From positions 9,041 to 73,040 of the forward strand of contig JAJUGN010000004.1 of the NCBI GenBank assembly GCA_029265975.1: 64,000 nucleotides of DNA. Direction: 5' to 3'. This document shows positions 1 to 64,000 of the stretch, piece by piece. The position numbers were made by a program, and so were the translations under genes. How positions within the stretch are numbered: the first letter of the stretch is position 1; every line of letters begins with the position of its first letter. This DNA is from Clostridiales bacterium (lineage in GTDB: Bacteria; Bacillota; Clostridia; Oscillospirales; Oscillospiraceae). Below the pieces are notes generated by a model. That model was not told where the DNA came from and did not search any database. It saw only the letters and a list, made by a program, of their open reading frames with translations.

Positions 1-968
1 TCTATCACAGCGGGGAAAGCGAGAAAATCGCCGGAGAGCTGCTTGTGGGGCGTTATCCGCGTGACAGCTTCCAGCTCGCCACCAAGATGCCGGTCATGGA
101 AATGAAAAGCGGCGAAGAATGCGAAAGGATTTTCACTACCCAGCTTGAGCGCACAAAGGCCAAATATTTCGACAACTATCTGATCCACGGGATCAACAGG
201 GGAACAGCGGGGAAGACCGAAGAGTTCGGGGTCTGGGATTACCTGAAACGCCAAAAGGAAAAAGGGCTTATCCGTCACCTGGGCTTTTCCTTCCACTCGA
301 CGGCCGACCACCTTGAGCAGATATTGAACGAGCATCCGGAAGCCGAGTTCGTGCAGATACAGCTCAACTACGCCGACTGGGAGAGCAAGGAGGTGCAGTC
401 GCGGCTCTGCTATGAGGCTGCCGAAAAATTCGGCAAAAGAGTGCTCGTCATGGAGCCAGTCAGGGGCGGGGCTCTTGCGGCCATGCCGCCGGAGGTCAGG
501 GAAATTTTCTTCAGAGCCGCGCCGGAGAGGAACCTTGCCTCATGGGCGCTGCGTTTCGCCGGCTCCTTCCCGCTCGTAGACGTAGTGCTTTCCGGAATGT
601 CTGAAATGAAGCATATGATCGAAAACACCGAAACCTTTGACAATTTCGAGCCGCTTTCGAAGGAGGAGCTCGGGGTTATCGCGGAAGCGCTTGAAATGCT
701 CTTGAAAATGCCGACGGTGCCCTGCACCGCCTGCAAATACTGCGTGGACAGCTGTCCGGAAAAAATAAACATACCCGGCATAATCAAGCTATATAACGAC
801 TACCACATATACAGGAACCTTGAAGCGAACAAAAGGCGTTACGATATGGTGACGGCGCGCGGCGGCAAAGCCTCGTCATGCGTCAAATGCGGCGAATGCG
901 AGAGGCACTGCCCGCAGAATATCGGCATAAGGGATACGCTTGAGCTCGCGGCCGGGGATTTCGAGTGA
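1..968 (+). CDS. Aldo/keto reductase with C-terminal 4Fe-4S ferredoxin-type domain (5' end outside window)
   Basis: The frame stays open to the window edge (YHSGESEKIAGELLVGRYPRDSFQLATK...). It has an AKR-like core plus two Cys clusters, CTACKYCVDSCP and CVKCGECERHCP. Confidence 0.8.
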   Translation, partial: YHSGESEKIAGELLVGRYPRDSFQLATKMPVMEMKSGEECERIFTTQLERTKAKYFDNYLIHGINRGTAGKTEEFGVWDYLKRQKEKGLIRHLGFSFHSTADHLEQILNEHPEAEFVQIQLNYADWESKEVQSRLCYEAAEKFGKRVLVMEPVRGGALAAMPPEVREIFFRAAPERNLASWALRFAGSFPLVDVVLSGMSEMKHMIENTETFDNFEPLSKEELGVIAEALEMLLKMPTVPCTACKYCVDSCPEKINIPGIIKLYNDYHIYRNLEANKRRYDMVTARGGKASSCVKCGECERHCPQNIGIRDTLELAAGDFE

Positions 969-1050
969 TTGAAAGCTTAATGCTTTTCTCCGGTGCACAC
1001 GCCGTCGGAAAGACGATTATTTGATATTAAAATGTTTTCTGACAGGCTTA

Positions 1051-1085
1051 AAGAGGCTCCGCGGTCCCTGACCGCGGAGCCTCTT
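1051..1085. terminator. Bidirectional intrinsic terminator between convergent genes
   Basis: Perfect 15-bp stem AAGAGGCTCCGCGGT / ACCGCGGAGCCTCTT with a 5-nt loop and a T-rich 3' flank. It abuts the lepA stop. Confidence 0.7.
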
Positions 1086-2900
1086 TTATTCGTCAAGCTT
1101 CAAAACGGCCATAAAAGCTTCCTGCGGTACCGTTACGGAGCCGAGGTTCCTCATGCGCTTTTTGCCTTCCTTCTGCTTTTCAAGCAGCTTCTTCTTTCTT
1201 GTAATGTCGCCGCCGTAGCACTTTGCAAGCACATCCTTGCGCATTGCCTTTATTGTTTCGCGGGCGATTATCTTGCCGCCGACAGCGGCCTGCACGGGGA
1301 CCTCGAAAAGCTGTCTGGGAATGCTCTCCTTCAGCTTTTCGGCTATCCTCCTGCCCCTCGGATAAGCCTTGTCCTTATGAACGATAAACGAAAGCGCATC
1401 CACGATTTCCCCGTTCAGCAGGATGTCAAGCTTAACGAGATTAGACTCGCGGTATCCGGCAAACTCGTAGTCCAGAGAAGCGTAGCCGCGGCTGCGGGAT
1501 TTTAGCGCGTCGAAAAAGTCGTAAATTATCTCGTTCAGGGGAAGCGCATAGCGAAGCTCGACGCGATCCTTGTCTATATATACCATTTCCTTGTATTCTC
1601 CGCGCCTGTCCTGGCAGAGCTCCATGATATTTCCCACATATTCGGTGGGGCACATTATGCCGGCGTTGACAAAGGGCTCCTCGGCGACGGCGATAACGGC
1701 CGGATCGGGGTAGTTGAGCGGATTGTCTATCATGAGCACCTCGCCGTCAGTCTTCGTTATCCTGTATATGACGCTCGGAGCCGTTGTTATCAGGTCGAGG
1801 GAATATTCGCGCTCCAGACGCTCCTGGACGATCTCCATATGGAGAAGGCCTAAGAAGCCGCAGCGGAAGCCGAAGCCGAGGGCGGCCGAGGACTCCGGCT
1901 CGAACGACAGGGCCGCGTCGTTGAGCTTGAGCTTTGAGAGGGCGTCGCGGAGATCGGGGTATTTGGCGCCGTCCGTCGTGTATATGCCCGAAAACACCAT
2001 GGGGTGCGCCGGCCTGTATCCCGGAAGGGGCTCGGAACAGGGCCTGGCGGCCTCCGTGACCGTATCGCCCACCTGAGTGTCGGTGACGTTTTTAATGCTC
2101 GCGGTGAAATAGCCGACGTCGCCGGCCGAAAGGACATCGCAGGGCTCCATCCTTGTCGGACGCAGGTGACCCAGCTCGACCACCTTGTAAACCGCGCCGG
2201 AGGCCATCATTTTTATTTCCGAGTCCCTGCGTATTTCTCCGTCGATGACGCGGATATATACTATGACGCCGCGGAAGCTGTCGTACTGGCTGTCGAATAT
2301 AAGCGCGCGGAGCGGATCTGTGCGGTCGCCCTTAGGCGGAGGGATAAGCCTTACTATGCTTTCAAGGACATTTTCGATCCCAATTCCCAGCTTCGCCGAA
2401 ATTTCCGGCGCGTCCATGGCGGGGATTCCGATGATGTCCTCTATTTCGGCCTTGACCTTCTGCGGATCCGCACCCTGCAGATCGATTTTATTGATTACCG
2501 GCAATATCTCAAGGTTATGGTCAAGGGCGAGATAGGTGTTGGCAAGCGTCTGAGCCTCTATGCCCTGCCTTGCGTCAACTACCAGAACGGCTCCCTCGCA
2601 GGCGGCAAGGCTCCGGGAAACCTCGTAGTTGAAATCGACATGTCCCGGAGTGTCTATTAGGTTCAGAGTGTAGGTTTCGCCGTCCTCGGCCTTGTATTTC
2701 AGCCCGACCGCGCGGGCCTTGATGGTTATGCCGCGCTCGCGCTCCAAATCCATGTTGTCAAGTATCTGGTTTTCCATTTCACGGGGATCGACCGCGCCGC
2801 ACTTCTCCAAAAGGCGGTCCGCAAGGGTGGATTTTCCGTGGTCTATGTGGGCGATTATTGAAAAGTTTCTTATCTTGGCCTGATCAGTCAAGAGAATCAC
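1086..2900 (-). CDS. lepA: Elongation factor 4 (LepA)
   Basis: 604 aa. GTPase G1 motif [28 protein letters not shown], and the LepA-type C-terminus ...[12 protein letters not shown]. Confidence 0.95.
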
Positions 2901-2907
2901 CTCTGTT

Positions 2908-3540
2908 TTACTTTTTGTCCGCTTTCGAGGCCCCGAGCCGCCCCTCGATTTTAGAAATCACCGACTCGAAGGATTTGTAGCTGTTTTTTGATATTATGCC
3001 GCGCAAAATTTCGGGGGTGATTTTTATGTTGCGCCTGGCCAGCTCCTCGGATATTTCAAGGCAGAGCAGCTTCATGTCGACCTCGCTTAGAATTTCCGCT
3101 CTTTTCGTATCAGGGGAAATAAGCTCCGAATCGGGGCCCACAATTCCGCACAAAAGCCTGTATTCGGCGGAAATGATATAATTAAGGGCCGCTTCCGCGG
3201 CGTCGCCCCCGCAGTTATAAACTATCTTCAGTATGGCCGCCGCCAATACTACCGCGTCCTGAGCCATCCTGTCAAGAACAGAAGGGTTTTCGCCCTCGTT
3301 CCGGACTCCGCTGCCGGAGAGGACCGTCTCTCGGATACTGGTCCTGCCCAGAACATAATCCGCGGAAACCCCGTAGTAATCGCAGACTCGGACCACAAAA
3401 TCCAGACCCGGTTCGCGTATGCCGTTTTCATAGTGCGATAAAAGCGCCTGCGAAATTTTCAGCTCGGAAGCCGCCTTGCGCTGGTTAAGACCGCGTTCCT
3501 TTCTAAGCTTGGATATGTTTTCTGAAAATCCCGTTTCCAT
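2908..3540 (-). CDS. XRE-family helix-turn-helix transcriptional regulator with uncharacterised C-terminal domain
   Basis: N-terminal [33 protein letters not shown] is a classic Cro/C1 HTH. About 140 aa of the C-terminal part is unassigned. Confidence 0.8.
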
Positions 3541-3711
3541 GGCGTTACCTCCTGAAGCGATTGTTGATTACAGCCAGTATATTATATAGGCAAGGGGGGC
3601 ATTTTGTAAACATAATATTGATAAATAAGTTAAATTTTTATGATGCTCTTGAACTTTAACAAGTATGGTGATAAAGTACACAGGTACAGTATAATAATCA
3701 CGGAGGATAAA

Positions 3712-4290
3712 ATGAAACAGCTTCAAGTAACGATAGAAGGTTCCGGGCGCCACATACATCTGACAAAAGAATGCCTCGAAACGCTTTTCGGCGCGGGTTA
3801 TGAGCTCGAGCCTAAAAAATTCCTTTCTCAGCCGGGAGAATTCGCGAGCAGCTCCAAGGTGGACGTGGTCGGCCCGAAGGGCACGATCAAGGGGGTTTCC
3901 ATTCTTGGCCCCTGCCGCCCCTTCACCCAGGTGGAGCTCTCGTTTACTGATGCCCGCATACTCGGAATCAATCCGCCCATCCGCCAGAGCGGCAATATTG
4001 CCGGCAGCGCGCCGGTGACGCTTATAGGCCCGGCCGGCAAGGCGGAGCTTAAAGAGGGCGCGATAGTGGCCAAGCGTCATCTGCACATTTCAAAGGCCGA
4101 CGCGGACGAATACGGCATAAAGAACGAGGAAATCGTCCAGATAAAGGTCGGCGGAGAGCGCGGGCTGATTTTCGACGAGGTCGTCGCGAGGGTAAGCGAC
4201 AAGTTTGAGACCGTCGTACATCTGGATTACGACGAGATAAACGCTGCGGCGCTTTTCGGCGACAACGCGGTCGGCACGGTTCTGAGATAA
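3712..4290 (+). CDS. pduL: Phosphate propanoyl/acetyltransferase PduL
   Basis: Duplicated PduL signature (GRHIHL..., KRHLHIS...). GGAGGA RBS 6 nt upstream of the ATG at 3712. Confidence 0.85.
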   Translation: MKQLQVTIEGSGRHIHLTKECLETLFGAGYELEPKKFLSQPGEFASSSKVDVVGPKGTIKGVSILGPCRPFTQVELSFTDARILGINPPIRQSGNIAGSAPVTLIGPAGKAELKEGAIVAKRHLHISKADADEYGIKNEEIVQIKVGGERGLIFDEVVARVSDKFETVVHLDYDEINAAALFGDNAVGTVLR

Positions 4291-4361
4291 GCCCGTAAAA
4301 AAGATTTTCCAGGCGGAGGCGGTGATTGCCGCCTCCGCGAAAACATGCAGGGGGTGTTCGA

Positions 4362-5273
4362 TTGGGCGGCGCTGCGATAAAGATCTTCGGCTACCTTGTG
4401 ATAATAGCTCTCGGATATATTCTGAAACGGGCCGGGCTCTTCCGGACGGAACATTCCGAGGTGCTTTCGAAAATTATTCTGAATATTACGCTTCCAAGCG
4501 TCATCATAACCGGATTCCAGAACGTGTCACTGTCGGGAGAATTTGCCGCCGTCCTCGCAATGGGCTTTGCGTTTAACGCGGCGATGTTCGGTCTCGGCGT
4601 TTTTTTTGCAAAGCGGGCCGGAGAAAAAAGCGACAAGATAATGTACGGGCTTTTTATACCTTCCCAAAACATAGGGATATTCGGCGCCCCTATTGTGCAG
4701 GCCTGTTTTTCCCAGGTGGTTTCCGCCGCTATATTCATTTTTGACATAGGCAACGCCGTTATAATGTTCGGGCCGTCGTTTGTCATGGCCTCGGCCGTAT
4801 CGGAAGGCGTCCGAATAACCCCGGCGTCGGTAATAAAAAAGCTTTTTTCCACGGCGGCCTTTGACGCATACATACTGGTCATAGCGCTCTCGCTTCTGAA
4901 TTTGAAGCTTCCCGCTCCCGTTTTGACCTTGGCCGGCATCTGCGGCGCGGGCAACGGATTTATTGCGATGCTGTTTTTCGGCATAATGCTTGAGCCGAAG
5001 CTGGACCGAGCCGACATGCGGCTGGTTGCAACGATCCTGTCCGTCCGTTTGGCGGCAGGAGCGGCCGCGGCCCTCATCGTCTGGACCTTGCTTCCTATAA
5101 CTCTGGAGCTTAAAATCGGCGTCACGCTCTGCCTTTCCATGCCGATAGCGACGGCGTCCGCCGCCCATGCCTCGGGTCTTGACTGCAAAAAGCAGAGGAT
5201 ATCGGGACTGTCGGCCGCGAGCCTGTTTATTAGCGCGGGACTGGCTATATTTATCGCCGCGGTTTTCTCGTAA
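4362..5273 (+). CDS. AEC (auxin efflux carrier) family membrane transporter
   Basis: Polytopic hydrophobic protein with an LGYILKRAGLF N-terminal motif. The start is uncertain (TTG 4362 preceded by AGGGGG; the ORF opens at 4326). Confidence 0.7.
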   Translation: MGGAAIKIFGYLVIIALGYILKRAGLFRTEHSEVLSKIILNITLPSVIITGFQNVSLSGEFAAVLAMGFAFNAAMFGLGVFFAKRAGEKSDKIMYGLFIPSQNIGIFGAPIVQACFSQVVSAAIFIFDIGNAVIMFGPSFVMASAVSEGVRITPASVIKKLFSTAAFDAYILVIALSLLNLKLPAPVLTLAGICGAGNGFIAMLFFGIMLEPKLDRADMRLVATILSVRLAAGAAAALIVWTLLPITLELKIGVTLCLSMPIATASAAHASGLDCKKQRISGLSAASLFISAGLAIFIAAVFS

Positions 5274-5414
5274 ATGCTTATGGTTCCGAATGCGCGGCTC
5301 CACAGATTCTTTTCCGTACCATTATAAAATTGTTTTTTATCAAAAAAATGGTACGAATATTTGAATATGTATGCTACAATGTATTCAAATAATCAGAGAA
5401 AAGAGGTCTTGTAT

Positions 5415-6506
5415 ATGAAGGTTACTGCATACACGCGTCCTGGAGACTTCGGGCTTATAATTTATGCCCTTGAGGCGGAAACAGACATAGGGGGGAGAGT
5501 CGAGGCTTCGGATTTTGAAATCAGCGGAAATTATGCCGAGCGCTTTACCGACAAAAAAGCCGAGGGAATAAAAGACGTGCGGCTTGCGGCAGGCGTCATA
5601 AGATTCGAGCTGTACGATTTTTATTACATGAGAAGCAGGTTTGAGATAAAGGGAAAAGGCCCGGCCGAAGGCTTCTCGGTCTCGAAAGACGATGTGACGG
5701 AGATTAAAACCGACATCGCTGACGAATTCGAATACTGCGAGGAGGACGGGATACTTTACAGGCTCCACGTTCCCTCGACAAAGGAAAAGAGGCCTTTGGT
5801 CCTGTTCCTTCACGGGGGCGGAGAAAACGGCTTTGACAACAAGCTGCAGCTCGTGGGCAGCATCGGCGCTCCGGCGATAGCAAAAAGATACCCCGACGCC
5901 TACGTTATGGCGCCGCAGGCGCCAGCAAGGCCTGGCTTTGACGGCGGACCCCCGATGCCGATGTCAAAGCAGCGCTTCCACGAGAACCTGATTTCAGCCA
6001 CCGACAATCCCTACGGCTGGAACAGGACAAATCTTGCCGCCATATGCAATATAATAAGGCGCATGATTGCGCAAGGCAGGGTGGACGAGAAAAGGGTCTA
6101 TGTCACGGGCCTTTCCATGGGCGGCGGCGGCACTATAATGTCGCTGTCGGTCGGAGCCGGGCTTTTCGCGGCGGCGGTGCCAATCTGTCCGACCATGACG
6201 CCGGACACATACAGGGTGCTTTGCGGGCTTACGAAGCAGAAGCTGTGGGTTGCGGCCGCCTTTGTGGACCACACCATCTACCGCCACAAGTACATAGTGG
6301 ACGCGATACTTCAGCTGCGCGATGCGGGAAACAAGGACGCGAAGCTCACGCTTTTCGCGCCGGAGGAGCTTGAAGCGTACGGAATGGGAGTCGCGGACGG
6401 GATCCCGTATGAAAAGAAGTTCGAGGAGTATCACAACTGCGCGGCTCTGGTCTACCACAACGAGCACGGCATCATGGACTGGATGATGGACCAGACCAAA
6501 GACTGA
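5415..6506 (+). CDS. Alpha/beta-hydrolase fold esterase (serine hydrolase)
   Basis: LFLHGGGENG oxyanion-type motif and GLSMGG nucleophile elbow (G-x-S-x-G). AAGAGG RBS before the ATG at 5415. The N-terminal ~130 aa domain is unassigned. Confidence 0.75.
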   Translation: MKVTAYTRPGDFGLIIYALEAETDIGGRVEASDFEISGNYAERFTDKKAEGIKDVRLAAGVIRFELYDFYYMRSRFEIKGKGPAEGFSVSKDDVTEIKTDIADEFEYCEEDGILYRLHVPSTKEKRPLVLFLHGGGENGFDNKLQLVGSIGAPAIAKRYPDAYVMAPQAPARPGFDGGPPMPMSKQRFHENLISATDNPYGWNRTNLAAICNIIRRMIAQGRVDEKRVYVTGLSMGGGGTIMSLSVGAGLFAAAVPICPTMTPDTYRVLCGLTKQKLWVAAAFVDHTIYRHKYIVDAILQLRDAGNKDAKLTLFAPEELEAYGMGVADGIPYEKKFEEYHNCAALVYHNEHGIMDWMMDQTKD

Positions 6507-6532
6507 AAATACCTTCAGAAAAGCAGAAATAT

Positions 6533-6578
6533 AACGGGCCGTTTCGAAATGGAAATCGAAGCGGCCCGTTGGGTTTTT
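6533..6578 (+). terminator. Intrinsic terminator after esterase gene
   Basis: AACGGGCCG ... CGGCCCGTT stem with an inner TTTCGA/TCGAA helix, followed by GGGTTTTT. Confidence 0.6.
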
Positions 6579-6589
6579 AGTTCCGCGTA

Positions 6590-7939
6590 TCAGGAAAACA
6601 GAGCCTGAAGAACAAAGTTCAGCACGAAAAGGGCGGAAGCGACCCAAAGTATCGGGTGCGTGTTCTTGACGTCCTTTTTAGCAATCTTCACGATGCAGTA
6701 GAAAATGAAACCGGCGCCGATTCCGTAGGAAATGTTGTAGCAAAGCGCCATGAAGACGCCGCAAAAAAAGGCTGGTATGGCTTCCTCAAGGTCGTCCCAC
6801 TTGACGTCGATGAAGGAGGACATCATCATTATTCCCACCACTACAAGGGCAGGCGCCGTCGCCGCCATGGGTATCGCGCTGACGAACGTCGCGAGGAAGG
6901 CGCTCAGGATAAAGAGCACGGCGGTTACGACGCTTGTCAGCCCCGTGCGGCCGCCTTCGCTGATGCCGGCTGCGCTTTCGATGTATGTCGTGGTGTTGGA
7001 AGTGCCGAAAATGGCTCCGATGGAAGTTGCGATGGAGTCCGCGAACAGAGCCTTGTCCATCTTGGATTTGAAGCCTGTGCTGTTTTCAAGGGCCCTCTCG
7101 TCCTCCTCGCTGAAGATGCCGCTGCGGCGGCCGGTGCCTATGAAGGTGCCGATTGTGTCAAAGGTGTCGGAAAGGCTGAAAGCGAAAATGGTGACGAGGG
7201 CTATCGGTATTTTGGAGGGATCCGAGAACAGAGAAACAAGACCCGCCTTAGTAAAGATGACCCCGAATGCGGAGGGCAGCGATTTGTACGCGTCCGCGAG
7301 GCTTATGGTGTTTGAAGTCTTGGTGACCCCGACGAATATTCCTATTATGGTAGTCGCGATGATGCCCCAGAGTATGGCGCCCCTCACCTTCATGAGCATC
7401 AGCAGAACAATCAGGAAAAGCCCGACAAGGAAGAGTATGAGCGAGGGCTTGTTGGGCATCGTCATTGCGGGAACCCCTGCCGCAAAGTTAATAAGCCCCG
7501 AGTCAACAAGTCCGATAAATGCTATGAATATGCCTATGCCGCCGCTTATAGCGTGCTGAAGGCTTTTGGGTATAGCCTTGATTATTTCCTTCCTTATCCT
7601 TGTGACCGTTATGAATATGTTTATAAGCCCGCAGATAAAGACCATCGACAGCGCCTGCTGCCAGGTGAATTTCAGACCGAAGCAGACCGTGAACACAAAG
7701 AACGCATTCAGCCCCATGCCGGGCGCCAGAGCGTAAGGCACATTGGCGAAAAGGCCCATGACGAGGGTGCCTACCGCCGAGGCGATGATTGTGGCGAGGA
7801 ACACGGCGCCCCACTCCATGCCCGCCTGGCTCAGGATTGTAGGATTCACAACTATGATATACGCCATTGTGAAGAAGGTAGTGATGCCCGCGATGATTTC
7901 GGTAGAAACGGTTGTTCCGTTTTCCTTAAGCTTGAACAT
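6590..7939 (-). CDS. NCS2/AzgA-family purine (adenine/guanine/hypoxanthine) permease
   Basis: About 450 aa polytopic protein. N-terminus MFKLKENGTTVSTEIIAGITTFFTMAYIIVVNP is typical of the AzgA/PbuG family. Confidence 0.85.
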   Translation of the reverse strand: MFKLKENGTTVSTEIIAGITTFFTMAYIIVVNPTILSQAGMEWGAVFLATIIASAVGTLVMGLFANVPYALAPGMGLNAFFVFTVCFGLKFTWQQALSMVFICGLINIFITVTRIRKEIIKAIPKSLQHAISGGIGIFIAFIGLVDSGLINFAAGVPAMTMPNKPSLILFLVGLFLIVLLMLMKVRGAILWGIIATTIIGIFVGVTKTSNTISLADAYKSLPSAFGVIFTKAGLVSLFSDPSKIPIALVTIFAFSLSDTFDTIGTFIGTGRRSGIFSEEDERALENSTGFKSKMDKALFADSIATSIGAIFGTSNTTTYIESAAGISEGGRTGLTSVVTAVLFILSAFLATFVSAIPMAATAPALVVVGIMMMSSFIDVKWDDLEEAIPAFFCGVFMALCYNISYGIGAGFIFYCIVKIAKKDVKNTHPILWVASALFVLNFVLQALFS

Positions 7940-8043
7940 AATCTTTTCTCCCCGTATCGTATTTGCATAATATTCTAAGCGTTTCCCCAATTTTGAGCAA
8001 TAGTAAATGCGACTTTGTTTTTTGAAGATATTTTGAGGAACTG

Positions 8044-8406
8044 CTAGATTTCATTCCTTATCCTGTCGACGATTATATCCGCAAGACGCCTGTCCGCCCC
8101 AAGCGTTTTTCCCATAGTAATCTTCACGCCGGGGTGCAGGGCCTTGAACTCCTCCAGCTCGGCGGGGATATCCTCCTTTATATGCACTCCCTCAAACAAA
8201 AAATACGGTATCACGCTGATATCGGTAACCCCTTTTTGTATGAGACTCTCAAGCCCCTTTTCAAGATTCCTGTCGCGGAACTGAAGGTACGCTTCCTCCA
8301 CAAGGGCTCCTTCGAGACCCTGCCTTACATATTCCGTGATTTTTTGCATCGTTTTTTCCGTATCGCCCTCGCGGCTGCCGTGCGCCAATAAAAGTATTCC
8401 CTTCAT
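8044..8406 (-). CDS. cbiX: Short CbiX-type sirohydrochlorin cobaltochelatase
   Basis: About 120 aa with LLLAHGSR...VIPYFLFEGVHIKEDIP. It lies directly downstream of cbiO in the same operon. Confidence 0.7.
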   Translation of the reverse strand: MKGILLLAHGSREGDTEKTMQKITEYVRQGLEGALVEEAYLQFRDRNLEKGLESLIQKGVTDISVIPYFLFEGVHIKEDIPAELEEFKALHPGVKITMGKTLGADRRLADIIVDRIRNEI

Positions 8407-8410
8407 ATCT

Positions 8411-9304
8411 TTACACCTTGTCCTTTCGCATATCCTCGCCGGGAGCGCCGCCCCGGCGATTTTCTTCAAACAAATGCTTGATGGTCTTCCGCGCCTGTGA
8501 AATGGTCGAAGCGGTCGAGTCCAGATCGAGGCTGTCCCTGCTTCTCAGGATGCTCATAAGGTGGGTAATCCTCGGAAGGCGCAGGTTGTGCGCCCTCAGC
8601 AAATCGGGGCGTGAAAAAAGCGATTCCGGAGTGCCGCCGAAGATGACTGAGCCGCCGTCCAGCACATAAACTTCGTCGCAGTATAGGGGCACCAGGTCTA
8701 TATCGTGAGTCGAGATAATCACGGTTATTCCGAGTCTCTGCTTTATTTCATCAAGAAGGTTCAGGATTTCGCTTACTCCCTGGGGATCGAGCCCCGCCGT
8801 CGGCTCGTCGAGTATTATGACGGAGGGCTCCATGACCAGTATCCCGGCGATCGCGACGCGCTTTTTCTGGCCGAAGCTTAAGGCGTGCGTCGGTTTGCCG
8901 ACTATGCTCTCTATTCCCGTCTGCTTTACGACAAGCTCGACCCTTCTCCTTATCTCATCCTCCGAGAGACCGAGCTTCATGAGACCGAAGGAAATGTCCT
9001 TGACGACGCTGGAAGAAAAAAGCTGGTCGTCCGGGTCCTGAAAGACGATGCCTATCTTTCGCCTGATTTCAGTCAGGCCGCTTTTGCTGTAGCTTACCTC
9101 TTTCCCCTCGAAAAAGACCCTGCCGCTTTTGGGAGTCAGAACGCCGTTCAGGTTCAAAAAAAGCGTGGACTTGCCGGCGCCGTTTCCTCCGAGTATGGCG
9201 GTCGTTTTGCCGCGTTTTATCGACATGCTGACATTCTTGAGGGCGGGAGCTCCGTCCTCGTATGAGAAACAGAGATCGGAAATTTCTATAATGTTCATTT
9301 TCAA
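8411..9304 (-). CDS. cbiO: Cobalt ECF transporter ATPase CbiO
   Basis: Walker A GGNGAGKST, signature LSFGQKKR, Walker B ILDEP. Start/stop overlap with cbiQ. Confidence 0.9.
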   Translation of the reverse strand: MKMNIIEISDLCFSYEDGAPALKNVSMSIKRGKTTAILGGNGAGKSTLFLNLNGVLTPKSGRVFFEGKEVSYSKSGLTEIRRKIGIVFQDPDDQLFSSSVVKDISFGLMKLGLSEDEIRRRVELVVKQTGIESIVGKPTHALSFGQKKRVAIAGILVMEPSVIILDEPTAGLDPQGVSEILNLLDEIKQRLGITVIISTHDIDLVPLYCDEVYVLDGGSVIFGGTPESLFSRPDLLRAHNLRLPRITHLMSILRSRDSLDLDSTASTISQARKTIKHLFEENRRGGAPGEDMRKDKV

Positions 9305-10071
9305 AGCCTTTCGATCAAGCCTATCGCCGTAAAAGAAACCGCGGCGAGAACGGTCAGCCCCGTGAGAAGAAGGCTCGGCTCCTCCTTTTCGGCGAGATAG
9401 TCGAAGTTGCCTTCAAAACCTCTGGAGTCAAGCGCGAGGCTTATGCGGTCAACGCGCCTGAGAGCCCTTATAAAAACCGTGGTCACAAGCTCCCCGAGCG
9501 AGGCCATGCTGTTTTTTAAGCCTTTGTAGCCTAGACGCGAGGCCTGCGCCGTCCGGATTCTCTGGGCTTCGTCCCAGATTATGAAAATAAAGCGGTAAAT
9601 AAGCTCCATAAGCTCTACAAAAACGCCGGGCGTCCTTCTCCGCAGAAGGGAGAGGAAGGAGTTCATCGGGGTGTTGAGAGAGAAAAAGTAGAGGCATGAA
9701 ACCGCCCCCAAAGACTTCAGCAAAAGGTTTACGCCAAGGCTCAGAGACTGCCGGCTGATACCGAAATAAGAGCCGAAGAGCCTGAAATAAAAAAGCGCCG
9801 CACCGGTGTCCGTTATTTTGTTTATCACTATCGTCACAACTCCGGTAATGAGGAAGGCAAACGGCACCAGCATCAGCTCCAGGTATTTTGAGGGTCGGCA
9901 GCCGCCCAGAAAAAGGGTGGCTGCCGACATTACAGCGATAGTCAGCAGGCTTATGGCATTCGAGCTGAACGCAAGGCAAATAAGCATCAGGCAAACGGAA
10001 AAGAGCAGCTTGCTTGACGCTTTGACGCCCGAGATTTTCGATTGGTATGCGTGTTTGTCTATGCCGCTCAC
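9301..10071 (-). CDS. cbiQ: Cobalt ECF transporter transmembrane (T) component CbiQ
   Basis: Hydrophobic 256 aa protein positioned between cbiN and cbiO with 4-nt overlaps. Confidence 0.85.
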   Translation of the reverse strand: MSGIDKHAYQSKISGVKASSKLLFSVCLMLICLAFSSNAISLLTIAVMSAATLFLGGCRPSKYLELMLVPFAFLITGVVTIVINKITDTGAALFYFRLFGSYFGISRQSLSLGVNLLLKSLGAVSCLYFFSLNTPMNSFLSLLRRRTPGVFVELMELIYRFIFIIWDEAQRIRTAQASRLGYKGLKNSMASLGELVTTVFIRALRRVDRISLALDSRGFEGNFDYLAEKEEPSLLLTGLTVLAAVSFTAIGLIERL

Positions 10072-10355
10072 TTTTTTTCGCTCGCCTTGTGCCTTTCCGA
10101 AAGCTTTCCGAAGCCGAAGCCGATAATTAAACCGCCTATCGAGGCCTGAAGCGCGAAAAGAAGAGATTCGACCTCGCCGCTCGGGGGCTCGTAAATCGAT
10201 TTGAACCAGGGCTCGTATTCGGGCCTGATTTCGGATATGACGGATTCGGCCTTATCGTCCGCTCCGCCGTACTCTCCCTTCACGATTGCGAGGGGCACGA
10301 CGCATATAAGCAGCGCAAGAGCCAAAAGAAGGAGATTTTTTTTCCAAAGCTTCAT
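10068..10355 (-). CDS. cbiN: Cobalt transport protein CbiN
   Basis: About 95 aa with two TM segments (MKLWKKNLLLLALALL... and ...GGLIIGFGFG). It sits in the canonical position after cbiM. Confidence 0.8.
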   Translation of the reverse strand: MKLWKKNLLLLALALLICVVPLAIVKGEYGGADDKAESVISEIRPEYEPWFKSIYEPPSGEVESLLFALQASIGGLIIGFGFGKLSERHKASEKK

Positions 10356-10368
10356 TTTACAGCCCTCC

Positions 10369-11145
10369 TTAATCCGCTTTAAGCGCCTGAAGCTCGGCGT
10401 TGCTGTACTTTTTGAGTCCGTTATAAACAATGACGGTCAAAATGCCTTCCGCAACGGCGAGAGGCAGCTGCGTAAAGGCGAAAATGCCAAGAAATTTCGC
10501 CGCCGAAACGAAGAAGCCGCCGCCCGAATCTGGGAAGGCCGCTCCGAGTTGGAGCGAAGTCACGATATATGTAAAGATGTCGCCAATAAAAGCCGCTATG
10601 AAAACCGAAACGGTGCTTTTTACGCCCAGCTTCTTAAGCAGGCGGTAGACGAAATAAGAGGCAAAGGGACCGGCTATGCCCATCGAGAAAGTGTTTGCCC
10701 CGAGGGTGGTCAGCCCGCCGTGAGCCAGCAGTATGGCCTGAAAAAGCAGAACGATGACGCCGATCACCGACATGGCGGTGGGCCCGAACATGATCGCGCC
10801 CAGTCCGACTCCCGTCGGGTGGGAGCAGCTCCCTGTCACGGAAGGCAGCTTAAGCGCGGAAAGAACGAAGGCAAAAGCGCCGCACATCGCGAGCAGAAGC
10901 AGCATTCTTGAATTTCCGCTTATCTTTTTCTTAATGGAGAAGAAGCCTTTCACGACGAAAGGGATGCAAATCGCGCCCCAGGCGACGGCCCAGCCGGGAG
11001 GGAGAAAGCCCTCCATTATGTGCATCGCTTTTGCGCCCATAACGGGAAAAGCCAGAACAACCGCCAAAACAACGGCGGCTTTCTGCATGTATTTTTCAAT
11101 TAAAACGCTGTTTTTCGATTTTGACGCTCCGGTTTTTAAGCGCAT
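10369..11145 (-). CDS. cbiM: Cobalt ECF transporter substrate-capture component CbiM
   Basis: [10 protein letters not shown] motif after a signal-like N-terminus. GGGAGG RBS 5 nt before the ATG at 11145. Confidence 0.9.
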
Positions 11146-11156
11146 TTTTACCTCCC

Positions 11157-11188
11157 GGAAAAAACAGCACCCTCCGTCGGGAAGGTGC
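11157..11188 (-). terminator. Intrinsic terminator forming the expression platform of the cobalamin riboswitch
   Basis: Minus strand reads GCACCTTCC-CGAC-GGAGGGTGC followed by TGTTTTTT, immediately 5' of the cbiM RBS. Confidence 0.6.
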
Positions 11189-11235
11189 GTCAATTCCGGC
11201 CTTCGATTGTTTGCCATTGAAATCGACCCTCCTTA

Positions 11236-11428
11236 TGCTTCGTAAGGTTTGAGTTTTCTCGGACGAAAGATGAGCGACATCTCCCGCCCCGGTTCCGGCT
11301 CAGTATCCTGACTAATGCTTCGTCGCGCGGGCCGCCTTCCCGGTTTCATCCAGTGGCATAATGGCCGTAGCTCGGCAAATACAGTTGCGAGACAGCACGG
11401 GATTCTCACCCGTTTCCTGTAACCGAAT
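11236..11428 (-). promoter_or_regulatory. Cobalamin (B12) riboswitch aptamer
   Basis: Minus strand reads ...GGAAACGGGTGAGAATCCCGTGCTGTCTCGCAACTGTA... and B12-box-like GCCACTGG...CCGGGAAGGC. It lies upstream of cobalt uptake genes. Confidence 0.85.
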
Positions 11429-11433
11429 CCGCA

Positions 11434-11463
11434 AATTATAATGTTTTGCAAAACATTATAATT
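11434..11463. repeat. Perfect 30-bp palindrome carrying TATAAT on both strands (operator or divergent -10 candidate)
   Basis: AATTATAATGTTTTGCAAAACATTATAATT is its own reverse complement. It lies just upstream of the riboswitch 5' end. Confidence 0.5.
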
Positions 11464-11610
11464 ATACATTAATTATTGAAAGAGTCAAGGCGTTTTTAAG
11501 TAAAAACGGCTTTCGGAGCGCCCGCGCGCCGAAATATTAAGAGCTTATGGATACCGGCTTATAAAACGGAGGCCTTTATTATGCCTAATGTACATATATG
11601 TTTTTACGGC

Positions 11611-11639
11611 TTCAAAAACCGCGGATGCCGTGATAAAAT
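11611..11639 (+). promoter_or_regulatory. Candidate sigma-A promoter of glycyl radical enzyme 1
   Basis: TTCAAA - 17 nt - TAAAAT, about 110 nt upstream of the ATG at 11750. Confidence 0.35.
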
Positions 11640-11749
11640 GTACCAAAATCGAGTGCAAACGCAATTAAAAATATATGTTTTGAATAACGCCCGCCGAAGT
11701 GTGAGGGAAGGCCTTCCGACTTCGGGAGACCAGGAAAGCGAGGAATAAC

Positions 11750-14152
11750 ATGAAAGAGATGCTTGAACGCATAGAGAGGATTAAAAAAAGAGTCGTTGTC
11801 GATCACTATCCGATCTGCATCGAGAAATTCCGCATAGCGATGGATATGATAGAGGAGACCAAAAACGACCCCGTAATTGTCCGGAGAGCGAAGATACTGA
11901 GCGCGACGCTTGAGCGGGTGCCCATAGCCATCGCGCCCGACGAGCTTATCGTCGGCATAGGCGCTTCAAAACCCATGGGGCTTGAAATCGACCCCGATTA
12001 CGGAATCTGGACTCAGGACGAGATAGATTCGCTCATCGAGGACGGCTACCAGATGGATCCGCAGGATGTGATAGATCTCCAGGAGCTTAACAAAAAATAC
12101 GATCCCCCCACGCTTATCGGGCAGATGGGAAACATCGTATATGAGAATGAACGCATAATTTCACTGCTTAAGGCGGGAATAATACTCCCGCCGTGGAAGG
12201 ATAAGCAGGAGGGCAGGGGCGTCGGCGGCGGCTACTGCCAGTCCGGCCTCGGCCTCGGGCCTTCGCTTATTCTGCTTTGCATAGACTACACAAAGATGCT
12301 GCACCTCGGCACCAACGCGATGATCAGCCAGGCCAGGGAGGAGAGGAGCAGGCTGCGCTTCGACGAGAAGGGAGCCGTCGCCAAGTTCAATTATTACAAT
12401 TCCGTGATCATGTGTCTGGAGGCCGCTAACAAGCTCGCGCTGCGCTATTCCGCCCTCGCCAGGGAAATGGCGGAAAAGGAGGCGGACCCGAAGCGCCGGG
12501 CGGAGCTTTTGCAGATAGCCGAAAACTGCGCCTGGGTGCCCATGAATCCCGCCAGAACCTTCCGGGAGGCCGTGCAGTGCTTCTGGTTCCAGTTCCTCAT
12601 GCTCAGCCCCTCTACGACGCTGCCGGGAGCGCGCTTCGACCAGTACATGTACCCTTACTACAAGGCGGACATCGAAGCCGGGCGCATAACGAGAGACGAG
12701 GCTCTGGAGCTGCTGTGCCTGCTGCGCCTTAAGGACATGGAGCTTAACCGCACCTCGGGAAAAAATAACCGCAAGAAGAACGCGGGAATGGCCAAGTGGC
12801 ACAACTTCACCATCGGAGGAGTCGACAGGCACGGCAACGACGCGACAAACGACATAACATATCTGCTGCTTGACGCGGCGGCCATAACAAAGGTGCCGCA
12901 CCACACGCTCACGCTCCGAGTACACTCCGGGACGCCGGAAAAGCTGATGCTGAGGGCTCTCGAGGTGGTCAGGATGGGCATGGGAATGCCGGCCTTTGTG
13001 GGCGACGAAAGCTACATAAAGTGCTTTACCTCCCGCGGACTGCCCGTCGAGGACGCAAGGGAGTATGTAATGACAGGATGCCTTGACGCGAACGTGCCCG
13101 GCCTTTCACGCACCGGCCCGGTGCCGATGATAACCATTCCGCTCATTTTTGACATATTCAGGCATAACGGCGTCAACGTAAAAAACGGAGAGCTCTGCGG
13201 CATACGCACGGGCGAGTTCACGGAGTTTGAAACCTACGAGGAGCTTTTTGAAGCCTTCAGGAAGCAGCTCGACTACTGTCTGCGCATCGTGGGGGAAAAG
13301 AACAACATAGAGCTTACCATCACTCAGGAGCTGCTGCCCGACCCGATACGTTCCGCCACGATGTGGCGCGGCATAGAATCCGGGGAGGACACCTTCCGCC
13401 GAACCATGCCGTTTGAAAACGGAGCGGTGCTCAATCCCATAGGCATGGTGAACGTGGGGGATTCTCTCGCGGCAATAAAGAAGCTGGTATTCGACGAGAA
13501 AAAGTACACGCTAAAGGAGCTTAACGACGCGCTTGAAGCCAACTGGGTCGGATTTGAGGATATGCAGAGGGATTTCCTAGCTGCTCCTAAGTTCGGCAAC
13601 AACGACGACTATGTGGATAAGATTGTAGCCGAATGCTATCAGATGTTCTGCGATATCGCGGCGACCATGCCGACGATACTTGGCGGCGTTCACATACCTA
13701 CGGGCATATCAATCACGTCCCATCAGCCGGGCGGAGGACTCACGGGCGCTACTCCGGACGGCCGCAAGGCGGGGGAAATACTTGCAGACGGCACGATGTC
13801 TCCGATGCACGGAATGGACGAACACGGCCCGACGGCGGTGCTGCAGAGCGCCATGAAAATAAATCAGGATCCCTTCCAGGCCACGCTGCTCAATATGAAA
13901 TTCCACCCCTCGGCGCTGAAGACCGAGGAGGATCTTATAAAGCTCGCCAGCATGATAAAGGTATATCTCACGAACGGCGGAAAGCACATACAGTTCAACG
14001 TAGTAGATAAGACAACGCTGCTGGCGGCGAAGTCCGATCCCAAGACCTACCGCGACCTCATAGTGCGCATAGCGGGATACAGCGCATATTTCGTGCAGCT
14101 GAACGAGCAGATGCAGGACGAGGTAATAGCCCGCGTCGAGCACAGGCTGTAA
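11750..14152 (+). CDS. Glycyl radical enzyme, PFL2/dehydratase-like clade, substrate unknown (paralogue 1)
   Basis: 800 aa. C-terminal glycyl radical motif LIVRIAGYSAYF. Cys loop VMTGCLDANVPG. GAGGAA RBS. Confidence 0.9.
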   Translation: MKEMLERIERIKKRVVVDHYPICIEKFRIAMDMIEETKNDPVIVRRAKILSATLERVPIAIAPDELIVGIGASKPMGLEIDPDYGIWTQDEIDSLIEDGYQMDPQDVIDLQELNKKYDPPTLIGQMGNIVYENERIISLLKAGIILPPWKDKQEGRGVGGGYCQSGLGLGPSLILLCIDYTKMLHLGTNAMISQAREERSRLRFDEKGAVAKFNYYNSVIMCLEAANKLALRYSALAREMAEKEADPKRRAELLQIAENCAWVPMNPARTFREAVQCFWFQFLMLSPSTTLPGARFDQYMYPYYKADIEAGRITRDEALELLCLLRLKDMELNRTSGKNNRKKNAGMAKWHNFTIGGVDRHGNDATNDITYLLLDAAAITKVPHHTLTLRVHSGTPEKLMLRALEVVRMGMGMPAFVGDESYIKCFTSRGLPVEDAREYVMTGCLDANVPGLSRTGPVPMITIPLIFDIFRHNGVNVKNGELCGIRTGEFTEFETYEELFEAFRKQLDYCLRIVGEKNNIELTITQELLPDPIRSATMWRGIESGEDTFRRTMPFENGAVLNPIGMVNVGDSLAAIKKLVFDEKKYTLKELNDALEANWVGFEDMQRDFLAAPKFGNNDDYVDKIVAECYQMFCDIAATMPTILGGVHIPTGISITSHQPGGGLTGATPDGRKAGEILADGTMSPMHGMDEHGPTAVLQSAMKINQDPFQATLLNMKFHPSALKTEEDLIKLASMIKVYLTNGGKHIQFNVVDKTTLLAAKSDPKTYRDLIVRIAGYSAYFVQLNEQMQDEVIARVEHRL

Positions 14153-14170
14153 CATAACCCTGAAAGGAAA

Positions 14171-14202
14171 GGGAGCTCCCGGAGAATTTTCCGGGAGCTC
14201 CC
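14171..14202. terminator. Bidirectional terminator between the two convergent GRE genes
   Basis: Perfect 12-bp stem GGGAGCTCCCGG / CCGGGAGCTCCC with an 8-nt loop. Confidence 0.8.
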
Positions 14203-14222
14203 TCTTAATACATTTTTGCGGC

Positions 14223-16613
14223 CTAGACCACGTTTGAGGTGCGCTTGATTATCTCGTCCTGGACCGGCCTTGTGAGCAGGGTGAAGTATGTGCTGTACCC
14301 GGCTACGCGGACGATAAGATCCCTGTAGTCCTGGGGCTTTTCCTGGGCGGCCATGAGAACCTTGTTGTCAACGACGTTGAACTGGATGTGCTTTCCGCCG
14401 TTTGTGAGATAAATCTTAACGAGAGAGGCAAGCTTCATAAGGTCCTCCTCGGTCTTCAGCGCCGAGGGGTGGATTTTCATGTTGAGAAGCATCGCGTTGA
14501 AGGGGTCCTGATTTATTTTCATAGCGCTTCTGAGAGAAACGGTCGGCCCGCTTGTGTCCGTTCCCTGCATCGGGGAAACCGCGCCGTCGGAGAGCGTCTC
14601 GCCTTTTTTGCGCCCGTCTGGGGTTGCGCATGTATAGGAACCGCCGGGCGCGTGGGAGGTGATGGATATGCCGGTGACTCTCGGCGGCTCGCCGTAAATG
14701 CCCCTGAAGGTGTTCGCGCTGTCGGCCCAGAACTGGTAAAGGTCGGCGGCGAGATCGTCCGCCACGTCGATGCCGTTGCCGTATTTGGGAGCCTCAAGGC
14801 AGAGCGCGCGAATATCCTCGTAGCCTTCCCAGTTTGCTTCTATGGCCTTGTAGAGGTCCTCCATGGTGAACTTTTTCTGCTCGAAGACAAGGGTCTTGAC
14901 GGCTGCCATGGAGTTGGCCACGTTTATTACGCCGACAGGGTTCAGCATTGAGGCGTTTTCGTAGGGCATTTTGCGGTCCATCATGTCACGGCCGGACTTT
15001 ATTCCGTCATATGTAAACGCGGAATGGACGACGTCGTTCTGCAGCGCCCTCGTGCAGCGGCAGAGTATGTTGTGCTCCTCGTTGTACATGCTCATAAAAT
15101 GGTAAAGCTGCTTTTTGAACGCCGCGTAGAAATCCTCAAAGGTCTTGAAATCCTTCATTTCGCCGGTCGCAGGGCCTATCTGCTCGCCAGTGGCCGTATT
15201 CACGCCGTTGTGCATCGTGATATCCAGCACTCTCGGCACTATGAACATGCCGAGCGCGTTTATGCGGGACTTTCCGGGCAGGTTGAGGTCAAGGCAGCCG
15301 GCAAGGGCGTAATCGCGCGCCTCCTCGAGAGGAACCCCCTGACCGACAAGCCCGCTTATATAGCTCTCGTCGGAGACGAAGGCGGGCATTCCAATACCGG
15401 TTCTGACCAGCTCCATGGCCTTTTTCATGAGCTCGTCGGGAGTGTCTTTGTTCACGCGGACCGTGATCGTGTACTGGGGCGTTCTGACTTCGTTAGCCGC
15501 CTCGATTATGAGATAGGAAAGCTCGTTCGTGGCGTCCTTGCCGTTCCTGTCGACGCCGCCGATAAGGAAGTTGTGCCATCTCGCCATGCCGGCCCACTTG
15601 TCTCGCTGCTGCTTGCCGCCGTTTACAAAATTGAACTGCATGATCTTGATGCGAAGGCATTCTATGAGCTCCAAAGCCTCGTCGCGCGTAAGCTCGCCGC
15701 TCTCGATGTCTTTTTTGTAATATGGGTACATTATCTGGTCGAAGCGCCCGCCGGGGGTGACTCCGTGAGCTATCATCATCCAGTAGAACCAGAAGGCCTG
15801 CATCGCGTCCCGGAAATTGCGCGCCGGGTGCTCGGCTATCCAATGGCAGCTGTCAGCCATGCGCAGGAGCTCGGCCTTGCGGCGCTGGTCTGAAGTGGAC
15901 TTTGCCTTTTCCATGCAGACGTCGCCGTAACGGTGGTACATGCGGACCATTGCGCCGAGGGCTATTATAACGGCCTGCAGGTACTGGGATTTGTCGAAGG
16001 ATTCGCTGTCGGTGTAACGAAGGTTCCTGAGCTCCTCCTCCGCGTCGTCGAGGGTCGCCTTGACTCCGTATGAGATTATCCTGGCATAGTCCGGAACAAA
16101 GAAGCTGAGTCCTATGCCCATGCCCCAGCCGAAGCCGGCTCCGCCGCCGCCGCGGCCCTTCTGCTTATCCGTCCAGGGCGGGCAGAGCACGCCGGACCTG
16201 ATGAAGGGCCACAAGCGCGCGTCGTCGTAAAAAGTGCCCTGCCATTCATAAAACTGGCGGCCCTTTCCCGCCCAGAAGGAGTCGAGCTCGCGCAAAGCCT
16301 TCCGGTCCTCCGGGTCGATGGTGAAGTTGCCCTGCAAAAGGCCGTCCAAATCCTCGTCGTCCCAGAAGGGGCCCCAGCAGGAGGCCTCCATTCCCATGGG
16401 TTTTGAAGCGACGTTCCCCACGATCAGCTCGTCTTCGTCCACATAAATGGTTCTCTTGTCAAGGTAGTTTGCGGTTTCGTAGGCTCTCTGAAGTATGCTC
16501 GGAAGCCCCTCGTGAGCGCTCCATGCCTCAATGACAAGCTTCGCTTTCTCCGCGCATATGGGATACTTATCCACATTCAGCGCCGCCAACATTCGTTTGA
16601 TCCTGTCGGTCAT
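14223..16613 (-). CDS. Glycyl radical enzyme, PFL2/dehydratase-like clade, substrate unknown (paralogue 2)
   Basis: About 796 aa. LIVRVAGYSTYF glycyl motif. Cys loop ALAGCLDLNLPG. Colinear similarity to 11750-14152. The RBS context GAAAGCGAGGAATA is shared with paralogue 1. Confidence 0.9.
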   Translation of the reverse strand: MTDRIKRMLAALNVDKYPICAEKAKLVIEAWSAHEGLPSILQRAYETANYLDKRTIYVDEDELIVGNVASKPMGMEASCWGPFWDDEDLDGLLQGNFTIDPEDRKALRELDSFWAGKGRQFYEWQGTFYDDARLWPFIRSGVLCPPWTDKQKGRGGGGAGFGWGMGIGLSFFVPDYARIISYGVKATLDDAEEELRNLRYTDSESFDKSQYLQAVIIALGAMVRMYHRYGDVCMEKAKSTSDQRRKAELLRMADSCHWIAEHPARNFRDAMQAFWFYWMMIAHGVTPGGRFDQIMYPYYKKDIESGELTRDEALELIECLRIKIMQFNFVNGGKQQRDKWAGMARWHNFLIGGVDRNGKDATNELSYLIIEAANEVRTPQYTITVRVNKDTPDELMKKAMELVRTGIGMPAFVSDESYISGLVGQGVPLEEARDYALAGCLDLNLPGKSRINALGMFIVPRVLDITMHNGVNTATGEQIGPATGEMKDFKTFEDFYAAFKKQLYHFMSMYNEEHNILCRCTRALQNDVVHSAFTYDGIKSGRDMMDRKMPYENASMLNPVGVINVANSMAAVKTLVFEQKKFTMEDLYKAIEANWEGYEDIRALCLEAPKYGNGIDVADDLAADLYQFWADSANTFRGIYGEPPRVTGISITSHAPGGSYTCATPDGRKKGETLSDGAVSPMQGTDTSGPTVSLRSAMKINQDPFNAMLLNMKIHPSALKTEEDLMKLASLVKIYLTNGGKHIQFNVVDNKVLMAAQEKPQDYRDLIVRVAGYSTYFTLLTRPVQDEIIKRTSNVV

Positions 16614-16695
16614 CGTATATTCCTCGCTTTCTGTTCCGTGTTTTTCAAAATACAACAAGTCTGAACTCAGGTGCGTATTGGTCTTTTTCAGCTAA

Positions 16696-16723
16696 AGTAT
16701 ATCATTCCGAGGCCCGTTTTCAA
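16696..16723 (-). promoter_or_regulatory. Candidate promoter of glycyl radical enzyme 2
   Basis: Minus strand reads TTGAAA - 16 nt - TATACT, downstream of the terminator that follows the PrpD-like gene. Confidence 0.35.
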
Positions 16724-16893
16724 GGCGTTGGGGCGTAGGGGAAGCAAGTGTATGCAAAGCTGGCTATGCAGGCTTAAAAATAGCGGCACGATGCACAAAA
16801 TACCTGAAAAACGAGATTTTGCTGAATAAGGGCAGCAATAATCGCGTAAGGATAACTTCGAGTCAGAATTCGAGGCGTTTTTCGGCAAATAAT

Positions 16894-16939
16894 AAACCCC
16901 GCTCCGAGGGATTGTTCCGAAAGGCCGAAGGCGGGGTTT
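16894..16939 (-). terminator. Intrinsic terminator after MmgE/PrpD-family gene
   Basis: Minus strand reads AAACCCCGC ... GCGGGGTTT followed by ATTATTT. Confidence 0.55.
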
Positions 16940-16959
16940 GGCGCTGCCGTATTAAGGCG

Positions 16960-18339
16960 TCAGAGCAGCTCCGCGAGCTGAGAAATGTTCTCAAGCTTTT
17001 CAAGATTTTTCACGGCAAGCTCAAGCCTATTAAGTTCGTCCGCGCTTCTGGGGTAAAGCGCGCCGGCGGCGCAGGCGCGCATTTTGGCTGCCATGCCCTC
17101 GGCATTCATAGGGTTTTCCGGTGTGCCGTAAGGCGATGAAACCATTTTGCTGAAAACTCCGCGCTCCGTAAATATTGTCGTTTCGGCCCATGTCTCCCTG
17201 CCCCTGCCCCAGTCCTCGCATATCTCGTGCGTAAACTTTTTGGTCAGGTCAAGGATGCGCGGGTCGGCATATTTTTCGGCGGAAAAGCTCGAGAGCGTTA
17301 CGTCGCCGTTTATTATGGCCTCCGCGACGGTAAACGGTATGCTGAACTTCGCTATTATGGAGGCAGTGGGAGACTTTCTGATTTCCTCGGGCTCAAGCAG
17401 TATGCGGTTGAGCTGCGCCGCCTTTACATGAATGCGGGTGATTTCTTCAGGCGCGATTTTATGCTCTTTTACGAGCTGCAGAGCGGCGTCTATGCAGGAA
17501 TGCGTTCCGAAGCAGCTCGGCCATGCCTTGAAGGTGAGCTTCTCGCACTCAAAGTCCCTGCCGAGACCTTCAAGCACGCGCGACTTTGTGTATTCTCCCC
17601 GCAGATATGCTTGATAGAAGCCGTTTTTGCCCTCCAGAGGCTCCGCAAAGCCCTTCAGCCCGCGCTTCGCCATATAGCAGGACAAAATCGCCGACTTCGA
17701 GGTGAAGCTCTCACGGACCGAGCGCACTACGGTGTCGGAGTTGTTCAGCAGCTCCGAGCTGCAGGTCGCCTGGCACAGATTAAAGGAAAAGGCGTTCACC
17801 GTTTCCTCCGGGGACAGGTCGAGCAGCCTGGATACCGCGGCGACGGCGCCGAACGAGGAGTAGATGGTGGGGATATAAAAACCGTAGGAGGTCGTGTTTA
17901 TATCGGCGCCCATGGCTATGCGGCAGGCGGTCTCGCTTCCCACCACCAGGGCCGTCAAAAATTTCTTTCCGCCGATATTTCCGAGCTTTTCGGCCACCGC
18001 AAGCGCCGCCGGGAAGGAGGAGGAGTTTGAATGTATGGTGCTCCTGCTGTGCGTGTCCCCGAAGTCGAGCGAATGAGCCATGGAGCCGTTGGCGAAGGCG
18101 GCCCAGGGCGCGGGAAGCTTTTTTCTGAAGCCTATAACCGTCGCCTCCGGCCTGCCGCCTGCCGACAGCTCCTCGGCGAGCTCAACCATTTCCCGGCAGC
18201 CGTCGCCGAGCGTCGCCGCGCCGAGCGTTATCGCGATCGCGTCCATGACGGATTTTTTCTGCGTTTCGATCACAGATGCGGGGATATCCTCAAACTGGGT
18301 TTTAGAGACAAATTCGGCCAGCTGATAAGACAGTCCCAT
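16960..18339 (-). CDS. MmgE/PrpD-family protein (2-methylcitrate dehydratase-like fold; function unknown)
   Basis: 459 aa. N-terminus LAEFVSKTQFEDIPASVIETQKKSVMDAIAITLGA is typical of MmgE/PrpD. Confidence 0.85.
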   Translation of the reverse strand: MGLSYQLAEFVSKTQFEDIPASVIETQKKSVMDAIAITLGAATLGDGCREMVELAEELSAGGRPEATVIGFRKKLPAPWAAFANGSMAHSLDFGDTHSRSTIHSNSSSFPAALAVAEKLGNIGGKKFLTALVVGSETACRIAMGADINTTSYGFYIPTIYSSFGAVAAVSRLLDLSPEETVNAFSFNLCQATCSSELLNNSDTVVRSVRESFTSKSAILSCYMAKRGLKGFAEPLEGKNGFYQAYLRGEYTKSRVLEGLGRDFECEKLTFKAWPSCFGTHSCIDAALQLVKEHKIAPEEITRIHVKAAQLNRILLEPEEIRKSPTASIIAKFSIPFTVAEAIINGDVTLSSFSAEKYADPRILDLTKKFTHEICEDWGRGRETWAETTIFTERGVFSKMVSSPYGTPENPMNAEGMAAKMRACAAGALYPRSADELNRLELAVKNLEKLENISQLAELL

Positions 18340-18442
18340 TCCGGTGTTCCTCCTTTGATTATGATAATAACGGCTTAAGAGCCTGCGCGGTTTCCCGGCC
18401 GGGCGATTATAGAATGCCGGCTCGGAAGATCCGAAAAAGCGC

Positions 18443-20452
18443 CTATACCTTGAAGCAGGCGGCCTGATGCCCGTTGCCGTAGTCCGAAAGCGGCGGGGCG
18501 GAGCGCCTGCACCGCTCGTCGGCGTGGGGGCAGCGGGGATGGAATACGCAGCCGTCGGGACGGTTTATAAGGCTGGGGACCTCGCCCTCGATGCGGGTTC
18601 TCACGCGCTCCTTTTCGACAATCGGGTCGGGGATGGGTATGGCCGACAGCAGGGCCTTCGTATATGGATGAAGAGGCTTTTCGTAAAGCTCGTTCCAGGG
18701 GGAGATCTCCACCACCCTGCCGAGATACATTACCACTATTCTGTCGCTTATATGGCGCACGACGGAAAGGTCGTGCGCGATGAACAGATACGTGAGCCCG
18801 CGCTTTGCCTGAAGGTCTATCAGGAGGTTTATTATCTGGGCCTGGATCGACACGTCGAGCGCGGATATTGGTTCGTCGCAGATGACGAAGCTCGGTTCGG
18901 ACGAAAGGGCGCTCGCTATGCTGAGGCGCTGCCTCTGGCCGCCAGAAAACTCATGGGGGACCCTGTTCTTAAGAGCGGGATCAAGCCCTACGGCCATAAA
19001 AAGCTCATCAACTTTCCGCGAATACTCCTCCGGCGTTTTTGCAAGCCTGTGGGCCTTTATCGCCTCGCCCACTATGCTTCCCGCGCTCTGGCGCGGGTCG
19101 AGAGAGCCGAAAGGGTCCTGGAAAATAAACTGGACCTCTCGGCGGACGTCCTTAAGCCTGCGCTCCGGAAGCTTTGAAATATCCCTTCCGTTGAAGATTA
19201 TGCTGCCGCCGGTTACGTCGTAAAGGCGGAGTATCGTTTTCGCGAGAGTGGTTTTGCCGCAGCCGGATTCCCCTACCAGACCGAGGGTTTCGCCCCTGTA
19301 TATCTCGAAGCTCACGTCGTCGAGCGCTTTAACGTCAGCTATCTTCCTGCGGGTTACGCCTTTGAAGACCGGAAAGTATTTCTTTACGTTTTTCAGCTCA
19401 AGAATCTTCTCGGAAGAGATTCTTTTAGTTAAAACGCTTTCGGCGGCATCGGGCCGCCTATTTTTCAGCTCCTCGGGCCTGAACCAGCAGGCGGAGGCGT
19501 GAGCAGGGGAATATTCGATATAGGGAGGCATGGAGTCCTCGGAGCACTTTTCGGCTGCGAAGGGGCAGCGTTCCCAAAAGGGGCAGCGCCCGCTTTTTTT
19601 CGCGGGATTGGGCGGCAAGCCGTCTATTGCGACAAGACGCCTTGACTTGTCGCTGTCAAGCCTGGGTATCGCTTTGAGGAGGCCCATGGTATAAGGGTGG
19701 CTCGTTTCGCGGAATATTTCCTCGCTGGTGCCCCGCTCGACGATATTGCCGGCATACATGACGTATACGCGCTGGGCGTACCTCGCGACTATGCTTAGGT
19801 TGTGGGTGATTATAATAAGAGCTGTGTTTGTTTTTTTGACTATCTCCCGCAGAAGCTCCAGTATCTGCTCCTGGGTGGTGACATCAAGCGCGGTTGTGGC
19901 CTCGTCGGCGATGAGTATCTTTGGGCTGCTGGCCATAGCCATCGCTATCATTATTCGCTGGCGCATTCCGCCGGAAAACTGCGTCGGATAATAGTTTATC
20001 CGGCTTTCACCGTCCGGAATGCCCACAAGGCGGAGAAGCTCTATCGCGCGCTCTCGCGCCCTGGCCCTGGAATAGCCGAGGTGCAGCATTACGCTCTCCT
20101 CTATTTGCTGCCCCACTGTAAGCACGGGGTTAAGCGAGGTCATTGGCTCCTGAAATACCATGGATATACCGCCGCCGCGGACCTTTCGTATCTCGCTGCT
20201 TTTAGTGTCATAAGAGAGGATGTTTTCGCCCTGAAATATTGCTTCGCCGCCGGCGATTTCGCCGGGCGGCATTTCTATAAGCTTCAAAACGCTCATCATG
20301 GTCACGGATTTTCCGCTGCCGGACTCTCCGACTATGCCGATTATTTCGCCCTCGTCCACATAAAGGCTCGCATCGTCGACAGCGCGCATAACGCCTTCTC
20401 GCATGCGGAAAAGGGTCTTAAGATGCCTTATTTCCAATAAATGCTCGGACAT
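18443..20452 (-). CDS. Fused double ATPase of a peptide/opine-type (Dpp/Opp-like) ABC importer
   Basis: Two ABC cassettes (GESGSGKS...LSGGMRQR...; GESGCGKTT...FSGGQRQR) with C-terminal oligopeptide-type Cys motifs. Confidence 0.9.
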   Translation of the reverse strand: MSEHLLEIRHLKTLFRMREGVMRAVDDASLYVDEGEIIGIVGESGSGKSVTMMSVLKLIEMPPGEIAGGEAIFQGENILSYDTKSSEIRKVRGGGISMVFQEPMTSLNPVLTVGQQIEESVMLHLGYSRARARERAIELLRLVGIPDGESRINYYPTQFSGGMRQRIMIAMAMASSPKILIADEATTALDVTTQEQILELLREIVKKTNTALIIITHNLSIVARYAQRVYVMYAGNIVERGTSEEIFRETSHPYTMGLLKAIPRLDSDKSRRLVAIDGLPPNPAKKSGRCPFWERCPFAAEKCSEDSMPPYIEYSPAHASACWFRPEELKNRRPDAAESVLTKRISSEKILELKNVKKYFPVFKGVTRRKIADVKALDDVSFEIYRGETLGLVGESGCGKTTLAKTILRLYDVTGGSIIFNGRDISKLPERRLKDVRREVQFIFQDPFGSLDPRQSAGSIVGEAIKAHRLAKTPEEYSRKVDELFMAVGLDPALKNRVPHEFSGGQRQRLSIASALSSEPSFVICDEPISALDVSIQAQIINLLIDLQAKRGLTYLFIAHDLSVVRHISDRIVVMYLGRVVEISPWNELYEKPLHPYTKALLSAIPIPDPIVEKERVRTRIEGEVPSLINRPDGCVFHPRCPHADERCRRSAPPLSDYGNGHQAACFKV

Positions 20453-20471
20453 TTTATGCTCCTTTCCGCCG

Positions 20472-21320
20472 TCACAGCGCTCCGCGCAGACGCGGATCGA
20501 GCGCGTCGCGCAGCCCGTCGCCGAATATGTTGAAGGCCAGCACGAGGATAATTATTGCGAAGCCGGGCGCCAGCGCAAAAAGGGAGTTTGTCGTCAGATA
20601 TCTGTACCCGTCGTTCACCATGGCGCCCCAGGAGGCGGTGGGCGGGAGTATGCCGGCTCCGAGGAAGCTCAGCGCGGCTTCGGCAAGAATCGTGTTGCCT
20701 ATGCTCTGAGTCATGATCACAATCATCGGGGAAAGACAGTTGGGGAGAATGTGCCTCAGCATGGTGACGAAGCTCCTGTTCCCGCGAATCCTGCTGGCGG
20801 AAACATAGTCCAGGTCGCGCACGGTGAGCACCTGGCCGCGCATCATCCGGGCGAAAGGCGGGATGTTAGAGACCGCAAGCACCACGGTAAGCATGGTCAT
20901 GCTGCGCCCGAGTATGGCCACAAGGGCGAGCGCGAGGATAAGCGGGGGGATGGCCATCATCGCTTCGACTATCCTCATGATGACGTTGTCCACCCATCCT
21001 CCGAAATAACCGGATAAAAGGCCGAAGACCGTTCCGACTATGCCGGACATTATAACAGAGAAAATTCCTACGATAAAGGCTATCCTGGTGCCGTAGACTA
21101 TGCGGCTGTATACGTCGCGCCCGTACTGGTCGGTGCCTAGCCAGTGCCTTGAGGAAGCGCCCTGAAGAAATTCTGCCAGGTTCTGCTGGTTGGGGTCGTG
21201 AGTCGCAAAAACGGGTGAGGCCACCGCGCAGAGCAGGAAGAAAAGTATGACGAGCGCGGAAACAACCACAAGCTTCCGGGAAAACAAGGTCCGGAAGAAA
21301 ATTTTCGCTTTGTCGTTCAT
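20472..21320 (-). CDS. ABC importer permease (DppC/OppC-like)
   Basis: Polytopic protein with a binding-protein-dependent transport motif. The ATG at 21320 lies just after the upstream permease stop. Confidence 0.85.
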   Translation of the reverse strand: MNDKAKIFFRTLFSRKLVVVSALVILFFLLCAVASPVFATHDPNQQNLAEFLQGASSRHWLGTDQYGRDVYSRIVYGTRIAFIVGIFSVIMSGIVGTVFGLLSGYFGGWVDNVIMRIVEAMMAIPPLILALALVAILGRSMTMLTVVLAVSNIPPFARMMRGQVLTVRDLDYVSASRIRGNRSFVTMLRHILPNCLSPMIVIMTQSIGNTILAEAALSFLGAGILPPTASWGAMVNDGYRYLTTNSLFALAPGFAIIILVLAFNIFGDGLRDALDPRLRGAL

Positions 21321-21331
21321 CTCCGCGCCTC

Positions 21332-22276
21332 CTATTCCAGCCTGATGCGGGGGTCCGCATAAGCGTACGCTATGTCTACAAGAAGATTGCATATACATGT
21401 AACCGCTGCGAGAAGCAGCAGGCTTGTCTGCAAAGTTGTATAATCGCGGTTGTTGAGCGACATCACCATTACCTGCCCGAGGCCGGAAATGTTGAATATC
21501 GTTTCGATGATTGCCGAGCCGCCGAAGCTGTTGCGAAGCGTGAGACCGATGAGCGTGAGTATCGGTATGAGAGCGTTTTTGACGGCGTGGCCGTAAATGA
21601 TTTTAGATTCCTTCAGCCCTTTGGATCTCGCTGTGCGTATGTAGTCCTGCCGGATAACCTCCAGCATGCTGGAGCGCGTCTGTCTTGCGTATATGGCGAC
21701 GCCGCCGACGCTCATGCATATGACAGGCATTATCGTCTGCCTTAAGCTCAGTACCGGGTTCTCCCAGGGGAGGGTGAAGCCGTGCACCGGAAGCCATTTC
21801 AGCTTGAGCCCGAAGATGAGTATGAGGATCACCGCCAGCCAGAACGTGGGCATTGCTATGCCTATGTTTGCAAGCACCGTTATCACGGAATCGGTCTTCG
21901 AGCCGCGCCTTACCGCCGTCACGATCCCGAAAAATATGCCCAAAATCACGCTGAAAACGGCGGAAACTATGCCCAGATAAAGAGTCGTCGGAAGGCGGTT
22001 CATGACCACTTCCGCAACCGTCTGCCGGAAGTAATAGGAATATCCCAAATCTCCCTTAAGTATGTTGCCGAGCCAGAAGAAATACTGCTCGACAAGAGGC
22101 CTGTCAAGTCCCATCGTGTGATATACCTGGTCGTGGTACTCCTTCGGGATCTCCGAGCCGAGCATGGCGTAAACGGGATCGCCCGGGACAAGGTGTATAA
22201 GCGAAAAAGCGATCACGGATATGATAAGGAGGATCACGACGGTCTGAAAAAGCCTGTTTATTATGTATTTAGCCAT
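21332..22276 (-). CDS. ABC importer permease (DppB/OppB-like)
   Basis: MAKYIINRLFQTVVILLIISVIAFSLIHLVPGDP is the canonical DppB/OppB N-terminus. Confidence 0.9.
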   Translation of the reverse strand: MAKYIINRLFQTVVILLIISVIAFSLIHLVPGDPVYAMLGSEIPKEYHDQVYHTMGLDRPLVEQYFFWLGNILKGDLGYSYYFRQTVAEVVMNRLPTTLYLGIVSAVFSVILGIFFGIVTAVRRGSKTDSVITVLANIGIAMPTFWLAVILILIFGLKLKWLPVHGFTLPWENPVLSLRQTIMPVICMSVGGVAIYARQTRSSMLEVIRQDYIRTARSKGLKESKIIYGHAVKNALIPILTLIGLTLRNSFGGSAIIETIFNISGLGQVMVMSLNNRDYTTLQTSLLLLAAVTCICNLLVDIAYAYADPRIRLE

Positions 22277-22352
22277 AGCTGCTCCTTATGCAAAATTCGG
22301 GAACCGCCCAGGATGCCTGTTAGCCGGGCGGTTCCCGAATTCTATTGCGGCA

Positions 22353-23939
22353 TTATTTGGTGATCTTGACGGTCTCGGGAGTCCATGTGTAGATCGCGGT
22401 GGTGGCGATGCCGTGATCCTTTACCTTCGCTGTTCCGGCATAGAGGTTCTGAGTTATGTAAAGCGGGAAATACAGGCAGAGCTCGTCGATGTTCTTTTTC
22501 TGGAGATCCATAAGAGCCGTTTTCTGCTGGGCGGGATCCGTCCCGTACATGTACTTCGAATAAAGATCGATTACGCCCGCGGCCTTCAGGTCCATAGCGG
22601 GTCCGACCATGGTCGTCGGAGTGGTGGTGAAGTAGCGGGTCCAGCCCGTGGCGTTGGGCGGGGCTATCCACTGGGCCGTGCTGGTGTAGGGGGTGGGCTT
22701 GCCGACGATTATGCGGTCGCCGTATACCGCGGCGTCGACCTCGTCCAGCTTGACGTTGAAGCCGGCGGCCTGGAGATAGCCCTGAATGGCGACATAGATA
22801 TCCTTGAACTGGAGCTGATAGGTCAGGGTGACGGTAGGCTTGTTGGTATCGCTGTATCCCGCCTTCTTGAGAAGCTCCTTGGCCTTGTTGACGTCATACG
22901 GGTATCCGACTACCTTGTCGTTGTATTCCTGCGTGCCCGGCACCGCAAGCTGGTTCGTATATGTTCCGGTGCCGTAGGTAAAGGCCTTGATTATCGCTTT
23001 CGTGTCTATGGCGTGGCAGAAGGCCTGGCGCACGAGGAGGTTGCCCATCGGGTCGGTCTTGCTGCCGCTTGCAAAGAATATGCCCTGGAGAGTCGGAGTG
23101 ATGCAGGTGTCAAGGCCGAAGCGCTGGAAGCCCGCGGCGATGAGGTCTGTGTAAACCTTGGAGTCCACGATGTTCAGCATTACCTGCGCCTCGCCGCTTT
23201 TGAGTATGTTGGCCGCGGTGTTTATGTCCTTGGCCGTGATTATCTTTATGCCGTCCAGGAAGGGCTGGCCCTTGATTCTGTAATTGGGGTTTTTCGTGTA
23301 TTCGATGCCCTCGCCGACCTTTACGGATTTCGCGACGAAGGGGCCGGTGCCGACTATCCTGGTGTACATGCCTTCCATGCCGTACTGCTTGAACAGAGCA
23401 GGCTGGATCATCCATCCGGCCTCGATGAAGACGCGGCTCAGGGTGTCTGCCGCCCACTGGGTCAGCATAACGGTAACTTCGTTATTTCCTGTGGCGGAGT
23501 AGCTTTTAACGTTGGAGAATTTTGATGCGTAGCCGTTTGCCTTGTAGATGTCCCATACGTCCACTACCGTCTTTGCGTTGAAATCCGCTCCGTCGGAGAA
23601 CTTGACGCCTTCCTGAAGCTTGACGACGATTTTAAGGTTGGCCTTGTCAACGTTTATTTCCTTTGCCAGCCAGGGTATGACCTCGCCCTTTTCATTGTAG
23701 CGGGCAAGGGTTTCGATTGCGGGCGCAGAGCAGAACTGCTCCACGAATCCTCCCGCTATCGGGAAGCCGGAAACATTTTTGAGAACGCCGCCGTTGACTA
23801 TCGTAAGCGTTCCGCCCGTTCCAGCTGCCGTGTTTGCGGAAGGCGCGGGAGTGCTCTGCGTTCCGCCTCCGCAGGCGGTCAGAGCAAGCAGCAATACAGC
23901 CGCTAAAAGAAGCGACACCAGTTTTTTAGCTCTTTTCAT
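22353..23939 (-). CDS. Family-5 ABC substrate-binding lipoprotein (peptide/nickel/opine type)
   Basis: Lipobox signal MKRAKKLVSLLLAAVLLLALTACGG. About 528 aa. GAGGAGG RBS. Confidence 0.9.
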   Translation of the reverse strand: MKRAKKLVSLLLAAVLLLALTACGGGTQSTPAPSANTAAGTGGTLTIVNGGVLKNVSGFPIAGGFVEQFCSAPAIETLARYNEKGEVIPWLAKEINVDKANLKIVVKLQEGVKFSDGADFNAKTVVDVWDIYKANGYASKFSNVKSYSATGNNEVTVMLTQWAADTLSRVFIEAGWMIQPALFKQYGMEGMYTRIVGTGPFVAKSVKVGEGIEYTKNPNYRIKGQPFLDGIKIITAKDINTAANILKSGEAQVMLNIVDSKVYTDLIAAGFQRFGLDTCITPTLQGIFFASGSKTDPMGNLLVRQAFCHAIDTKAIIKAFTYGTGTYTNQLAVPGTQEYNDKVVGYPYDVNKAKELLKKAGYSDTNKPTVTLTYQLQFKDIYVAIQGYLQAAGFNVKLDEVDAAVYGDRIIVGKPTPYTSTAQWIAPPNATGWTRYFTTTPTTMVGPAMDLKAAGVIDLYSKYMYGTDPAQQKTALMDLQKKNIDELCLYFPLYITQNLYAGTAKVKDHGIATTAIYTWTPETVKITK

Positions 23940-24021
23940 CAAAATCCTCCTCATAAAAATAACTTTTACTATGTATTCAAGTGCGCGTAAAAATATGGCG
24001 GAGACTGTGCGGCCTAAATAA

Positions 24022-24035
24022 CTAAATCGATTTAG
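24022..24035. promoter_or_regulatory. Candidate LacI-family operator (perfect 14-bp palindrome)
   Basis: CTAAATCGATTTAG has a central CG in an AANCGNTT-type core. It lies in the divergent region between the SBP operon and lacI-family gene. Confidence 0.45.
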
Positions 24036-24172
24036 CAAAAACGCACACCCAATAGCAATTATAAATTATAAACAAAAAAGCATAAAAAGTCAATCTGAAA
24101 TCGGGTGCTTTGTGCGAAATGACTTGTGTAATATGGATTTTTATGTATAATGAGAACAGAGGGGGGAGACCG

Positions 24173-25228
24173 ATGGCAAGTATAGAGGATGTGGCGAACA
24201 AGGCGGGCGTGTCGGTCAGCACGGTGTCTTTTGTTCTGAACGGACGCGCGGAGGAAATGAGGATTTCCGAAAAAACCATAAACAAGGTTTTCGCGGCGTC
24301 GCAGGAGCTGGGATATATACCGAACCTGGCCGCGAAAAAGCTCTCCAGCCGCGGCGGATCTTCGCTTCCGGAGGTTGCGCTGTTTTGGACTCCCGTTCAG
24401 AACTCTACTTTTTTGACAGTCTTTATTTCCGAGGCGCAGGCCCTTTTCGACGAGGGGGGAGCGCGCGAGATGCGTTTTGTGGTGGAGCCGTTCAGGACAG
24501 GGAAGCTTTGCCAGCTTGAGGACGTGCTTACGGGCGGGCAATACAACGGCGTAATAGTGCCTCCCGTATCCTTGGAGGACATAGAATACATGAATTCGCT
24601 CGACCTCCACATTCCCGTTGTGATGCTTCACGGCGGGACCGACAAGTATTCGATGCTCTCTCTTGACAACTATGAGGCGGGGCATAAGGCGGCCGAGATA
24701 TTCGCCGCAAGGGGATTCAAGAAAGTCGCGGTTGTTAATCACAAGTGCAGCTCCGAGGATTACAACGTGATGAACCGCAGCAGGGGATTTCTGGACGCCT
24801 GCGACGAGTACGGGCTGACCGCCGAAATCATCGACGCCGAAATGAAGCAGATACCCGGGATGGCCTTTTTTAACAAGAACGCGGGGCTCGGCAGCATAGC
24901 GGCGGAAAATCTGCTCAGGAGGGGCAGCCTTCCGGAGGCCGTGTTCATTCAAAACGACAGCCTCGCCGCCAGATTTATGAATACAATGACGGACGCCGGG
25001 GTGAAAGTGCCGGGCGACCTGGAGATAATAACCTTCGGAAACGAATTTCTTTCTGAAACCTGCCGCCCATCGATGACGGCTATACAGTTTCCGACCGCCG
25101 AGCTCACCAGGGAGGCGATAATGCTTATGTCGGACCTGCTGGTAAATCCTCTGGCGCCGCTGCGGAGAAAAACGCTGATACCAAAGGTCATTTTCAGGCA
25201 GAGCTGCCCGAAGCCGCCGGGGTTTTGA
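24173..25228 (+). CDS. LacI-family transcriptional regulator
   Basis: HTH MASIEDVANKAGVSVSTVSFVLNG plus a periplasmic-binding-protein-like core. AGGGGGGAG RBS. Confidence 0.9.
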   Translation: MASIEDVANKAGVSVSTVSFVLNGRAEEMRISEKTINKVFAASQELGYIPNLAAKKLSSRGGSSLPEVALFWTPVQNSTFLTVFISEAQALFDEGGAREMRFVVEPFRTGKLCQLEDVLTGGQYNGVIVPPVSLEDIEYMNSLDLHIPVVMLHGGTDKYSMLSLDNYEAGHKAAEIFAARGFKKVAVVNHKCSSEDYNVMNRSRGFLDACDEYGLTAEIIDAEMKQIPGMAFFNKNAGLGSIAAENLLRRGSLPEAVFIQNDSLAARFMNTMTDAGVKVPGDLEIITFGNEFLSETCRPSMTAIQFPTAELTREAIMLMSDLLVNPLAPLRRKTLIPKVIFRQSCPKPPGF

Positions 25229-25379
25229 GCGGACATATAAAGGGAAGCGGCTCGTAACGGGCATACGCAATCGTTTTTTGAAAATAATAATCTGCACGCC
25301 TTCTTATCTCAGCGGAGCTATGCTTTTGCGGGTCGGAGGCGTGTTTTTTCTCGCGAGTGTATACGAAGATAAAATATTT

Positions 25380-25427
25380 ACACAACATATTGACCATTAG
25401 CCTGGAGTGAGCTACAATATATAGCAC
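25380..25427 (+). promoter_or_regulatory. Pair of NrdR-box-like operators
   Basis: ACACAACATATTGACC and CTACAATATATAGCAC have cores CAACATATTG and CAATATATAG. Centres are 32 bp apart, directly upstream of nrdJ. Confidence 0.6.
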
Positions 25428-25455
25428 AGACTTGGAAATGGGGAGTGGTGATCGC

Positions 25456-27735
25456 ATGGAGATCGGAGAAAACGCCCGCGTTGTGCTGGAAAAGCGTTAC
25501 ATCGCCAGGGACGCGAACGGAAATGCAACGGAGACCGTCGAAGGACTTTTCAGGCGCGTGGCCTCCGCCGTCGCAAGGGCGGACCTTAATTATGATAAAA
25601 ATGCCGACATAGCGGAGGTGGAGAAGGAGTTTTTCGAACTCATGGCCAGCCTGCGCTTTCTGCCCAATTCGCCCACGCTCATGAACGCGGGCAAGGAGCT
25701 GGGGCAGCTGTCGGCCTGCTTCGTCCTGCCGGTCGAGGACTCGATGGAGAAGATATTCGACACTATAAAGCAGGCGGCGCTGATCCACAAATCAGGGGGC
25801 GGGACCGGGTTTTCCTTTTCGAGGCTGCGGCCGAAGGGGAGCGTTGTCAGGACTACGGGCGGAGTGGCCTCCGGCCCGGTGAGCTTTATGAAGGTTTTCA
25901 ACGCGGCTACCGAGGCCGTGAAGCAGGGAGGAACGCGCAGAGGCGCCAATATGGGGATACTTAGAGCCGACCATCCGGACATTCTCGAATTTATATACTG
26001 CAAAGCCGAAAACAGCGACATAACGAACTTCAACATCTCCGTGGCCCTTACTGAGGAATTTATGGAGGCCGCTTCCAGGGGCGATGACTATGAGCTGATC
26101 GATCCGCACACCCGCAGGGTGACCGGACGGCTGAACGCGGCCGACGTGTTCAACAGGATAGTGGAAGCCGCCTGGCGGAACGGCGAGCCGGGTATTATTT
26201 TTATAGACAGGCTGAACCGCGACAATATTGTGCCTTCGAGGGGGGAAATAGAGTCCACGAATCCCTGCGGCGAGCAGCCCCTTCTGCCTTACGAGTCCTG
26301 CAATCTCGGCTCAATCAACCTTACGTCGGTGGTTAAGGAAGAGAACGGGAGAAGGTCGATAGACTACGCGCTTCTGGGACGGACGGTTGATGAGGCGGTT
26401 CATTTTCTGGACAATGTAATCGACGTAAACCTTTATCCGCTCGAGATAATTGCCGAGACAACCCTCGCAACGCGCAAGGTGGGGCTGGGGGTGATGGGTT
26501 TTGCCGATATGCTTCTGCTGCTCGGGATACCCTACAATTCCGATGAGGGCATCCGGACCGCCGAGGAGGTAATGAGCTTCATAAACGCCCGGGCACGGGC
26601 GATGAGCGCCAGGCTTGCCGAAAAACGAGGCGCTTTTCCGCTGTTCGCCGAGAGCATCTTCGCTTCCGGACCCAGGTACCGAAACGGAACCGTCACCACA
26701 ATAGCGCCTACGGGCACGCTTTCGATAATAGCCGGCGTTTCGAGCGGCGTCGAGCCGGTATTCGCCTACGCCTATATCAGAAACGTGATGGACGGCACCG
26801 AGCTTCTCGAAACGAACCCTGTTCTGAGACGGGAGCTTGAGCGCAGGGGGGTTTACACGGAACAGCTCATGCGGAGAATAGCGCAGGAGGGGACTCTGGC
26901 CCGCGTCGAAGAGCTTCCCGAGGACATAAAGCGCGTTTTCGTCTCGGCGCACGATGTCAGCCCGGAATGGCATGTGCGAATGCAGGCGGCGTTTCAGCGC
27001 CATACGGACAATGCGGTTTCGAAAACGGTAAATTTTCCGCATGACGCCACCCGGGAGGATGTTGAGCAGGTCTATGTCCTTGCCTGGAAGCTCGGCTGCA
27101 AAGGCGTCACTATATACCGCGACGGCAGCAGGGATTCGCAGGTTCTCAATATCGGCGGCGTCAAAAGGGGAAAGCCGGAGGATGCTCCCCTGACGGAGCC
27201 TGAGCCGGCCGGAAAAATAAGGCCGCGCCCGAGGCCGGCGAGCCTGAGGGGAGTTACCGAGCAGGTATATATCGGATGCGGCAAGCTCTACGTCACGGTG
27301 AACTATGACGAGCATGGCATCTGCGAGGTTTTCACCAACACGGGGAAGCACGGGGGATGCCCGTCCCAGTCCGAAGCGGTGGGCCGACTTGCTTCGGTGG
27401 CGCTCCGCAGCGGCATAAGCACGGAAGAGGTCATAAAGCAGCTTAAAGGCATAAGATGCCCCTCGACCATACGCCAGAAGGGGCTCGGCGTTCTCTCATG
27501 CCCGGACGCGATAGCGAAGGTGCTGGAATACACGGAAAAGGCGATAGCCGGCGAGGGCGGAGCGGGCAAAGCCGGCGAAATGCCCGCCGGGGTGTCTGCG
27601 GAACATCGGAAAGGCGGAAGGGAAGCGGCGTTCGAGCTCGACAGGATCCGTTTCTGCCCCGAATGCGGCGCCGCAATAGTCCACGAGGGAGGCTGCGTAA
27701 CCTGCCGTCAGTGCGGATACTCGAAGTGCGGCTGA
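25456..27735 (+). CDS. nrdJ: Class II (adenosylcobalamin-dependent) ribonucleotide reductase
   Basis: LPNSPTLMNAG, active-site NPCGEQPL, VSKTVNFP, and a C-terminal Zn-ribbon CPECG...CVTCRQCG. The start is uncertain (25432-25456). Confidence 0.9.
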   Translation: MEIGENARVVLEKRYIARDANGNATETVEGLFRRVASAVARADLNYDKNADIAEVEKEFFELMASLRFLPNSPTLMNAGKELGQLSACFVLPVEDSMEKIFDTIKQAALIHKSGGGTGFSFSRLRPKGSVVRTTGGVASGPVSFMKVFNAATEAVKQGGTRRGANMGILRADHPDILEFIYCKAENSDITNFNISVALTEEFMEAASRGDDYELIDPHTRRVTGRLNAADVFNRIVEAAWRNGEPGIIFIDRLNRDNIVPSRGEIESTNPCGEQPLLPYESCNLGSINLTSVVKEENGRRSIDYALLGRTVDEAVHFLDNVIDVNLYPLEIIAETTLATRKVGLGVMGFADMLLLLGIPYNSDEGIRTAEEVMSFINARARAMSARLAEKRGAFPLFAESIFASGPRYRNGTVTTIAPTGTLSIIAGVSSGVEPVFAYAYIRNVMDGTELLETNPVLRRELERRGVYTEQLMRRIAQEGTLARVEELPEDIKRVFVSAHDVSPEWHVRMQAAFQRHTDNAVSKTVNFPHDATREDVEQVYVLAWKLGCKGVTIYRDGSRDSQVLNIGGVKRGKPEDAPLTEPEPAGKIRPRPRPASLRGVTEQVYIGCGKLYVTVNYDEHGICEVFTNTGKHGGCPSQSEAVGRLASVALRSGISTEEVIKQLKGIRCPSTIRQKGLGVLSCPDAIAKVLEYTEKAIAGEGGAGKAGEMPAGVSAEHRKGGREAAFELDRIRFCPECGAAIVHEGGCVTCRQCGYSKCG

Positions 27736-27768
27736 CAGGATCTGCGAAGCCTGTTCAAAGCATAAAAT

Positions 27769-27806
27769 CCCCCGAAGCGTCTCTCTGACGCTTCGGGGGA
27801 TTTTCA
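27769..27806 (+). terminator. Intrinsic terminator of nrdJ
   Basis: CCCCCGAAGCGT-CTCTCTG-ACGCTTCGGGGG followed by ATTTTCATT. Confidence 0.8.
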
Positions 27807-27891
27807 TTCAATAATTGGAGCTGGACATTTGTTCGGGGGACGTGCGCTCCGGATTTTGCGGCGGGGCCGCTTTCGCCGCCATAAAGGTGCT

Positions 27892-28650
27892 TTATATTCC
27901 GAAAAACCGCTTCCCGTTTTCGGTTGTTAACGAGGCGATGCTCTCCAGGGAGGCGCCGCGGAGCTCGGCTATGCGTTCCGCTATGAACCTGAGGTTTCCG
28001 GAATCGTTCCTCCTGCCGCGAAAGGGCACCGGAGCGAGGTAGGGGCAGTCCGTTTCTATCATAAATCTGTCCTCGGGCATGAACGTGACGACCTCAGGCG
28101 CCTTCCGGGCGTTTTTGAAAGTGACCGAGCCGGTGAATGAAATATACCAGCCGAGCTTCACCAGCTCTTTAGCCATCTCAAGGCTTCCCGAGTAGCAGTG
28201 GAAAACTCCCTTCACCCCCGGGAAGGTTTTCACAATGGCCATGGAGTCCTCGTGAGCGTCCCTGTCATGCACTATCACGGGCAGCTTAAGCTCTCCGGCC
28301 AGCTCCATCTGCCTGACGAAGGCCTCGCGCTGTTTCTCGCGGGGGGAAAAATCGTAGTAATAGTCAAGACCGATTTCTCCGATCGCCCTGACCTTCGTAT
28401 TCGAGGCGAGGGCGCGTATTTCGCCGAGGGAGTCCCGCGTCAGAGAGGAAGCTTCGTGAGGATGCACTCCTACGGCCGCGTAAAAGAAATCGTATTTTCC
28501 GGCGAGCTCCACAGACTTTCTTGAGGACTCGAGGCTGCTCGACGCGTTGAGGACCAGCGAAACGCCTTTTTCGGGAAGCCCTGAAATCACCGAATCCCTG
28601 TCGGAATCGAACGCCTCGTCGTCATAATGGGCGTGAGTGTCAAAATACAT
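27892..28650 (-). CDS. TatD-family metal-dependent hydrolase
   Basis: MYFDTHAHYDD..., GEIGLDYYY, HCYSGS motifs. Confidence 0.9.
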   Translation of the reverse strand: MYFDTHAHYDDEAFDSDRDSVISGLPEKGVSLVLNASSSLESSRKSVELAGKYDFFYAAVGVHPHEASSLTRDSLGEIRALASNTKVRAIGEIGLDYYYDFSPREKQREAFVRQMELAGELKLPVIVHDRDAHEDSMAIVKTFPGVKGVFHCYSGSLEMAKELVKLGWYISFTGSVTFKNARKAPEVVTFMPEDRFMIETDCPYLAPVPFRGRRNDSGNLRFIAERIAELRGASLESIASLTTENGKRFFGI

Positions 28651-28784
28651 GCGTTTTTCACCTTAATTTCAAAAAACTATTGAAAATATTTTACGTATAT
28701 GGTATCATGTTTCGTACGAAAAGACAACTCTGTTTACCGTCCCTTCGCCCACAAACGCCGGCACAGCGCCGGCATTCGAAAGGA

Positions 28785-29021
28785 ATGTTTGCTTTGCGTC
28801 TTGCCATTACCATAGTTCAGCTTATATGCGGAATAGCCATAATACTTGTGGTTCTGCTTCAGTCCGGCAAAAAAGCCGGCCTTTCCGGCGCCATAGCAGG
28901 CGGCGTTGATACATTTTTGTCCAAAAACAAATCCAGATCTGCGGACGCCCGCCTTGCGCGCATGACGAAATGGGTCGCGGCCGCTTTCATCGTACTGACT
29001 ATCGTGCTGAGCATTATCTGA
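28785..29021 (+). CDS. secG: Preprotein translocase subunit SecG
   Basis: About 78 aa with two TM segments and the LLQSGKKAGLSGAIAGG signature. TTGAAA-17-TATCAT promoter candidate at 28680-28708. Confidence 0.8.
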   Translation: MFALRLAITIVQLICGIAIILVVLLQSGKKAGLSGAIAGGVDTFLSKNKSRSADARLARMTKWVAAAFIVLTIVLSII

Positions 29022-29098
29022 GCTCTTTTGGATTGATTGTACGCGCCTTGCGCGCATCATTCGGTAAAACGGCTTGAAAATGAGGAGTTTCAAATAAA

Positions 29099-29339
29099 GA
29101 GGCGGGCGCTTTGCGCCCGCCTCAGCTTGTAGAAAAACTTGTTTACAGCAAAAAAGCTTCGCAGAATTTCCGCCACGAATGGCGGAAACAAAGTCAAATC
29201 TGTCGTTTCCGGAGGCGTGTACGTCGGAAATGACACCTCTCATGACGGGCGCGGCAGAGCGGCCGTCATTAAACCCCCTTGTCAAAAAAGCCCTTTTGTT
29301 TTTTTTGACAGTCTGAGGCGGGCGCTTTGCGCCCGCCTC
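29099..29339 (+). mobile_element. Hairpin-duplicating structured element, copy 1 (191-nt unit 29124-29314 plus 25-bp flanking direct repeats)
   Basis: GAGGCGGGCGCTTTGCGCCCGCCTC is present at 29099-29123 and 29315-29339. The internal unit is near-identical to 56490-56680 and 58428-58622. Confidence 0.7.
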
Positions 29340-29447
29340 GCGGTTTTATGGGAACAGAAAATCAAAAAGGCGAAAGGCGAAAAATTGTTTTCCGGAAGCG
29401 TTACAGAGGGAAAAATGCATATTGATTCGCGATGCGGGGCCGGACCG

Positions 29448-30443
29448 TCATATGAGCTCGCGTTTTTTCAGCCTGATGTCCCGGCCGCAGAAATTCAAAA
29501 CCACATATTCGCCCTTTAGCCTCGAGGCCACCTGAGGCGTGTAGCGCTTATCCAGCTCGTCCCATGAAAGGTTTGAGTTGATGATGGTCTTTTTGCCGTT
29601 TATAAGCCTTGTGTTAATAAGCGTGTAAAGGGCGCTCGAAACCATGCTGGTGAGCATTTCCGTCCCCAGATCGTCGACTATCAGAAGGTCGCAGTTCAAA
29701 AGGCGGTGGACCTTTTCACGGGTTTCCGAGGCGTCCGAGCCTCTTCCGAACTTTTCCTCCTCGAAGGCTGCGAAAATATTGACCGCTGTGTCGTATACGA
29801 CCGAAAAGCCCTTCTCGGAAACGACTTTGGCGATGCTTGTTGAAAGAAAGGTCTTGCCGAGCCCCGTGCCTCCGCTGAGGAAAAGGTTGGGGGAGTCCTT
29901 CCTGAACTCTCTGGCGTATTTTTTGCATTTTTCAAAGATCAGGGACATGGTCTCCCGGGGCGAAACGCCCGTCTGGTCCTTCACGTTGTCGTAATATTCA
30001 AGACAGAAGGTGTTGAAAGTCTCCTGACCGAGCTTCAGACAGGCCGAGAGCTCCTTGCGCTGCTCATCCCTGTAAATGTCCATAAGGCAGCCGCAGGGCT
30101 TTGCGCCCAGAAAGCCGCTGTCGCCGCATTTTTTGCAATTCGGCTCGTCGTCTATGTCCGACTCGCGGCAGCCCGCCGCCGCCAGTATCTCCGAACGCTC
30201 CGCCTGGAGCTTAAGGCTTCTTTTCCGGGCAAGGTCGATCTCCCTCTCCACGTCCAGGCTTCCCGAAACGGCGGTTCCGATCGCGTCCAGCATTATTGAG
30301 CGCAGCTCGGCGTCTATTTCCCGAACCCGCGGGTGTTTTTCGTAGACCATGGCCCTTAGCTTCGCCGCTTTCGCCGCGCGCGCCAGCTTTTCCTCGTTGA
30401 GCCGTTCGATTGCCTGCCTGAGCAGCTTGCCGTCCAAAGACAT
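29448..30443 (-). CDS. dnaI: DnaC/DnaI-type helicase loader ATPase
   Basis: N-terminal Zn motif CKKCGDSGF...CGC, Walker A GGTGLGKTF, Walker B LLIVDDLG. Confidence 0.8.
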   Translation of the reverse strand: MSLDGKLLRQAIERLNEEKLARAAKAAKLRAMVYEKHPRVREIDAELRSIMLDAIGTAVSGSLDVEREIDLARKRSLKLQAERSEILAAAGCRESDIDDEPNCKKCGDSGFLGAKPCGCLMDIYRDEQRKELSACLKLGQETFNTFCLEYYDNVKDQTGVSPRETMSLIFEKCKKYAREFRKDSPNLFLSGGTGLGKTFLSTSIAKVVSEKGFSVVYDTAVNIFAAFEEEKFGRGSDASETREKVHRLLNCDLLIVDDLGTEMLTSMVSSALYTLINTRLINGKKTIINSNLSWDELDKRYTPQVASRLKGEYVVLNFCGRDIRLKKRELI

Positions 30444-30461
30444 ACCAGTTACTCCTCCCGC

Positions 30462-31382
30462 TCAGATCATTTTGTCCAGATATCGCCTCATGCGTTCAAA
30501 CTCCTCCTGAGTCGGAGCCTCGGCTTTGCCGGACGCCTTTTTCGGGGGTTCACGCCTGCCGTCGCCCTCGTTTATTTCGGCGACGGTCAGAAGCCCCTTC
30601 GCGCGCCAGTTCTTGATAATTGAGTTCATGTAAGCCCAGCTCAGCTCGCCCGTTTTGACAACGGTCTTGTCGTAAGCCAGCTCGATCGCATCGCGCTCAA
30701 AGCCCATATCCATCCATGCCGTTAGATATTTTTCCTCTGTGGGCGAAAGCTCGCGGTTTTTTATCCCCAGGGCTCTCTTGAGCTCCTCGGTCTTCCTTTT
30801 CGTCTCGATTTTGCGGCGCAGGTGCTCCTCGGCCAGGTCCTGAGTGAAAATGCCGAGCCTGGCCCAGGCGTAAGCCTCTTTTTCGATGTAGCGCATGGTA
30901 GGCATTCTGCCCTCGCCGTAACGCCGCCTGTTTTCCTCTATGCAGTATGTAATGAGCGTCAGTATCACTTCCGCGGGAAGGCCGAGGTAATCGAATATGC
31001 CGAAAAGGATGGTGAGGTCCCCGCCCGAAAGTATTCTGCCCAGACGGCGCTGCATCTCCTGCACCAGCCCGCTGAACTCGGCGGAGTCGTTAAGGCGCAT
31101 TTTTATGTCCTCCGCGCTGTAATCGGGCGGCGCATCCTCCCGGGCAAGCGCCGCTTTGCCGAGGACGCCCAGACCCGACAGCTTCAGGAACGCGGATTCG
31201 ACCTTGTCGCGAGGCAGTGAAAGCGCCGAGGCTGCAGATTCGGAGTCGAAAACGCCGCCGTTTCGCAATATAAAAAGATACAAAAGCGCCGCGCTCCCGT
31301 CTCCGGCGCCTATCAGGGCGTCCGCGGCTGAGGGGCTTATACAAATCGATTTGTCGTGAACGCCGTCGCTCAAACGCAGCAC
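30462..31382 (-). CDS. DnaD-domain replication initiation/restart protein (Firmicute DnaB/DnaD-like)
   Basis: DnaD-type C-terminal region (YIEKEAYAWARLGI...; SWAYMNSIIKNWRAKG). It lies immediately upstream of the loader ATPase. Confidence 0.7.
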   Translation of the reverse strand: MLRLSDGVHDKSICISPSAADALIGAGDGSAALLYLFILRNGGVFDSESAASALSLPRDKVESAFLKLSGLGVLGKAALAREDAPPDYSAEDIKMRLNDSAEFSGLVQEMQRRLGRILSGGDLTILFGIFDYLGLPAEVILTLITYCIEENRRRYGEGRMPTMRYIEKEAYAWARLGIFTQDLAEEHLRRKIETKRKTEELKRALGIKNRELSPTEEKYLTAWMDMGFERDAIELAYDKTVVKTGELSWAYMNSIIKNWRAKGLLTVAEINEGDGRREPPKKASGKAEAPTQEEFERMRRYLDKMI

Positions 31383-31561
31383 ATCCTTTCATATCTTAAA
31401 AAATCAAGCGAGAATATTATAGCAAAAAAGCGGAGGACAGGCAACGATAATCGGAATTAGCGTAAAAATTATGTTTAAAATACCCTTGGAATATGATATT
31501 ATTATAGGACGAGGCAAGGCGACTGACGCCGCACAGAGAGAAATGAAGGAGGGGGGTTGCG

Positions 31562-31879
31562 ATGCAGGACCGCGTATCCATTACCATTGACGGACGCAGA
31601 TACGTTCTGGTCACCGAGGAAAGCGAAGATTATCTTCGCGTGCTGGCCGACTATGTCAGCGAAAAGATCCGGGAGCAGAAGCAGACCTTCCGAGTTTCAG
31701 AAACCGACGCCGCGGTGATGTCGGCGCTTATAATATGCGACGAGCTTTACAAATCCAGGCTGGCCGCCACAAACGCCTTGAACGAGATACAGAGCTGTCT
31801 TGAGGACGCCAGAAAGGCCAGAGCCGAGGCCGCCGAGCTCAAGCGCGAGCTTAAAAAGCTCCGGCATATGCTCAGATAG
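31562..31879 (+). CDS. zapA: Cell division protein ZapA
   Basis: 105 aa. VSITIDGRRYVLVTEESEDYLRVLADYV plus a C-terminal coiled coil. Confidence 0.8.
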   Translation: MQDRVSITIDGRRYVLVTEESEDYLRVLADYVSEKIREQKQTFRVSETDAAVMSALIICDELYKSRLAATNALNEIQSCLEDARKARAEAAELKRELKKLRHMLR

Positions 31880-31907
31880 ACGACTGTGTACGAAAGAGGA
31901 ATCGTTG

Positions 31908-33998
31908 ATGCTTGAACTTTTGGCCCCCGCCGGCTCTCCTGAAAGCGTGGTGGCCGCCGTGAAAAACGGAGCCAACGCGGTGTATATGGGCTTCGGCAGC
32001 TTTAATGCCCGCCGGAACGCAAAAAACTTCACGGAGAGCGAGTTTGCGGATATTGTCAGCTATTGCCGCGCCCGCGGCGTAAAGGTATATACGACGCTGA
32101 ACACGCTTTTGACCGACAGGGAGCTCCCCGAAGCTCTCGACCTTGCGGAACGCGCATGTTCCTACGGCGCGGACGCGATAATCGTCCAGGATCTCGGGAT
32201 TATGCGCGCGATAAGGGAGGCTCTGCCGGATATTCCCATACACGCGAGCACGCAGATGAGCATCCACAGCCTTGACGGCGTAAAAAAGGCGGCCGAGCTG
32301 GGCGCCTCCCGGGTAGTCCTGGCGAGGGAGCTTTCAAGGGAAGAGATAGCCTATATATGCCGCAATTCCCCTGTCGAAATCGAGGTCTTCTGCCACGGCG
32401 CCCTCTGCATGAGCTATTCAGGGCAGTGCTATATGAGCTCGGTTATCGGGCGGCGGAGCGGCAACCGGGGCCTTTGCGCCCAGCCCTGCCGCCTGAACTA
32501 CGGCATGGGTCTCAAAACCAACGAATACCCGCTCAGCCTGAAGGATCTCTGCCTTGTGGAACATTTGCAGGACCTTGAAAAGTGCGGAGTATCGTGCCTC
32601 AAGATAGAGGGGCGGATGAGGCGGCCGGAATATGTGGCGATCGCGACAGGGATATATTCGCGGGCGCTGAGATACGGCAAAAATCCCACGAAGCGCGAGC
32701 TTTCCGACCTTGAGGCGGCCTTCTCCCGCCAGGGCTTCACGGACGCTTATTTTACGAACAGCAAGGGACCCGGCATGTTCGGGATAAGGGAGGAATCCGA
32801 CAAAAAGGAGCCCTCGATATTCGCGGAGGCGAAAAAAGCGTACTCGAGCGGGGACGGCGCGAGCATACCCGTACGCTTTTACGCGGTGCTGCGCCGCGAC
32901 CGCCAGATGTGCCTCGGAGTTGAGGACCTGTCCGGAAACAGGATTTCCGTAACGGGGCCGGTGCCTCAGGAATCCATTTCGCATCCTCTTACAGAGGAGA
33001 CGCTTGCGGAGCAGCTTTCCAAGACCGGAGGGACGCCATACCGCGCGGAGAGCGTCCAGTGCATCGTCGATGAGGGGCTTTACCTGCCTCTGTCGGTTAT
33101 CAACGAGCAGCGCAGGCTCCTTCTCACGAGGCTTTCAGAGAAGCGTTCGGAGATAAAACTGCGTCGCTACTGCGGATATAAATTCAGCCCCGAGTGCGAA
33201 AACATCAGCGGCCCGCCCAAGCTGAACATTTCGGTCATGTCGGCAAAGCAGCTTACTCCCGAACTCGCGTCATATAAGCCCGCAATTCTTTATGTCCCGC
33301 TTGAGGAGCTTTCCCACAATTTCAGCAGGGTGGCGCCCTTTATGAGAAACGGCGTGACGAAGGTCGCGGCAGCTCTGCCGCCCGTTTTTCACGACGATGA
33401 AAAGCCCCGGATCAGGGGCATGCTTGAAAAAGCCCGGGCCGCGGGAATAAGCGACGCGCTGGTGGGCAATCTCGGCCATATCGAGCTTGCCGCATCCATG
33501 GGTTTCATGCTTCACGGTGATACCGGACTCAATATTTTCAACTCCGAGGCGCTGAGGACGGCTCAGGAAATGGGTCTTATTTCCGCGGCCTTGTCCTTTG
33601 AGCTGCGCTTCAGGCAGATCCAGGACATCGCAAAGTGCATCGACACGGAGATAATAACATACGGGCGGCTTCCTCTTATGACCACGGAAAACTGCGTGGT
33701 GAAAACCGCCGGCGGCTCCTGCTCCTGCGACAACTCCCCGCAGCTCCGGGACAGGCGCGGACTCATGTTTCCCGTCGTGAGGGTTTTCGGCTGCCGGAAT
33801 GTCATTTTGAATACTAAGAAGCTCTTCCTTTGCGGAAGGGAGCAGGATTACATGTCCATAGGTCTCTGGGCGGAACGGCTCAGCTTTACCACCGAAAACG
33901 CAAGAGAGTGCCAGATGGTGACCGCGCGTTATCTGGGTCTGGACACCTTCGACCCGCAGGGCGGCACCGCAGGGCTTTACTACCGCGGTGTAGAATGA
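31908..33998 (+). CDS. Peptidase U32 family protein (long form with C-terminal extension)
   Basis: MLELLAPAGS..., ADAIIVQD, E-x-F-x-HGALC, and LKIEGR motifs. AAGAGGA RBS. Confidence 0.85.
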   Translation: MLELLAPAGSPESVVAAVKNGANAVYMGFGSFNARRNAKNFTESEFADIVSYCRARGVKVYTTLNTLLTDRELPEALDLAERACSYGADAIIVQDLGIMRAIREALPDIPIHASTQMSIHSLDGVKKAAELGASRVVLARELSREEIAYICRNSPVEIEVFCHGALCMSYSGQCYMSSVIGRRSGNRGLCAQPCRLNYGMGLKTNEYPLSLKDLCLVEHLQDLEKCGVSCLKIEGRMRRPEYVAIATGIYSRALRYGKNPTKRELSDLEAAFSRQGFTDAYFTNSKGPGMFGIREESDKKEPSIFAEAKKAYSSGDGASIPVRFYAVLRRDRQMCLGVEDLSGNRISVTGPVPQESISHPLTEETLAEQLSKTGGTPYRAESVQCIVDEGLYLPLSVINEQRRLLLTRLSEKRSEIKLRRYCGYKFSPECENISGPPKLNISVMSAKQLTPELASYKPAILYVPLEELSHNFSRVAPFMRNGVTKVAAALPPVFHDDEKPRIRGMLEKARAAGISDALVGNLGHIELAASMGFMLHGDTGLNIFNSEALRTAQEMGLISAALSFELRFRQIQDIAKCIDTEIITYGRLPLMTTENCVVKTAGGSCSCDNSPQLRDRRGLMFPVVRVFGCRNVILNTKKLFLCGREQDYMSIGLWAERLSFTTENARECQMVTARYLGLDTFDPQGGTAGLYYRGVE

Positions 33999-34025
33999 CC
34001 TGCAAAAGAAAACGGAGATGAGTAT

Positions 34026-34604
34026 TTGAAGATAGTGCTTGCGTCGAAATCGCCAAGAAGGCGCGAAATCATGGAAATGCTGGGCTTTCGTGATTTTTTG
34101 ATAATCCCCTCGGAGGAGCCGGAAATAGTGCCGCCCGGGCTGACGCCGGAGGAAACCGTGTGCGAGCTGGCCGGAAGGAAGGCCGCGGAGGCGGCTTCGA
34201 GGGTTGAGGGAGCGGCTTTGATAATCGCGGCCGATACGATAGTCTGTCTCGACGGACGCGTCATCGGAAAGCCCGAAAGCGAGGAAGACGCAAGGGCCAT
34301 GCTGAGGAGCCTTTCGGGCCGCAGCCATATCGTCTATACCGGCATATCTATAGCCTGCGGCTCGCGTCTGGCATCACAGGCGGAATCCACCGAGGTGAGC
34401 TTCCGCGAAATGAGCGACCGCGAGATTTCTGACTATATCGCGACGGGAGAGCCTATGGACAAGGCCGGCGCTTACGGGGCGCAGGGGCTCGGAGCCCTCT
34501 TTATCAGAGAAATAAAAGGCGATTTTTTCAACGTGATGGGGCTGCCGGTGTTCAGGCTTGGCCTTATGCTGAGGGATTTCGGAATAGACGTTCTGAAGAA
34601 TTGA
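34026..34604 (+). CDS. maf: Maf nucleoside triphosphate pyrophosphatase / septum formation protein
   Basis: LASKSPRRREI..., KAGAYGAQG motifs. Confidence 0.9.
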   Translation: MKIVLASKSPRRREIMEMLGFRDFLIIPSEEPEIVPPGLTPEETVCELAGRKAAEAASRVEGAALIIAADTIVCLDGRVIGKPESEEDARAMLRSLSGRSHIVYTGISIACGSRLASQAESTEVSFREMSDREISDYIATGEPMDKAGAYGAQGLGALFIREIKGDFFNVMGLPVFRLGLMLRDFGIDVLKN

Positions 34605-34622
34605 TTTGCTGGGGTTTTTGTT

Positions 34623-35465
34623 TTGAAAGACTTTTTAAGAAAAAAAGGATCGGTAATAATAGTAGTGGCGCTGGCGGCGGCTCTCTTAACGGGACTGACG
34701 GCGCATTCGCTCGGCGGAGGCAGGGGGCTTTTTTCCGGCGCCGTCGACTTGCTTATGAACCCGATAGGCCGGGGAGTGGCCGTTCTTGCGGACTATTTTG
34801 AGAGCGTATACGGCTATATGTTCAGATACGACCAGCTTAAGACTGAAAACGAGAGCCTGAAGGGCAGGATCGCCGAGCTTGAACGCCAGATGCGCGACAA
34901 TTTAAGCGCGGAGGAGGAGAACAAGCGCCTTCGGGAGCTTCTCAAGCTCAAGCAGAAGCACTCCGATTTCGATCTTGAAACGGCTACGGTCATCTCCTGG
35001 GGAGCATCAAACTGGACATCGACATTCACGATAAGCAAGGGGAAAAGCTCGGGCCTTGAGCTTAACGAATGCATAATAACGGAGAACGGCTATTTAGTCG
35101 GCCAGATAATCGAAATAGGGGAATATACCGCCAAAGCAAGGACTATCATAGATCCCAGCATGAACATAGGCGCGATGATACACCGCACCGGAATTCCGGC
35201 GGTCGCGGGAGGGGACTTTGAAGCCATGAGGAAAGGCAATCTCAAGCTTTCGTACATCCCCGAGGGCGCGGCCACCGCAAACGGAGACGTAATTACCACC
35301 TCGGGCAAGGGAAAGACCGTTCCGAAGGGGCTCATGATAGGGAAGATCGTGGACGCCGGCATCGACGCCTCCGGCACTTCCCGCTACGCCATAATAAAGC
35401 CCGCGGCGGCTCTCAACGAGCTTTCTCAGGTTTTCGTAATAAAATCCTTCAACGTAGAGGACTGA
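34623..35465 (+). CDS. mreC: Rod shape-determining protein MreC
   Basis: N-terminal TM segment, coiled coil (ENESLKGRIAELE), beta-rich C-terminus. Positioned before mreD. Confidence 0.9.
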   Translation: MKDFLRKKGSVIIVVALAAALLTGLTAHSLGGGRGLFSGAVDLLMNPIGRGVAVLADYFESVYGYMFRYDQLKTENESLKGRIAELERQMRDNLSAEEENKRLRELLKLKQKHSDFDLETATVISWGASNWTSTFTISKGKSSGLELNECIITENGYLVGQIIEIGEYTAKARTIIDPSMNIGAMIHRTGIPAVAGGDFEAMRKGNLKLSYIPEGAATANGDVITTSGKGKTVPKGLMIGKIVDAGIDASGTSRYAIIKPAAALNELSQVFVIKSFNVED

Positions 35466-35468
35466 AAG

Positions 35469-35960
35469 ATGGACAAGCTTTTCTTGAAAAAAATTCTGCG
35501 GCTCGCCTTCTTTCTTTTTGTCCTTTACATATTCCAGGCGTTCGTTTTCACGCGCGTCGCGGTAAAGGGCGTGAAGCCCCTTATCATACCGGTCGCCGCA
35601 ATAGGCGTCGGATTTTTCGGAGGAGGCGTAAAGGGCGGAGTTTTCGGGCTCTTTTGCGGGATATTGTGCGACGCGGCGTTTGATTCCGTCCCGCTCTTTG
35701 TGTTTCTGCTGCCCGTTCTCGGAATGTTCTCGGGATTGATTACGGAATATTATCTTATTCCCGGTCTGCCCTCCTATATAATCTGCTCGCTGGGCGGGCT
35801 TTTGGTGATATCGGTATTTCAGATGTTTTCCTTTGTAATGTTCAAAAACGCGAGCCTTGCGGTCGTGGCCGAAGCGGCGCTTTACCAAAGCCTCTACTCG
35901 CTTATTTTTGCGTTACTGCTTTACTGGCCCTCGCGGCTCGTTTCGGGCGGCAGGAAATAG
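35469..35960 (+). CDS. mreD: Rod shape-determining protein MreD
   Basis: 163 aa polytopic membrane protein directly after mreC. Confidence 0.75.
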   Translation: MDKLFLKKILRLAFFLFVLYIFQAFVFTRVAVKGVKPLIIPVAAIGVGFFGGGVKGGVFGLFCGILCDAAFDSVPLFVFLLPVLGMFSGLITEYYLIPGLPSYIICSLGGLLVISVFQMFSFVMFKNASLAVVAEAALYQSLYSLIFALLLYWPSRLVSGGRK

Positions 35961-35995
35961 TCGGCACAAGCCACATACCTATCTAAGGAGCAGTT

Positions 35996-38026
35996 ATGAA
36001 GATCAAATCAGCGCGAATATCAGTCATCGCTGTATTCCTTGCAGCAGTATTGATTCTGTATACAGCCGCCCTCTATAATCTGCAGATAATAAAGGGAGCG
36101 GACTATTATTACGAATCTCTCAACTCAATAGTCACTACGAACACGGTAAAGGCTTCGAGAGGCGAGGTCTTCGACCGTTACGGCAACGTGCTGATATCCA
36201 ACAGGACTATATACAATCTTACCATCAACCACTCGATACTTACAAACTCGGACAATCCGAACGCCACGCTTCTCAAGCTGAAAAAAGTTTGCGAGGACCA
36301 CGGAATAGCCTTTTCAGACACCCTGCCCATATCCTCGGATTCGCCGTACGCCTATGTTTCTTTCCAAACGGACATCCAGAAAACCCAGTTTGACAAGTAC
36401 CTGAAATACTTCGAGTTTAAGCAGACGCCGTCTGCGGAGGATTTCATGGCTTACCTTGTGAAGCACTACAAGATAGCCGGTTCATACAGCAAGGCGGAAG
36501 CGAGGACGATCGCAGGGCTCAGGTACGAGCTCGAGCTGAGGCTTATATTCCCGATGTCCGAGTTTATAATAGCGCGGGACGTGAAGATAGACCTAATTTC
36601 CGTGATACTGGAGCAGAATCTTGTCGGAGTGCAGATAGACAGCTCCACCGTGAGGGAATACCACACGCCCTACGCGGCGCATTTGCTCGGAACGGTCGGA
36701 CAGATGGACGAGGCTGAATACGCGAAGTATTCCAAACTCGGCTACATGATGGACGACGTCATCGGAAAGGACGGGATAGAAGCGGAGTTCGAGTCTTATC
36801 TCAGAGGCACGAACGGAACTAAAACCTCCACCGTCAACTCCTCCGGGGCTGTTACCAACGTCATCTACAACAAGAAGCCCGAGCCGGGGAAGAACGTCGT
36901 GCTCACCCTGGACATAGGGCTTCAGGGAGCCGCGGAAAACATCCTGGCCAAACGTATCGCGGCGCTCAACTCGGCGCGAGGGGAAAAGGAGGAAAAGATA
37001 CCCGGCGGAGCGGTCGTAGCGATCCAGGTCGCAACCGGAGACATTCTGGCCTGCGCTTCAAACCCGACCTACGACCTTTCAAAGTTTTACGAACAGTACG
37101 GCAGCCTTGTCAAGGATCCCGCCCTGCCTCTTTTCAACCGTGCGCTCCAGGGCACCTACTCCCCCGGCTCCACCTTCAAAATGGTAACCGGCGTCGCGGC
37201 GCTTCAGGAGGGCGTAATAACCCCGAGCACCAGGATATACGACGAAGGAAAATATACCAAATACCTCGATTACCAGCCGAACTGCTGGATATACCCCGAC
37301 ACGCACGGCTGGGAAAACATAGCCGAAGCCGTCCGCGATTCCTGCAACTTCTTTTTCTTTTCGATAGGCGACAGGCTGGGCATAGACAGGATAGCGTCTT
37401 ACGCCTCCCAGTTCGGACTCGGCAGGGAAACCGGCGTGGAGCTTTACGAGGAGCTCGGCACTCTCGCAACCCCGGAATATAAGGAGGAGGCGGTAGGTGA
37501 GGAATGGTACGGAGGCGACACGCTTCAGGCCTCCATCGGGCAGTCGTTCAATCTTTTCACCCCGCTCCAGATAGCAAGCTATACCGCTACCATTGCGAAC
37601 AACGGAATTCGGTACAAAACCCATTTCTTGAAGTCCGTCGTGAAATACGACTTTTCCTCGACCTACCTGACCGAAGACAGGGAAATCCTGAGTACGGTGA
37701 AAGCGGGCAAGGAGGCCTTCGACGCGATTCATCAGGGCATGCTTCTGGTGACCACGCAGGGCACCCCCGCGGCCGTTTTCAAGGACTTCGGTATCAAGGT
37801 CGCCGCCAAGACGGGTACGGCACAGCTGGGCGAGGACCTGCAGAACAACGCGATATTCATCTGCTACGCGCCCTATGAAAACCCGGAGATCGCGGTTGCG
37901 GTGGTTATCGAAAAGGGCGGCTCCGGCAACGCCATCGCAAGCATCGCAAAGGAGGTACTCCAGTACTACTTCAACGAAAAAGCCGAAAGGGAGAAAACGA
38001 CGGGCGAAAACAGGCTGGTCAACTGA
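35996..38026 (+). CDS. mrdA: Penicillin-binding protein 2 (elongation transpeptidase)
   Basis: SPGSTFK (SxxK), SCN, and KTGTA motifs, with an N-terminal TM anchor. Confidence 0.9.
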   Translation: MKIKSARISVIAVFLAAVLILYTAALYNLQIIKGADYYYESLNSIVTTNTVKASRGEVFDRYGNVLISNRTIYNLTINHSILTNSDNPNATLLKLKKVCEDHGIAFSDTLPISSDSPYAYVSFQTDIQKTQFDKYLKYFEFKQTPSAEDFMAYLVKHYKIAGSYSKAEARTIAGLRYELELRLIFPMSEFIIARDVKIDLISVILEQNLVGVQIDSSTVREYHTPYAAHLLGTVGQMDEAEYAKYSKLGYMMDDVIGKDGIEAEFESYLRGTNGTKTSTVNSSGAVTNVIYNKKPEPGKNVVLTLDIGLQGAAENILAKRIAALNSARGEKEEKIPGGAVVAIQVATGDILACASNPTYDLSKFYEQYGSLVKDPALPLFNRALQGTYSPGSTFKMVTGVAALQEGVITPSTRIYDEGKYTKYLDYQPNCWIYPDTHGWENIAEAVRDSCNFFFFSIGDRLGIDRIASYASQFGLGRETGVELYEELGTLATPEYKEEAVGEEWYGGDTLQASIGQSFNLFTPLQIASYTATIANNGIRYKTHFLKSVVKYDFSSTYLTEDREILSTVKAGKEAFDAIHQGMLLVTTQGTPAAVFKDFGIKVAAKTGTAQLGEDLQNNAIFICYAPYENPEIAVAVVIEKGGSGNAIASIAKEVLQYYFNEKAEREKTTGENRLVN

Positions 38027-38109
38027 TAAAATTGATATTGAAAATATTAGAAAATCAGATATAATTATATAGTTACCATTGGAGCTGAATAACAGATTCT
38101 GGAGGAAGT

Positions 38110-38862
38110 ATGGGGAAGGTCTATGTCATAACCTCCGGCAAAGGCGGCACGGGGAAAACAACCACGGCTGCCGCTTTGGCCTCGGCTCTCGCGAAAAAAA
38201 ATCTCAAAGTATTGTGTGTGGACGCCGACATCGGCTTGAAAAACCTCGATCTCAGCTTAGGACTTTCCGAAATGGCGCTGCCGGACATCTCCGACGTTCT
38301 CGGAGGAGGCGTTTCTCTTGAAAGCGCGGCGTTTGAGCATCCTCTGATACCGTCGCTCTATTTTTTGCCCGCGCCGTCCTTTTCCTCCGTATCCGATATC
38401 GACCCGGAAAAAATGCGCTCTTTTGTTTCCGAGGCAAAGCGGATTTTCGACTATTGCATAATAGATTCGCCGGCGGGGCTAGGGAGCGGGTTTCGTCTCG
38501 CGGCGCGCTTCGCCGACGCGGCCGTAATAGTCACAACGGGCGATGTAACGAGCTGCCGGGACGCTCAGCGGGTAGTGATGGAGCTGAAAGCTCTGGGGAT
38601 ATCGGATATATCCCTTATTGTGAACAGGGTGCGTCCGCGCATTTTCAGAAAGTCCGGACAGAACATCGACGACATAGTGGACGCCGTAGGCGCGCGTCTT
38701 CTGGGCCTTGTTCCCGAGGACCGCTCGGTTATAATATCCGCAAATCAGGGCAGCCCTCTTCTTCTGTTCAGCGCACGCGGCGCTTCGGCCGCATACGGAA
38801 GGATAGCGGGCCGGATTCTGGGCGAGCGCATACCGGCGGGCGATATGAAACCCATTATATAG
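38110..38862 (+). CDS. minD: MinD/ParA-type septum site-determining ATPase
   Basis: Deviant Walker A SGKGGTGKTT and DSPAG motif. Confidence 0.8.
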   Translation: MGKVYVITSGKGGTGKTTTAAALASALAKKNLKVLCVDADIGLKNLDLSLGLSEMALPDISDVLGGGVSLESAAFEHPLIPSLYFLPAPSFSSVSDIDPEKMRSFVSEAKRIFDYCIIDSPAGLGSGFRLAARFADAAVIVTTGDVTSCRDAQRVVMELKALGISDISLIVNRVRPRIFRKSGQNIDDIVDAVGARLLGLVPEDRSVIISANQGSPLLLFSARGASAAYGRIAGRILGERIPAGDMKPII

Positions 38863-38877
38863 AAAGGCGGAATATAC

Positions 38878-39279
38878 ATGAATATAGCGTTGCTCGCACA
38901 CGACAACAAAAAAGAGCTGATGGTTCAGTTTTGTATCGCTTACTGCGGGATTCTCGCAGGACACAACATTTGCTCCACAAATACGACCGGGAAGCTGGTG
39001 GCAGAGGCCACCGGACTGCCGATAAAGCTCTATCTTTCCTGCAGCCAGGGGGGAGAACAGCAGATCCGCGCCCGCGTAGCATATAACGAGATAGACCTGG
39101 TCCTTTTTTTCTGGGACAGCCAGAGCTCGGATTCAACTGCCGACATCAACGATATGGCGAGGCTCTGCGACCAGTATAACGTGCCCTTCGCGTCAAACCT
39201 TGCCACTGCTGAGGTCCTTATCCGGGGGCTGCAGCGCGGCGACCTGGATTGGCGCGACATCGTGAACCCCAAAAAATAG
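38878..39279 (+). CDS. mgsA: Methylglyoxal synthase
   Basis: MNIALLAHDNKKELM... and the characteristic ~130 aa length. Confidence 0.9.
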   Translation: MNIALLAHDNKKELMVQFCIAYCGILAGHNICSTNTTGKLVAEATGLPIKLYLSCSQGGEQQIRARVAYNEIDLVLFFWDSQSSDSTADINDMARLCDQYNVPFASNLATAEVLIRGLQRGDLDWRDIVNPKK

Positions 39280-39381
39280 CTGCGGGAGAATTCGGAACGG
39301 GGCGGTTTTTGCCGCCTCTTAAGGCGGCGCGAGACAATCCCGCCGCTTTTTAAGTTTTCTTTCCCGAAAGGAAGGTTTTAT

Positions 39382-40644
39382 TTGTCTGAGTTAATACTGA
39401 AACCCAAGGGCACGAACGATGTCCTGCCCGAGGAAAGCTACCGCTGGCAGCATTTAGAGAGTGTTCTTCGCCGGGCGGCTGCGGATTTCGGCTACCGGGA
39501 AATACGCTTTCCCACTTTTGAATATACGGAGCTTTTTGTGCGCGGCGTAGGCGACACGACCGACGTCGTGCAGAAGGAGATGTTCACTTTTACCGACCGC
39601 GGAGGGCGCTCCGTGACCCTTAGGCCGGAAGGAACGGCGTCGGCCGTTCGAAGCTATCTTGAAAATTCTCTTTACGGAGCGGGTCTTCCCGTAAAGGTAT
39701 TCTATATCGCGCCCAATTTCAGGGGCGAGCAGCCTCAGGCGGGCCGCTACCGCGAATTTCACCAGTTCGGCGTGGAATATCTCGGCTCCCCCTGCCCGGC
39801 GGCCGACGCCGAGGTGATAGGCCTCTATTCGGATATTCTCGACAGGCTGTGCATAAAAAACATAAGGCTCGAGATAAATTCGATAGGCTGCCCTGAATGC
39901 AGGCCCGCATTCCACGCCGCGCTGAAAGAGTATTTTCAGTCCAGGAGGGACAGGCTCTGCGGCTCCTGCATCGAGCGAATGGAAAAAAACCCTTTGAGGA
40001 TACTTGACTGCAAGAGTCCCGTATGCGGCGAGATCGCAGCCGGTTCCCCTGTCGGGCTAGATCATCTTTGCGGCGAATGCAGGGACCATTTTGAAGCGAC
40101 AAAGGCCATGCTAGACGCGATGGGCATCGCTTATGAAATAAACCCGAAAATTGTACGCGGGCTCGACTATTACACGCGCACCGTCTTTGAGTTCGTTTCC
40201 GGGGATCTCGGAGCGCAGAGCACCGTGTGCGGAGGCGGGAGGTACGATGGGCTTATCGAGGCTCTGGGCGGGCAGAGCGCTCCGGGGCTCGGCTTTGCCG
40301 CGGGCCTTGAGAGGATGCTGCTTGTGATGGACGCGCAGGGCATCTCAATACCAAAGCCCGAGGGCTGCCGCATATTCATAGCGTCGCTGGGCGCGGCGGC
40401 GGACAAGCCCGCGCAGAAGCTGGTCAACGACCTCAGAAAGCTCGGCGTCAAAGCCGAGAGGGACACAATGGGACGGGGGCTGAAAGCCCAAATGAAGTAC
40501 GCCGACAGGCTGGGCGCCGCCTTCAGCATGGTGATAGGCGACAACGAGCTTGAGAAGGGCAGGGCGAATATTAAGGACATGGCGACCGGAAGCACCTTTG
40601 AATGCTTTCTTTCAGCCGAGGATATAAAGAACGCCGTTACCTGA
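39382..40644 (+). CDS. hisS: Histidine--tRNA ligase
   Basis: KGTNDVLPEE..., class II motifs (FRGEQPQAGRYREFHQ; GGGRYDGL). TTG start preceded by AAGGAAGG. Confidence 0.95.
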   Translation: MSELILKPKGTNDVLPEESYRWQHLESVLRRAAADFGYREIRFPTFEYTELFVRGVGDTTDVVQKEMFTFTDRGGRSVTLRPEGTASAVRSYLENSLYGAGLPVKVFYIAPNFRGEQPQAGRYREFHQFGVEYLGSPCPAADAEVIGLYSDILDRLCIKNIRLEINSIGCPECRPAFHAALKEYFQSRRDRLCGSCIERMEKNPLRILDCKSPVCGEIAAGSPVGLDHLCGECRDHFEATKAMLDAMGIAYEINPKIVRGLDYYTRTVFEFVSGDLGAQSTVCGGGRYDGLIEALGGQSAPGLGFAAGLERMLLVMDAQGISIPKPEGCRIFIASLGAAADKPAQKLVNDLRKLGVKAERDTMGRGLKAQMKYADRLGAAFSMVIGDNELEKGRANIKDMATGSTFECFLSAEDIKNAVT

Positions 40645-40780
40645 GCCGCCCAAGGCGCTTCAGGCTAAAGCGGATATTTAAGAGGCGCGCCGCTGGCCGT
40701 TAAAGCGGCGTCCGCGAAAACGCCCACGGGGAGTGCCTTTTGAGGCTTCCTGCGGCGGCGCGCGGAACACGGAGGTAAAA

Positions 40781-42559
40781 TTGGACTCACTGTTTGGTTT
40801 TAAGCGTACAAATTACTGCGGAGAGCCGAGAATGTCGGATGTCGGCAAAACAATATCCGTTTGCGGCTGGGTTCAGCGCAGACGCAATCTCGGAAGCCTT
40901 ATATTCATCGATCTCCGCGACAGAACGGGAATACTGCAGCTTGCCTTTGACGATTCTACGGAACGCGAAATCTTTGAAAAGGCTTTTTCCGTCCGTTCGG
41001 AATATGTGCTTGCGGCGACGGGCAAGCTGCGCGAGCGCTCGTCGAAAAATCACGAGATACCCACCGGCGACATTGAACTTGAGGTTACCGAGCTTCGCGT
41101 GCTTTCGGAATCGGAGACCCCGCCGTTCGAGATAATCGACGAATGCAACGCCGGAGAGGCTCTCCGTCTCAAGTACCGTTATCTGGACTTAAGGCGTCCG
41201 GCCCTGCAGCGGAACATCCTGTTCCGGCACAGGGCGGCAAAGGTCACGAGGGATTATTTCGACGAGAAGGGCTTTGTGGAGATAGAGACGCCGATCTTAA
41301 TCCGCTCGACGCCCGAAGGAGCGCGTGATTTTCTGGTGCCGAGCCGGATTCACAAGGGGAGCTTCTATGCCCTGCCTCAGTCCCCCCAGCTCTATAAGCA
41401 GCTGTCGATGGTCGCGGGCTTCGACAGGTATATGCAGATTGCGCGCTGCTTCCGAGACGAGGATTTGAGAGCGGACAGGCAGCCCGAATTCACGCAAGTC
41501 GACCTCGAAATGTCTTTTGTCGATATGGAGGATGTCCTTTCCCTTGTGGAGGGCTATATAGCGCGTCTTTTCAGAGAGCTGCTCGGCCTTGAGGTGCCGA
41601 CGCCCCTGCCCCGCCTGACATATGCCGAGGCGATGTCCCGGTACGGCTCGGACAAGCCGGATACCCGCTTCGGAATGGAGATTTTTGACCTTTCGGATAT
41701 CGTTTCCGAAAGCGGGTTCGGCGTTTTCTCCTCCGCCGTCGGCGCCGGAGGGAGCGTGAGGGGCATATGCGCCAAAAACAGCGTGTCGGCTCTGAGCCGC
41801 AAGGAAATAGACAAGCTCATTGAGTATATAAAGGGCATAGGAGGAAAGGGGATAGCCTGGATAAGGCTTGGCGAGGAAGGCGCCGCTTCGTCCTTTTCCA
41901 AATTTGTTTCGGAGAGCGAAATGTCCGAAATCCTCAGACGCGCTCAAGCGGAAAAAGGCGACGTCGTTCTCATAATAGCCGACGCCAAAAACTCTGCGGT
42001 GCTTTCCCAGCTGGGTGCCCTTCGCCTTGCTGTGGCAAAAAAGCTTGACATTATACCAAAGCAGAAGTTCAACTTCCTGTGGATAGTCGAGTTTCCGTTT
42101 TTCGATTGGGACGAGGAGGCTCAGGAATTCGTCGCCATGCATCACCCCTTCACCGCTCCGATGGACGAGTGCCTTCAGTATCTTGAAATCGATAAGGCTA
42201 AGGTCAGGGCAAAGGCCTATGACCTTGTTCTCAATGGCATAGAGCTTTCAAGCGGCTCCATCAGGATCACGGATCCAGAGCTTCAGAACCGGATATTCCG
42301 GCTTCTCGGGCTTAGCGAAGAAGAGGCGCACAGAAAATTTGGATTTTTGCTCGACGCCTTCAGGTACGGCGCGCCTCCCCACGGCGGTATGGGCATCGGC
42401 CTCGACCGTCTTGTCATGCAGATGCTGTCGGCCGAGAGCCTGCGCGACGTTGTGGCTTTTCCGAAGCTTCAGAATGCTTCGGAGCCCATGACAGGCTGCC
42501 CGGACGCCGTGGACGCAAAGCAGCTTGAGGAACTCGGCCTTTTTATGAGAAATAATTAA
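40781..42559 (+). CDS. aspS: Aspartate--tRNA ligase
   Basis: KRTNYCGE..., FRDEDLRADRQPEFTQ, GGMGIGLDRL motifs. TTG start at 40781 follows a GGAGGT RBS. Confidence 0.95.
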   Translation: MDSLFGFKRTNYCGEPRMSDVGKTISVCGWVQRRRNLGSLIFIDLRDRTGILQLAFDDSTEREIFEKAFSVRSEYVLAATGKLRERSSKNHEIPTGDIELEVTELRVLSESETPPFEIIDECNAGEALRLKYRYLDLRRPALQRNILFRHRAAKVTRDYFDEKGFVEIETPILIRSTPEGARDFLVPSRIHKGSFYALPQSPQLYKQLSMVAGFDRYMQIARCFRDEDLRADRQPEFTQVDLEMSFVDMEDVLSLVEGYIARLFRELLGLEVPTPLPRLTYAEAMSRYGSDKPDTRFGMEIFDLSDIVSESGFGVFSSAVGAGGSVRGICAKNSVSALSRKEIDKLIEYIKGIGGKGIAWIRLGEEGAASSFSKFVSESEMSEILRRAQAEKGDVVLIIADAKNSAVLSQLGALRLAVAKKLDIIPKQKFNFLWIVEFPFFDWDEEAQEFVAMHHPFTAPMDECLQYLEIDKAKVRAKAYDLVLNGIELSSGSIRITDPELQNRIFRLLGLSEEEAHRKFGFLLDAFRYGAPPHGGMGIGLDRLVMQMLSAESLRDVVAFPKLQNASEPMTGCPDAVDAKQLEELGLFMRNN

Positions 42560-42628
42560 CAACTTTTCTCACATATTTTGTACCACCATACAAAACGCAA
42601 AATATATACAATCTTTTCCTAAAAATAG

Positions 42629-42657
42629 TTGACTAATTAGGAAAACCGTTATATAAT
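42629..42657 (+). promoter_or_regulatory. Candidate sigma-A promoter of the orphan c-di-GMP riboswitch unit
   Basis: TTGACT - 17 nt - TATAAT. Confidence 0.55.
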
Positions 42658-42671
42658 ACAACCGTATTGTT

Positions 42672-42762
42672 TATGCTTATATTTGGCAAACCTGCGGAAA
42701 CGCCGGGACGCAAAACTCTAGAGCCTAAGTCGCTTGCGATAAGGCAGTCAGTTGCATGTTCG
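42672..42762 (+). promoter_or_regulatory. c-di-GMP-I (GEMM-I) riboswitch-like aptamer 1
   Basis: GGCAAACCTGCGGAAACGCCGGGACGCAAAACTCTAGAGCC...AAGGCAGTCAGTTGCA matches the GGCAAA / GNRA hairpin / GACGCAAAGC core as recalled from the Vc2 aptamer. Confidence 0.7.
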
Positions 42763-42900
42763 GAGCCTGATAATAATGGGCGGCTTATGTTTTTCCGGGG
42801 GTGCAGCTGGGGTGACCTGATTGCGCCTCGTGTTTTGTCTTTGAAGCTCCCGTTTTACGATTTAATTGAATATTTTTCTTCTCATACTTTAATCCTCTCC

Positions 42901-42940
42901 CCAGGGAAGCGGCGCTATGCGCCGCTTCCCTGGCTTTTAC
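42901..42940 (+). terminator. Strong intrinsic terminator ending the riboswitch-1 transcription unit
   Basis: Perfect 15-bp stem CCAGGGAAGCGGCGC / GCGCCGCTTCCCTGG with loop TAT, followed by CTTTTAC. Confidence 0.8.
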
Positions 42941-43011
42941 ACAAAAAATCGAAAATAATAGAAAAATTTAACATAAAACTATTGCATTTTACCAATTTGT
43001 ATGATAACATC

Positions 43012-43100
43012 AGCTTAAATAAAGGCAAAGCAGGCGAAAGCCTGTGACGCAAAGCTATCAGGGCCCTCGACCTTCGGTCAGGGCAGCCAGTTGCTGCTAT
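43012..43100 (+). promoter_or_regulatory. c-di-GMP-I (GEMM-I) riboswitch-like aptamer 2
   Basis: GGCAAAGCAGGCGAAAGCCTGTGACGCAAAGCTATCAGGGCC...GGTCAGGGCAGCCAGTTGCTGC. Confidence 0.8.
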
Positions 43101-43130
43101 TGATTTTTCAATGGTGGCATTTTGCTTTTT
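43093..43130 (+). terminator. Terminator/expression platform of aptamer 2
   Basis: GCTGCTATTGA-TTTT-TCAATGGTGGC (G-U wobbles) followed by ATTTTGCTTTTT. The 5' arm overlaps the aptamer 3' end. Confidence 0.6.
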
Positions 43131-43144
43131 AGAGCATCGAAGAT

Positions 43145-43238
43145 AAGTAAAAAGGGCAAAGCAGGCGAAAGCCTGTGACGCAAAGCTATCAGGGCCCTCG
43201 GCCTCCGGTCAGGGCAGCCAGTTGCTGCTATCGTTTCT
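43145..43238 (+). promoter_or_regulatory. c-di-GMP-I (GEMM-I) riboswitch-like aptamer 3
   Basis: Near-identical copy of aptamer 2. The differences (GACCTTCGGTC vs GGCCTCCGGTC) keep the hairpin pairable. Confidence 0.8.
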
Positions 43239-43258
43239 CCGATAGTGGCTTTTTGTTT
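43224..43258 (+). terminator. Terminator/expression platform of aptamer 3
   Basis: GCTGCTATCG-TTTCTC-CGATAGTGGC followed by TTTTTGTTT. Confidence 0.65.
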
Positions 43259-43317
43259 ATCATAGGGATGCTTCTTGCTGGCAAAAGCCTTACAGAAAAA
43301 GAAAGGAAGCGGCAAAA

Positions 43318-44172
43318 ATGAGCGAGAACGAAATAATACTCGATAATATTCTCAGCGAGGTAATGGACTACATACGCCAGCTCAAGACCAAACGCTCCGC
43401 GTTCGGCGGCTACGACAAGGAATATGTATTGTATACGATTCAGGAGATCTGCAACCTTTACGAAAAGCAAATATCAAAAATATGCTCCGACAACAAGACC
43501 CACTTTGACATGCTGAACAAGGAGATTTCCGAGCTTCGGCAGCGAAACGAGGTTCTCTCACGCCGCACAACTGCCGATCCTTCCATAATCGACAAGGCGA
43601 ACCAGTCGATAGCGGAGGCCAACTCCAGGATAGAGGCCGCAAACAACCATATTGCGAAGCTGCAGGCGCTCTATGAAGAGGCGGAGGCTAAGCTCAGGGA
43701 AAAGGAGGCCTACATCGGCAGCCTGCTTGCCGGAAGCCAGGCGCCCCTGAGCGGCGCAAGAGACTCCGGCAGGGAAGTTTTGAGAAATGACCGCGTCGTT
43801 CAGAATGCCGATACGAGCGCGGAGGTAAAGGCCTCTGCGGAGGAGATTATAAGGCGGGCGCGAGACGAGGCGGAAAAGCTCCGCAATTTCGCAAGATGCG
43901 AGGCGGAGTCGATTATACGCGAAAGGCGCGCGGAAATGCGTGCCGAAGAGCGGCTGCACGAGGAGCTTCTTTCCGAGCTTAAGAACAAGTATGTGAAATA
44001 CAGGGAGTTCTTTTCCAAAATGCAGGAAGGGATAAAGGAAATTGAAAGCGAAATAGACCCCATGATCTTAAGGCACGACGAATTCAAGGCGGAAAACTAT
44101 GACTCCTACGACAGGATTTCGCATCTGCCCTGGAATGACGATTTCCCCAACAATTTCAGAAAAGGAAATTAA
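43318..44172 (+). CDS. Coiled-coil protein with DivIVA-like N-terminal motif
   Basis: 284 aa. SAFGGYDKEYVLYTIQEI resembles the DivIVA F..GYD..EV motif. The rest is heptad-rich (E/K/R/A/L). Confidence 0.65.
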   Translation: MSENEIILDNILSEVMDYIRQLKTKRSAFGGYDKEYVLYTIQEICNLYEKQISKICSDNKTHFDMLNKEISELRQRNEVLSRRTTADPSIIDKANQSIAEANSRIEAANNHIAKLQALYEEAEAKLREKEAYIGSLLAGSQAPLSGARDSGREVLRNDRVVQNADTSAEVKASAEEIIRRARDEAEKLRNFARCEAESIIRERRAEMRAEERLHEELLSELKNKYVKYREFFSKMQEGIKEIESEIDPMILRHDEFKAENYDSYDRISHLPWNDDFPNNFRKGN

Positions 44173-44312
44173 TATTTAAGGTTTGGCGACAGGAATGCGG
44201 CCAAACGGAGTATTTTGACGATGGCGGATGAAAATCCGCCATTTGTTTTGCTCCGGTTGACATATTGCTCGCGGCGGTTTATTATGAGTTTACATCTGGC
44301 AGGGGGGATGTT

Positions 44313-45521
44313 ATGGCCAAAAAAGTAGGAGTCTATATTCATATACCGTTTTGCGCAAGCCGCTGCAAGTACTGCGACTTCTGTTCGCTCGCGGGTTTTG
44401 ACTCCCTTATGCCCAAGTATCAGGACGCGCTGATACGCCATATGCGCGAATTCAGGCAGCGTGTGGCTTCCTATTATGTGGACACCGTGTATTTCGGCGG
44501 AGGAACGCCCAGCTACTACGGCGCTAAGCGCCTTGTGAAGCTTTTCGATGTTCTCAAGACATATTATAACGTCCTGCTCGACTCCGAGGTCACGGTTGAG
44601 GTGAATCCCGACAGCGTTTCCTTTGAGGATATGAAAATGCTCCGCCGCGCGGGCTTCAACCGTATTTCGATAGGGGCACAGTCCGCCAGCGATGAAATAT
44701 TGGAATTCATCGGCAGGAGGCATAATTTCCGTCAGGTCGAAAAAACCGTTCTGGACGCGAGGAAAGCGGGCTTTGAAAACATAAGTCTCGATTTGATTTA
44801 CGGTCTTCCGAACCAGACTCGCGACGACTGGGCTGATACGCTAAACCAGGCAGTTGCGCTCAAGCCCCAGCACCTTTCCTGCTACGGGCTGAAGCTGGAG
44901 GAGGGCACTCCTCTTTTCGAGCTTCGGGATACCGATATGATGCCCGACGACGATGCTCAGGCCGACATGTACCTGTACACGGTTGAGGCGCTGGAGCGTT
45001 ACGGGTATTACCAGTACGAAATATCAAATTTTGCTCGCAAGGGCGTGGAGTCCAGACACAATCTCAAATACTGGGCGCTTAAGGACTATGTAGGCTTCGG
45101 GGCGTCGGCGGCGTCAAACCTCGGCAGCCAGAGGTACACATATATATACAGCCCGGCAGAGTACATAGAGGCTGTGCAGAGCGGCGGGGAACTCATAAAC
45201 GAATACGAAAACCTTTCAAATTATGACCGCGCTTCCGAATACCTAATGCTGGGGCTTCGCACCGTGAACGGCATTTCCGAGGATGAATACCGAAAAATTT
45301 ACAGATGCAGCTTTTCTCCTATCAGCGATCTGCTGAAGTCCTATATGGAAAAGGGCTGGTCGAGGTTTGTTAACGGTCGATGGAGCTTCACTCCGAGAGG
45401 GTTCCTCATATCGAACCGCCTTATAAGCGAAATACTGGATACGCAGGCAGATCAGAAAATATCCTCAAGCATACCATGGATGCACAGCGTTTATTATCAG
45501 GATCGTTTCGAGGGGTTTTAA
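44313..45521 (+). CDS. hemW: HemN-family radical SAM protein (HemW-like heme chaperone)
   Basis: IHIPFCASRCKYCDFCS (CX3CX2C) with a HemN-type C-terminal domain. AGGGGGG RBS. Confidence 0.85.
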   Translation: MAKKVGVYIHIPFCASRCKYCDFCSLAGFDSLMPKYQDALIRHMREFRQRVASYYVDTVYFGGGTPSYYGAKRLVKLFDVLKTYYNVLLDSEVTVEVNPDSVSFEDMKMLRRAGFNRISIGAQSASDEILEFIGRRHNFRQVEKTVLDARKAGFENISLDLIYGLPNQTRDDWADTLNQAVALKPQHLSCYGLKLEEGTPLFELRDTDMMPDDDAQADMYLYTVEALERYGYYQYEISNFARKGVESRHNLKYWALKDYVGFGASAASNLGSQRYTYIYSPAEYIEAVQSGGELINEYENLSNYDRASEYLMLGLRTVNGISEDEYRKIYRCSFSPISDLLKSYMEKGWSRFVNGRWSFTPRGFLISNRLISEILDTQADQKISSSIPWMHSVYYQDRFEGF

Positions 45522-45650
45522 TTAAGCGGTAGAGCGCTTTCAATTAAAAGCCGGGCAGGGAAAGAGTCCTGCCATTTCCTCCGCCTGTCAGCAATAAAAC
45601 TTGCGGATAATGTCTGCGTAATTCAGCCCGCCATCCGGCATTGGTCTGAG

Positions 45651-45689
45651 AAAAACAGGAGTGCCTCAAATTTCATTTTGAGACACTCC
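45651..45689 (-). terminator. Intrinsic terminator of small gene 45695-45910
   Basis: Minus strand reads GGAGTGTCTCAAA-ATGAAA-TTTGAGGCACTCC followed by TGTTTTT. Confidence 0.65.
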
Positions 45690-45694
45690 CGTTT

Positions 45695-45910
45695 TCAGCT
45701 CTTTTTATTTTTGGAAATAGTTTCGTCTATTCTGTCCGGCACCGGGATCCCGTAAAGCTGGGCGTAGGACTCCGCCGAGTCCTCGCACATAGGCATCGAG
45801 GGCGTAAGCCCGGTCAGCTCCGAAGCAGACGCTACCGAGCTTAGATTGTAAAACTGTTCAAAAAGCTCCATGCGGGCGGCATCGTCGGCGCTTTTGTTTT
45901 TGCTGTCCAT
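45695..45910 (-). CDS. Small acidic hypothetical protein (71 aa)
   Basis: AAGGTGA RBS 5 nt before the ATG, and its own terminator. No family recognised. Confidence 0.55.
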   Translation of the reverse strand: MDSKNKSADDAARMELFEQFYNLSSVASASELTGLTPSMPMCEDSAESYAQLYGIPVPDRIDETISKNKKS

Positions 45911-46088
45911 TTTTTCACCTTACCCACTCAGTTTTCGCCTGTATTATTCCGCAAACGTGTTTTTTTATTTATGAAATCCCCCGAAAATTAAGCTTTTGCC
46001 TCGCAGGCAAATCCCGAAGCCCGGACATGACCCGATTCGGGGCTGAGTTTTTTGGGGGGCTTGCATACAAAGCTTGCTGAATGCTGAT

Positions 46089-46268
46089 GCAGGGCGGCAT
46101 GTGCCGCCCTGCATCAGCTTGTCGAAAAACTTGTTTACAGTAAAAAAGCTTCGCAGAATTTCCGCCACGAATGGCGGAAAAAAGTCAAATCTGTCATTTA
46201 CGGCGGCGTGTACGTCGGAAATGACAGCTCTTATGACGGGCGCGGCAGGGCGGCATGTGCCGCCCTGC
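46089..46268 (+). mobile_element. Hairpin-duplicating structured element, copy 2 (3'-truncated, ~132 nt) with 24-bp flanking direct repeats
   Basis: GCAGGGCGGCATGTGCCGCCCTGC is present at 46089-46112 and 46245-46268. The internal unit matches the first ~130 nt of the other copies. Confidence 0.6.
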
Positions 46269-46276
46269 GTGTGTTT

Positions 46277-46483
46277 TCAGCTCCGGTCGTACCGCTTTTC
46301 GCGCTCGCGGAACAAAAGCGATATGCACCATATTCCGGCCAAACCGACTATGGTATATACAACCCTGCTTACGACGGCCGTCTGCCCGCCGAAAAGGGCG
46401 GCCACGAAATCGAACCTGAAAAGACCGATACTGGCCCAGTTGAGGGCGCCTATTATGACAAGCACCAAAGAAATCCTGTCCAT
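46277..46483 (-). CDS. DUF378-family small membrane protein
   Basis: 68 aa with two TM segments. LVIIGALNWASIGLF...D.V motif as recalled for DUF378. Confidence 0.7.
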   Translation of the reverse strand: MDRISLVLVIIGALNWASIGLFRFDFVAALFGGQTAVVSRVVYTIVGLAGIWCISLLFREREKRYDRS

Positions 46484-46521
46484 GTTACACTCCTTTTATA
46501 TTTTTCGCACTCTGCTTAAGA

Positions 46522-47007
46522 TTAGTATTTTCCGCCGCCCTGCGTCTGCCTGGGCTGACCGTACTGCGTATTCTGGCCGTACTGCGAAGGAGCGCCGGAC
46601 TGTGTGCCCGAAGCCGTATTCATAGTTCCGCCCGTCGTGCCCTGCTGCTTCATGCCGGAAATAATCTGTGGTATCTTGTCGATAAGATTTCCTCCCGCGG
46701 CGGAGGAGTTTACCGGCAGCATGAAGACGTTTTGTCCGTCCACCACTATGACGGCGTCCGTGCAGAGCTTTGCACCGAGTCCGTGCGCGCCCGTTCCGCT
46801 GCCGGATCCAATGTTGGCGGCGGAGCTTGTGGCGCTGCCCTTCATAGTGGCATTTCCGCCTCCGTAGCCTACCATTATCGAAACTACGGGAAGGAAGGTC
46901 TTGTCGCCCTGGGTTACGGGCTTTCCGATTATGCCCTCGCTTTGCGTAAAGCTCTCAAGGCTCTTGAACAAGGTGTCCACGTCGTTGTTCAGGATTGCCT
47001 GATCCAT
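46522..47007 (-). CDS. ytfJ: Sporulation protein YtfJ (GerW family) with Gln/Gly-rich tail
   Basis: GKPVTQGDKTFLPVVSIMVGYGGG core. Low-complexity C-terminus ...QYGQNTQYGQPRQTQGGGKY. Confidence 0.75.
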   Translation of the reverse strand: MDQAILNNDVDTLFKSLESFTQSEGIIGKPVTQGDKTFLPVVSIMVGYGGGNATMKGSATSSAANIGSGSGTGAHGLGAKLCTDAVIVVDGQNVFMLPVNSSAAGGNLIDKIPQIISGMKQQGTTGGTMNTASGTQSGAPSQYGQNTQYGQPRQTQGGGKY

Positions 47008-47507
47008 GGTATATCTCTCCTTTTCGTTCTGCTGAATCTTTGTTTAACAAGGTTAAGCGCTGTTCTGCCCAAGTCTATATCCGTATGCGCTTCTATTTTA
47101 AGGTACTCTCTCTGCGGGACATATTCGGGGTACTGCTCAAGCGCCGCCGAATCAACCAGAGAGGCTAAAAATGCCGAGGCGGCGTAAAATATCCCCGTAA
47201 GGTGAGGCGCGGTCAAGCCGTAAAATGTTTTGATCCGAGTGTCCCGCAAGCTTAGTGCGCCAGTAAAGCTCATATCTGTTTTTCCTTTCAGGATTTTTGA
47301 AAATACCCGCCTGCCCAGGAAATAGAAGGTAATATGCGGCGAGAAGCCGATAACCCGGACCTCGGCCCTTATCGCTTTGAGCCAGATTATATCCGCCATC
47401 ATTTTCATCTCATCGCTGTCAAGCAGAAAAGCCACCTTCAGGGGTTTCTTAAAAAACAGATATGTCAGAGCGGCTGTCAGTATAATGAGAAGTATTAAAT
47501 AATACAT
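46989..47507 (-). CDS. DUF2953/YtfI-like sporulation membrane protein
   Basis: N-terminal TM segment. Overlaps and precedes ytfJ, as in the Bacillus ytfI-ytfJ pair. The family call is from memory. Confidence 0.55.
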   Translation of the reverse strand: MYYLILLIILTAALTYLFFKKPLKVAFLLDSDEMKMMADIIWLKAIRAEVRVIGFSPHITFYFLGRRVFSKILKGKTDMSFTGALSLRDTRIKTFYGLTAPHLTGIFYAASAFLASLVDSAALEQYPEYVPQREYLKIEAHTDIDLGRTALNLVKQRFSRTKRRDIPWIRQS

Positions 47508-47706
47508 ACGAGCTTACCTCGTTTTATATTGTGACCGCGAATCATTCTTTTATTTATGAACAATTTGACAAAAAAACTATGAGGCCAAGCCGCCGAACCG
47601 CGTTTTTCTTTTTTTCACGGCGATTAAAATATTAGGCTAGCGGATTAAAATCATAAGAGGGCTGAGGCGAATAAGATGTACTGTAATCTTCTTAGGAGCT
47701 GACTAT

Positions 47707-48273
47707 ATGCCTTCAAACATTTTTGGCGGCGGCACGGCGCCGAACAATCCCGCAAAACCCCCAGCGGCTGCGCCTGAAGCTGAAAACAGGCGGCAGCCGC
47801 CATTCAGGCCGCACCCCGCGCCTCTCATAAGCGCAAATCCCCCGCTCTTCAGCCTTACGGCCTTCAAGCAGCTTTCCGCATACCCGAATTACGGAAACCC
47901 CAGCCGGAACGCCGACATTCTTTACACGGGAACACGGGGCGCGTGGAATATCGAGCTCCCCCCGTTTATGCTTGTCCCGGGCAGATTCAGGGCCCAGCTT
48001 GTCATACGGGCGGTGCTAGACGACCATATGAAGGTTCCTGTGAGCAGGTACTCCGCAAGAATAACGATAAACGGCACGCAGGTCCATAACGGCAGGCTGC
48101 CGCTGGAGCACGGCGCTCCGGCGGGCGGAATGTTCGTGAACTGGGGGGAACTCACCTTCAACATACCAAACCCCGGCAAGGACGTCCGCATAATAATAGA
48201 AAACACCTCCGCAGCGGCCCCCGGAGACTGGATAGGCTTGGACTGGATAGAGCTCAGGCAGCACCCGAGATAA
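47707..48273 (+). CDS. Hypothetical protein with Pro-rich N-terminus and beta-rich C-terminal domain
   Basis: AGGAG RBS 8 nt upstream of the ATG. No family recognised. Confidence 0.5.
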   Translation: MPSNIFGGGTAPNNPAKPPAAAPEAENRRQPPFRPHPAPLISANPPLFSLTAFKQLSAYPNYGNPSRNADILYTGTRGAWNIELPPFMLVPGRFRAQLVIRAVLDDHMKVPVSRYSARITINGTQVHNGRLPLEHGAPAGGMFVNWGELTFNIPNPGKDVRIIIENTSAAAPGDWIGLDWIELRQHPR

Positions 48274-48434
48274 AGGGCGCCGCAACTGAAAGGCCTTCGG
48301 AAAAATCCGAAGGCCTTGGCTTGAAACGAGGCTTATTTCTATTGCGTTCCAGGCAATAAAATAATTGTTCTTAAATCTTGAACTTGAAAGATTTGCGGTT
48401 TTGTGATATATTATCTCTTAACGTAGTTGGGCAT

Positions 48435-48510
48435 GCGCCCGTGGCTCAACGGATAGAGCATCAGATTCCGGTTCTGAGGGCTGGGGGTTCGAGTCCCTCC
48501 GGGCGTGCCA
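48435..48510 (+). tRNA. tRNA-Arg (anticodon CCG), CCA encoded
   Basis: Manual cloverleaf: acceptor GCGCCCG/CGGGCGT, D arm GCTC/GAGC, anticodon arm TCAGA-TTCCGGT-TCTGA, T arm GGGGG-TTCGAGT-CCCTC, then GCCA. Confidence 0.9.
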
Positions 48511-48697
48511 GAAATAGAAGTCCCGCAGTCGTTGAGATTGCGGGATTTTTCTTTATATATCAACGGTTTGCGGGCTTTTGATGCGAAAATATTTTTTCGA
48601 TTTTGAAAGCCCGTTAGCATTTCCAGAAACATTATTTTCAACGATTTTGCTAACGAAAATGCTAACAAAAAACCGACGAGCATTACGCGCTCGCCGA

Positions 48698-48724
48698 TTC
48701 GAGTCCCTCCGGGCGTGCCAGAAA
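48698..48724 (+). repeat. Direct repeat of the tRNA-Arg 3' end (att-like)
   Basis: TTCGAGTCCCTCCGGGCGTGCCAGAAA occurs at 48488-48514 (within and after the tRNA) and again at 48698-48724. Confidence 0.8.
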
Positions 48725-48975
48725 GACATATCTTCCGCATACGGCAAGGTATGTCTTTTTATTATTGAATGTGTTATAATAAACCCAAAACGCAAGGCGG
48801 CCGAAGCAATTTCAACCTGCCTTTGCAGGGCCGCGCGGGTACTGGGGACAGCTGGGCCGAAAGGGAGCCGCGAGCCGGTCCCAGGGCCCTTGCTAATTCG
48901 AACGCGGCAAACCTGCGCCGAATAAGGCGGGCAGAGCATGCGGACAATGCCGCCGAGCGCTTGAGAGGTGAAATT

Positions 48976-50187
48976 ATGCGGACGGTGCTCATAATAGGCG
49001 CCGGTGCTTCCGGTATGGCGGCGGCGATAACAGCTGCGGGCTGCGGAGAAAACCGGGTGATACTGATCGAAAAGCAATCACGCCCCGGGAAAAAGCTGCT
49101 CGCGACCGGAAACGGCTGCTGCAACCTTACGAATACGGACATTTCCGCTGAAAACTATTTCGGAGAGGAAAAGGACTTCGCAATCCCTGCGCTGACGCGC
49201 TTCGGTCTTGAATCGACCGTGGGATTTTTCAGATCCCTCGGGCTTCTGACCCGCAGAGAGCGGGGCGGAAAAATATACCCGTACAGCATGCAGGCCTCCA
49301 GCGTGCTCGACGTGCTGAGATTCGCGCTTGACAGGCCCAACGTCGAGCTTTATTGCGATACCGCGGCGGTTTCGATAGAGAAAAAGGGATCAGGCTTCAA
49401 TGTGGCGACAGATAAGGGGTCTTTTTTCGCCGACAGGCTGATAGTGGCCGCCGGAGGAGCGGCCTCTCCGAAGCTCGGCGGAACATGGGACGGCTACAAG
49501 CTTCTTCAGGGGCTGGGACACAGCCGTACGGCTATTTATCCTTCCCTGGTGCAGGTGAAAACGGAAAACACATATCCGCGCGCTCTCAAGGGCATAAAAA
49601 CGGACGCCAGAGCGGCGCTTTACAGCGGCAAAGCAGCCGTTTGCGTGAGCGAGGGCGAAATTTTGTTCACCGAATACGGCCTGAGCGGCCCCGCCGTATT
49701 TGAGCTTTCGCGGTTCGTATCGGCCGAGAGGGACCTTTCAATATCGCTTGACCTCATGCCGGAATATGAGGAAGGCGAGGTGGAAGCCCTGCTCCTGGAA
49801 AACAGAAAAAGCGCGGGCAATCTCGCGTGCGAGAACTTCCTGGCGGGAGTGCTGAACAAAAGGCTGGGACAGATGCTCATGAAGTACAGCGGAATCCCGT
49901 TTTCCGCGCCGGCGGCTTTGCTCAGGGACGCCGAAATAAAAAAGCTTGTCCGCAGCATCAAGAATTTCTCGCTGCCCGTCAAGGGAACGACGGGATTTGA
50001 GAACGCGCAGGTGACGGCGGGAGGGATAAGGACGAAGGAGTTCAGGAGCGACACGCTGGAAAGCAGGCTCTGTCCGAATCTTTTCGCCGCGGGAGAGGTT
50101 CTGGACGTGGACGGACGCTGCGGCGGCTATAACCTTCAATGGGCATGGTCGAGCGGAAGGCTGGCGGGAAAGCTGGGAGCCTTATGA
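48976..50187 (+). CDS. HI0933/BaiN-family FAD-dependent oxidoreductase
   Basis: MRTVLIIGAGASGMAAA dinucleotide fold, KLLATGNGCCNLTN, C-terminal GGYNLQWAWSSG. GAGAGGTG RBS. Confidence 0.85.
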   Translation: MRTVLIIGAGASGMAAAITAAGCGENRVILIEKQSRPGKKLLATGNGCCNLTNTDISAENYFGEEKDFAIPALTRFGLESTVGFFRSLGLLTRRERGGKIYPYSMQASSVLDVLRFALDRPNVELYCDTAAVSIEKKGSGFNVATDKGSFFADRLIVAAGGAASPKLGGTWDGYKLLQGLGHSRTAIYPSLVQVKTENTYPRALKGIKTDARAALYSGKAAVCVSEGEILFTEYGLSGPAVFELSRFVSAERDLSISLDLMPEYEEGEVEALLLENRKSAGNLACENFLAGVLNKRLGQMLMKYSGIPFSAPAALLRDAEIKKLVRSIKNFSLPVKGTTGFENAQVTAGGIRTKEFRSDTLESRLCPNLFAAGEVLDVDGRCGGYNLQWAWSSGRLAGKLGAL

Positions 50188-51770
50188 TCAGAATAAACGA
50201 TATATTTCTTTCCCCGGACGAAGACGAGAGCCTGCTGCCCCGCAGGTGCGCGGAGCTTTTGAATATCCCGGAATCGGGAATCCTGTCCTGCAGGATAAGA
50301 AAAAAGTCGCTGGACGCGAGAAGGAAAGGCGAAATACGCTTCGTGTATGCGGTGGATGCGGAGACCGATTGCGAAGACGCAGTCCTGAAGCGTACAAGCA
50401 GCCCCAAGATTACTAGGGCCGAGGATTACGAATACGAAATTCCGAGGGCGGATTCGGACAAAAGACCGCTCATAGCCGGTTTCGGGCCCGCCGGAATGTT
50501 CGCCGGACTCGTTCTCGCGGAAGCGGGACTGAGGCCCGTAATCATCGAGAGAGGGCTTGACGCGAAGGCGCGCCGGGAGAAAGTGGACCTTTTCTGGAGA
50601 AACGGAAAGCTCGATCCGGATTGCAACGTGCAGTTCGGGGAGGGAGGAGCGGGCACCTTCTCGGATGGCAAGCTTACGACCGGCACGAAAAACGTGAGGA
50701 TAAAATGGGTGCTTGAGCAGTATGTTTCGGCGGGCGCGCCCCGGAATATTCTATACGACGCAAAGCCACATATCGGCACGGACATCCTGGTGACGGTCGT
50801 GCAGAATTTAAGGAAGCGCATTGAGAGCCTAGGCGGAGAGGTGAGGTTCGGGCACAGGCTTTCGGGCTTTCATGCCCGAAACGGAGTATGCTCGGTTTCC
50901 GTAGAAGCGGCGGAGGGGGCATACGATTTGAGCTGCTCAGAGCTAATCCTCTCGATCGGGCACAGCGCAAGGGACACATTTGAGATGCTTTATTCGAGCG
51001 GCGTCGCGATGGAGCCCAAGCCGTTTTCGCTGGGGGTCAGGATCGAACACCTCCAGAAAAACATAGACAGAGCCCAGTACGGCGCCTTTGCCGGTCACGC
51101 CGCGCTTCCGCCCTCGGATTACAAGCTGTCGTGCCACCTTGAGAACGGCTCCGCCTACACCTTCTGCATGTGTCCGGGCGGCTACGTCGTCGCCGCCTCT
51201 TCCGAGGAGGGCGGCGTTGTGACAAACGGAATGAGCTTTTCGCTGCGGGACGGCAAAAACGCAAACGCCGCGCTGCTTGTCGCCGTCACGCCGGAGGACT
51301 TCCCGGACAAGACTCCTCTGGGGGGTATGTACTGGCAGCGCGAGATAGAAAGGGCGGCCTTTGCCGAGGGAGGAGGAAATTACAGCGCCGTGTCCCAGCT
51401 TGTCGGCGATTTTTTAAGAAAAAGGCCCAGCACAGGCCCGAAAAGCGTTGTCCCCAGCTATAAGCCCGGCGTGAAATACGGGGATATCCGGAAAGTCCTG
51501 CCTCCTTCGATATGCGCCGCCCTGGCTTCGGCGATACCGGAGCTTTCAAAAAAGCTGCGCGGCTTCGATGATCCCGAGGCGGTTCTCACAGCACCGGAAA
51601 CGAGGAGCTCGTCCCCGGTGCGAATCGTTCGCGGTGAAAACAGGGAGGCCAGCGTGCCCGGAATTTATCCCTGCGGGGAGGGCGCGGGCTACGCGGGCGG
51701 AATAATGTCAGCCGCGGTGGACGGCATGCTGACTGCGGAAGCGGTAATAGAAAAGTATTTGAAAAAATAA
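50184..51770 (+). CDS. FAD-dependent protein (COG2509-like NAD(FAD)-utilising dehydrogenase)
   Basis: ATGA start/stop overlap with the upstream gene. GFGPAGMFAGLVLAEAG fold and C-terminal CGEGAGYAGGI. Confidence 0.85.
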   Translation: MIRINDIFLSPDEDESLLPRRCAELLNIPESGILSCRIRKKSLDARRKGEIRFVYAVDAETDCEDAVLKRTSSPKITRAEDYEYEIPRADSDKRPLIAGFGPAGMFAGLVLAEAGLRPVIIERGLDAKARREKVDLFWRNGKLDPDCNVQFGEGGAGTFSDGKLTTGTKNVRIKWVLEQYVSAGAPRNILYDAKPHIGTDILVTVVQNLRKRIESLGGEVRFGHRLSGFHARNGVCSVSVEAAEGAYDLSCSELILSIGHSARDTFEMLYSSGVAMEPKPFSLGVRIEHLQKNIDRAQYGAFAGHAALPPSDYKLSCHLENGSAYTFCMCPGGYVVAASSEEGGVVTNGMSFSLRDGKNANAALLVAVTPEDFPDKTPLGGMYWQREIERAAFAEGGGNYSAVSQLVGDFLRKRPSTGPKSVVPSYKPGVKYGDIRKVLPPSICAALASAIPELSKKLRGFDDPEAVLTAPETRSSSPVRIVRGENREASVPGIYPCGEGAGYAGGIMSAAVDGMLTAEAVIEKYLKK

Positions 51771-51832
51771 GGGGCCGCGGAAAAACGTATCTGCCGCGGC
51801 AAGCTGCGCAAAGAAACAGGCCGGCGAATAAG

Positions 51833-51885
51833 AAAATGCGCTTTGAAATGGCTTTTTGGGCCAAATCAAGGCGCATTTTTTGTGC
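51833..51885. terminator. Bidirectional terminator between convergent genes
   Basis: AAAATGCGC ... GCGCATTTT outer stem with an inner TGGC/GCCA helix. T-runs on both strands. Confidence 0.6.
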
Positions 51886-51935
51886 AATGTTTTTTCCGGC
51901 GAGGGCGTTTTGCCATAGCCGCGTTATTATAATTA

Positions 51936-53867
51936 CTATCTTATTTTCGAGCCTGGCGCGACGTCGCCGTCGACAAAAATTACTCTTGCGGCGTCTCCGG
52001 AATCGGCGGCAAGTATCATTCCGCGGCTTTCCTCACCTCTGAGCTTTGCGGGAGCGAGATTTGAGACCAGAATCACGTTCTTTCCGACAAGGTCGCCGGG
52101 CTCGTACCACTTTCTTATGCCGGAAACAACCTGCCTCGTTTCGCCTCCCAGATCCACCTTCAGCTTCAGAAGCTTGTCAGATTTCGGAACGGGCTCGGCG
52201 GAAACCACCTTTGCCACGCGCAGCTCGGTTCTGGCGAATTCGTCTATCGTGATCTCCGGAGCCTGGGGTGCTTTTTCGGGGGGGTCTGCCGCCGGCCCGG
52301 CTTTTGCGGATTCAAGCTCCTCGAGCTTCTTTTGCATATCTATGCGGGCAAAGAGTATTTCGGGTGTTGCGATTTTATGGCCCGACTCGAGAGCCCCGAA
52401 GGCGTTCAGGCTTTCCCAGCTGGAAGGCTCTATCCCGAGCTGCCTGAAAATCTTGCTGCCGGTTCCGGGCAGGAAGGGGCTGATGAGCGTCGCGGCGAAG
52501 CGTATGGTTTCAAGGAGGTTATACAGCACGGTTTCAAGCCGCGCCTTGCTTTCGGGGCTTTTTCCAAGCACCCATGGAGAGGTTTCGTCTATATATTTGT
52601 TGGCGCGCCTAAGGAGCGTGAAAATTTCGTCTATGGCGTCCGCCACGCGGAGCTCCGACATTTTGGCCTCAACTTTTGCGGGCGTTGCCAGGCAGAGGGA
52701 AATAAGGTCGCTGTCGTATTCTCCGGCGCAGCCCGGGTTGTTGACGAAGCCGTCCGAATACTTAATGCACATTGCAAGCGTGCGGTTCACAAGGTTCCCC
52801 AGAATGTTCGCAAGGTCGGAGTTTATTCTCTCGATCAGAAGCTCGTAGGTGAAGGTGCCGTCGCTGGCGAAAGGCATTTCATGGAGCATGAAATAGCGGA
52901 CTGCGTCCACGCCGAAAGCTTCCGCAAGGTCGTCGGCGTAGACGACGTTGCCCTTGGACTTGCTCATTTTGCCGTCCCCGACCAGAAGCCAGGGGTGACC
53001 GAAAACCTGCTTGGGCAGCTCAATGCCGAGGGCCATCAGCATTATCGGCCAGTAAATCGTGTGGAAGCGGAGTATGTCCTTTCCGATGAGATGGACGTCG
53101 GCGGGCCAGTACTTTCTGAAGGTTTCTCCGTGGTTTCCGTCCGCGTCGTAGCCGGGAAGCGTAATATAGTTTGACAGCGCGTCTATCCAGACATAAACGA
53201 CATGTCTCGGATCAAAGGTGACAGGAATGCCCCATTTGAAGCTGGTGCGGGAAACGCAGAGATCCTGAAGCCCCGGCTTTAAGAAGTTGTTGATCATTTC
53301 GTTCCTGCGGGACTCAGGCTGTATGAAGGCGGGGTTCTTCTCTATGTGCTCCATAAGACGGTCCGTATATTTGGAAAGGCGGAAGAAGTAAGCTTCCTCC
53401 TCCGCTTCCTTGACGTCCCTGCCGCAGTCCGGGCATTTGCCGTCAACAAGCTGGCTCTCCGTCCAGAAGCTCTCGCAGGGGGTGCAGTATAGCCCTTTAT
53501 ATACGCTCTTGTATATATCGCCCTGCTCGTAAAGCTTGGTGAATATCCTTTGCACCTGCTTTTCATGCACGGGATCGGTAGTGCGGACAAAACGGTCGTA
53601 GGACGTGTCCATCACGTCCCAGATGCGCTTTATTTCAGCCGCGACTCCGTCCACAAAGGTCCGGGGATCGACGCCCGCCGCGGCGGCCTTTTCCTCTATC
53701 TTCTGCCCATGCTCGTCCGTGCCGGTCTGAAAGTATACGTCGTATCCGGTAAGGCGCTTGAAGCGGCAGATGGCGTCGGCAAGCACTATTTCGTAGGTGT
53801 TTCCGATGTGCGGTTTTCCGGAGGTATAGGTAATGGCGGTGGTAAGGTAAAATTTCCCCTTGTTCAT
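51936..53867 (-). CDS. metG: Methionine--tRNA ligase with C-terminal tRNA-binding domain
   Basis: HIGN motif (GKPHIGNTYE), KMSKS, four-Cys knuckle (CTPCE...CPDCG), and a Trbp111-like C-terminus. Confidence 0.95.
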   Translation of the reverse strand: MNKGKFYLTTAITYTSGKPHIGNTYEIVLADAICRFKRLTGYDVYFQTGTDEHGQKIEEKAAAAGVDPRTFVDGVAAEIKRIWDVMDTSYDRFVRTTDPVHEKQVQRIFTKLYEQGDIYKSVYKGLYCTPCESFWTESQLVDGKCPDCGRDVKEAEEEAYFFRLSKYTDRLMEHIEKNPAFIQPESRRNEMINNFLKPGLQDLCVSRTSFKWGIPVTFDPRHVVYVWIDALSNYITLPGYDADGNHGETFRKYWPADVHLIGKDILRFHTIYWPIMLMALGIELPKQVFGHPWLLVGDGKMSKSKGNVVYADDLAEAFGVDAVRYFMLHEMPFASDGTFTYELLIERINSDLANILGNLVNRTLAMCIKYSDGFVNNPGCAGEYDSDLISLCLATPAKVEAKMSELRVADAIDEIFTLLRRANKYIDETSPWVLGKSPESKARLETVLYNLLETIRFAATLISPFLPGTGSKIFRQLGIEPSSWESLNAFGALESGHKIATPEILFARIDMQKKLEELESAKAGPAADPPEKAPQAPEITIDEFARTELRVAKVVSAEPVPKSDKLLKLKVDLGGETRQVVSGIRKWYEPGDLVGKNVILVSNLAPAKLRGEESRGMILAADSGDAARVIFVDGDVAPGSKIR

Positions 53868-53991
53868 GAATAATCCTCCTCGGGGTTTGATGCAGGTTGG
53901 ACATTATTTTACCACCAAATTAAGTCAAAATGCAACAAAAATAAAAAGGCTGGGTATCCGGAGCGTATATCGTATTTTAATCGGCTTGGGG

Positions 53992-54909
53992 TCAGAACCA
54001 TTTTTTCTTTTTGAAGTAAAGGAAACAGGCGCCCACTATGAGTACAGAAAGGCAGATTACCATGGGATAGCCGTATTCCCAGCCGAATTCGGGCATTTTC
54101 AGATTCATGCCGTACCAGCCGACAAGAAGCGTAAGCGGAAGAAAGACTGCCGTAAGCACAGTAAAAATCTTCATTATGTTGTTCAGCCCTATGTCCACCT
54201 CGGCCTGGTAAGCCTCCCGCACCTGGGTGACGTAATCGCGGAGGTTCAGTATCGTGCGGTAGCGCCTGTCCGCCTTGCCGTCAAAAATCTTAAAATATCG
54301 GAGGGAGGTTTCCGAAAGCAGGGAGTTTTCGTTTTCCAGAAGCTCGTCGAGCACGTTGAGAAGCTGCTCATAATAACGCTTGAGGACGAGAAGCCGCTTC
54401 CTCAAAGCCGCTATTTCCTTAACGAAGCTTCCTCCCCTTGATTCCAGCAGGGCGTCCTCAAGGTCGGCGATTTCCTGCTCTATGCTGTCGATCTCGCCGC
54501 AGTCCTCCGCTATGAGCCTTTCAAAAAAGTTGTTCAGCAGGCGGTCAAAGCCCGGAAATCCGCCCGGTTCGCTGAACCGAAGCAGTATTTTCTCGGCTCC
54601 GGGGGCGTTTTCAAGCAGAAACAGGATAAAATTCTCCTTCAGATATATGTGAACTTTGCCGACGGGTTCATCCGAATCGTAGGAGCCGCGTATATCCAGG
54701 CTCATAAAATCGTAGCCCTCCGAGTTTTCGTAAAGCATGGTTCTTGTCCCGGCGCACTCGACGGCATGATTCCCGCCGAAGCCGAAGCTTTCAGCTGCTC
54801 CGAGGCTCTCGGAATAGTCCAAAAAGCCAAAGTACTTTTCGTAACCCGAAAGGTCTATATTCCCGGGCTCGACTTCAATAAGCCTGCCGTTTTCGATCTT
54901 AAAAAACAT
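53992..54909 (-). CDS. corA: CorA-family magnesium/cobalt transporter
   Basis: GWYGMN motif before the last two TM helices. Confidence 0.9.
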   Translation of the reverse strand: MFFKIENGRLIEVEPGNIDLSGYEKYFGFLDYSESLGAAESFGFGGNHAVECAGTRTMLYENSEGYDFMSLDIRGSYDSDEPVGKVHIYLKENFILFLLENAPGAEKILLRFSEPGGFPGFDRLLNNFFERLIAEDCGEIDSIEQEIADLEDALLESRGGSFVKEIAALRKRLLVLKRYYEQLLNVLDELLENENSLLSETSLRYFKIFDGKADRRYRTILNLRDYVTQVREAYQAEVDIGLNNIMKIFTVLTAVFLPLTLLVGWYGMNLKMPEFGWEYGYPMVICLSVLIVGACFLYFKKKKWF

Positions 54910-54954
54910 AAAAGAAAACCTTCCTCGAGATGTCTTTAAAAAAGCAGAGGCGCT

Positions 54955-56265
54955 TCAGACGCAGGGGTGAGGGCAGTCGGGGCATCCTCTGAGGCTCTTC
55001 GCGGCCATTATGCGGAATTCGTTTCCGTCGTTCAGAATAACGGGCTTTTCGGCGCCCTTTGCGCAGACCACCGCCTCGTACGAAACTGTTTTGCCGGTGC
55101 GGTCTTTTGCGGTCAGCTCGAGGTGGTTCCTGACGAGGCGCCAGCCCTTTTCGCTCATTATGTGCACCGGTATTTTCACGCCTACCTGGGCTATCGCCTC
55201 CGGTTCTATCCGCGACCTCACCACCCTGGATGCGCAGGACCATATGAGGTCGGCGTTTTTCTGCATGGCGTCGGCGTTCGCCTCGTCGATGCCCGTCGAA
55301 CAGAGCCCGAACTTGTAAATCGTCACCCCGTCCTTTTCGAGTCCCGATATCTCGTTAAGGAGTATGTTGTCCATCCACGCCACTGAAACGGCGATTTTTT
55401 TATAGCCCAGCGCAATCGCGAGCTTCACTCCCGCGAGCTGGTCTATAACTGCGGTGTGCGGAAAAACCGGGATAATCTTCGCCTTGATCGCCGTGTCCAC
55501 GATTTCGCGGGACGGACTGGTCAGAAAAAGCCCCGTCATCCTTTTAACCGCGCCCTGCGTGTTGCTGTCGTCGGTCGTTATTATTGTTCCGAGATTATTG
55601 GATACGATAACCGCGGCGTCAAGAAGACCGCTTCTGAAGGCGGTGCTCATGGTTTCCGAGGCGCCGAACAGCACGTTTGCCTCACAGGAATTTAAGGGGC
55701 GCGAGGTGTCAAAATACCCGCCTTTTATCACTACCTCGTTTATGAGCCTTGTCATCAGCTCCGTCTGGTTGGCGGCGTCGCCGGACTCGACGGATGCAAG
55801 AAGGTTTTCCGCCGTTTTTCCGCCCACTTCCTTAAGCAGCTGGCGCATAAGCGGGCAGTAGCGAATCGGCACGGGGGTTGCTTTGCGCGCCTCCAGACCG
55901 CCCTTTGTCCGCTCTATATAGACAAAGCTGCCGAACATTCTTGTTATATGAATTTCGTTTTCCTCATAGAATTTCTCCAGAGCGTCGAGAAAGGCATTGA
56001 TAAACGGCCGAAGCGCATCTTCGTTTTGGGAGTCCGTCTCAAGCGCAATCTCGTCCCTGCCGATTGCCGGAGCGGAAAAGGAAAAAGCTCCCTCTGCAAG
56101 GCTCATAGCCTCGCCTATAAGGCGGTTCAGAACCTCGCCGCTTATAGGCTCGGGAATTGAAAAATCGGAGAAGTACCTGGAAAGATCCCTGTTTTGCTTG
56201 CGAAAAAATACCCTGATCCCGCTTTCGGTTTTTTCGATTCTGTATTCAGCCGTTGTTTTTTTCAT
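54955..56265 (-). CDS. Hypothetical protein, possibly DUF2099 (methanogenesis-marker-8-like), with C-terminal CPDCPHPC motif
   Basis: GGGGTGA RBS. The segment FGASETM...GLLDAAVIVSNNLGTIITTD resembles DUF2099 from memory only. Confidence 0.6.
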   Translation of the reverse strand: MKKTTAEYRIEKTESGIRVFFRKQNRDLSRYFSDFSIPEPISGEVLNRLIGEAMSLAEGAFSFSAPAIGRDEIALETDSQNEDALRPFINAFLDALEKFYEENEIHITRMFGSFVYIERTKGGLEARKATPVPIRYCPLMRQLLKEVGGKTAENLLASVESGDAANQTELMTRLINEVVIKGGYFDTSRPLNSCEANVLFGASETMSTAFRSGLLDAAVIVSNNLGTIITTDDSNTQGAVKRMTGLFLTSPSREIVDTAIKAKIIPVFPHTAVIDQLAGVKLAIALGYKKIAVSVAWMDNILLNEISGLEKDGVTIYKFGLCSTGIDEANADAMQKNADLIWSCASRVVRSRIEPEAIAQVGVKIPVHIMSEKGWRLVRNHLELTAKDRTGKTVSYEAVVCAKGAEKPVILNDGNEFRIMAAKSLRGCPDCPHPCV

Positions 56266-56453
56266 AATATTCACCCCGATGACGGCATGCGGAAGCCTCT
56301 GTCCCGGCCTGCGGCATCGCGTCAGGCGAGCCGGGAAGAGGAGCCCGTTTTTTTCCATTGTATCATTTCAAAGCCTTTTCGTATACGACGATTTTTTGCT
56401 ATTAAAACATTAATTTTTTAATTTTACAATATCTTATTTACCGGGCTATATTA

Positions 56454-56716
56454 TGGTATAATATCTGCAAAACAGATATTATACCATGCAGCTTGTCAAA
56501 GAACTTGTTTGCAGCAAAAAAGCTTCGCGGAATTTCCGCCACGAATGGCGGAAAAAAGTCAAATCTGTCATTTCCGGCGGCGTGTACGTCGGGAATGACA
56601 CCTCTCATGACGGGCGCGGAAGAGCGGCCGTCATTAAACCCCCTTGTCAAAAAAGCCCTTTGGGCTTTTTTGACAGTCTGTGGTATAATATCTGCAAAAC
56701 AGATATTATACCATGC
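56454..56716 (+). mobile_element. Hairpin-duplicating structured element, copy 3 (191-nt unit 56490-56680 plus 36-bp flanking direct repeats)
   Basis: TGGTATAATATCTGCAAAACAGATATTATACCATGC at 56454-56489 and 56681-56716. The unit has imperfect TIRs and four serial hairpins. Confidence 0.75.
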
Positions 56717-56885
56717 GCATGCGCCCTCTCCGAGGGCGAGCCCGAATCAAACTCGTTTCGCTCCGCTCCTTTGAGCCGGAAGCAAAACACGGCCGCATAC
56801 CATTTGGCAATTATACAAGGCGCAGCCCCAAGTCGGGGTTCCTGCCGCCGTGCTCGGCCGCGCCTTGCGCAGAAAGGGGAAAAAT

Positions 56886-58397
56886 ATGCTGACAAAAGTA
56901 AAAGTTGAAAACGGCCTTGTGGAAGGCCTGCCCGCCGCCGACCCCAGAATTACCTCCTTCAAGGGAATCCCCTTCGCGGCTCCTCCCACGGGCGAAAACC
57001 GATGGAGGGCGCCGCAGCCGGCCAAAAACTGGGAGGGGGTGCTGAAAGCGTACAAGTTCGGACCTATTTCCATGCAGCACAAGCCGGGAGAAGACCCGGA
57101 CAACATCTATTCGCGTGAATGGAACGTAAACCCGGAAATAGAGATGGACGAGGATTCGCTGCACCTCAACGTATGGACTCCGGCAAAAAGCGCGGACGAA
57201 AGGCTGCCGGTATTCGTATGGTACTTCGGAGGGGGGCTTCAGGAGGGCAACACGGCTGAAATGGAGTTCGACGGCGAACGCATAGCGAGGCGCGGAATAG
57301 TGGTGGTAACGGTCAATTACAGGCTGAACGTTTTCGGATTTCTCTGCCATCCCGAGATAAGCGCCGAAAATCCCGAGGCGCCGGCCAATTTCGGAAACCT
57401 TGACCAGCAGTTCGCCACGCGCTGGGTAAAGCGGAATATAGCGGCGTTCGGCGGCGACCCCGAGAATATAACGATAGGCGGTCAGTCGGCGGGTGGCGGA
57501 AGCGTGATGTCCCAGGTCATGTGCCTGAATAACGAGGGGCTGTTTCAGAAGGCCATAGTTGACAGCGGAGTATCAAGGGCGGCTTATCCGGGGAGCATGT
57601 TCCGCCCGCCTAAGACACTGGCGCAGGCAGAGGAGGAAGGGGTCAGGTTCTTCGAGTATCTGGGCGTTTCATCCCTGGCCGAGGCGCGGGCGCTTGACGC
57701 GTTTTACATAAGGGACAAGGCGATAGAATACAAGGGGCGCTGGGGCACCGTTTCGGACTGCAAATTCAACTTCGGAAACAACAACGAGCTCTTTATTGAA
57801 AATAAGTGCATCCGGATACCTATGATGTTCGGGCATACGCCGGTCGAGTTTCTCGAAAGGCCGAACGTAAATACGGCCGAGGAATTCAGGGCGTTTGCAA
57901 GGGAAAATTACGGCGAATACGCGGACGAGTTCCTGAGGATATGCTCATCCTCAAACGGAGCCGTAACCGAAATGCTTTATAAAGCAACAAGCAGCATTCT
58001 GGAGCATTCCATACGTCTTTTCGCGAGGGCCAGGGCGAAAACGGGCAACGATACGCCGCTTTATTACTGGGTGTTCCAGCCGGAGATACCTGGATGGGAC
58101 AATCCGGGCGCTTTCCACTCCTCGGACCTCTGGTTTTTCTTCGAGACGCTCGCGAAATGCTGGCGGCCCTTTGTGGGGAAACATTACGACCTGGCGCGGC
58201 AGATGTGTAATTACTGGGCGAACTTTATACGTTCGGGCGATCCCAACGGCAAAGACGCGGACGGCAGCGAAATGCCGTTCTGGAAGCCGTTCACGGAGGC
58301 GGAGCCTTACAGGATGTGGTTTAAGGACAAAGCCTTCCCGAGCGTCGATCCTCCGAGCGAGCTGATGAAATTCCTTCTTGACAGAAACTCAAAATAA
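56886..58397 (+). CDS. Type-B carboxylesterase/lipase (PnbA-like)
   Basis: FKGIPFAAPP, GGQSAGG nucleophile elbow, about 500 aa. Confidence 0.9.
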   Translation: MLTKVKVENGLVEGLPAADPRITSFKGIPFAAPPTGENRWRAPQPAKNWEGVLKAYKFGPISMQHKPGEDPDNIYSREWNVNPEIEMDEDSLHLNVWTPAKSADERLPVFVWYFGGGLQEGNTAEMEFDGERIARRGIVVVTVNYRLNVFGFLCHPEISAENPEAPANFGNLDQQFATRWVKRNIAAFGGDPENITIGGQSAGGGSVMSQVMCLNNEGLFQKAIVDSGVSRAAYPGSMFRPPKTLAQAEEEGVRFFEYLGVSSLAEARALDAFYIRDKAIEYKGRWGTVSDCKFNFGNNNELFIENKCIRIPMMFGHTPVEFLERPNVNTAEEFRAFARENYGEYADEFLRICSSSNGAVTEMLYKATSSILEHSIRLFARARAKTGNDTPLYYWVFQPEIPGWDNPGAFHSSDLWFFFETLAKCWRPFVGKHYDLARQMCNYWANFIRSGDPNGKDADGSEMPFWKPFTEAEPYRMWFKDKAFPSVDPPSELMKFLLDRNSK

Positions 58398-58401
58398 AGC
58401 C

Positions 58402-58648
58402 GGGGACCGCCTTTTTGGGCGGTCCCCGCAGCTTGTCAAAAAACTTGTTTACAGCAGAAAAGCTTCGCAGAATTTCCGCCGCGACCGGCGGAAACAAACA
58501 CAAATCTGTCATTTCCGGCGGCGTTTACGTCGGAAATGACACCTCTCATGACGGGCGCGGCATAGCGGCCGTAATGCAGCCCCCTTGTCAAAAAAGCCCT
58601 TTGGGCTTTTTTGACAGTCTTAGGGGACCGCCTTTTTGGGCGGTCCCC
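58402..58648 (+). mobile_element. Hairpin-duplicating structured element, copy 4 (195-nt unit 58428-58622 plus 26-bp flanking direct repeats)
   Basis: GGGGACCGCCTTTTTGGGCGGTCCCC at 58402-58427 and 58623-58648. The unit is colinear with copies 1 and 3. Confidence 0.75.
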
Positions 58649-58709
58649 TAAATCATTGCGCTGCGCGGAACCGAAGCGGAACGCGGCAGAAAGGCGCGCC
58701 GGGCTCCGG

Positions 58710-59405
58710 CTATTGCCGTCCGCCCCTTTTCCTTTCCTCGGACTTTATTTTCTTGCCGAAAATAATCCCGCGCTCAATCTTCATCACATATTTTATTATC
58801 TCGTCCTGCTGACGGCCGTCGATGTTTACGAATGCCAGGCGGCAGGTGTAGTTGTTTTTCGTATTTCCGGAGGACTCGGAGGAGAGCACGATGCCCTCGA
58901 CGGTAAGGAAGGCGTTTTCAAAAGAAAGGCGGCATAAGATGTGCTCGTTGACATAGAGCGGCTCGTCTGTCGTAAAGCAAATGCCTTTGCCGCTGATGTT
59001 TTTCGTAACGGCCCTGAAAACAGGCGGATTTTCCGCACTGTCGGGATCGTCCGGAGTCTGCATTAAAGTATATGAAAAGGGCAGGGTCACGTTCACCCTG
59101 TAATACTCGCGGCGCTGTATCTGTTCAAACTCGCCGACCTTTATTTTCATTAAGGTCACTCTGTCCTGCGTCAGGTATTCGGTTATTACGCCGTTTGCCT
59201 GAAGCAAGCCGTTTTGAGTGTAGAAAACAAAAACGTATTCCTTGTATATGGGGAAATTGATAACCTGGCCCTTGAAAATAGGAGCCTCGATAAGGAAGTT
59301 GTGCTCGTCCAGCACTTCTCCGACGCGGCTTGGGTATGAATGATTCGCGCGAAAGCCGGTCTTGGTGCTGACCGTCAGCTTGTCCCCCAGCTCTATCAAA
59401 GGCAT
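58710..59405 (-). CDS. PilZ-domain c-di-GMP receptor (YcgR-like two-domain protein)
   Basis: QRREYYR (RxxxR) and KNISGKG (D/NxSxxG) motifs in the C-terminal half. Confidence 0.8.
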   Translation of the reverse strand: MPLIELGDKLTVSTKTGFRANHSYPSRVGEVLDEHNFLIEAPIFKGQVINFPIYKEYVFVFYTQNGLLQANGVITEYLTQDRVTLMKIKVGEFEQIQRREYYRVNVTLPFSYTLMQTPDDPDSAENPPVFRAVTKNISGKGICFTTDEPLYVNEHILCRLSFENAFLTVEGIVLSSESSGNTKNNYTCRLAFVNIDGRQQDEIIKYVMKIERGIIFGKKIKSEERKRGGRQ

Positions 59406-59571
59406 GTCGCTCCCCCTCTGCAAGAGAATATACGATAAAGAAAAAGGTTTGACGCAAAAACGCACGCAGTATTCCGCTGTATTTATCGGATGTTTTTCTC
59501 AATTAATTAATATTTATAAGAATTTTCGTCAAATACTGCATAAATATTTCACACTACGGGGGACTTTCGGA

Positions 59572-60456
59572 TTACCTCTCTCCGTATACCCTGTATCTGC
59601 CGCCGCCCTCCTTTTTTGCCCGGTACATCGCCTCGTCGGCCTTCTTGATAAGCTCATTGATTCCTTCGCCGTTTTCGTGCATGGCAACGCCGATGCTCAA
59701 ACTCAGCGGCACCGACTGCTGACCGATCTGGAACGGCTGCAGCGAGGAAAGAATTCTCCCCGCGATCGTTTCCGCATCCCGGAGCCCGGTGTTGGGAAGG
59801 ACAGCCAGAAATTCGTCTCCGCCGTACCTTCCCGCTATGTCGGTTTTCCTTACGGCGGCCAAAAGCGTCCGCGCCACGCGGGCCAGAACTTTGTCTCCGG
59901 CGTCATGCCCGTAAAGATCGTTTATCAGCTTGAAGCGGTCTATGTCCATCATGAAGACGGCGAGGCCAAGCTTCTCCCGGCGCGCCTTGTCGAATTCGTA
60001 ATCGAGTCTGTAATCAAGGTAGTTCCGGTTATAAATTCCGGTTGTCTTGTCATAATGGGCCATTTCGGTCAGCTTTCGGCCCTCCACCCTGTCGGTAACG
60101 TCCACGCAGCTTCCGATATAGCCGCAGAATTCGCCCCTGTCATTGTAAAAGGGGACTCCTCTGTCGCTGATCCAGCGGGACTGGCCGTCAAAACGCTTAA
60201 GGCGGTACTCCATCTCGAAAGGCTCGCGTTTTTCAAAAGCCTCCAGATAGGTCTTGAGGCAGGCGTCATAGTCGTCCGGGTGAACGCCCTCGGCCCAGCC
60301 GCTGCCCAGCTCCTGCTCCAGAGTCTTACCGGTAAATTTAAGCCATGTTTCGTTGAAGTAATTGCAGTTCGCGTCTGTTCCGGCGCGCCAGATCATATTG
60401 GGTGAAGATTCCACAATCGCCTTGTACTCCGAATAGCTCAGGTCCATCATATACAC
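59572..60456 (-). CDS. PAS-GGDEF diguanylate cyclase
   Basis: N-terminal PAS-like region and RYGGDEFLAV active-site motif. Confidence 0.9.
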   Translation of the reverse strand: MYMMDLSYSEYKAIVESSPNMIWRAGTDANCNYFNETWLKFTGKTLEQELGSGWAEGVHPDDYDACLKTYLEAFEKREPFEMEYRLKRFDGQSRWISDRGVPFYNDRGEFCGYIGSCVDVTDRVEGRKLTEMAHYDKTTGIYNRNYLDYRLDYEFDKARREKLGLAVFMMDIDRFKLINDLYGHDAGDKVLARVARTLLAAVRKTDIAGRYGGDEFLAVLPNTGLRDAETIAGRILSSLQPFQIGQQSVPLSLSIGVAMHENGEGINELIKKADEAMYRAKKEGGGRYRVYGER

Positions 60457-60516
60457 TCCTTATACAAACAAGTCCGGCTTGCGATTCGGGAAAACAAGGA
60501 CTTAGGCGAAATCGTC

Positions 60517-61326
60517 TCAGCTCAACAGAAGAAGGCTGAGCGCCATCGTCGCCATGCCGCCGACAAGGCCGTAAATTGAAAGGTGGGGGTTTCCGTATTC
60601 TCTCGAGGCGGGGAGGAGCTCATCAAGGCTTATATAGACCATTATTCCGGCGACCGAAGCGAAAATAAAACCGAACACAGCCTCGCTGAAAAAGCTGCGC
60701 AGAAGAAGAAAACCTATAAAGGCGCCGACGGGCTCGGAAAGGCCGGACAAAAAGGACAGCCTGAAAGCCTTCCGTCTGCTTCCCGTGGCGTAGAACACGG
60801 GAACCGCGACCGCAATGCCCTCGGGTATGTTGTGTATGGCGATGGCTACGGCAATAGAAATGCCGAGCTTCGGATCGCTGAAAGCGGCCGTGAAAGTGGC
60901 AAGACCCTCCGGGAAATTATGTATCCCGATGGCGAGCGCTGAGAAAAGGCCCATTCTCATAAGGTTGGACCTGTGCTCCTCGCTTTTGCCGTCCATCTCC
61001 TCCACGGTGTGAACCTCGTGGGGGTTTTCGGCGGAAGGAACAAGTCTGTCGATCACGGCTATCAGGAGCATGCCGAAAAAGAAGCCGCCCGCGCAAGCCC
61101 ACGATCCCGAACCGTATCCCAGGGCGGATACCAGAGAGGCTTTCGCCTTTGCAAGTATCTCGACAAAAGAAACATAGATCATCACTCCGGCGGAAAAGCC
61201 GAGGGATAAGGAGAGGAAGCCCTTGTTTGTTTTTTTGGTGAGAAAGGCGAGCGCGCTGCCTATTCCGGTTGACAGCCCCGCCAGGAGGGTGAGCGCAAAA
61301 GCCGTCAGAACCCTTGAACAATCCAT
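60517..61326 (-). CDS. zupT: ZIP-family zinc transporter ZupT
   Basis: 269 aa polytopic protein with the HNFPEGLA / HNIPEGIAV motif pair. Confidence 0.9.
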
Positions 61327-61504
61327 TGAATTGCCTCCCTTGTATGCAGCGTTTTTCGCGTTATCTGCGCCGCCCGTGACAGAGGCGTTCCTTAAGAAGC
61401 CTTTGAAATTTTATCAATTATACCATGTTTCGACAGAAATTCCTAGTATCTTCGAAGGAAAAAAAGGAAGGTTTAAATTAAATCAAGGCAAAATAAGGGC
61501 ATTT

Positions 61505-64000
61505 TCACGGCCTCTTTGAGCGAATGCGGTTGAAAAGCTTCACTATCTCATACCACAGCACGGCTAGAGCCGCGATGCCCGCGGCGGCAAGCAGATCCGG
61601 AGCGGGGAGAGGAGCGAGCTTAAGAAAGCCCGACAGCGGCGTATACAGAATGAGGCCCAGAGCAAGCAGCGTGCCGATGTTCACAACCCACATTACCGGG
61701 TCTTTCATAAGGCGTGAGGCGGACAGAAGCACAAAGTCGCGGTTTGAGCTGTTCACCTGGACGAGAAACAGGTTTGAAAACATGATGACCGCAAGACCCA
61801 TGGCGCGTGCGGCAGGCGCGTTCGCCGGATTGCCGGCAAGGACTGCAAAATATGTACCGAAGGAAGCCGCGAAAACGCAAAGCCCCTGAACAACGCTTTT
61901 CAGCAGCGTCCGGCCGTCCAGCAGCTTCGCCTTCGGGTCGCGCGGCCTGCGCGTCATGATGTCGGTTTCGGGCGGCTGACGCTCCAGCACGATGGAGCAG
62001 GTCGGGTCGATTATAAGTTCGAGCAGAACGACATGCAGCGGCAGAAGCATAAGAGCGTCCGGCGCCACGCCCATCAGGGGTGCAAGCAGCGACGAAAGCG
62101 CGATAGGTATATGGATTGTAAAGACATAACCGACCGCCTTCCGGATGTTGTCATAGATCCTCCGGCCGTCCTTAACCGTTTCAACGATTGTCGTGAAGTT
62201 GTCGTCCATTAGTATGAGATCGGCGGCTTCCCTTGAAACCTCGCTTCCGCGATTGCCCATGGCTATGCCTATGTCGGCGTACTTGAGGGCCGGGGCGTCG
62301 TTTACCCCGTCGCCTGTCATGGCGACGATTTCGCCGTTTTCCTTAAAGGCCTTTACGATCCTCATTTTGTGTTCCGGAATGACGCGCGAGAAAATCGACA
62401 CCGTCTTGACAGCTTCGCGAAGCTCTTCATCGGACATTTTTTCCAGCATATCGCCCGTAATTATGTTTTCTCCGTGCTCCATGCCGATTTTCCGGGCTAT
62501 TGCGGATGCGGTTATCCCGTTGTCGCCGGTGATCATGACTACTCGGATGCCGGCCCGGCGGCACGCCTCGATGTCCGCCTTGACGTTTTCCCTGGGCGGG
62601 TCGGCAAGGCCGACAAGGCCGCGGAGCTTCAGCCTGCATTCAGCTATTCCCGGCGGGATGTCGTTTTCCGACGCGGGCGCCGAGGCGGCCACAGCGATAA
62701 CCCGCAGGCCCTCCTCCGACATTTCGGCTACCTTGCGCTCCGCGGTTTCCCTGTCCCGGTCGTTCAGCTCGCAGATTCTCAAAATGCTTTCCGGCGAGCC
62801 CTTGGCGGCGATCACAATCCCGCCGTTCCTGCGCCAGACGTGTCCCATCATCTTAAGCTCGTTTGTAAAAGCGTATTCTCCGATAAGCTCGCCTCCGAAC
62901 AGAAGCTCCCTGGACATCCCGCGCATGCCGCAATAGTCGAGCATGGCCTTTTCCATCGGGTCATAGGCATTTGTCTCGCAGCCCAGCCCCATTGTTTCGA
63001 TGAGTGAGTGTTCGTCCCCGTCCGGCGCCCAGATTTCCCGAACCGTCATCTGATTCATTGTGATCGTGCCGGTCTTGTCAACGCACAGCACCGAGACGGA
63101 GCCGAGAGTCTCAACGGAAGGCAGCCTGCGGACGAGCGACCGCTTTTTGGCAAGACGCCAGGCGCCCATTGAAAGGAAAACCGTCAATATGACGGGAAAT
63201 TCCTCAGGAATCATCGCCATAGCGAGTGTGATGCCGGAGAGGACGCTTTCTATCAGACGTTCGGAAAACCCGTGATCGGGTATGTTGAAATAGGTGACCG
63301 CGCCTACCAGAACAAACAGCACGGCCGCAATGCCTGCGCACGCTTTGACCAGCTTGCCAGTCTGCTCCTGCAAAGGCGTCGGAATATCAGGGGCGGAAGC
63401 GACGCTCGCCCCGATTTTGCCGTACTCGGTGGCGTCTCCGGTTTTTTCGACCAAAACGGAGGCCGTCCCCTGCGTCACGAGAGTGCCGGCATAGCAATAG
63501 TCCTTGCGCCAGTAATCGCCGGACGGCTCCGCGTCCATGATTGCGACCTTCCACACTCCCTCGGCCTCGCCGGTGAGCGAAGACTCCTCCACGCAGAGAT
63601 CGCTGCAGCGGACGACTACGCCGTCGGCGGGGATTTTTACGCCCTCGCATATGAGCATCAGGTCTCCCGGCACAAGCTCGGCGCTGGGGATCACCGTTTC
63701 TTTTCCGTCACGGATAACCGAGATATGCGGCGCGGACAAATCTTTAAGCGCGCTCAGCGTTTTGTCGGTTTTCCACTCCTGGATAAGGTCGATGCTGATG
63801 ATGCCGATAACGAAAACGAGCATGATTGCCCCGTCCCTCGGCTCGCCGAGAATAAAATAAATGACCGCAGCGACAATCAGCAGAAGGAACATCGGCTCGC
63901 ATACAATGTGGATTGCTTTTCGAAAAAAGCTCTCCTTTTTCTGCGGCGCAAGCTCGTTCCTGCCGTATTGCTGCTGCAATCTTTTCACCTCGTCGGAGCT
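61505..64000 (-). CDS. P-type cation-transporting ATPase (Ca2+/P2-type like), N-terminus outside window
   Basis: DKTGTIT, MITGDN, and GDGVNDAPAL motifs. The frame stays open beyond 63988 (SSDEVKRLQQQYGRNEL). Confidence 0.9.
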   Translation of the reverse strand, partial: SSDEVKRLQQQYGRNELAPQKKESFFRKAIHIVCEPMFLLLIVAAVIYFILGEPRDGAIMLVFVIGIISIDLIQEWKTDKTLSALKDLSAPHISVIRDGKETVIPSAELVPGDLMLICEGVKIPADGVVVRCSDLCVEESSLTGEAEGVWKVAIMDAEPSGDYWRKDYCYAGTLVTQGTASVLVEKTGDATEYGKIGASVASAPDIPTPLQEQTGKLVKACAGIAAVLFVLVGAVTYFNIPDHGFSERLIESVLSGITLAMAMIPEEFPVILTVFLSMGAWRLAKKRSLVRRLPSVETLGSVSVLCVDKTGTITMNQMTVREIWAPDGDEHSLIETMGLGCETNAYDPMEKAMLDYCGMRGMSRELLFGGELIGEYAFTNELKMMGHVWRRNGGIVIAAKGSPESILRICELNDRDRETAERKVAEMSEEGLRVIAVAASAPASENDIPPGIAECRLKLRGLVGLADPPRENVKADIEACRRAGIRVVMITGDNGITASAIARKIGMEHGENIITGDMLEKMSDEELREAVKTVSIFSRVIPEHKMRIVKAFKENGEIVAMTGDGVNDAPALKYADIGIAMGNRGSEVSREAADLILMDDNFTTIVETVKDGRRIYDNIRKAVGYVFTIHIPIALSSLLAPLMGVAPDALMLLPLHVVLLELIIDPTCSIVLERQPPETDIMTRRPRDPKAKLLDGRTLLKSVVQGLCVFAASFGTYFAVLAGNPANAPAARAMGLAVIMFSNLFLVQVNSSNRDFVLLSASRLMKDPVMWVVNIGTLLALGLILYTPLSGFLKLAPLPAPDLLAAAGIAALAVLWYEIVKLFNRIRSKRP

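Follow-up and report, generated by a model that had tools for sequence, protein, structure and literature searches.

A convergent pair of glycyl radical enzymes with a Cys-Leu-Asp loop and the clade to which they belong

Described relatives and the residue after the thiyl-radical cysteine

The discovery of glycyl radical enzymes (GREs) has revealed gut chemistry of relevance to the host, including formation of TMA from choline, use of hydroxyproline, and release of sulfite/H2S from isethionate. According to a 2026 review, every characterised 1,2-eliminase and isomerase keeps a Cys-x-Glu (CXE) loop, the Cys-Cys pair is restricted to PFL and TdcE, and Cys-x-Asp (CXD) is nowhere mentioned; the review also assigns the roles of His164 and Glu435 in glycerol dehydratase (GDH). 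The two proteins analysed here, GRE1 and GRE2, have Cys-Leu-Asp, unlike the eliminases and isomerases with CXE (GD, PD, HpfG, HypD, HypG, HpzG, CutC, IslA, IseG, HpsG, HplG, YbiW and PflD). An earlier note on this DNA had held that characterised non-PFL GREs generally carry Cys-x-Glu, which is right for eliminases and isomerases but not for arylacetate decarboxylase (7E7L), where the loop reads GCVL. It had also called an Asp at this position unusual. This is so relative to the studied enzymes, but not among uncharacterised GRE representatives, where residues other than Glu abound (T, L, H, S, N and R among them).

The top matches in sequence and fold were GDH, PD and CutC. GDH of C. butyricum (1R8W) and PD (5I2G, 9RCO) share with the GRE pair the full-length PFL2 architecture with its 10-stranded barrel (TM 0.91), a single Cys at the hairpin tip, an RVAGYS-type loop, and the RFDQ and TPDGR motifs; like the wider family, they need a PFLE/PFLC-type activase. 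They differ from the pair in sequence (31-33% identity), in having Glu435 in place of Asp, and in having GVGH164, with the catalytic His of diol dehydratases, where the pair has a Gly-rich insertion of 10-15 residues. Context differs as well: no microcompartment genes lie nearby, and in place of aldehyde-processing enzymes GREs of the pair's clade have CoA-transferases and carboxylate carriers as neighbours. The entry 9RCO ('glycyl radical protein'), considered as a possible characterised relative, turned out to be a GRM3 propanediol dehydratase. CutC (5A0U, 5FAU, 9F3W) is comparable in scores and fold and also has a Cys-x-acid loop followed by a P/S-G-K/R turn, but this loop reads GCVEPQKSGR, and the pair lacks the cut-cluster context.

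Two further groups resemble the pair in the chemistry proposed below. HypD (6VXC), HypG (8ID1), HpzG (8IOF) and HplG (7VUA) act on carboxylate-bearing substrates, and in the hydroxyproline-type pathways stereospecific GREs receive their substrates from epimerases, an arrangement that the MmgE/PrpD and PGA_cap neighbours described below may repeat; all of these GREs keep CXE and are only 28-29% identical to the pair. The X-succinate synthases (XSS) BSS (4PKF) and MASS (9O8U) have the GRE fold and combine fumarate/succinate chemistry with downstream CoA-transferase and beta-oxidation genes. The pair differs from them in identity (27%), in the acidic residue after the Cys, in its separate tree position and in the lack of accessory subunits; in the loci compared, no recurrent small ORFs of the XSS beta/gamma type were found beside GREs of the same clade.

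The gene pair, its motifs and its conservation

The window (the whole 64-kb stretch of DNA analysed) encodes GRE1 and GRE2 in convergent orientation (Table 1). As the earlier note had described, these are two colinear paralogues of about 800 residues with PFL2-type architecture. Pfam detects the PFL-like domain PF02901 (E 1e-154 and 1e-162) and the Gly_radical domain PF01228 (E 1e-30) in both, and the two proteins are 48% identical across 797 residues with 5 gaps. The best matches in protein collections are 97% (GRE1) and 89% (GRE2) identical; relatives are named 'hypothetical' or 'pyruvate formate lyase family', and several 'formate C-acetyltransferase'.

Table 1. Features of the GRE1/GRE2 region, with positions in the window
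Feature	Position	Strand	Remarks
GRE1	11750..14152	+	800 aa; glycyl radical enzyme, CXD clade type A (GCLDAN.PG / RIAGY)
GRE2	14223..16613	-	796 aa, counted from the ATG after the RBS (a longer TTG ORF extends to 16658); glycyl radical enzyme, CXD clade type L (GCLDLN.PG / RVAGY)
GRE1 Cys444-Leu445-Asp446	13079..13087	+	TGCLDANVPG; predicted thiyl-radical Cys, Asp replacing general-base Glu
GRE2 Cys440	15294-15296	-	AGCLDLNLPG
GRE2 Asp442	15288-15290	-	same loop
GRE1 Gly776	14075..14077	+	predicted radical-bearing Gly in RIAGYS; aligns with GDH G763
GRE2 Gly772	14298-14300	-	glycine motif RVAGYS
GRE1 Arg454	13109..13111	+	clade-specific Arg, 8 residues past Asp
GRE2 Arg450	15264-15266	-	equivalent of GRE1 Arg454
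GRE1 residues 147-162	12188..12235	+	PPWKDKQEGRGVGGGY; clade-specific Gly-rich insertion at the GDH GVGH164 position (MSA of representatives)
RBS context of GRE1	11734..11747	+	GAAAGCGAGGAATA; 14-mer
RBS context of GRE2	16618..16631	-	identical 14-mer, exact match
Hairpin between stop codons	14170..14203	.	stem AGGGAGCTCCCGGA / TCCGGGAGCTCCCT; candidate bidirectional terminator
GRE1 promoter candidate	11611..11639	+	sigma-70-like, TTCAAA-17-TAAAAT, extended -10 TG; consensus match only
GRE2 promoter candidate	16696..16723	-	sigma-70-like, TTGAAA-16-TATACT, TG; consensus match only
Terminator-like hairpin after PrpD-family gene	16895-16913	-	consensus match only
MmgE/PrpD-family protein	16960..18339	-	459 aa (Pfam); recurrent immediate upstream partner of type-L GREs
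Opp/Dpp-type ABC importer	18443..25297	-	upstream of PrpD-family gene; link to GREs uncertain
Fused ATPase of importer	18443-20452	-
Permeases of importer	20472-22276	-
SBP_bac_5 protein of importer	22353-24038	-
Unannotated ORF	24059-25297	-	412 aa; within importer region

The loops and glycine motifs listed earlier for both proteins were found again at Cys444/Cys440 and Gly776/Gly772. The thiyl Cys is single in both and aligns to GDH Cys433. HMMER alignments with GDH, CutC, PD and HypD (E about 1e-136 against GDH and CutC) are gap-free and of high confidence around ARDY..GC(V/L)(E/D), and place the Asp under GDH E435. Residues were mapped to GDH by sequence, rebuilt from the HMMER output, and the GDH residue numbering checks out. 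By this alignment, Asp446 and Asp442 stand exactly where GRE eliminases and isomerases have their general-base Glu, and are homologous to it. In the AF2 model of GRE1 (pLDDT 89.5, pTM 0.91), residues 440-448, the Cys loop, form a beta-hairpin, and confidence is low at residues 156-159 inside the Gly-rich insertion. Foldseek matches this model with TM 0.91 to 1R8W, 9RCO, 5I2G and 5A0U, at 28-33% identity. GRE1 and GRE2 have the canonical GRE fold, with the thiyl Cys at the tip of the Cys-loop hairpin.

The shared RBS context that had been noticed upstream of both genes is an exact 14-mer, for which 0.06 chance matches would be expected even with one mismatch allowed; in the other loci it was absent except upstream of the GRE1 orthologue of locus L001. 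Between the stop codons, the 'perfect 12-bp bidirectional terminator' of the earlier note does correspond to a strong hairpin, but with a longer stem (14 bp perfect, 15-16 pairs when folded). Its predicted folding energy lies between -32 and -34 kcal/mol for both strands (-32.5 and -34), with z about -5.5 (-5.6 and -5.3), and its U-tracts are mediocre. The idea that both genes share a 5' leader or riboswitch was considered and rejected, as the leaders are unalignable beyond the RBS, with loosely similar promoter boxes. Rfam matches in the vicinity are limited to a cobalamin riboswitch, which belongs to cbiMNQO and lies on the opposite strand.

Purifying selection is strong, and a related organism keeps the two convergent genes together. 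GRE1 and its L001 orthologue agree at 97% of residues and 88% of nucleotides (dN/dS 0.022). In locus L058, the GRE2 orthologue is 89% identical and the same convergent arrangement is kept as a 4.86-kb block of 78% nucleotide identity, with a different perfect hairpin in the same place between the genes.

An uncharacterised clade, its neighbourhoods and its activases

The clade is abundant, with matches at E <= 1e-50 to 1e-100 in thousands of clusters at 90% identity. In a neighbour-joining tree of 136 representatives, GRE1 and GRE2 fall inside a monophyletic, unannotated clade of 15 leaves (about 13 clusters at 50% identity), found chiefly in Clostridia of the gut and rumen, with environmental anaerobes as outliers. 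Asp stands two residues after the Cys in 14 of the 15 clade members versus 1% of the outgroup, the sole exception (P0129) having Pro. At the Arg454 position, Arg is found in 13/15 versus 3%, and is constant across types A, L and V. Further clade-specific residues are Arg551, Arg326 and Trp350 (GRE1 numbering). GRE1 and GRE2 carry the full CXD signature, i.e. GC[LIV]D..[LIV]PG.[ST]R, the PPW...G.G.GGG insertion, and Trp350/Arg551.

The pair lies outside the characterised families, as had been suspected: it forms part of a clade of its own in the tree, and all equivalog cut-offs are missed (NCBIfam, 368-560 bits versus cut-offs of 1000-1150). Scores for GRE1 and GRE2, respectively, are 494/481 for CutC TIGR04394 (cut-off 1050), 459/502 for HypD NF043068 (1100), 499/496 for HpsG and 425/425 for HpfG (1000 each), 420/426 for PRK09983 (1109), 450/480 for IAD (1100) and 368/391 for HPAD (1150). 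The PFL2/glycerol dehydratase subfamily model TIGR01774 gives 560.4 and 543.6 bits, also below its cut-off (678.2), and TIGR01255 gives 108 and 123 bits versus 994. Identity to solved GREs is 27-33%, all being roughly equally distant. Of the GDH residues Ser282, Tyr339, Asp447 and Tyr640, which we take from the literature on 1R8W to be those binding the diol, none is kept in GRE2 (G, W, A and T, respectively), and H164 is replaced by F, with uncertain alignment. Literature searches on GREs with PucR, with CoA-transferase (Lachnospiraceae) or with MmgE/PrpD, on DUF4125/DUF4037 and for the AARE paper yielded no characterisation of the clade. On these scores and the tree, GRE1 and GRE2 belong to no characterised GRE family and their clade is uncharacterised.

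Gene neighbourhoods were compared for 15 well-flanked clade loci. PucR regulators were found in 10/15, MatC/CitMHS carriers in 9/15 and FadX/YdiF-like CoA-transferases in 6/15; PGA_cap (MslH-like) proteins are also among the neighbours. Clade GREs are accompanied by an acyl-CoA dehydrogenase, EtfBA and an AMP-ligase in L026, and by a FadB-like protein, a thiolase and family I and III CoA-transferases in Geosporobacter. A MmgE/PrpD gene lies immediately upstream of the type-L GRE in the window and in L037, L042 and L047, the latter three with the order MatC-PrpD-GRE-L, and PrpD is also present in L007 and L023. Most loci lack such PrpD adjacency, and L037, L042 and L047 are close relatives of one another. 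Characterised MmgE/PrpD enzymes all act on a four-carbon dicarboxylate substructure (PMC12290011). The nearest structures to the PrpD-family protein of the window are iminodisuccinate (IDS) epimerase (2e-30) and cis-aconitate decarboxylases, and it scores under all PrpD equivalog cut-offs; it is probably an epimerase, isomerase or decarboxylase of a substituted succinate.

This PrpD-family gene is the sole usual partner present in the window, where PucR, MatC, activase, CoA-transferase, DUF4037 and DUF4125 are absent. It seems to be parted from GRE2 by a terminator-like hairpin and a separate promoter, so that the case for co-function of the two here is their conserved adjacency at other loci. 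In L058, the GRE1 orthologue also has an SBP_bac_5 ABC system beside it, but a different one, whose binding protein is just 24% identical to that of the window; a link between the importer of the window and the GREs is therefore uncertain.

The earlier note had further reported that the window lacks an activase and that its lone CX3CX2C protein is of HemW type. Indeed, a single CX3CX2C ORF of at least 100 aa is present (44265-45521), which is HemW (TIGR00539, 307 bits versus cut-off 205), and tblastn with activases from related loci gave zero matches in the window. The absence extends to the 10 kb around the GREs in L001 and L058, and is a trait of this lineage. It is not a property of the clade: a canonical GRE activase is encoded within 10 kb in 8/15 well-flanked loci, directly adjoining in several. 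Among the first 25 loci, a protein of about 310 aa with the motif GPGIR..F.KGCPLRC.WCANPES adjoins the clade GREs in 14; this clade-adjacent activase scores 351 bits with TIGR02494 (cut-off 174) and lies below every equivalog. One activase is often common to 2-3 paralogues within a locus, and solitary clade GREs also occur in L031, L009 and L016. With no linked activase in the window, L001 and L058, activation in trans is the simplest explanation.

Proposed reaction and alternative explanations

Together, the neighbours of clade GREs (MatC/CitMHS, PucR, CoA-transferase, beta-oxidation and PrpD proteins) suggest that the substrate is a carboxylate, destined for CoA-dependent catabolism. Our best explanation, which as a whole we consider about 65% probable, is that GRE1 and GRE2 are functional paralogous enzymes of the CXD clade (types A and L) with the following pathway. 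A canonical radical-SAM GRE activase encoded elsewhere in the genome would activate both post-translationally in trans, and radical chemistry at Cys/Asp would drive 1,2-elimination or isomerisation. The substrate would be an organic acid taken up by the cell; the likeliest candidate is a di- or tricarboxylate that has a succinate-like moiety and bears a hydroxy, amino or alkyl substituent. The MmgE/PrpD-family neighbour of GRE2 would epimerise or otherwise pre-process this acid. The product would then enter CoA-transferase-dependent, beta-oxidation-like catabolism, and types A, L and V probably take related substrates or stereoisomers. The gathered data favour no specific substrate (tartrate, hydroxycitrate, methylsuccinate, quinate or others). 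Non-radical enzymes can deal with the alpha-protons of carboxylates, so the need for a radical enzyme acting on hydroxy-dicarboxylates is not obvious.

More speculatively, the clade might run a GRE reaction of a new kind on substituted succinate-type di- or tricarboxylates, such as a carbon-skeleton rearrangement without B12 or the cleavage of a C-C or C-N bond by radical lyase chemistry; we regard this as possible, though doubtful. If true, gut and rumen Clostridia would have an unrecognised way of fermenting organic acids, fed by a MmgE/PrpD epimerase and drained by CoA-dependent beta-oxidation, in which the several paralogues of a locus would take related substrates or stereoisomers. The clade is a tractable one, being abundant, nearly unannotated, often present with 2-4 paralogues per locus, and altered in the base residue of the studied eliminases and isomerases. 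Identification of the substrate would explain what a large group of 'PFL family' genes from gut and rumen metagenomes do and would test whether Asp can stand in for Glu in thiyl-radical elimination; it might also expose a new pathway by which anaerobes use organic acids from the diet or the host. The neighbourhoods supply candidates for activase partner, regulator, transporter and substrate class.

Several other explanations have to be weighed against functional CXD-clade enzymes that process an acid by elimination or isomerisation. Clade GREs might instead make or break C-C bonds on succinate-type skeletons (XSS-like fumarate addition, B12-independent rearrangement, or lyase), their product passing to the PrpD-family epimerase and to a CoA-transferase/beta-oxidation set of bbs-like type. 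The succinate substructures on which MmgE/PrpD neighbours act, the frequent dicarboxylate carriers, and the family III and I CoA-transferases, acyl-CoA dehydrogenase with ETF, FadB-like protein and thiolase at L026 and L059 would all fit. We nevertheless consider it unlikely, since small accessory-subunit genes do not recur and would have no space between GRE1 and GRE2, XSS-like representatives fall outside the clade, and an acidic residue at the CXE position is a better match for acid/base chemistry at a polar substituent than for addition of a hydrocarbon. Radical decarboxylation of carboxylic acids, by a logic like that of HPAD, PAD, IAD and AAD, is quite unlikely. It agrees with the carboxylate substrate implied by context and with the variable residue two positions after the Cys in characterised decarboxylases (C-V-L in 7E7L; review). 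However, GRE1 and GRE2 stand no nearer to decarboxylases than to eliminases, no HPAD-type small-subunit gene lies beside either, and CoA-transferases imply a carboxylic product, so that the reaction would work only if the substrate had more than one carboxylate.

That the pair are divergent members of a characterised eliminase or isomerase family (glycerol/propanediol dehydratase, CutC, HypD/HypG/HpzG, IslA/IseG/HpsG/HpfG, HplG or PflD/YbiW), with Asp a neutral replacement of Glu, is very unlikely: the top matches do belong to such families, but all solved GREs are about equally remote, equivalog scores reach only about half of the cut-offs, the GDH substrate residues are lost, and the Asp is fixed over a deep clade rather than sporadic. 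We see practically no chance that they are pyruvate or 2-ketobutyrate formate-lyases, as source annotations and the Pfam PFL-like domain would have it, given the one Cys in the loop instead of the pair of PFL and TdcE, the low TIGR01255 scores, and PFL structures that match the C-terminal region only. It is highly improbable, finally, that the genes are inactive, decaying orphans for want of the linked activase missing from the window and from the vicinity of the L001 and L058 GREs. The ORFs are intact and keep all catalytic motifs, both have strong RBSs and promoter-like sites, dN/dS is low and the pair is conserved in L058. Solitary clade GREs are known elsewhere, and one activase commonly serves several paralogues per locus.

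Asp in the Cys loop and family placement

The two genes under study, GRE1 and GRE2, converge with their stop codons facing each other. Their products share PFL-like and Gly_radical Pfam domains and align colinearly over 797 residues with five gaps and 48% identity. The Cys loops read TGCLDANVPG in GRE1 (Cys444, Asp446) and AGCLDLNLPG in GRE2 (Cys440, Asp442), and the glycine motifs RIAGYS (Gly776) and RVAGYS (Gly772), bearing out the description of the pair as paralogous glycyl radical enzymes (GREs).

In HMMER alignments to solved structures, Asp442 of GRE2 falls under Glu435 of B12-independent glycerol dehydratase (GDH), and it matches the corresponding Glu in CutC, propanediol dehydratase (PD) and HypD. 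The alignments run through ARDY..GC(V/L)(E/D) without gaps and with high confidence. The GDH sequence was reconstructed from HMMER output, and since it gives the published numbering (His164, Cys433, Glu435, Gly763), the residue map is validated. In the AlphaFold2 model of GRE1 (pLDDT 89.5, pTM 0.91), the Cys tips a beta-hairpin (strands 440-442 and 446-448), and the model superposes with TM 0.91 on GDH, PD, CutC, HypD and others, at an identity of only 28-33%. The loop Asp is homologous to the catalytic Glu, in agreement with the earlier note.

That note had also given Cys-x-Glu (CXE) as the rule for characterized GREs other than PFL. A review published in June 2026 by the Drennan and Andorfer groups reports that CXE is kept in all six C-O eliminases, CutC, three C-S lyases and three GRE isomerases, and that its Glu hydrogen-bonds the substrate, so the note is right for eliminases and isomerases; Cys-x-Asp (CXD) is not mentioned in the review. 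As a universal rule it fails, because the loop of arylacetate decarboxylase 7E7L is GCVL, without a Glu. In our library of 50%-identity representatives, distant uncharacterized GREs carry many other residues at the Glu position, and non-Glu loops are common across unexplored GRE sequence space.

GRE1 and GRE2 belong to no characterized family. The NCBIfam equivalogs CutC, HypD, HpsG, HpfG, IAD, HPAD and PRK09983 gave 368-560 bits, where 1000-1150 would be required; both proteins also fall short of the broad model for the PFL2/glycerol-dehydratase subfamily (cut-off 678), and all solved GREs are roughly equidistant. Unlike in GDH, the diol-binding residues are not conserved in GRE2. The single solved entry whose name is uninformative, 9RCO, is a propanediol dehydratase.

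A full HMMER scan across 1.84 billion representatives, with MAFFT alignment and a neighbor-joining tree built on its results, placed both proteins in one monophyletic group; of its 15 leaves (13 representatives and the two queries), 14 have Asp at the loop position. This CXD clade has an invariant Arg454, eight positions past the Asp and rare elsewhere, and further signatures in Arg326 (seldom found in other GREs), Arg551 (Gly in 79% of other GREs) and Trp350 (at the GDH Tyr339 position, rare in other GREs). A Gly-rich insertion, PPW(K/T)D(K/R)..G.G.GGG, rare outside the clade, replaces GxGH164 of the diol dehydratases and is the lowest-confidence segment of the GRE1 model. Three recurrent paralog types within the clade are distinguished by their loops: A (GCLDAN, GRE1), L (GCLDLN, GRE2) and V (GCVDGN). 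They are publicly named only "hypothetical protein", "pyruvate formate lyase family protein" or "formate C-acetyltransferase". Most hosts are uncultured members of the Lachnospiraceae, Oscillospiraceae and other Clostridia, sampled from gut and rumen, with remoter type-L relatives in Geosporobacter, Dethiobacter, Deltaproteobacteria and Spirochaetes. GRE1 and GRE2 belong to a coherent but unstudied clade of GREs with Asp swapped in for the catalytic Glu; the central observation is real, and its main point stands. The clade is a well-defined target for enzyme discovery.

Two other representatives deviate further. P0140, from the sister group of the clade, has GALS instead of the GC.. loop, hence no catalytic Cys, with glycine motif RLGGGS, and P0136 combines loop GCLG with RIGGCS; both may be non-canonical or aminoacyl-radical-type enzymes.

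Conservation of the pair and its signals

In the closest genome, a related MAG (locus L001), the GRE1 ortholog is 97% identical in protein and 88% in DNA, with a dN/dS of 0.022. Synteny with window positions 1685-14144 (~84% nucleotide identity) breaks off precisely at the stop codon of GRE1. L001 lacks GRE2, the PrpD-family gene and the ABC operon, and its genes downstream of that point have no homolog anywhere in the 64-kb window. A closer relative of GRE2 is encoded on a 48-kb Logan contig (L058), where the convergent pair is preserved as a single 4.86-kb block with 78% nucleotide identity (proteins 89% identical for GRE2, 90% for GRE1). L058 has another perfect hairpin, different from that of the window, between the stop codons, and a type-V paralog and a PucR regulator upstream. 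The dN/dS in L001 and the conserved block in L058 show that the pair is inherited as a unit and kept by selection; it is no decaying remnant.

Features of the window
Feature	Position	Strand	Remark
cbiM/N/Q/O cobalt ECF transporter operon	8411-11217	-	
Cobalamin riboswitch	11280-11442	-	Rfam, 84 bits
GRE1 ORF, 800 aa	11750-14152	+	from ORF list
GRE2 ORF, 796 aa	14223-16613	-	from ATG after ribosome-binding site; mechanical ORF list runs on to TTG at 16658
Fused oligopeptide-type ABC ATPases, single 669-aa polypeptide	18443-20452	-	two ABC_tran and two oligo_HPY domains
412-aa ORF heading Opp/Dpp-type ABC operon	24059-25297	-	no Pfam, NCBIfam or PDB sequence match
B12-dependent class II ribonucleotide reductase	25432-27735	+	C-terminal TSCPD domain
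Three tandem c-di-GMP-I riboswitch aptamers	42675-43229	+	Rfam, 60-64 bits each
284-aa ORF	43318-44172		no NCBIfam match

The shared ribosome-binding context was confirmed: the identical 14-mer GAAAGCGAGGAATA precedes the start codons of GRE1 and GRE2 by 2 and 4 nt. It has no further exact copy, and 0.06 chance matches are expected with one mismatch permitted. Outside it, the ~300-nt leaders do not align, except for loosely similar sigma-70-like boxes that both genes have ~110 nt ahead of them. Between the stop codons, the 70-nt spacer does contain the hairpin described earlier, with a perfect stem of 14 bp (15-16 pairs when folded) rather than 12 bp. Its folding energy is -32.5 and -34 kcal/mol for the two strands (z about -5.5), and its U-tracts are weak. 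The cobalamin riboswitch that heads the cbi operon accounts for most of the long gap ahead of GRE1; neither riboswitch nor operon is related to the GREs.

Activase and recurrent partners

As the earlier note had stated, the window contains no activase: among ORFs of at least 100 aa, CX3CX2C occurs only in the heme chaperone HemW, and tblastn with activases from related loci gave no match. Neither was an activase found within 10 kb of the pair in L058. Elsewhere, clade GREs in 14 of the first 25 loci are adjoined by a protein of ~310 aa that carries the signature of GRE activases, GPGIR..F.KGCPLRC.WCANPES; often a single one serves as neighbor to two to four GRE paralogs. It scores 351 bits with the general GRE-activase model TIGR02494 (cut-off 174) and passes no equivalog. 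Of the 15 loci whose GRE block is flanked by 4 kb or more on each side, 8 have an activase, and solitary clade GREs are also known (L031, L009, L016). The absence from the window is real, yet it does not set these enzymes apart. The simplest explanation is a gene elsewhere in this genome, and the argument from the activase adds little.

In the same 15 loci, types A, L and V recurrently share a PucR-type regulator (10), a MatC/CitMHS carrier of the dicarboxylate or citrate type (9) and a single-chain, FadX/YdiF-related family I CoA-transferase (6). Rarer are TPR, DUF4037, DUF4125, PGA_cap, HGD-D and URO-D-like proteins; among NCBIfam models, the epimerase MslH matches the PGA_cap protein best, though far under its cut-off. 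A minimal cluster, on a Youngiibacter-like contig, encodes MatC, PGA_cap and PucR in one orientation and a type-A GRE with activase in the other, and another locus (L026) adds acyl-CoA dehydrogenase, EtfB, EtfA with a ferredoxin domain and an AMP-ligase. CoA-transferase, DUF4037 and DUF4125 recur as a trio beside clade GREs (L004, L019, L020, L057; for example L057 4271-7935) and may form a conserved module; these three families are also reported as expressed neighbors in an operon for limonene ring cleavage in a Syntrophobacteraceae MAG (PMC12583861).

Geosporobacter ferrireducens (CP017269, 1971070-1993460) has an activase, two type-L-like GREs and two MatC carriers, flanked by a FadB-like fusion, thiolase, family I and III CoA-transferases, HGD-D, PGA_cap and a sigma-54 activator. 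This cultured, completely sequenced organism is a good experimental entry point.

PrpD-family gene, substrate class and chemistry

Apart from an MmgE/PrpD-family gene, the usual partners are absent from the 64-kb window. Genes of this family lie directly upstream of type-L GREs in the window, L037, L042 and L047, and adjoin other clade paralogs in L007 and L023. The nearest relatives of the window protein are iminodisuccinate epimerase (E 2e-30) and cis-aconitate decarboxylases rather than true PrpD. A four-carbon dicarboxylate substructure is bound by every characterized member of the family, two of which epimerize or isomerize substituted succinates (PMC12290011).

Neighborhoods, the MmgE/PrpD family and the extra clade-specific arginines together make an anionic, probably succinate-like di- or tricarboxylate our best, still tentative, guess at the substrate class (probability roughly 0.45). 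Because an acidic residue is rigorously retained at the CXE position, eliminase- or isomerase-type chemistry is favored, with C-C bond formation or cleavage, or decarboxylation, as less likely alternatives. The neighborhoods offer concrete handles: the activase partner, the regulator, the carrier, the epimerase-like partner and downstream steps that depend on CoA.

Between the PrpD-family gene and GRE2 there is a hairpin resembling a terminator, together with a promoter-like site, which suggests that the two genes are transcribed separately. Upstream of the PrpD-family gene is an Opp/Dpp-type ABC importer, whose fused ATPases correspond to two separate genes in L058. The ribonucleotide reductase gene lies in the region non-syntenic with L001, and the c-di-GMP-I aptamers stand ahead of the 284-aa ORF.

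Follow-up and report, generated by a model that had tools for sequence, protein, structure and literature searches.

Here we describe a locus in which two paralogous glycyl radical enzymes (GREs), an MmgE/PrpD-family protein, a family-5 ABC importer and a LacI-family repressor are encoded side by side in a 64-kb window (the whole stretch of DNA that was analysed). The gene of GRE1 (11750..14152, plus strand; 800 aa), a clade B member of the Cys-x-Asp superclade, converges with that of its paralogue GRE2 (minus strand; listed ORF 14223-16658, 14223..16613 from the corrected ATG), which matches the PFL-like (543 bits) and Gly_radical (106 bits) domains of Pfam. The other minus-strand genes encode the MmgE/PrpD-family protein (16960..18339, 459 aa; Pfam N domain 204 bits, C domain 111 bits), which is the last gene of the ABC operon, a fused OppD-OppF (Opp/Dpp-type) double ATPase (18443..20452, 669 aa; two ABC_tran and two oligo_HPY domains), an OppC/NikC-type permease (20472..21320, 282 aa; OppC_N and BPD_transp_1), an OppB/NikB-type permease (21332..22276; BPD_transp_1_N and BPD_transp_1) and a family-5 solute-binding lipoprotein (SBP; 22353..23939). 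The repressor gene (24173..25228, plus strand; Pfam LacI HTH and Peripla_BP_3) is divergent from the SBP gene.

Gene content and strands are as given in a preliminary description of this DNA, and only start codons had to be corrected, using orthologue lengths, ribosome-binding sites and the sequence itself. The starts were moved to ATG 16613 for GRE2 (796 aa), ATG 23939 for the SBP (528 aa), ATG 21320 for the OppC-like permease (282 aa, as in its orthologues) and ATG 24173 for the LacI protein (351 aa; the listed ORF began at TTG 24110). GRE1 falls outside the coordinates of that description, which also left unlisted the hairpin between the GRE genes and the LacI-type palindrome treated below. 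No GRE activase gene was found anywhere in the 64-kb window. The base composition of the region is unremarkable within the window, so the earlier term 'island' is unsupported if it is taken to mean an insert of foreign composition. The locus was rightly called uncharacterised: GRE2 scores below every NCBIfam cut-off, and the PrpD-like protein reaches 51 bits against a PrpD cut-off of 575 bits. A literature search returned no paper connecting a GRE ('glycyl radical') with PrpD, and a June 2026 GRE review, as far as consulted and by term searches of its text, mentions none with a di- or tricarboxylate as substrate.

Transcription units

The PrpD-like gene is followed by a predicted intrinsic terminator (16894..16939, minus strand), a hairpin with a subsequent U-run, whose stem (AAACCCCGC/GCGGGGTTT) is preserved with a different loop in the closest relative genome, L010; its fold alone is unexceptional (z -1.5). 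GRE2 has a promoter candidate of its own (16696-16723, minus strand; TTGAAA-16-(TG)TATACT) within a conserved block (16696..16815, minus strand) that also contains TGCAT-containing repeats, e.g. at 16748-16764. About 110 nt upstream of GRE2, including the promoter, are conserved between the window and L010, and the adjoining intergenic DNA is not. Both the terminator and the separate promoter had been proposed from the window alone. A window search for the palindrome described below found no copy of the LacI operator upstream of GRE2. GRE2 is thus a transcription unit apart from the ABC-PrpD operon, and co-regulation of the two is only putative. Between the convergent GRE1 and GRE2 genes lies a perfect 15-bp hairpin (14170..14203) that may act as a bidirectional terminator (-44.5 kcal/mol and z -5.3 for a 101-nt stretch).

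Regulator and importer

The ABC-PrpD operon is preceded by a promoter-like site (24065..24093, minus strand; TTGACT-17-TATAAT, 11/12 matches). Between this near-consensus promoter and the SBP start lies a perfect 14-bp palindrome, CTAAATCGATTTAG (24022..24035), a candidate LacI operator that occurs as a single exact copy in the whole window and is kept at the equal relative position in L010 (exact) and L143 (one mismatch). The LacI protein scores below all NCBIfam equivalog cut-offs (top match RbsR, 145 bits vs 382); its orthologues in L010 (93% identity) and L143 (64%) are both divergent from the same ABC cassette.

The SBP was correctly described as a family-5 lipoprotein, since its N-terminus, MKRAKKLVSLLLAAVLLLALTAC, contains the lipobox LTAC and it matches Pfam SBP_bac_5 with 190 bits. 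In common with Opp/Dpp/Nik/opine-type importers under LacI control, the system has an SBP_bac_5 lipoprotein, two BPD_transp_1 permeases, oligo_HPY ATPases, a divergent LacI gene and a palindromic operator centred on CG. Unlike in the named importers, the two ATPases are fused into one protein, an architecture that recurs in L005, L143, L146 and L147, and the SBP belongs to a small family (15 database proteins at at least 38% identity) whose other members sit with esterases. It falls below every named NCBIfam model, including those for peptides, nickel and opines (NikA 105 bits vs 393, GsiB 103 vs 594), and the nearest solved structures (5u4o, GsiB/YliB, AgaA, NikA) are all remote, with E-values of at least 6e-30. 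Orthologous LacI-operator-ABC cassettes (62-85% identity; 84% for the OppB/NikB-type permease in L143) share the operator and end in alpha/beta-hydrolases or esterases, and the flanking DNA retrieved for them holds neither PrpD nor GRE genes. The cassette is, as judged from these comparisons, a separate conserved unit.

PrpD-like protein and glycyl radical enzymes

In profile searches, the PrpD-like protein is closest to iminodisuccinate epimerase (182 bits), followed by cis-aconitate decarboxylase (157); PrpD itself reaches 61. With this epimerase and (S)-(R)-methylsuccinate isomerase it shares both family domains and the His/Asp/His/Lys core with which these enzymes generate and stabilise a succinate-backbone enolate; the equivalents H89, D92, H103 and K271 are invariant across 15 homologues. 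Its gene has a transporter as neighbour, which fits an enzyme whose substrate is a free acid. It differs from iminodisuccinate epimerase (~25% identity) in Y155 for His150, R206 for Lys198 and the lack of a conserved counterpart at the position aligned with the second base, Tyr145, and from both epimerases in that its partner is a GRE and not a C-N lyase or CoA-transferase/acyl-CoA dehydrogenase. Characterised MmgE/PrpD enzymes all act via an enolate on free acids with a substituted succinate core (PMC12290011), and the window protein is probably an enolate-forming isomerase of a substituted succinate.

GRE2, a clade A member, has an intact Gly loop (RVAGYS) and catalytic Cys (Cys loop GCLD with C440 and D442; R450). 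Its NCBIfam scores include 502 bits for HypD (cut-off 1100) and 545 for the PFL2-3 subfamily (cut-off 678), and its best matches among solved structures are glycerol dehydratase (1r8w, 462 bits), CutC (457) and diol dehydratase (434). The PFL-like barrel, glycyl-radical domain, RVAGYS loop and single catalytic Cys are shared with the GRE eliminases and isomerases (B12-independent glycerol dehydratase, propanediol dehydratase, CutC, HypD, HplG, YbiW/PflD), to which GRE2 is about one-third identical. As with these enzymes, related loci have a dedicated activase and one an aldehyde dehydrogenase; both genes adjoin a superclade GRE, CitMHS, PrpD-like and PGA_cap genes in L062. Unlike their loci, the present one has no microcompartment genes. 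Characterised GRE eliminases and isomerases all retain Cys-x-Glu (PMC13450708), whereas GC[LVIMF]D is found in 49/49 distinct superclade sequences. The superclade also has a Gly-rich insertion and extra invariant Arg/Lys residues (R321, R337, K339, R450) that are missing from the 59 Cys-x-Glu GREs compared. GRE1 (Cys loop GCLDANVPGLSR) is 48% identical to GRE2, 90% to GREc of L001 and 76% to a Blautia GRE. Clade A and clade B GREs adjoin in L001, L002, L022, L063 and L069, and GRE1 belongs to this conserved A+B pair.

Linkage across genomes

To assess linkage, GREs were sought within 10 kb at 22 distinct loci, each encoding a PrpD-like protein that shares at least 55% identity with that of the window. 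A GRE of the same superclade is present at 15 of them; of the seven loci without a GRE, six are on contigs that have little flanking sequence to one or both sides. These loci, which differ in gene order and in the type of transporter, come from Oscillospiraceae, Lachnospiraceae/Blautia, Clostridium isolates, Intestinimonas and a Spirochaetia MAG, and the linkage is not explained by simple inheritance. In the controls, PrpD-like genes were found at 0/66 loci of other GRE families and GREs at 0/17 aerobic PrpD-like loci. A second PrpD subfamily (39% identical) lies 4 bp from a clade A GRE in a common gut species. Elsewhere the window-type PrpD-like protein mostly partners clade C rather than clade A GREs, and a GRE accompanies remoter PrpD-like proteins (45-53% identity, with the 39% L007 paralogue included) at just 4/16 loci. 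At clade A loci found via the GRE itself (L001, L002, L004, L063-L065, L069, L088), the retrieved flanks contain no PrpD, so that PrpD would be accessory at most.

The transporter beside the PrpD-GRE pair is TctABC at ten loci, CitMHS/MatC at eight and the window-type ABC system at two (the window and one close relative), and is thus interchangeable. Of the combination that the preliminary description proposed for a co-occurrence test, the GRE and PrpD-like genes do travel together, but the full set with family-5 ABC and LacI genes is confined to the window and a single near relative (L005/L010). LacI-ABC is no fixed partner of PrpD-GRE either, as TctABC or CitMHS/MatC with HTH_30 regulators take its place elsewhere. 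The recurrent pairing, the interchangeable transporter and the separate LacI-ABC cassette suggest that the window joins two modules, an arrangement conserved in L005/L010. The transporter swap and MmgE/PrpD chemistry make a polycarboxylate, such as a substituted succinate, a likelier substrate than a peptide or plain sugar. An ester version of the earlier guess, an amino-acid or sugar conjugate, is kept alive by the esterase partners of the ABC cassette.

Interpretation

We tentatively favour the view that two conserved modules jointly catabolise an imported carboxylate-rich compound, a reading to which we give somewhat less than even confidence. The core of this compound would most likely be a C2/C3-substituted succinate, which might reach the cell in conjugated form, for instance as an ester. 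In the pathway we infer, LacI would bind the palindrome at 24022-24035 and repress the operon of SBP, two permeases, fused ATPase and PrpD-like protein, while GRE2 would be expressed from its own promoter, with its paralogue GRE1 alongside, and rely on a radical-SAM activase whose gene lies at another site in the genome. After import by the ABC system, the PrpD-like enzyme would take off and return a proton beside a carboxylate through an enolate, epimerising or isomerising the free acid to a form acceptable to the GRE; that it dehydrates or decarboxylates the acid is less likely. Next, the thiyl radical at C440 of the GRE would abstract a hydrogen atom, with D442 as acid/base and the carboxylates held by the invariant Arg/Lys residues, and a 1,2-elimination-type reaction or rearrangement would deliver a product to central metabolism. 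The PrpD-like/GRE pairing recurs in many anaerobes of gut and rumen and is therefore probably the mark of a carboxylic-acid breakdown route that works without oxygen and has yet to be described; the locus is a good lead for enzyme discovery.

The LacI-ABC-PrpD operon and the GRE pair could instead be independent pathways that are neighbours in an organic-acid-rich stretch, with PrpD not feeding the GRE. The conserved boundary between PrpD and GRE2, the GRE2 upstream region free of a LacI operator, the ABC cassettes that stand without PrpD or GRE, the clade A loci whose retrieved flanks lack PrpD and the usual pairing of the window's PrpD-like subtype with clade C GREs are all in keeping with this, as are the presence of GRE2 without GRE1 in L010 and of a GRE pair without PrpD in L001. 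It nevertheless seems unlikely, if worth serious consideration, because the superclade linkage persists through shuffled gene order and swapped transporters, is absent from the control GRE loci and involves two PrpD subfamilies, each seen adjoining clade A GREs. We consider it less probable still that the ABC system takes up an esterified plant or host conjugate, such as a sugar ester or an ester (hydroxycinnamoyl, for example) of a hydroxy-dicarboxylic acid, and that the PrpD-like enzyme and GRE then handle its acid moiety. Such a substrate would suit a LacI regulator, since sugars or sugar acids are the usual ligands of that family; Abhydrolase_1, Esterase or COesterase/BD-FAE genes, and once a GH51 arabinofuranosidase, follow the orthologous cassettes; and a beta-lactamase-family serine hydrolase, present in six loci overall, lies between transporter and PGA_cap-PrpD in L031 and L043. 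However, the window operon has no esterase gene, unrelated genes stand between the locus and the nearest alpha/beta-hydrolase-like ORF (5361-6506), itself a weak match, and the hydrolase family matches are far below cut-offs (for the serine hydrolase, 3-succinylated cholic acid synthase with 132 bits vs 800). The SBP shares just 44-62% identity with its counterparts in the esterase cassettes and may therefore bind another ligand.

It is very improbable that the proteins have the ordinary functions of their relatives, i.e. GRE2 as pyruvate formate-lyase (PFL) or glycerol/diol dehydratase, the PrpD-like protein as 2-methylcitrate dehydratase and the ABC system as peptide/nickel importer. Homologues do carry the database names 'formate C-acetyltransferase' and '2-methylcitrate dehydratase PrpD', and Opp/Dpp/Nik models give good scores for the ATPase and permeases. 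Yet the single catalytic Cys of GRE2, followed by x-Asp, is neither the Cys-Cys of PFL nor the Cys-x-Glu of the dehydratases, and His164 and Asp447 of glycerol dehydratase have no equivalents. Scores against PFL (123-426 bits, cut-offs 994-1109) and PrpD equivalogs (38-51 bits, cut-offs 458-950) are low, the SBP is below all peptide, nickel and opine cut-offs, and no prpB/prpC-type genes were seen among the window ORFs scanned.

The fumarate-adding GREs (benzylsuccinate/alkylsuccinate synthase) are, to our knowledge, the only case of GREs that handle substituted succinates. They are less similar to GRE2 (TutD and MasD 310 bits vs 462 for glycerol dehydratase), and the gaps beside GRE1 and GRE2 (70 bp, and ~350 bp of regulatory DNA) leave no space for their small-subunit genes; the organisms here are gut fermenters, not hydrocarbon degraders. 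A link between the ABC and GRE modules is supported by L147, where the orthologous ABC cassette has as neighbours HGD-D and CoA-transferase genes 60-80% identical to those flanking the Blautia GRE pair, together with PGA_cap and URO-D-like genes. L061, one of the remoter PrpD-like loci, has a 2-hydroxyacyl-CoA dehydratase set in place of a GRE, along with two family-III CoA-transferase genes and acyl-CoA dehydrogenase/ETF genes, which we take to recall BbsEF/BbsG of bbs beta-oxidation.

Gene organization

The window carries the genes that a preliminary description had joined into a candidate catabolic island, namely a glycyl radical enzyme (GRE), an MmgE/PrpD-family protein, an ABC importer and a LacI-family regulator, and ORF listing together with Pfam and NCBIfam scans upheld this gene list. 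Starting from the divergent LacI gene, the order on the minus strand is family-5 solute-binding lipoprotein (SBP), OppB-like permease, OppC-like permease, fused ATPase (669 aa, two Opp/Dpp-type ATPases in one chain), MmgE/PrpD-family protein (here called PrpD-like; 16960-18339, 459 aa), a gap of about 350 nt and the GRE gene (GRE2, 14223-16613). Four start codons were moved, guided by the lengths of orthologues and by the sequence itself: GRE2 to 16613 (796 aa), the SBP to 23939 (528 aa, LTAC lipobox), the OppC-like permease to 21320 (282 aa) and the LacI protein to 24173 (351 aa). A second GRE gene (GRE1, 11750-14152, plus strand), which lies outside the locus as originally drawn, converges on GRE2 over a perfect 15-bp hairpin; the two proteins are 48% identical.

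The flanks are of housekeeping type, with cbiMNQO and a cobalamin riboswitch, the B12-dependent ribonucleotide reductase NrdJ, TatD, and DnaB/DnaI-like proteins. The regional base composition is unremarkable, so that a compositionally foreign island is rejected. The cobalamin riboswitch (11280-11442, minus strand, 84 bits) belongs to the cobalt-transporter genes cbiM-cbiQ-ATPase (8411-11217), which follow it, and fills part of the spacer before GRE1 on the opposite strand. An ORF with weak alpha/beta-hydrolase matches (5361-6506, plus strand, 381 aa; PETase-like, 26 bits) sits 5 kb from GRE1, past a xanthine/uracil permease gene and the cbi genes; a connection with the locus is improbable. Three tandem c-di-GMP-I riboswitch aptamers (42675-43229, plus strand; 64, 62 and 60 bits) lie upstream of an ORF of 284 aa (43318-44172) with weak coiled-coil-type Pfam matches only.

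Co-occurrence of PrpD-like and GRE genes

Related neighbourhoods were fetched using homologues of GRE2, homologues of the PrpD-like protein, and the PrpD-like alignment run against one genome per species, and all loci were annotated with one common seed set. A GRE of the same superclade (the Cys-x-Asp GREs described below) was found within 10 kb of a PrpD-like gene (at least 55% identical to that of the window) in 15 of 22 distinct loci, often directly adjacent and in varying gene order. Six of the seven loci lacking a GRE offer little sequence beyond the gene on one or both sides: four are short contigs (2.8-6.2 kb), and two extend just 1.3 or 2.3 kb upstream. The hosts include Oscillospiraceae, Lachnospiraceae/Blautia, three cultured Clostridium isolates, Intestinimonas and a Spirochaetia MAG. 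In a common gut species, a PrpD-like gene of a second subfamily (39% identical) lies 4 bp from a GRE of the GRE2 clade (clade A). PrpD-like genes were absent from all 66 control loci of other GRE families, and GREs from all 17 aerobic PrpD-like loci. The first control set comes from a metagenome scan with the clade-A alignment, whose back-translated pattern was too generic, superclade members making up 14 of 80 loci, mostly on short contigs; the non-superclade loci were used as controls. On these results, we regard the pairing of PrpD-like and GRE genes as real and specific. Of the co-occurrence expected in the preliminary description, this part stood, whereas the ABC importer was found beside the pair only in the window and in its closest relative genome (L010); elsewhere the adjacent transporter is TctABC (10 loci) or CitMHS/MatC (8 loci).

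The linkage is asymmetric. Sampling centred on clade-A GREs came upon no PrpD-like gene within the flanks retrieved (L001, L002, L004, L063-L065, L069 and L088), and loci with a more distant PrpD-like protein (45-53% identical to that of the window) mostly lack a GRE. The PrpD-like protein therefore looks accessory to the GRE and not an obligate partner. Some single loci encode three superclade GRE paralogues in a row (L001, 7532-14849, clades C-A-B; L069; L088).

Further genes recur in this company. In most loci a PGA_cap (CapA-like) protein of about 385 aa is encoded beside the PrpD-like gene, and three metagenome contigs have one beside a superclade GRE. The sole relative with a name is MslH (NCBIfam 97 bits; PDB 8gq9), a metal-dependent epimerase acting on the alpha-carbon of a C-terminal residue (PMC8179263). 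The other recurring partners are HTH_30 regulators, a distant URO-D/MtaA-like protein, activases, and HGD-D with a family-III CoA-transferase. A serine hydrolase of the beta-lactamase family turns up repeatedly close to PGA_cap and PrpD-like genes (L031, 7171-8787; L023, L026, L035, L043 and L073), and its best NCBIfam match, 3-succinylated cholic acid synthase, is weak (132 bits vs a cut-off of 800). An aldehyde dehydrogenase with a GlcD-like dehydrogenase was seen once among the related loci. The window encodes none of these proteins.

In a locus lacking a GRE (L061, 1813-15958), the PrpD-like gene shares an operon with two family-III CoA-transferases, an acyl-CoA dehydrogenase and ETF, and divergent genes encode CitMHS, PGA_cap, a CoA-transferase, a BcrAD_BadFG activator and two HGD-D proteins; the set resembles genes of methylsuccinate/benzylsuccinate activation together with a 2-hydroxyacyl-CoA dehydratase. 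Aerobic loci of Sphingomonas and relatives (L044-L059) encode PrpD-like proteins (29-36% identical) with PGA_cap within about 6 kb, which suggests that the partnership of PrpD-like and PGA_cap genes is older than the GRE and independent of it. In the Sphingomonas loci (PrpD-like proteins 30-36% identical), the neighbouring genes (P450, alcohol and aldehyde dehydrogenases, enoyl-CoA hydratase, acyl-CoA synthetase) did not point to a substrate.

Identity of the enzymes

GRE2 has both domains of the GRE superfamily (PF02901, 543 bits; PF01228, 106 bits) and the glycine loop RVAGYS (RIAGYS in GRE1), and its Cys440, invariant in the GRE alignment, aligns with the catalytic Cys433 of glycerol dehydratase. 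GRE1 (clade B), GRE2 and their relatives of clades C and D share 43-52% mutual identity and are often encoded side by side. The closest solved structures to GRE2 are glycerol dehydratase (462 bits), CutC (457 bits) and diol dehydratase (434 bits), with lower scores for benzylsuccinate synthase (310 bits), 4-hydroxyphenylacetate decarboxylase (276 bits) and pyruvate formate-lyase (107 bits). GRE2 reaches no NCBIfam cut-off, scoring 481 vs 1050 for CutC, 502 vs 1100 for HypD, 498 vs 1000 for HpsG and 545 vs 678 for TIGR01774 (PFL2-3 subfamily). Pyruvate formate-lyase is rejected, as the loop has a single Cys and no Cys-Cys pair and the scores are low (TIGR01255, 123 vs 994; PRK09983, 426 vs 1109). 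An X-succinate synthase is not supported either: there is no room for small-subunit genes beside GRE1 or GRE2, and the TutD and MasD scores (310 bits) fall below those of nine other GRE types.

All 49 distinct superclade sequences, those of the metagenome scan among them, have GC[LVIMF]D as their cysteine loop; in both GRE1 and GRE2 it is GCLD. According to a June 2026 review, all characterised eliminases and isomerases retain Cys-x-Glu, the Glu forming a hydrogen bond to the substrate hydroxyl (PMC13450708). The Glu of this motif can alternatively deprotonate that hydroxyl. GRE1 and GRE2, with Cys-x-Asp, thus depart from the motif of the GRE 1,2-eliminases and isomerases; GRE2 also has no equivalents of His164 and Asp447 of glycerol dehydratase, and an identity as glycerol dehydratase is rejected. 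Comparison with 59 Cys-x-Glu GREs revealed superclade-specific residues (R321, R337, K339, R450, W346 and I649) and a Gly-rich insertion at 153-164, all of which are independent evidence, unlike the Asp/Glu split, by which the sequences had been sorted. Some of these positions align with or beside Tyr339 and Tyr640, which we take to be glycerol-pocket residues in structure 1R9D. A more basic pocket would fit an anionic substrate.

The PrpD-like protein is a clear MmgE/PrpD member (MmgE_PrpD_N 204 bits and MmgE_PrpD_C 111 bits, cut-offs of 32). A profile of 15 homologues matched iminodisuccinate epimerase best (182 bits), followed by cis-aconitate decarboxylase (157 bits) and genuine PrpD (61 bits). 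2-Methylcitrate dehydratase is rejected on its equivalog scores (51 vs 575, 42 vs 950 and 38 vs 458), and no prpB- or prpC-type genes were found among the window ORFs scanned. All characterised members of the family act on free acids with a C2/C3-substituted succinate backbone via an enolate, and the carboxylate-binding and catalytic residues of iminodisuccinate epimerase are H85, D88, H99, H150, K198 and K266 (PMC12290011). The PrpD-like protein keeps H89, D92, H103 and K271, invariant across the alignment, and has Tyr155 and Arg206 for His150 and Lys198 of the epimerase. Judged from these residues, the core chemistry is probably kept and the substrate contacts altered; epimerase, dehydratase and decarboxylase are all compatible with the sequence.

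Importer and regulation

The importer has the components of a family-5 ABC system, namely an SBP_bac_5 protein with a lipoprotein signal, two BPD_transp_1 permeases, and ATPases with oligo_HPY; an identity as peptide or nickel importer is rejected. The SBP family is small, with 15 proteins at 38% identity or more. The operon is preceded by a near-consensus promoter (TTGACT-17-TATAAT, 24065-24093), and the perfect palindrome CTAAATCGATTTAG (24022-24035) lies downstream of the -10 element, in the position expected of a LacI-type operator; it is kept in two orthologous cassettes. With a LacI helix-turn-helix, a periplasmic-binding-protein-like domain and this candidate operator near the promoter, the regulator is predicted to be a LacI-family repressor. 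Common control of GRE2 and the ABC operon is not supported, the palindrome being the sole copy in the window even when three mismatches are allowed.

The suspicion in the preliminary description that GRE2 is a separate transcription unit was borne out. A hairpin with a U-run (16894-16939) follows the PrpD-like gene and is itself followed by a block of about 110 nt with TTGAAA-16-TATACT; L010 keeps the terminator stem and the block, and the hairpin loop and surrounding spacer diverge. Neither inverted repeats upstream of GRE2 nor an Rfam match for a riboswitch or leader in the 350-nt gap was found, and the conserved motif ahead of GRE2 occurs nowhere else in the window, the region upstream of GRE1 included. 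The stretches directly before the start codons of GRE1 (11724-11749) and GRE2 (16614-16640) are near-identical (GAAAGCGAGGAATA, 2-4 nt, ATG) and kept in L010; they may be left over from a duplication or act in both genes as a signal for translation initiation.

An activase adjoins the superclade GRE in 12 related loci. No GRE activase was found in the 64-kb window by tblastn with two activases from related loci and by Pfam analysis of candidate ORFs; the only radical-SAM ORF (44265-45521) is HemN-like and was rejected as a candidate.

Proposed function

Building on this anatomy and linkage, we infer a substrate class, an order of steps and a chemistry. It is quite possible that importer, PrpD-like protein and GRE jointly catabolise a compound of the substituted-succinate type. 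The LacI protein would repress the importer operon until an effector is present, and the ABC system would then import a compound rich in carboxylates and built on a substituted succinate, perhaps in ester form. The PrpD-like protein would isomerise the compound via an enolate, and the GRE, activated in trans, would abstract a hydrogen atom for an elimination-type or rearrangement step.

The cassette of LacI gene, operator and ABC genes is a separate one that normally serves hydrolases. One related locus (L143) has the whole cassette, with the operator at the same position with one mismatch and identities of 64% (LacI), 62% (SBP), 84% (OppB-like permease), 78% (OppC-like permease) and 85% (fused ATPase), and where the window has the PrpD-like gene it ends with an alpha/beta-hydrolase gene. 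Cassettes with SBPs 44% identical to that of the window (L144 and L146) lie amid Abhydrolase_1, Esterase and COesterase/BD-FAE genes. The window and L010 therefore represent a recombinant join, in which a hydrolase-serving ABC cassette replaces the Tct and CitMHS transporters found elsewhere. A further locus (L147, 568-21313) independently shows that the same cassette accompanies the GRE-associated gene set: here the orthologous LacI-ABC cassette is joined by genes for a GH51 arabinofuranosidase, an alpha/beta-hydrolase, PGA_cap, a URO-D-like protein and a RACo-type corrinoid activator, and by HGD-D and family-III CoA-transferase genes that share 60-80% identity with the ones beside the Blautia GRE pair. 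This context hints at uptake of esterified plant material, perhaps with O-demethylation. That the importer operon and the GREs are neighbours serving unrelated pathways is somewhat unlikely. The hydrolase-rich cassettes bear on a refinement of the joint pathway, in which the compound is imported as an ester conjugate; the importer operon of the window has no esterase gene, and this version is unlikely in itself. That the genes are what ordinary annotation would call them (pyruvate formate-lyase, glycerol dehydratase, genuine PrpD, peptide or nickel importer) is scarcely credible; glycerol dehydratase is the closest structure, and the family scores or motifs speak against each of these names.

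GRE catabolic loci are already known, and the present locus differs from them in its catalytic motif, partners and probable substrate class. The literature search found no report linking a GRE to PrpD/MmgE proteins or describing a comparable system. The sections consulted of the 2026 review name no GRE acting on di- or tricarboxylates, and the terms 'citrate' and 'dicarboxyl' were not found in the review (PMC13450708); the superclade motif and partner set are likewise covered neither by these sections nor by the curated NCBIfam models or the literature found. A bolder reading, in which the Cys-x-Asp GREs constitute a mechanistically new class whose substrates are free polycarboxylates, for instance as a B12-independent carbon-skeleton mutase, is a long shot; what would speak for it are the recurring gene company, the changed catalytic motif and the superclade's cationic residues. 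Such a mutase would interconvert branched C5 acids with a succinate core (methylsuccinate, 3-methylmalate, methylitaconate), which are of the MmgE/PrpD substrate type, and linear C5 diacids (2-hydroxyglutarate, glutarate, 2-methyleneglutarate), which would be taken on by the 2-hydroxyacyl-CoA dehydratase, CoA-transferase and beta-oxidation enzymes that related loci encode. A more modest version would be a radical dehydratase for hydroxylated succinates (stereoisomers of tartrate or hydroxycitrate), with the PrpD-like and PGA_cap proteins as epimerases. Both B12-dependent and glycyl-radical enzymes exist for diol dehydration and for ribonucleotide reduction, and carbon-skeleton mutases would, if the mutase reading is true, join these reaction types.

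GREs of gut anaerobes are relevant to health through reactions such as the formation of trimethylamine, p-cresol, skatole and sulfide and the use of hydroxyproline, and new GRE functions have mostly been discovered through clues from gene context. The present analysis points to a sizeable group of GREs from gut, rumen and digester with a common Cys-x-Asp motif, extra basic residues and recurring partners (PrpD-like proteins, the MslH-like PGA_cap, carboxylate transporters and HTH_30 regulators). If the proposed function is true, free di- and tricarboxylic acids would be a new class of GRE substrates, and one of the many uncharacterised MmgE/PrpD branches would be assigned a role. Cultured carriers of related loci exist, among them Clostridium sp. 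MCC353, OM02-18AC and chh4-2 and, for the GRE pair alone, Geosporobacter ferrireducens, and the window itself offers a compact test system, with one repressor and a clear candidate operator, one SBP, one PrpD-like protein and two GRE paralogues.

Follow-up and report, generated by a model that had tools for sequence, protein, structure and literature searches.

A probable miniature element with IS1182-type ends inserted between duplicated copies of a secG terminator hairpin in a Clostridiales genome

IS1272, a member of the IS1182 family, inserts into DNA secondary structures, mostly terminators, without primary-sequence preference and in both orientations (PMC4923244). Upon insertion, it is reported to remove part or all of the stem-loop without making a target duplication (PMC4923244, PMC5678879). 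A cruciform model proposed for these elements has two outcomes: the stem-loop is replaced if its 3' feet are attacked, and an attack on the 5' feet would yield two complete copies of it (PMC5678879). As quoted in PMC4923244 and PMC5678879, a 2015 review states that palindromes are targets of some IS1182 members. Neither MITEs derived from IS1182 nor duplications of whole hairpins are mentioned in a 2024 review on prokaryotic MITEs (PMC10969869). The MITEs Correia, BOX/RUP/SPRITE, bcr1 and QMITE are short, high-copy, intergenic and stem-loop-rich and have terminal inverted repeats, likewise the miniature element described here, and some of them carry terminator-like hairpins; unlike it, they make short duplications, for example TA (PMC10969869).

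Here we analyzed a 64,000-nt stretch of contig JAJUGN010000004.1 (the window), in which such an element lies between two copies of a terminator hairpin. IS1630 of Mycoplasma fermentans (IS30 family) is described as duplicating inverted repeats of variable length. The hairpin-duplicating outcome is the same as at our locus, but the transposase family differs, and the likeness is one of described outcome. Other close systems are the IS1182 insertion sequences (ISs) of E. faecium (NZ_LR134109.1) and of Sutcliffiella horikoshii (pBH-BAT-167), around which a whole palindrome is duplicated, as around the miniature element. These ISs are 1.5 to 1.6 kb long and encode their transposase, whereas the miniature element has 193 bp, is gene-free and contains an unrelated hairpin module. 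It has stem-loop/terminator targeting in common with IS1272 and TnSha1 (staphylococci, IS1182 family), but IS1272 is reported to delete part or all of the stem-loop, while the miniature element keeps the full stem-loop on both sides, which corresponds to pathway b of the cruciform model (PMC5678879). The element adds to the hairpin duplicators of the IS1182 kind; the mechanism itself is not new.

The window's own assembly (G000) has 1.97 Mb in 75 contigs and is 89% complete. It was compared with five congeners (G001, G002, G003, G004 and G005). A previous reading of the window, made from the letters only (the sequence-only reading), reported that the 25-mer GAGGCGGGCGCTTTGCGCCCGCCTC is present twice downstream of secG and that the two copies enclose a 191-nt unit. 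Both copies are exact, their start-to-start spacing is 216 nt, and the enclosed unit has the reported length (Table 1). In shuffles of the window, 0 matches to this 25-mer were expected by chance. The 25-mer is a hairpin, as proposed, but in inverted-repeat analysis its stem measured 11 bp and its loop 3 nt, rather than the proposed 10 bp and TTTG. On the plus strand, a T-tract follows only the right-hand copy (CGGTTTTATG), as stated in the sequence-only reading; on the minus strand, it is the left copy that has a T-rich tail (TTTATTTGAA). Since the plus-strand T-tract is found only at the right and the minus-strand tail only at the left, a single ancestral hairpin would have been a two-way terminator for the two convergent genes. 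Profile searches upheld the secG label (TIGR00810, 69 bits versus a cut-off of 30.85). The second gene, previously labeled dnaI, encodes a DnaC/DnaI-like AAA+ loader homolog (NF005304, 265 bits versus a cut-off of 215) and has a DnaD-domain gene as neighbor, but its match to the DnaI model is below cut-off. Elsewhere in the window, Rfam detected three c-di-GMP-I riboswitch aptamers close together (42675-42759, 43014-43098 and 43145-43229) and a cobalamin riboswitch on the minus strand (11280-11442).

Table 1. Features of the secG/helicase-loader intergenic region and its flanking genes (window coordinates)
Feature	Position	Strand	Basis or remark
secG, upstream convergent gene whose terminator was hit	28785..29021	+	TIGR00810, ORF
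A-rich tract TTCAAATAAA; minus-strand T-rich tail of left hairpin	29089..29098	-	Terminator scan: hairpin 29123-29099, then TTTATTTGAA
Left target-hairpin copy (TSD), 11-bp stem, 3-nt loop	29099..29123	.	Exact 25-mer repeat; single G005 hairpin at homologous site
Probable inserted miniature element, copy 1	29124..29314	+	~150 genomic copies; 4.1% from consensus
Left terminal inverted repeat, core mutated (TGTC to TGTA at 29131)	29124..29139	+	Consensus TCAGCTTGTCAAAAAAC
Conserved module: GCTTCGCAGAA, H1 29167-29188, linker AACAAAGTCAAATC, H2 29201-29235 (loop GCGTGTA), tail CCTCTC	29156..29241	+	
Stem-loop H2, private changes A-to-G 29205 (G.T wobble) and C-to-A 29213 (inner pair broken)	29201..29235	+	
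Stem-loop H3 (ATGACGGGCGC...GCGGCCGTCAT)	29242..29269	+	Fold; sequence varies among families yet pairs
Terminal hairpin H4, two-way-terminator-like in consensus, decayed in copy 1	29279..29311	.	Consensus; three substitutions
Right terminal inverted repeat TTTTTTTTGACAGTCT	29299..29314	+	Inverted-repeat pair; family consensus
Right target-hairpin copy	29315..29339	.	Exact repeat
Original downstream tail GCGGTTTTAT, plus-strand T-tract of the ancestral terminator	29340..29349	+	Terminator scan; G005 equivalent GCTTTTGTGA
DnaC/DnaI-like AAA+ helicase-loader homolog, downstream convergent gene	29448..30443	-	NF005304

An empty site was searched for by joining the two flanks and running them against the five congeners. 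The secG-loader spacer of G005, 129 nt long and with flanks 83-86% identical to those of G000, contains one hairpin at the homologous position and no element. It reads ...AAAATTGAGGAGTTTGAAATATA-GAGGCAGGCGC-CGAA-GCGCCTGCCTC-GCTTTTGTGA..., and the corresponding region of G000 reads ...GAAAATGAGGAGTTTCAAATAAA-(hairpin)-(element)-(hairpin)-GCGGTTTTATGG. The stems of the two hairpins show compensatory differences. This agrees with the core of the sequence-only reading, namely that an inserted unit duplicated the secG/dnaI terminator and that an orthologous spacer should contain a single hairpin; tandem hairpins without the unit, named there as the outcome that would speak against it, were present in 0 of the 5 congeners. 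In G002, G003 and G004, the same spacer contains one hairpin of different sequence. The orthologous terminator of G001 (L070, G001:C63:600-1750, reverse strand) is again a different hairpin (GGAAAAGCAGACG...CGTCTGCTTTTCC), and its two copies, which arose by a separate duplication, flank a 153-nt insert that belongs to a second high-copy family. We also noted that, in G005, only 23 nt separate the hairpin from the stop codon of the loader gene; the corresponding stretch of about 90 nt in G000 (window 29350-29447, downstream of the right-hand hairpin) has no counterpart there.

The unit is highly repeated in its own genome. A blastn search of G000 yielded 150 matches, 117 of which were at least 150 nt long and 88-96% identical. 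About 45 further partial matches are cut by contig ends, and about 45 contig ends lie inside a copy; thus, the approximately 150 repeat copies largely explain the fragmentation of the assembly. The partial matches were considered as a possible autonomous partner in G000, but they are contig-end truncations, and this candidate was rejected. The consensus ends in the terminal inverted repeats TCAGCTTGTCAAAAAA / TTTTTTGACAGTCTGA (TCAGMYTGTCRAAAAA; left TCAGCTTGTCAAAAAAC and right GCTTTTTTGACAGTCTGA). The consensus terminal hairpin A6-GCCC-TTT-GGGC-T6 is formed by the right repeat together with an inverted copy of it inside the element. The element is gene-free, crossed by short mechanical ORFs only, and about 193 bp long. 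Duplication and element are most often offset by 1 nt at either end; the element proper therefore probably runs from C-AGC to TCT-G (193 nt), which in copy 1 would place its ends at C29123 and G29315, shared with the duplication.

Further copies are present in the window at 56490-56679 (C13:65530-65719) and 58430-58620 (C13:67470-67660), together with a partial copy at 46116-46254 (C13:55156-55294; unit positions 1-140). The copy at 56490-56679 is flanked by copies of an AT-rich 36-bp palindrome; thus, GC-richness of the target is not required. The 3-nt loop of H4 (consensus 173-175, window 29294-29296) is TTT in 61 copies and AAA in 46. Its state is unlinked to all other polymorphic sites (all p > 0.19), which suggests recurrent inversion of the loop. 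Target duplications with one loop inverted were seen at C65:38507, C70:21696 and C51:15699. The right repeat and its internal inverted copy covary at consensus positions 163 and 185 (A-T in 77 copies, G-C in 19, discordant in 1); the A/G polymorphism at position 11 of the left repeat is unlinked to this covariation.

Target duplications were scored by a strict criterion in 74 full G000 copies whose flanks both measured 70 nt or more. An abutting direct duplication of 23-40 bp (median 29), 0-2 nt from the element, was found at 63 of them. Each of these 63 duplications is a different, locus-specific stem-loop of 8-17 bp; in about 75% of the duplications, each end lies 0-1 nt from the stem foot, and duplication length correlates with hairpin size (r = 0.89). 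Identical duplication pairs were found in 25 of the 63 cases, and the remainder differ at few positions. Among the exceptions were two copies with one loop inverted and one with a 12-bp AT-rich duplication. The data thus show that duplication and hairpin coincide, that larger hairpins go with longer duplications and, with G005, that an empty site exists. At three copies with mismatched flanks (C64:18047, C27:51456 and C49:19134), the partner hairpin was found beside copies at the ends of C26, C12, C68, C31 and C24, suggesting either that copies recombined or that the assembly was wrongly joined across the 190-bp repeat. Convergent gene pairs surround 36 of 69 scorable copies. The orientation of the element is unbiased, both between tandem genes (10 versus 11) and relative to the T-tract side (17 versus 19). 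The unbiased orientation and the convergent context fit a symmetric structural target at terminators.

Similar elements with other internal hairpins are present in the same genus. The second family accounts for 162 candidates in G001, 23 matches in G004 and 2 in G000 (C51:26073-26160 and C36:16997-17085), and its full copies have IS1182-type ends and whole-hairpin duplications. Together with the occurrence of the H1-H2 module in public elements (see below), this shows that the miniature elements of these genomes form a related set whose hairpin cargo is modular. H3 has a different sequence in G003 and G015, and a hairpin is still formed.

To assign the element to a family, we screened 41 relatives with the IS1182 transposase profile NF033551. 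Intact genes were detected in G001 (same genus), G015, G011, G007 and G031, and a pseudogene in G005. The nearest annotated relatives of the G001 transposase (46-49% identity) are all labeled 'IS1182 family transposase'. Neither the profile nor tblastn detected an IS1182-type transposase in the G000 assembly, which is 89% complete and breaks at repeats, and a lenient scan of G000 for isolated element ends gave chance matches only. In the relatives, the NF033551 genes are bounded by TCAGCCTGTCGAAGAAC, TCAGTTTGTCGAAAAAG and TCAGCCTGTCAAAAAAG, and hairpins abut these ends. The IS ends are TCAGCCTGTCAAAAAAG in G001, TCAGTTTGTCGAAAAAG...TTTTTCGACAGACTGA in G031, CAGCCTGTCGAAGAAC in G015, CAGCCTGTCGAAAAAG in Thermocaproicibacter and TCAGCTTGTAGACAAAG in Sutcliffiella. 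The ends of the miniature element match the termini of these transposase-encoding elements. Diverged copies of one hairpin adjoin both ends of the G031 IS, and diverged hairpin copies are seen at L042; at L041, an IS copy in G015, the ends are rearranged or nested, and no clean duplication could be defined.

Two finished plasmids with annotated IS1182 genes carry full-length examples. In the E. faecium plasmid NZ_LR134109.1, the element TCAGACTGTAGAC...GTCTACAATCTGA is located between exact 20-bp hairpin copies, the whole reading ATAGAGCTTTTCAGCTCTAT / TCAGACTGTAGACAAA...TTTGTCTACAATCTGA / ATAGAGCTTTTCAGCTCTAT. In Sutcliffiella pBH-BAT-167, TCAGCTTGTAGAC...GTCTACGGTCTGA is located between exact 28-bp hairpin copies, with AAGCACTTGTCTAAAAAGACAGGTGCTT on both sides of TCAGCTTGTAGACAAAG...TTTGTCTACGGTCTGA. 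These copies establish whole-hairpin duplication, together with a TCAG..TGT terminus, as an IS1182-type trait. Both features recur in the miniature element, which thus appears to be a non-autonomous IS1182-type derivative. We therefore consider it very likely that the 191-nt unit is a decayed MITE of about 193 bp with IS1182-type ends that was directed to a hairpin by a transposase acting in trans.

Against this assignment, the co-occurrence of element and transposase is loose across the 41 relatives: elements without a transposase were found in G003 and G030, and a transposase without elements in G007 and G031. Co-occurrence was too loose to be used as evidence and was discarded. The missing IS1182-type gene in G000 also counts against the assignment, although weakly in so incomplete an assembly, as does IS1272, the best-studied member of the family, for which no duplication is reported. 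When full-length IS loci were searched (the L042 and L045 transposase proteins were used, and L041 and L043 were left out), the H1-H2 module was not found in the loci examined. The miniature element has about 16 terminal bases in common with the full-length ISs, plus the layout of a repeat with an overlapping hairpin; with the module missing from these ISs, it is not a simple internal-deletion derivative. At the IS ends of L229, L227 and L045, the stem of a subterminal hairpin overlaps the inner terminal repeat, as in H4 of the miniature element; thus, the ends of these ISs are shaped like a stem-loop foot, as the target is.

Copy 1 itself has decayed. Eight of its positions deviate from the consensus: those at 29132 and 29271 are common polymorphisms, and the other six (29131, 29205, 29213, 29297, 29299 and 29300) are private or near-private. 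At 29131, in the core of the left repeat, the change from C to A is unique among 126 copies. The degraded 3' hairpin noticed in the sequence-only reading (GCCCTTTTGTTTTTTTT instead of GCCCTTTGGGCTTTTTT, which is the family consensus) is accounted for by the near-private substitutions at 29297, 29299 and 29300. These fall in the 3' arm of H4, and a terminator scan called no terminator at H4 in copy 1. The overall divergence of copy 1 (4.1%) is typical when compared with the family median of 4.5%. Because the core of its left repeat is mutated, copy 1 is probably immobile.

The internal module is built as GCCTCGCAGAG - H1 - AAATAAAGTCAAATC - H2 (loop GCGTGTA) and was found in six genomes of the order (G000, G001, G003, G011, G015 and G030). 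It is also present in many public Oscillospiraceae/Clostridiales gut genomes, including those of the cultured Faecousia intestinalis and Pseudoflavonifractor gallinarum; matches in other phyla are scattered, have odd spans and are about as numerous as estimated by chance. The public module loci are elements of 182-309 bp with IS1182-type ends, and 9 of 15 have abutting hairpin duplications. The module is much older than the burst in G000. In G030, which belongs to another family of the order (L035, L093-L111), at least 20 module copies are found in longer multi-hairpin units, in which GCCTCGCAGAG is sometimes repeated about every 95 nt and H2 also occurs inverted. G030 gave no IS1182-type transposase match, and most of its units are without recognizable terminal repeats.

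These properties raise the question of whether H1 and H2, and perhaps H3, constitute a functional plus-strand RNA or single-stranded DNA (ssDNA) domain, for which the element is chiefly a vehicle. This would add to the transposon reading; the domain may be, for instance, a module of a small RNA or 3'-UTR whose end is set by the element's own terminator, or a transposition cofactor. Consistent with such a role, GCCTCGCAGAG, AAATAAAGTCAAATC and the GCGTGTA loop are near-invariant across genera, and the stems covary. H1 was judged by folding each sequence, because variable arm lengths make a MAFFT alignment unreliable; its stems CCGCC, GCGCC, GCCGC and GCGTC differ in sequence, and all fold. In an alignment of 35 sequences, H2 was 92.8% paired as compared to 37-55% with slid partners, and both sides were changed in 6 of 14 pairs. 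Among 64 unique H2 sequences from many genomes, pairs switched between CG and GC (48:15), TA and CG (43:17), and GC and AT (32:26), and wobbles were in excess on the plus strand (12 G.U versus 2 A.C, with one pair being G.T in 57 sequences, A-T in 7 and A.C in 0), with the limits that these sequences are related and not independent events and that the filter scored G.T as paired. The pattern at H2 fits a plus-strand single-stranded fold, either RNA or DNA. In the plus orientation, the module is followed by the terminator-like hairpin.

At the gathering threshold, Rfam 15 contains no family that matches the module or any other part of the element, and at E values up to 10, only far-sub-threshold matches to terminator hairpins were obtained. 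Several observations speak against the functional-domain proposal. No promoter-like site was found inside the element, and the unbiased orientation relative to neighboring genes argues against a need for read-through transcription. Recent stem mismatches in G000 lack a strand bias: the non-fixed mismatches comprise 39 A.C and 33 G.T. The G-U pair in the second stem, from which the folded strand had been deduced in the sequence-only reading, is indeed present in the plus strand (G.T at 29205; A-T in 138 of 142 copies), but it is private to copy 1 and thus provides no evidence for the folded strand. Furthermore, the transposase family acts on stem-loops of DNA, so that selection for hairpins at the DNA level explains the pattern as well as an RNA role does. 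Taken together, we regard it as possible but rather unlikely that the element is chiefly a vehicle for such a domain. The corresponding wider claim, that H1-H2 is a functional plus-strand structured RNA/ssDNA domain outside Rfam which was spread by IS1182-type miniature elements through gut Oscillospiraceae, is equally tentative, and we would sooner doubt it than accept it. If it is true, the module would be planted downstream of genes at terminators and could act on mRNA 3' ends or in hairpin-directed transposition.

A different hairpin-duplicating transposase, for example one of the IS30 family as in IS1630, could also have moved the element, and the IS1630 outcome is indeed the same. This is very improbable, since IS30-family transposase genes (NF033563) were detected in 0 of 6 genomes of the genus, and the terminal repeats match those of IS1182-type elements, which likewise duplicate whole hairpins. 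IS200/IS605-type and group IIC elements use hairpins or insert beside terminators, and the element is itself hairpin-rich, so that it might be a palindrome-associated IS200/IS605 derivative or a group IIC intron remnant. However, the element has two features that these classes lack, clear terminal inverted repeats and a duplicated target, its orientation relative to terminators is unbiased, and no intron or omega-RNA family of Rfam matches it; we consider such an origin extremely unlikely. Finally, two identical hairpins 216 nt apart might suggest that the terminator was duplicated locally, in tandem, with unrelated sequence as filler and no mobile element, but this is refuted by the single hairpin at the G005 empty site and by the recurrence of the 'filler' about 150 times between other, unrelated hairpin pairs.

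The IS1182-type reading suggests the following course of events. An IS1182-type DDE transposase, the gene for which was not found in the G000 assembly, would have been supplied in trans and would have bound both terminal repeats. The target would have been a DNA stem-loop and not a sequence, here the two-way terminator of secG and the helicase-loader gene. The element would have been joined at the two feet of the palindrome, most simply with the cruciform extruded and the feet side by side, and, following the model in PMC5678879, the attack would have been at the 5' feet. The stagger between the joins would then correspond to the whole palindrome, and gap repair would leave a complete hairpin on each side. 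After insertion, the hairpin followed by a T-tract would be, for each of the two genes, the far copy. Transcripts from both sides are predicted to run first through the near hairpin, now separated from its T-tract, and then into the element. In intact copies, such transcripts would be stopped at the terminal hairpin of the element itself (A6-GCCC-loop-GGGC-T6). Because this hairpin is decayed in copy 1, read-through to the far hairpin would be expected here in both directions.

With the 63 duplications, the empty site and the matching full-length ISs on finished plasmids, structure-directed transposition is documented here by an unusually clean set of natural insertions. The target is a stem-loop irrespective of its sequence, and its duplication in full supports the 'duplicating' branch of the cruciform model for the IS1182 family. 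For genome annotation, this means that doubled terminators about 200 bp apart in these gut Oscillospiraceae are insertion scars. The roughly 150 copies account for the fragmented assembly and for some apparently exchanged flanks, and every insertion parts a gene from its T-tract.
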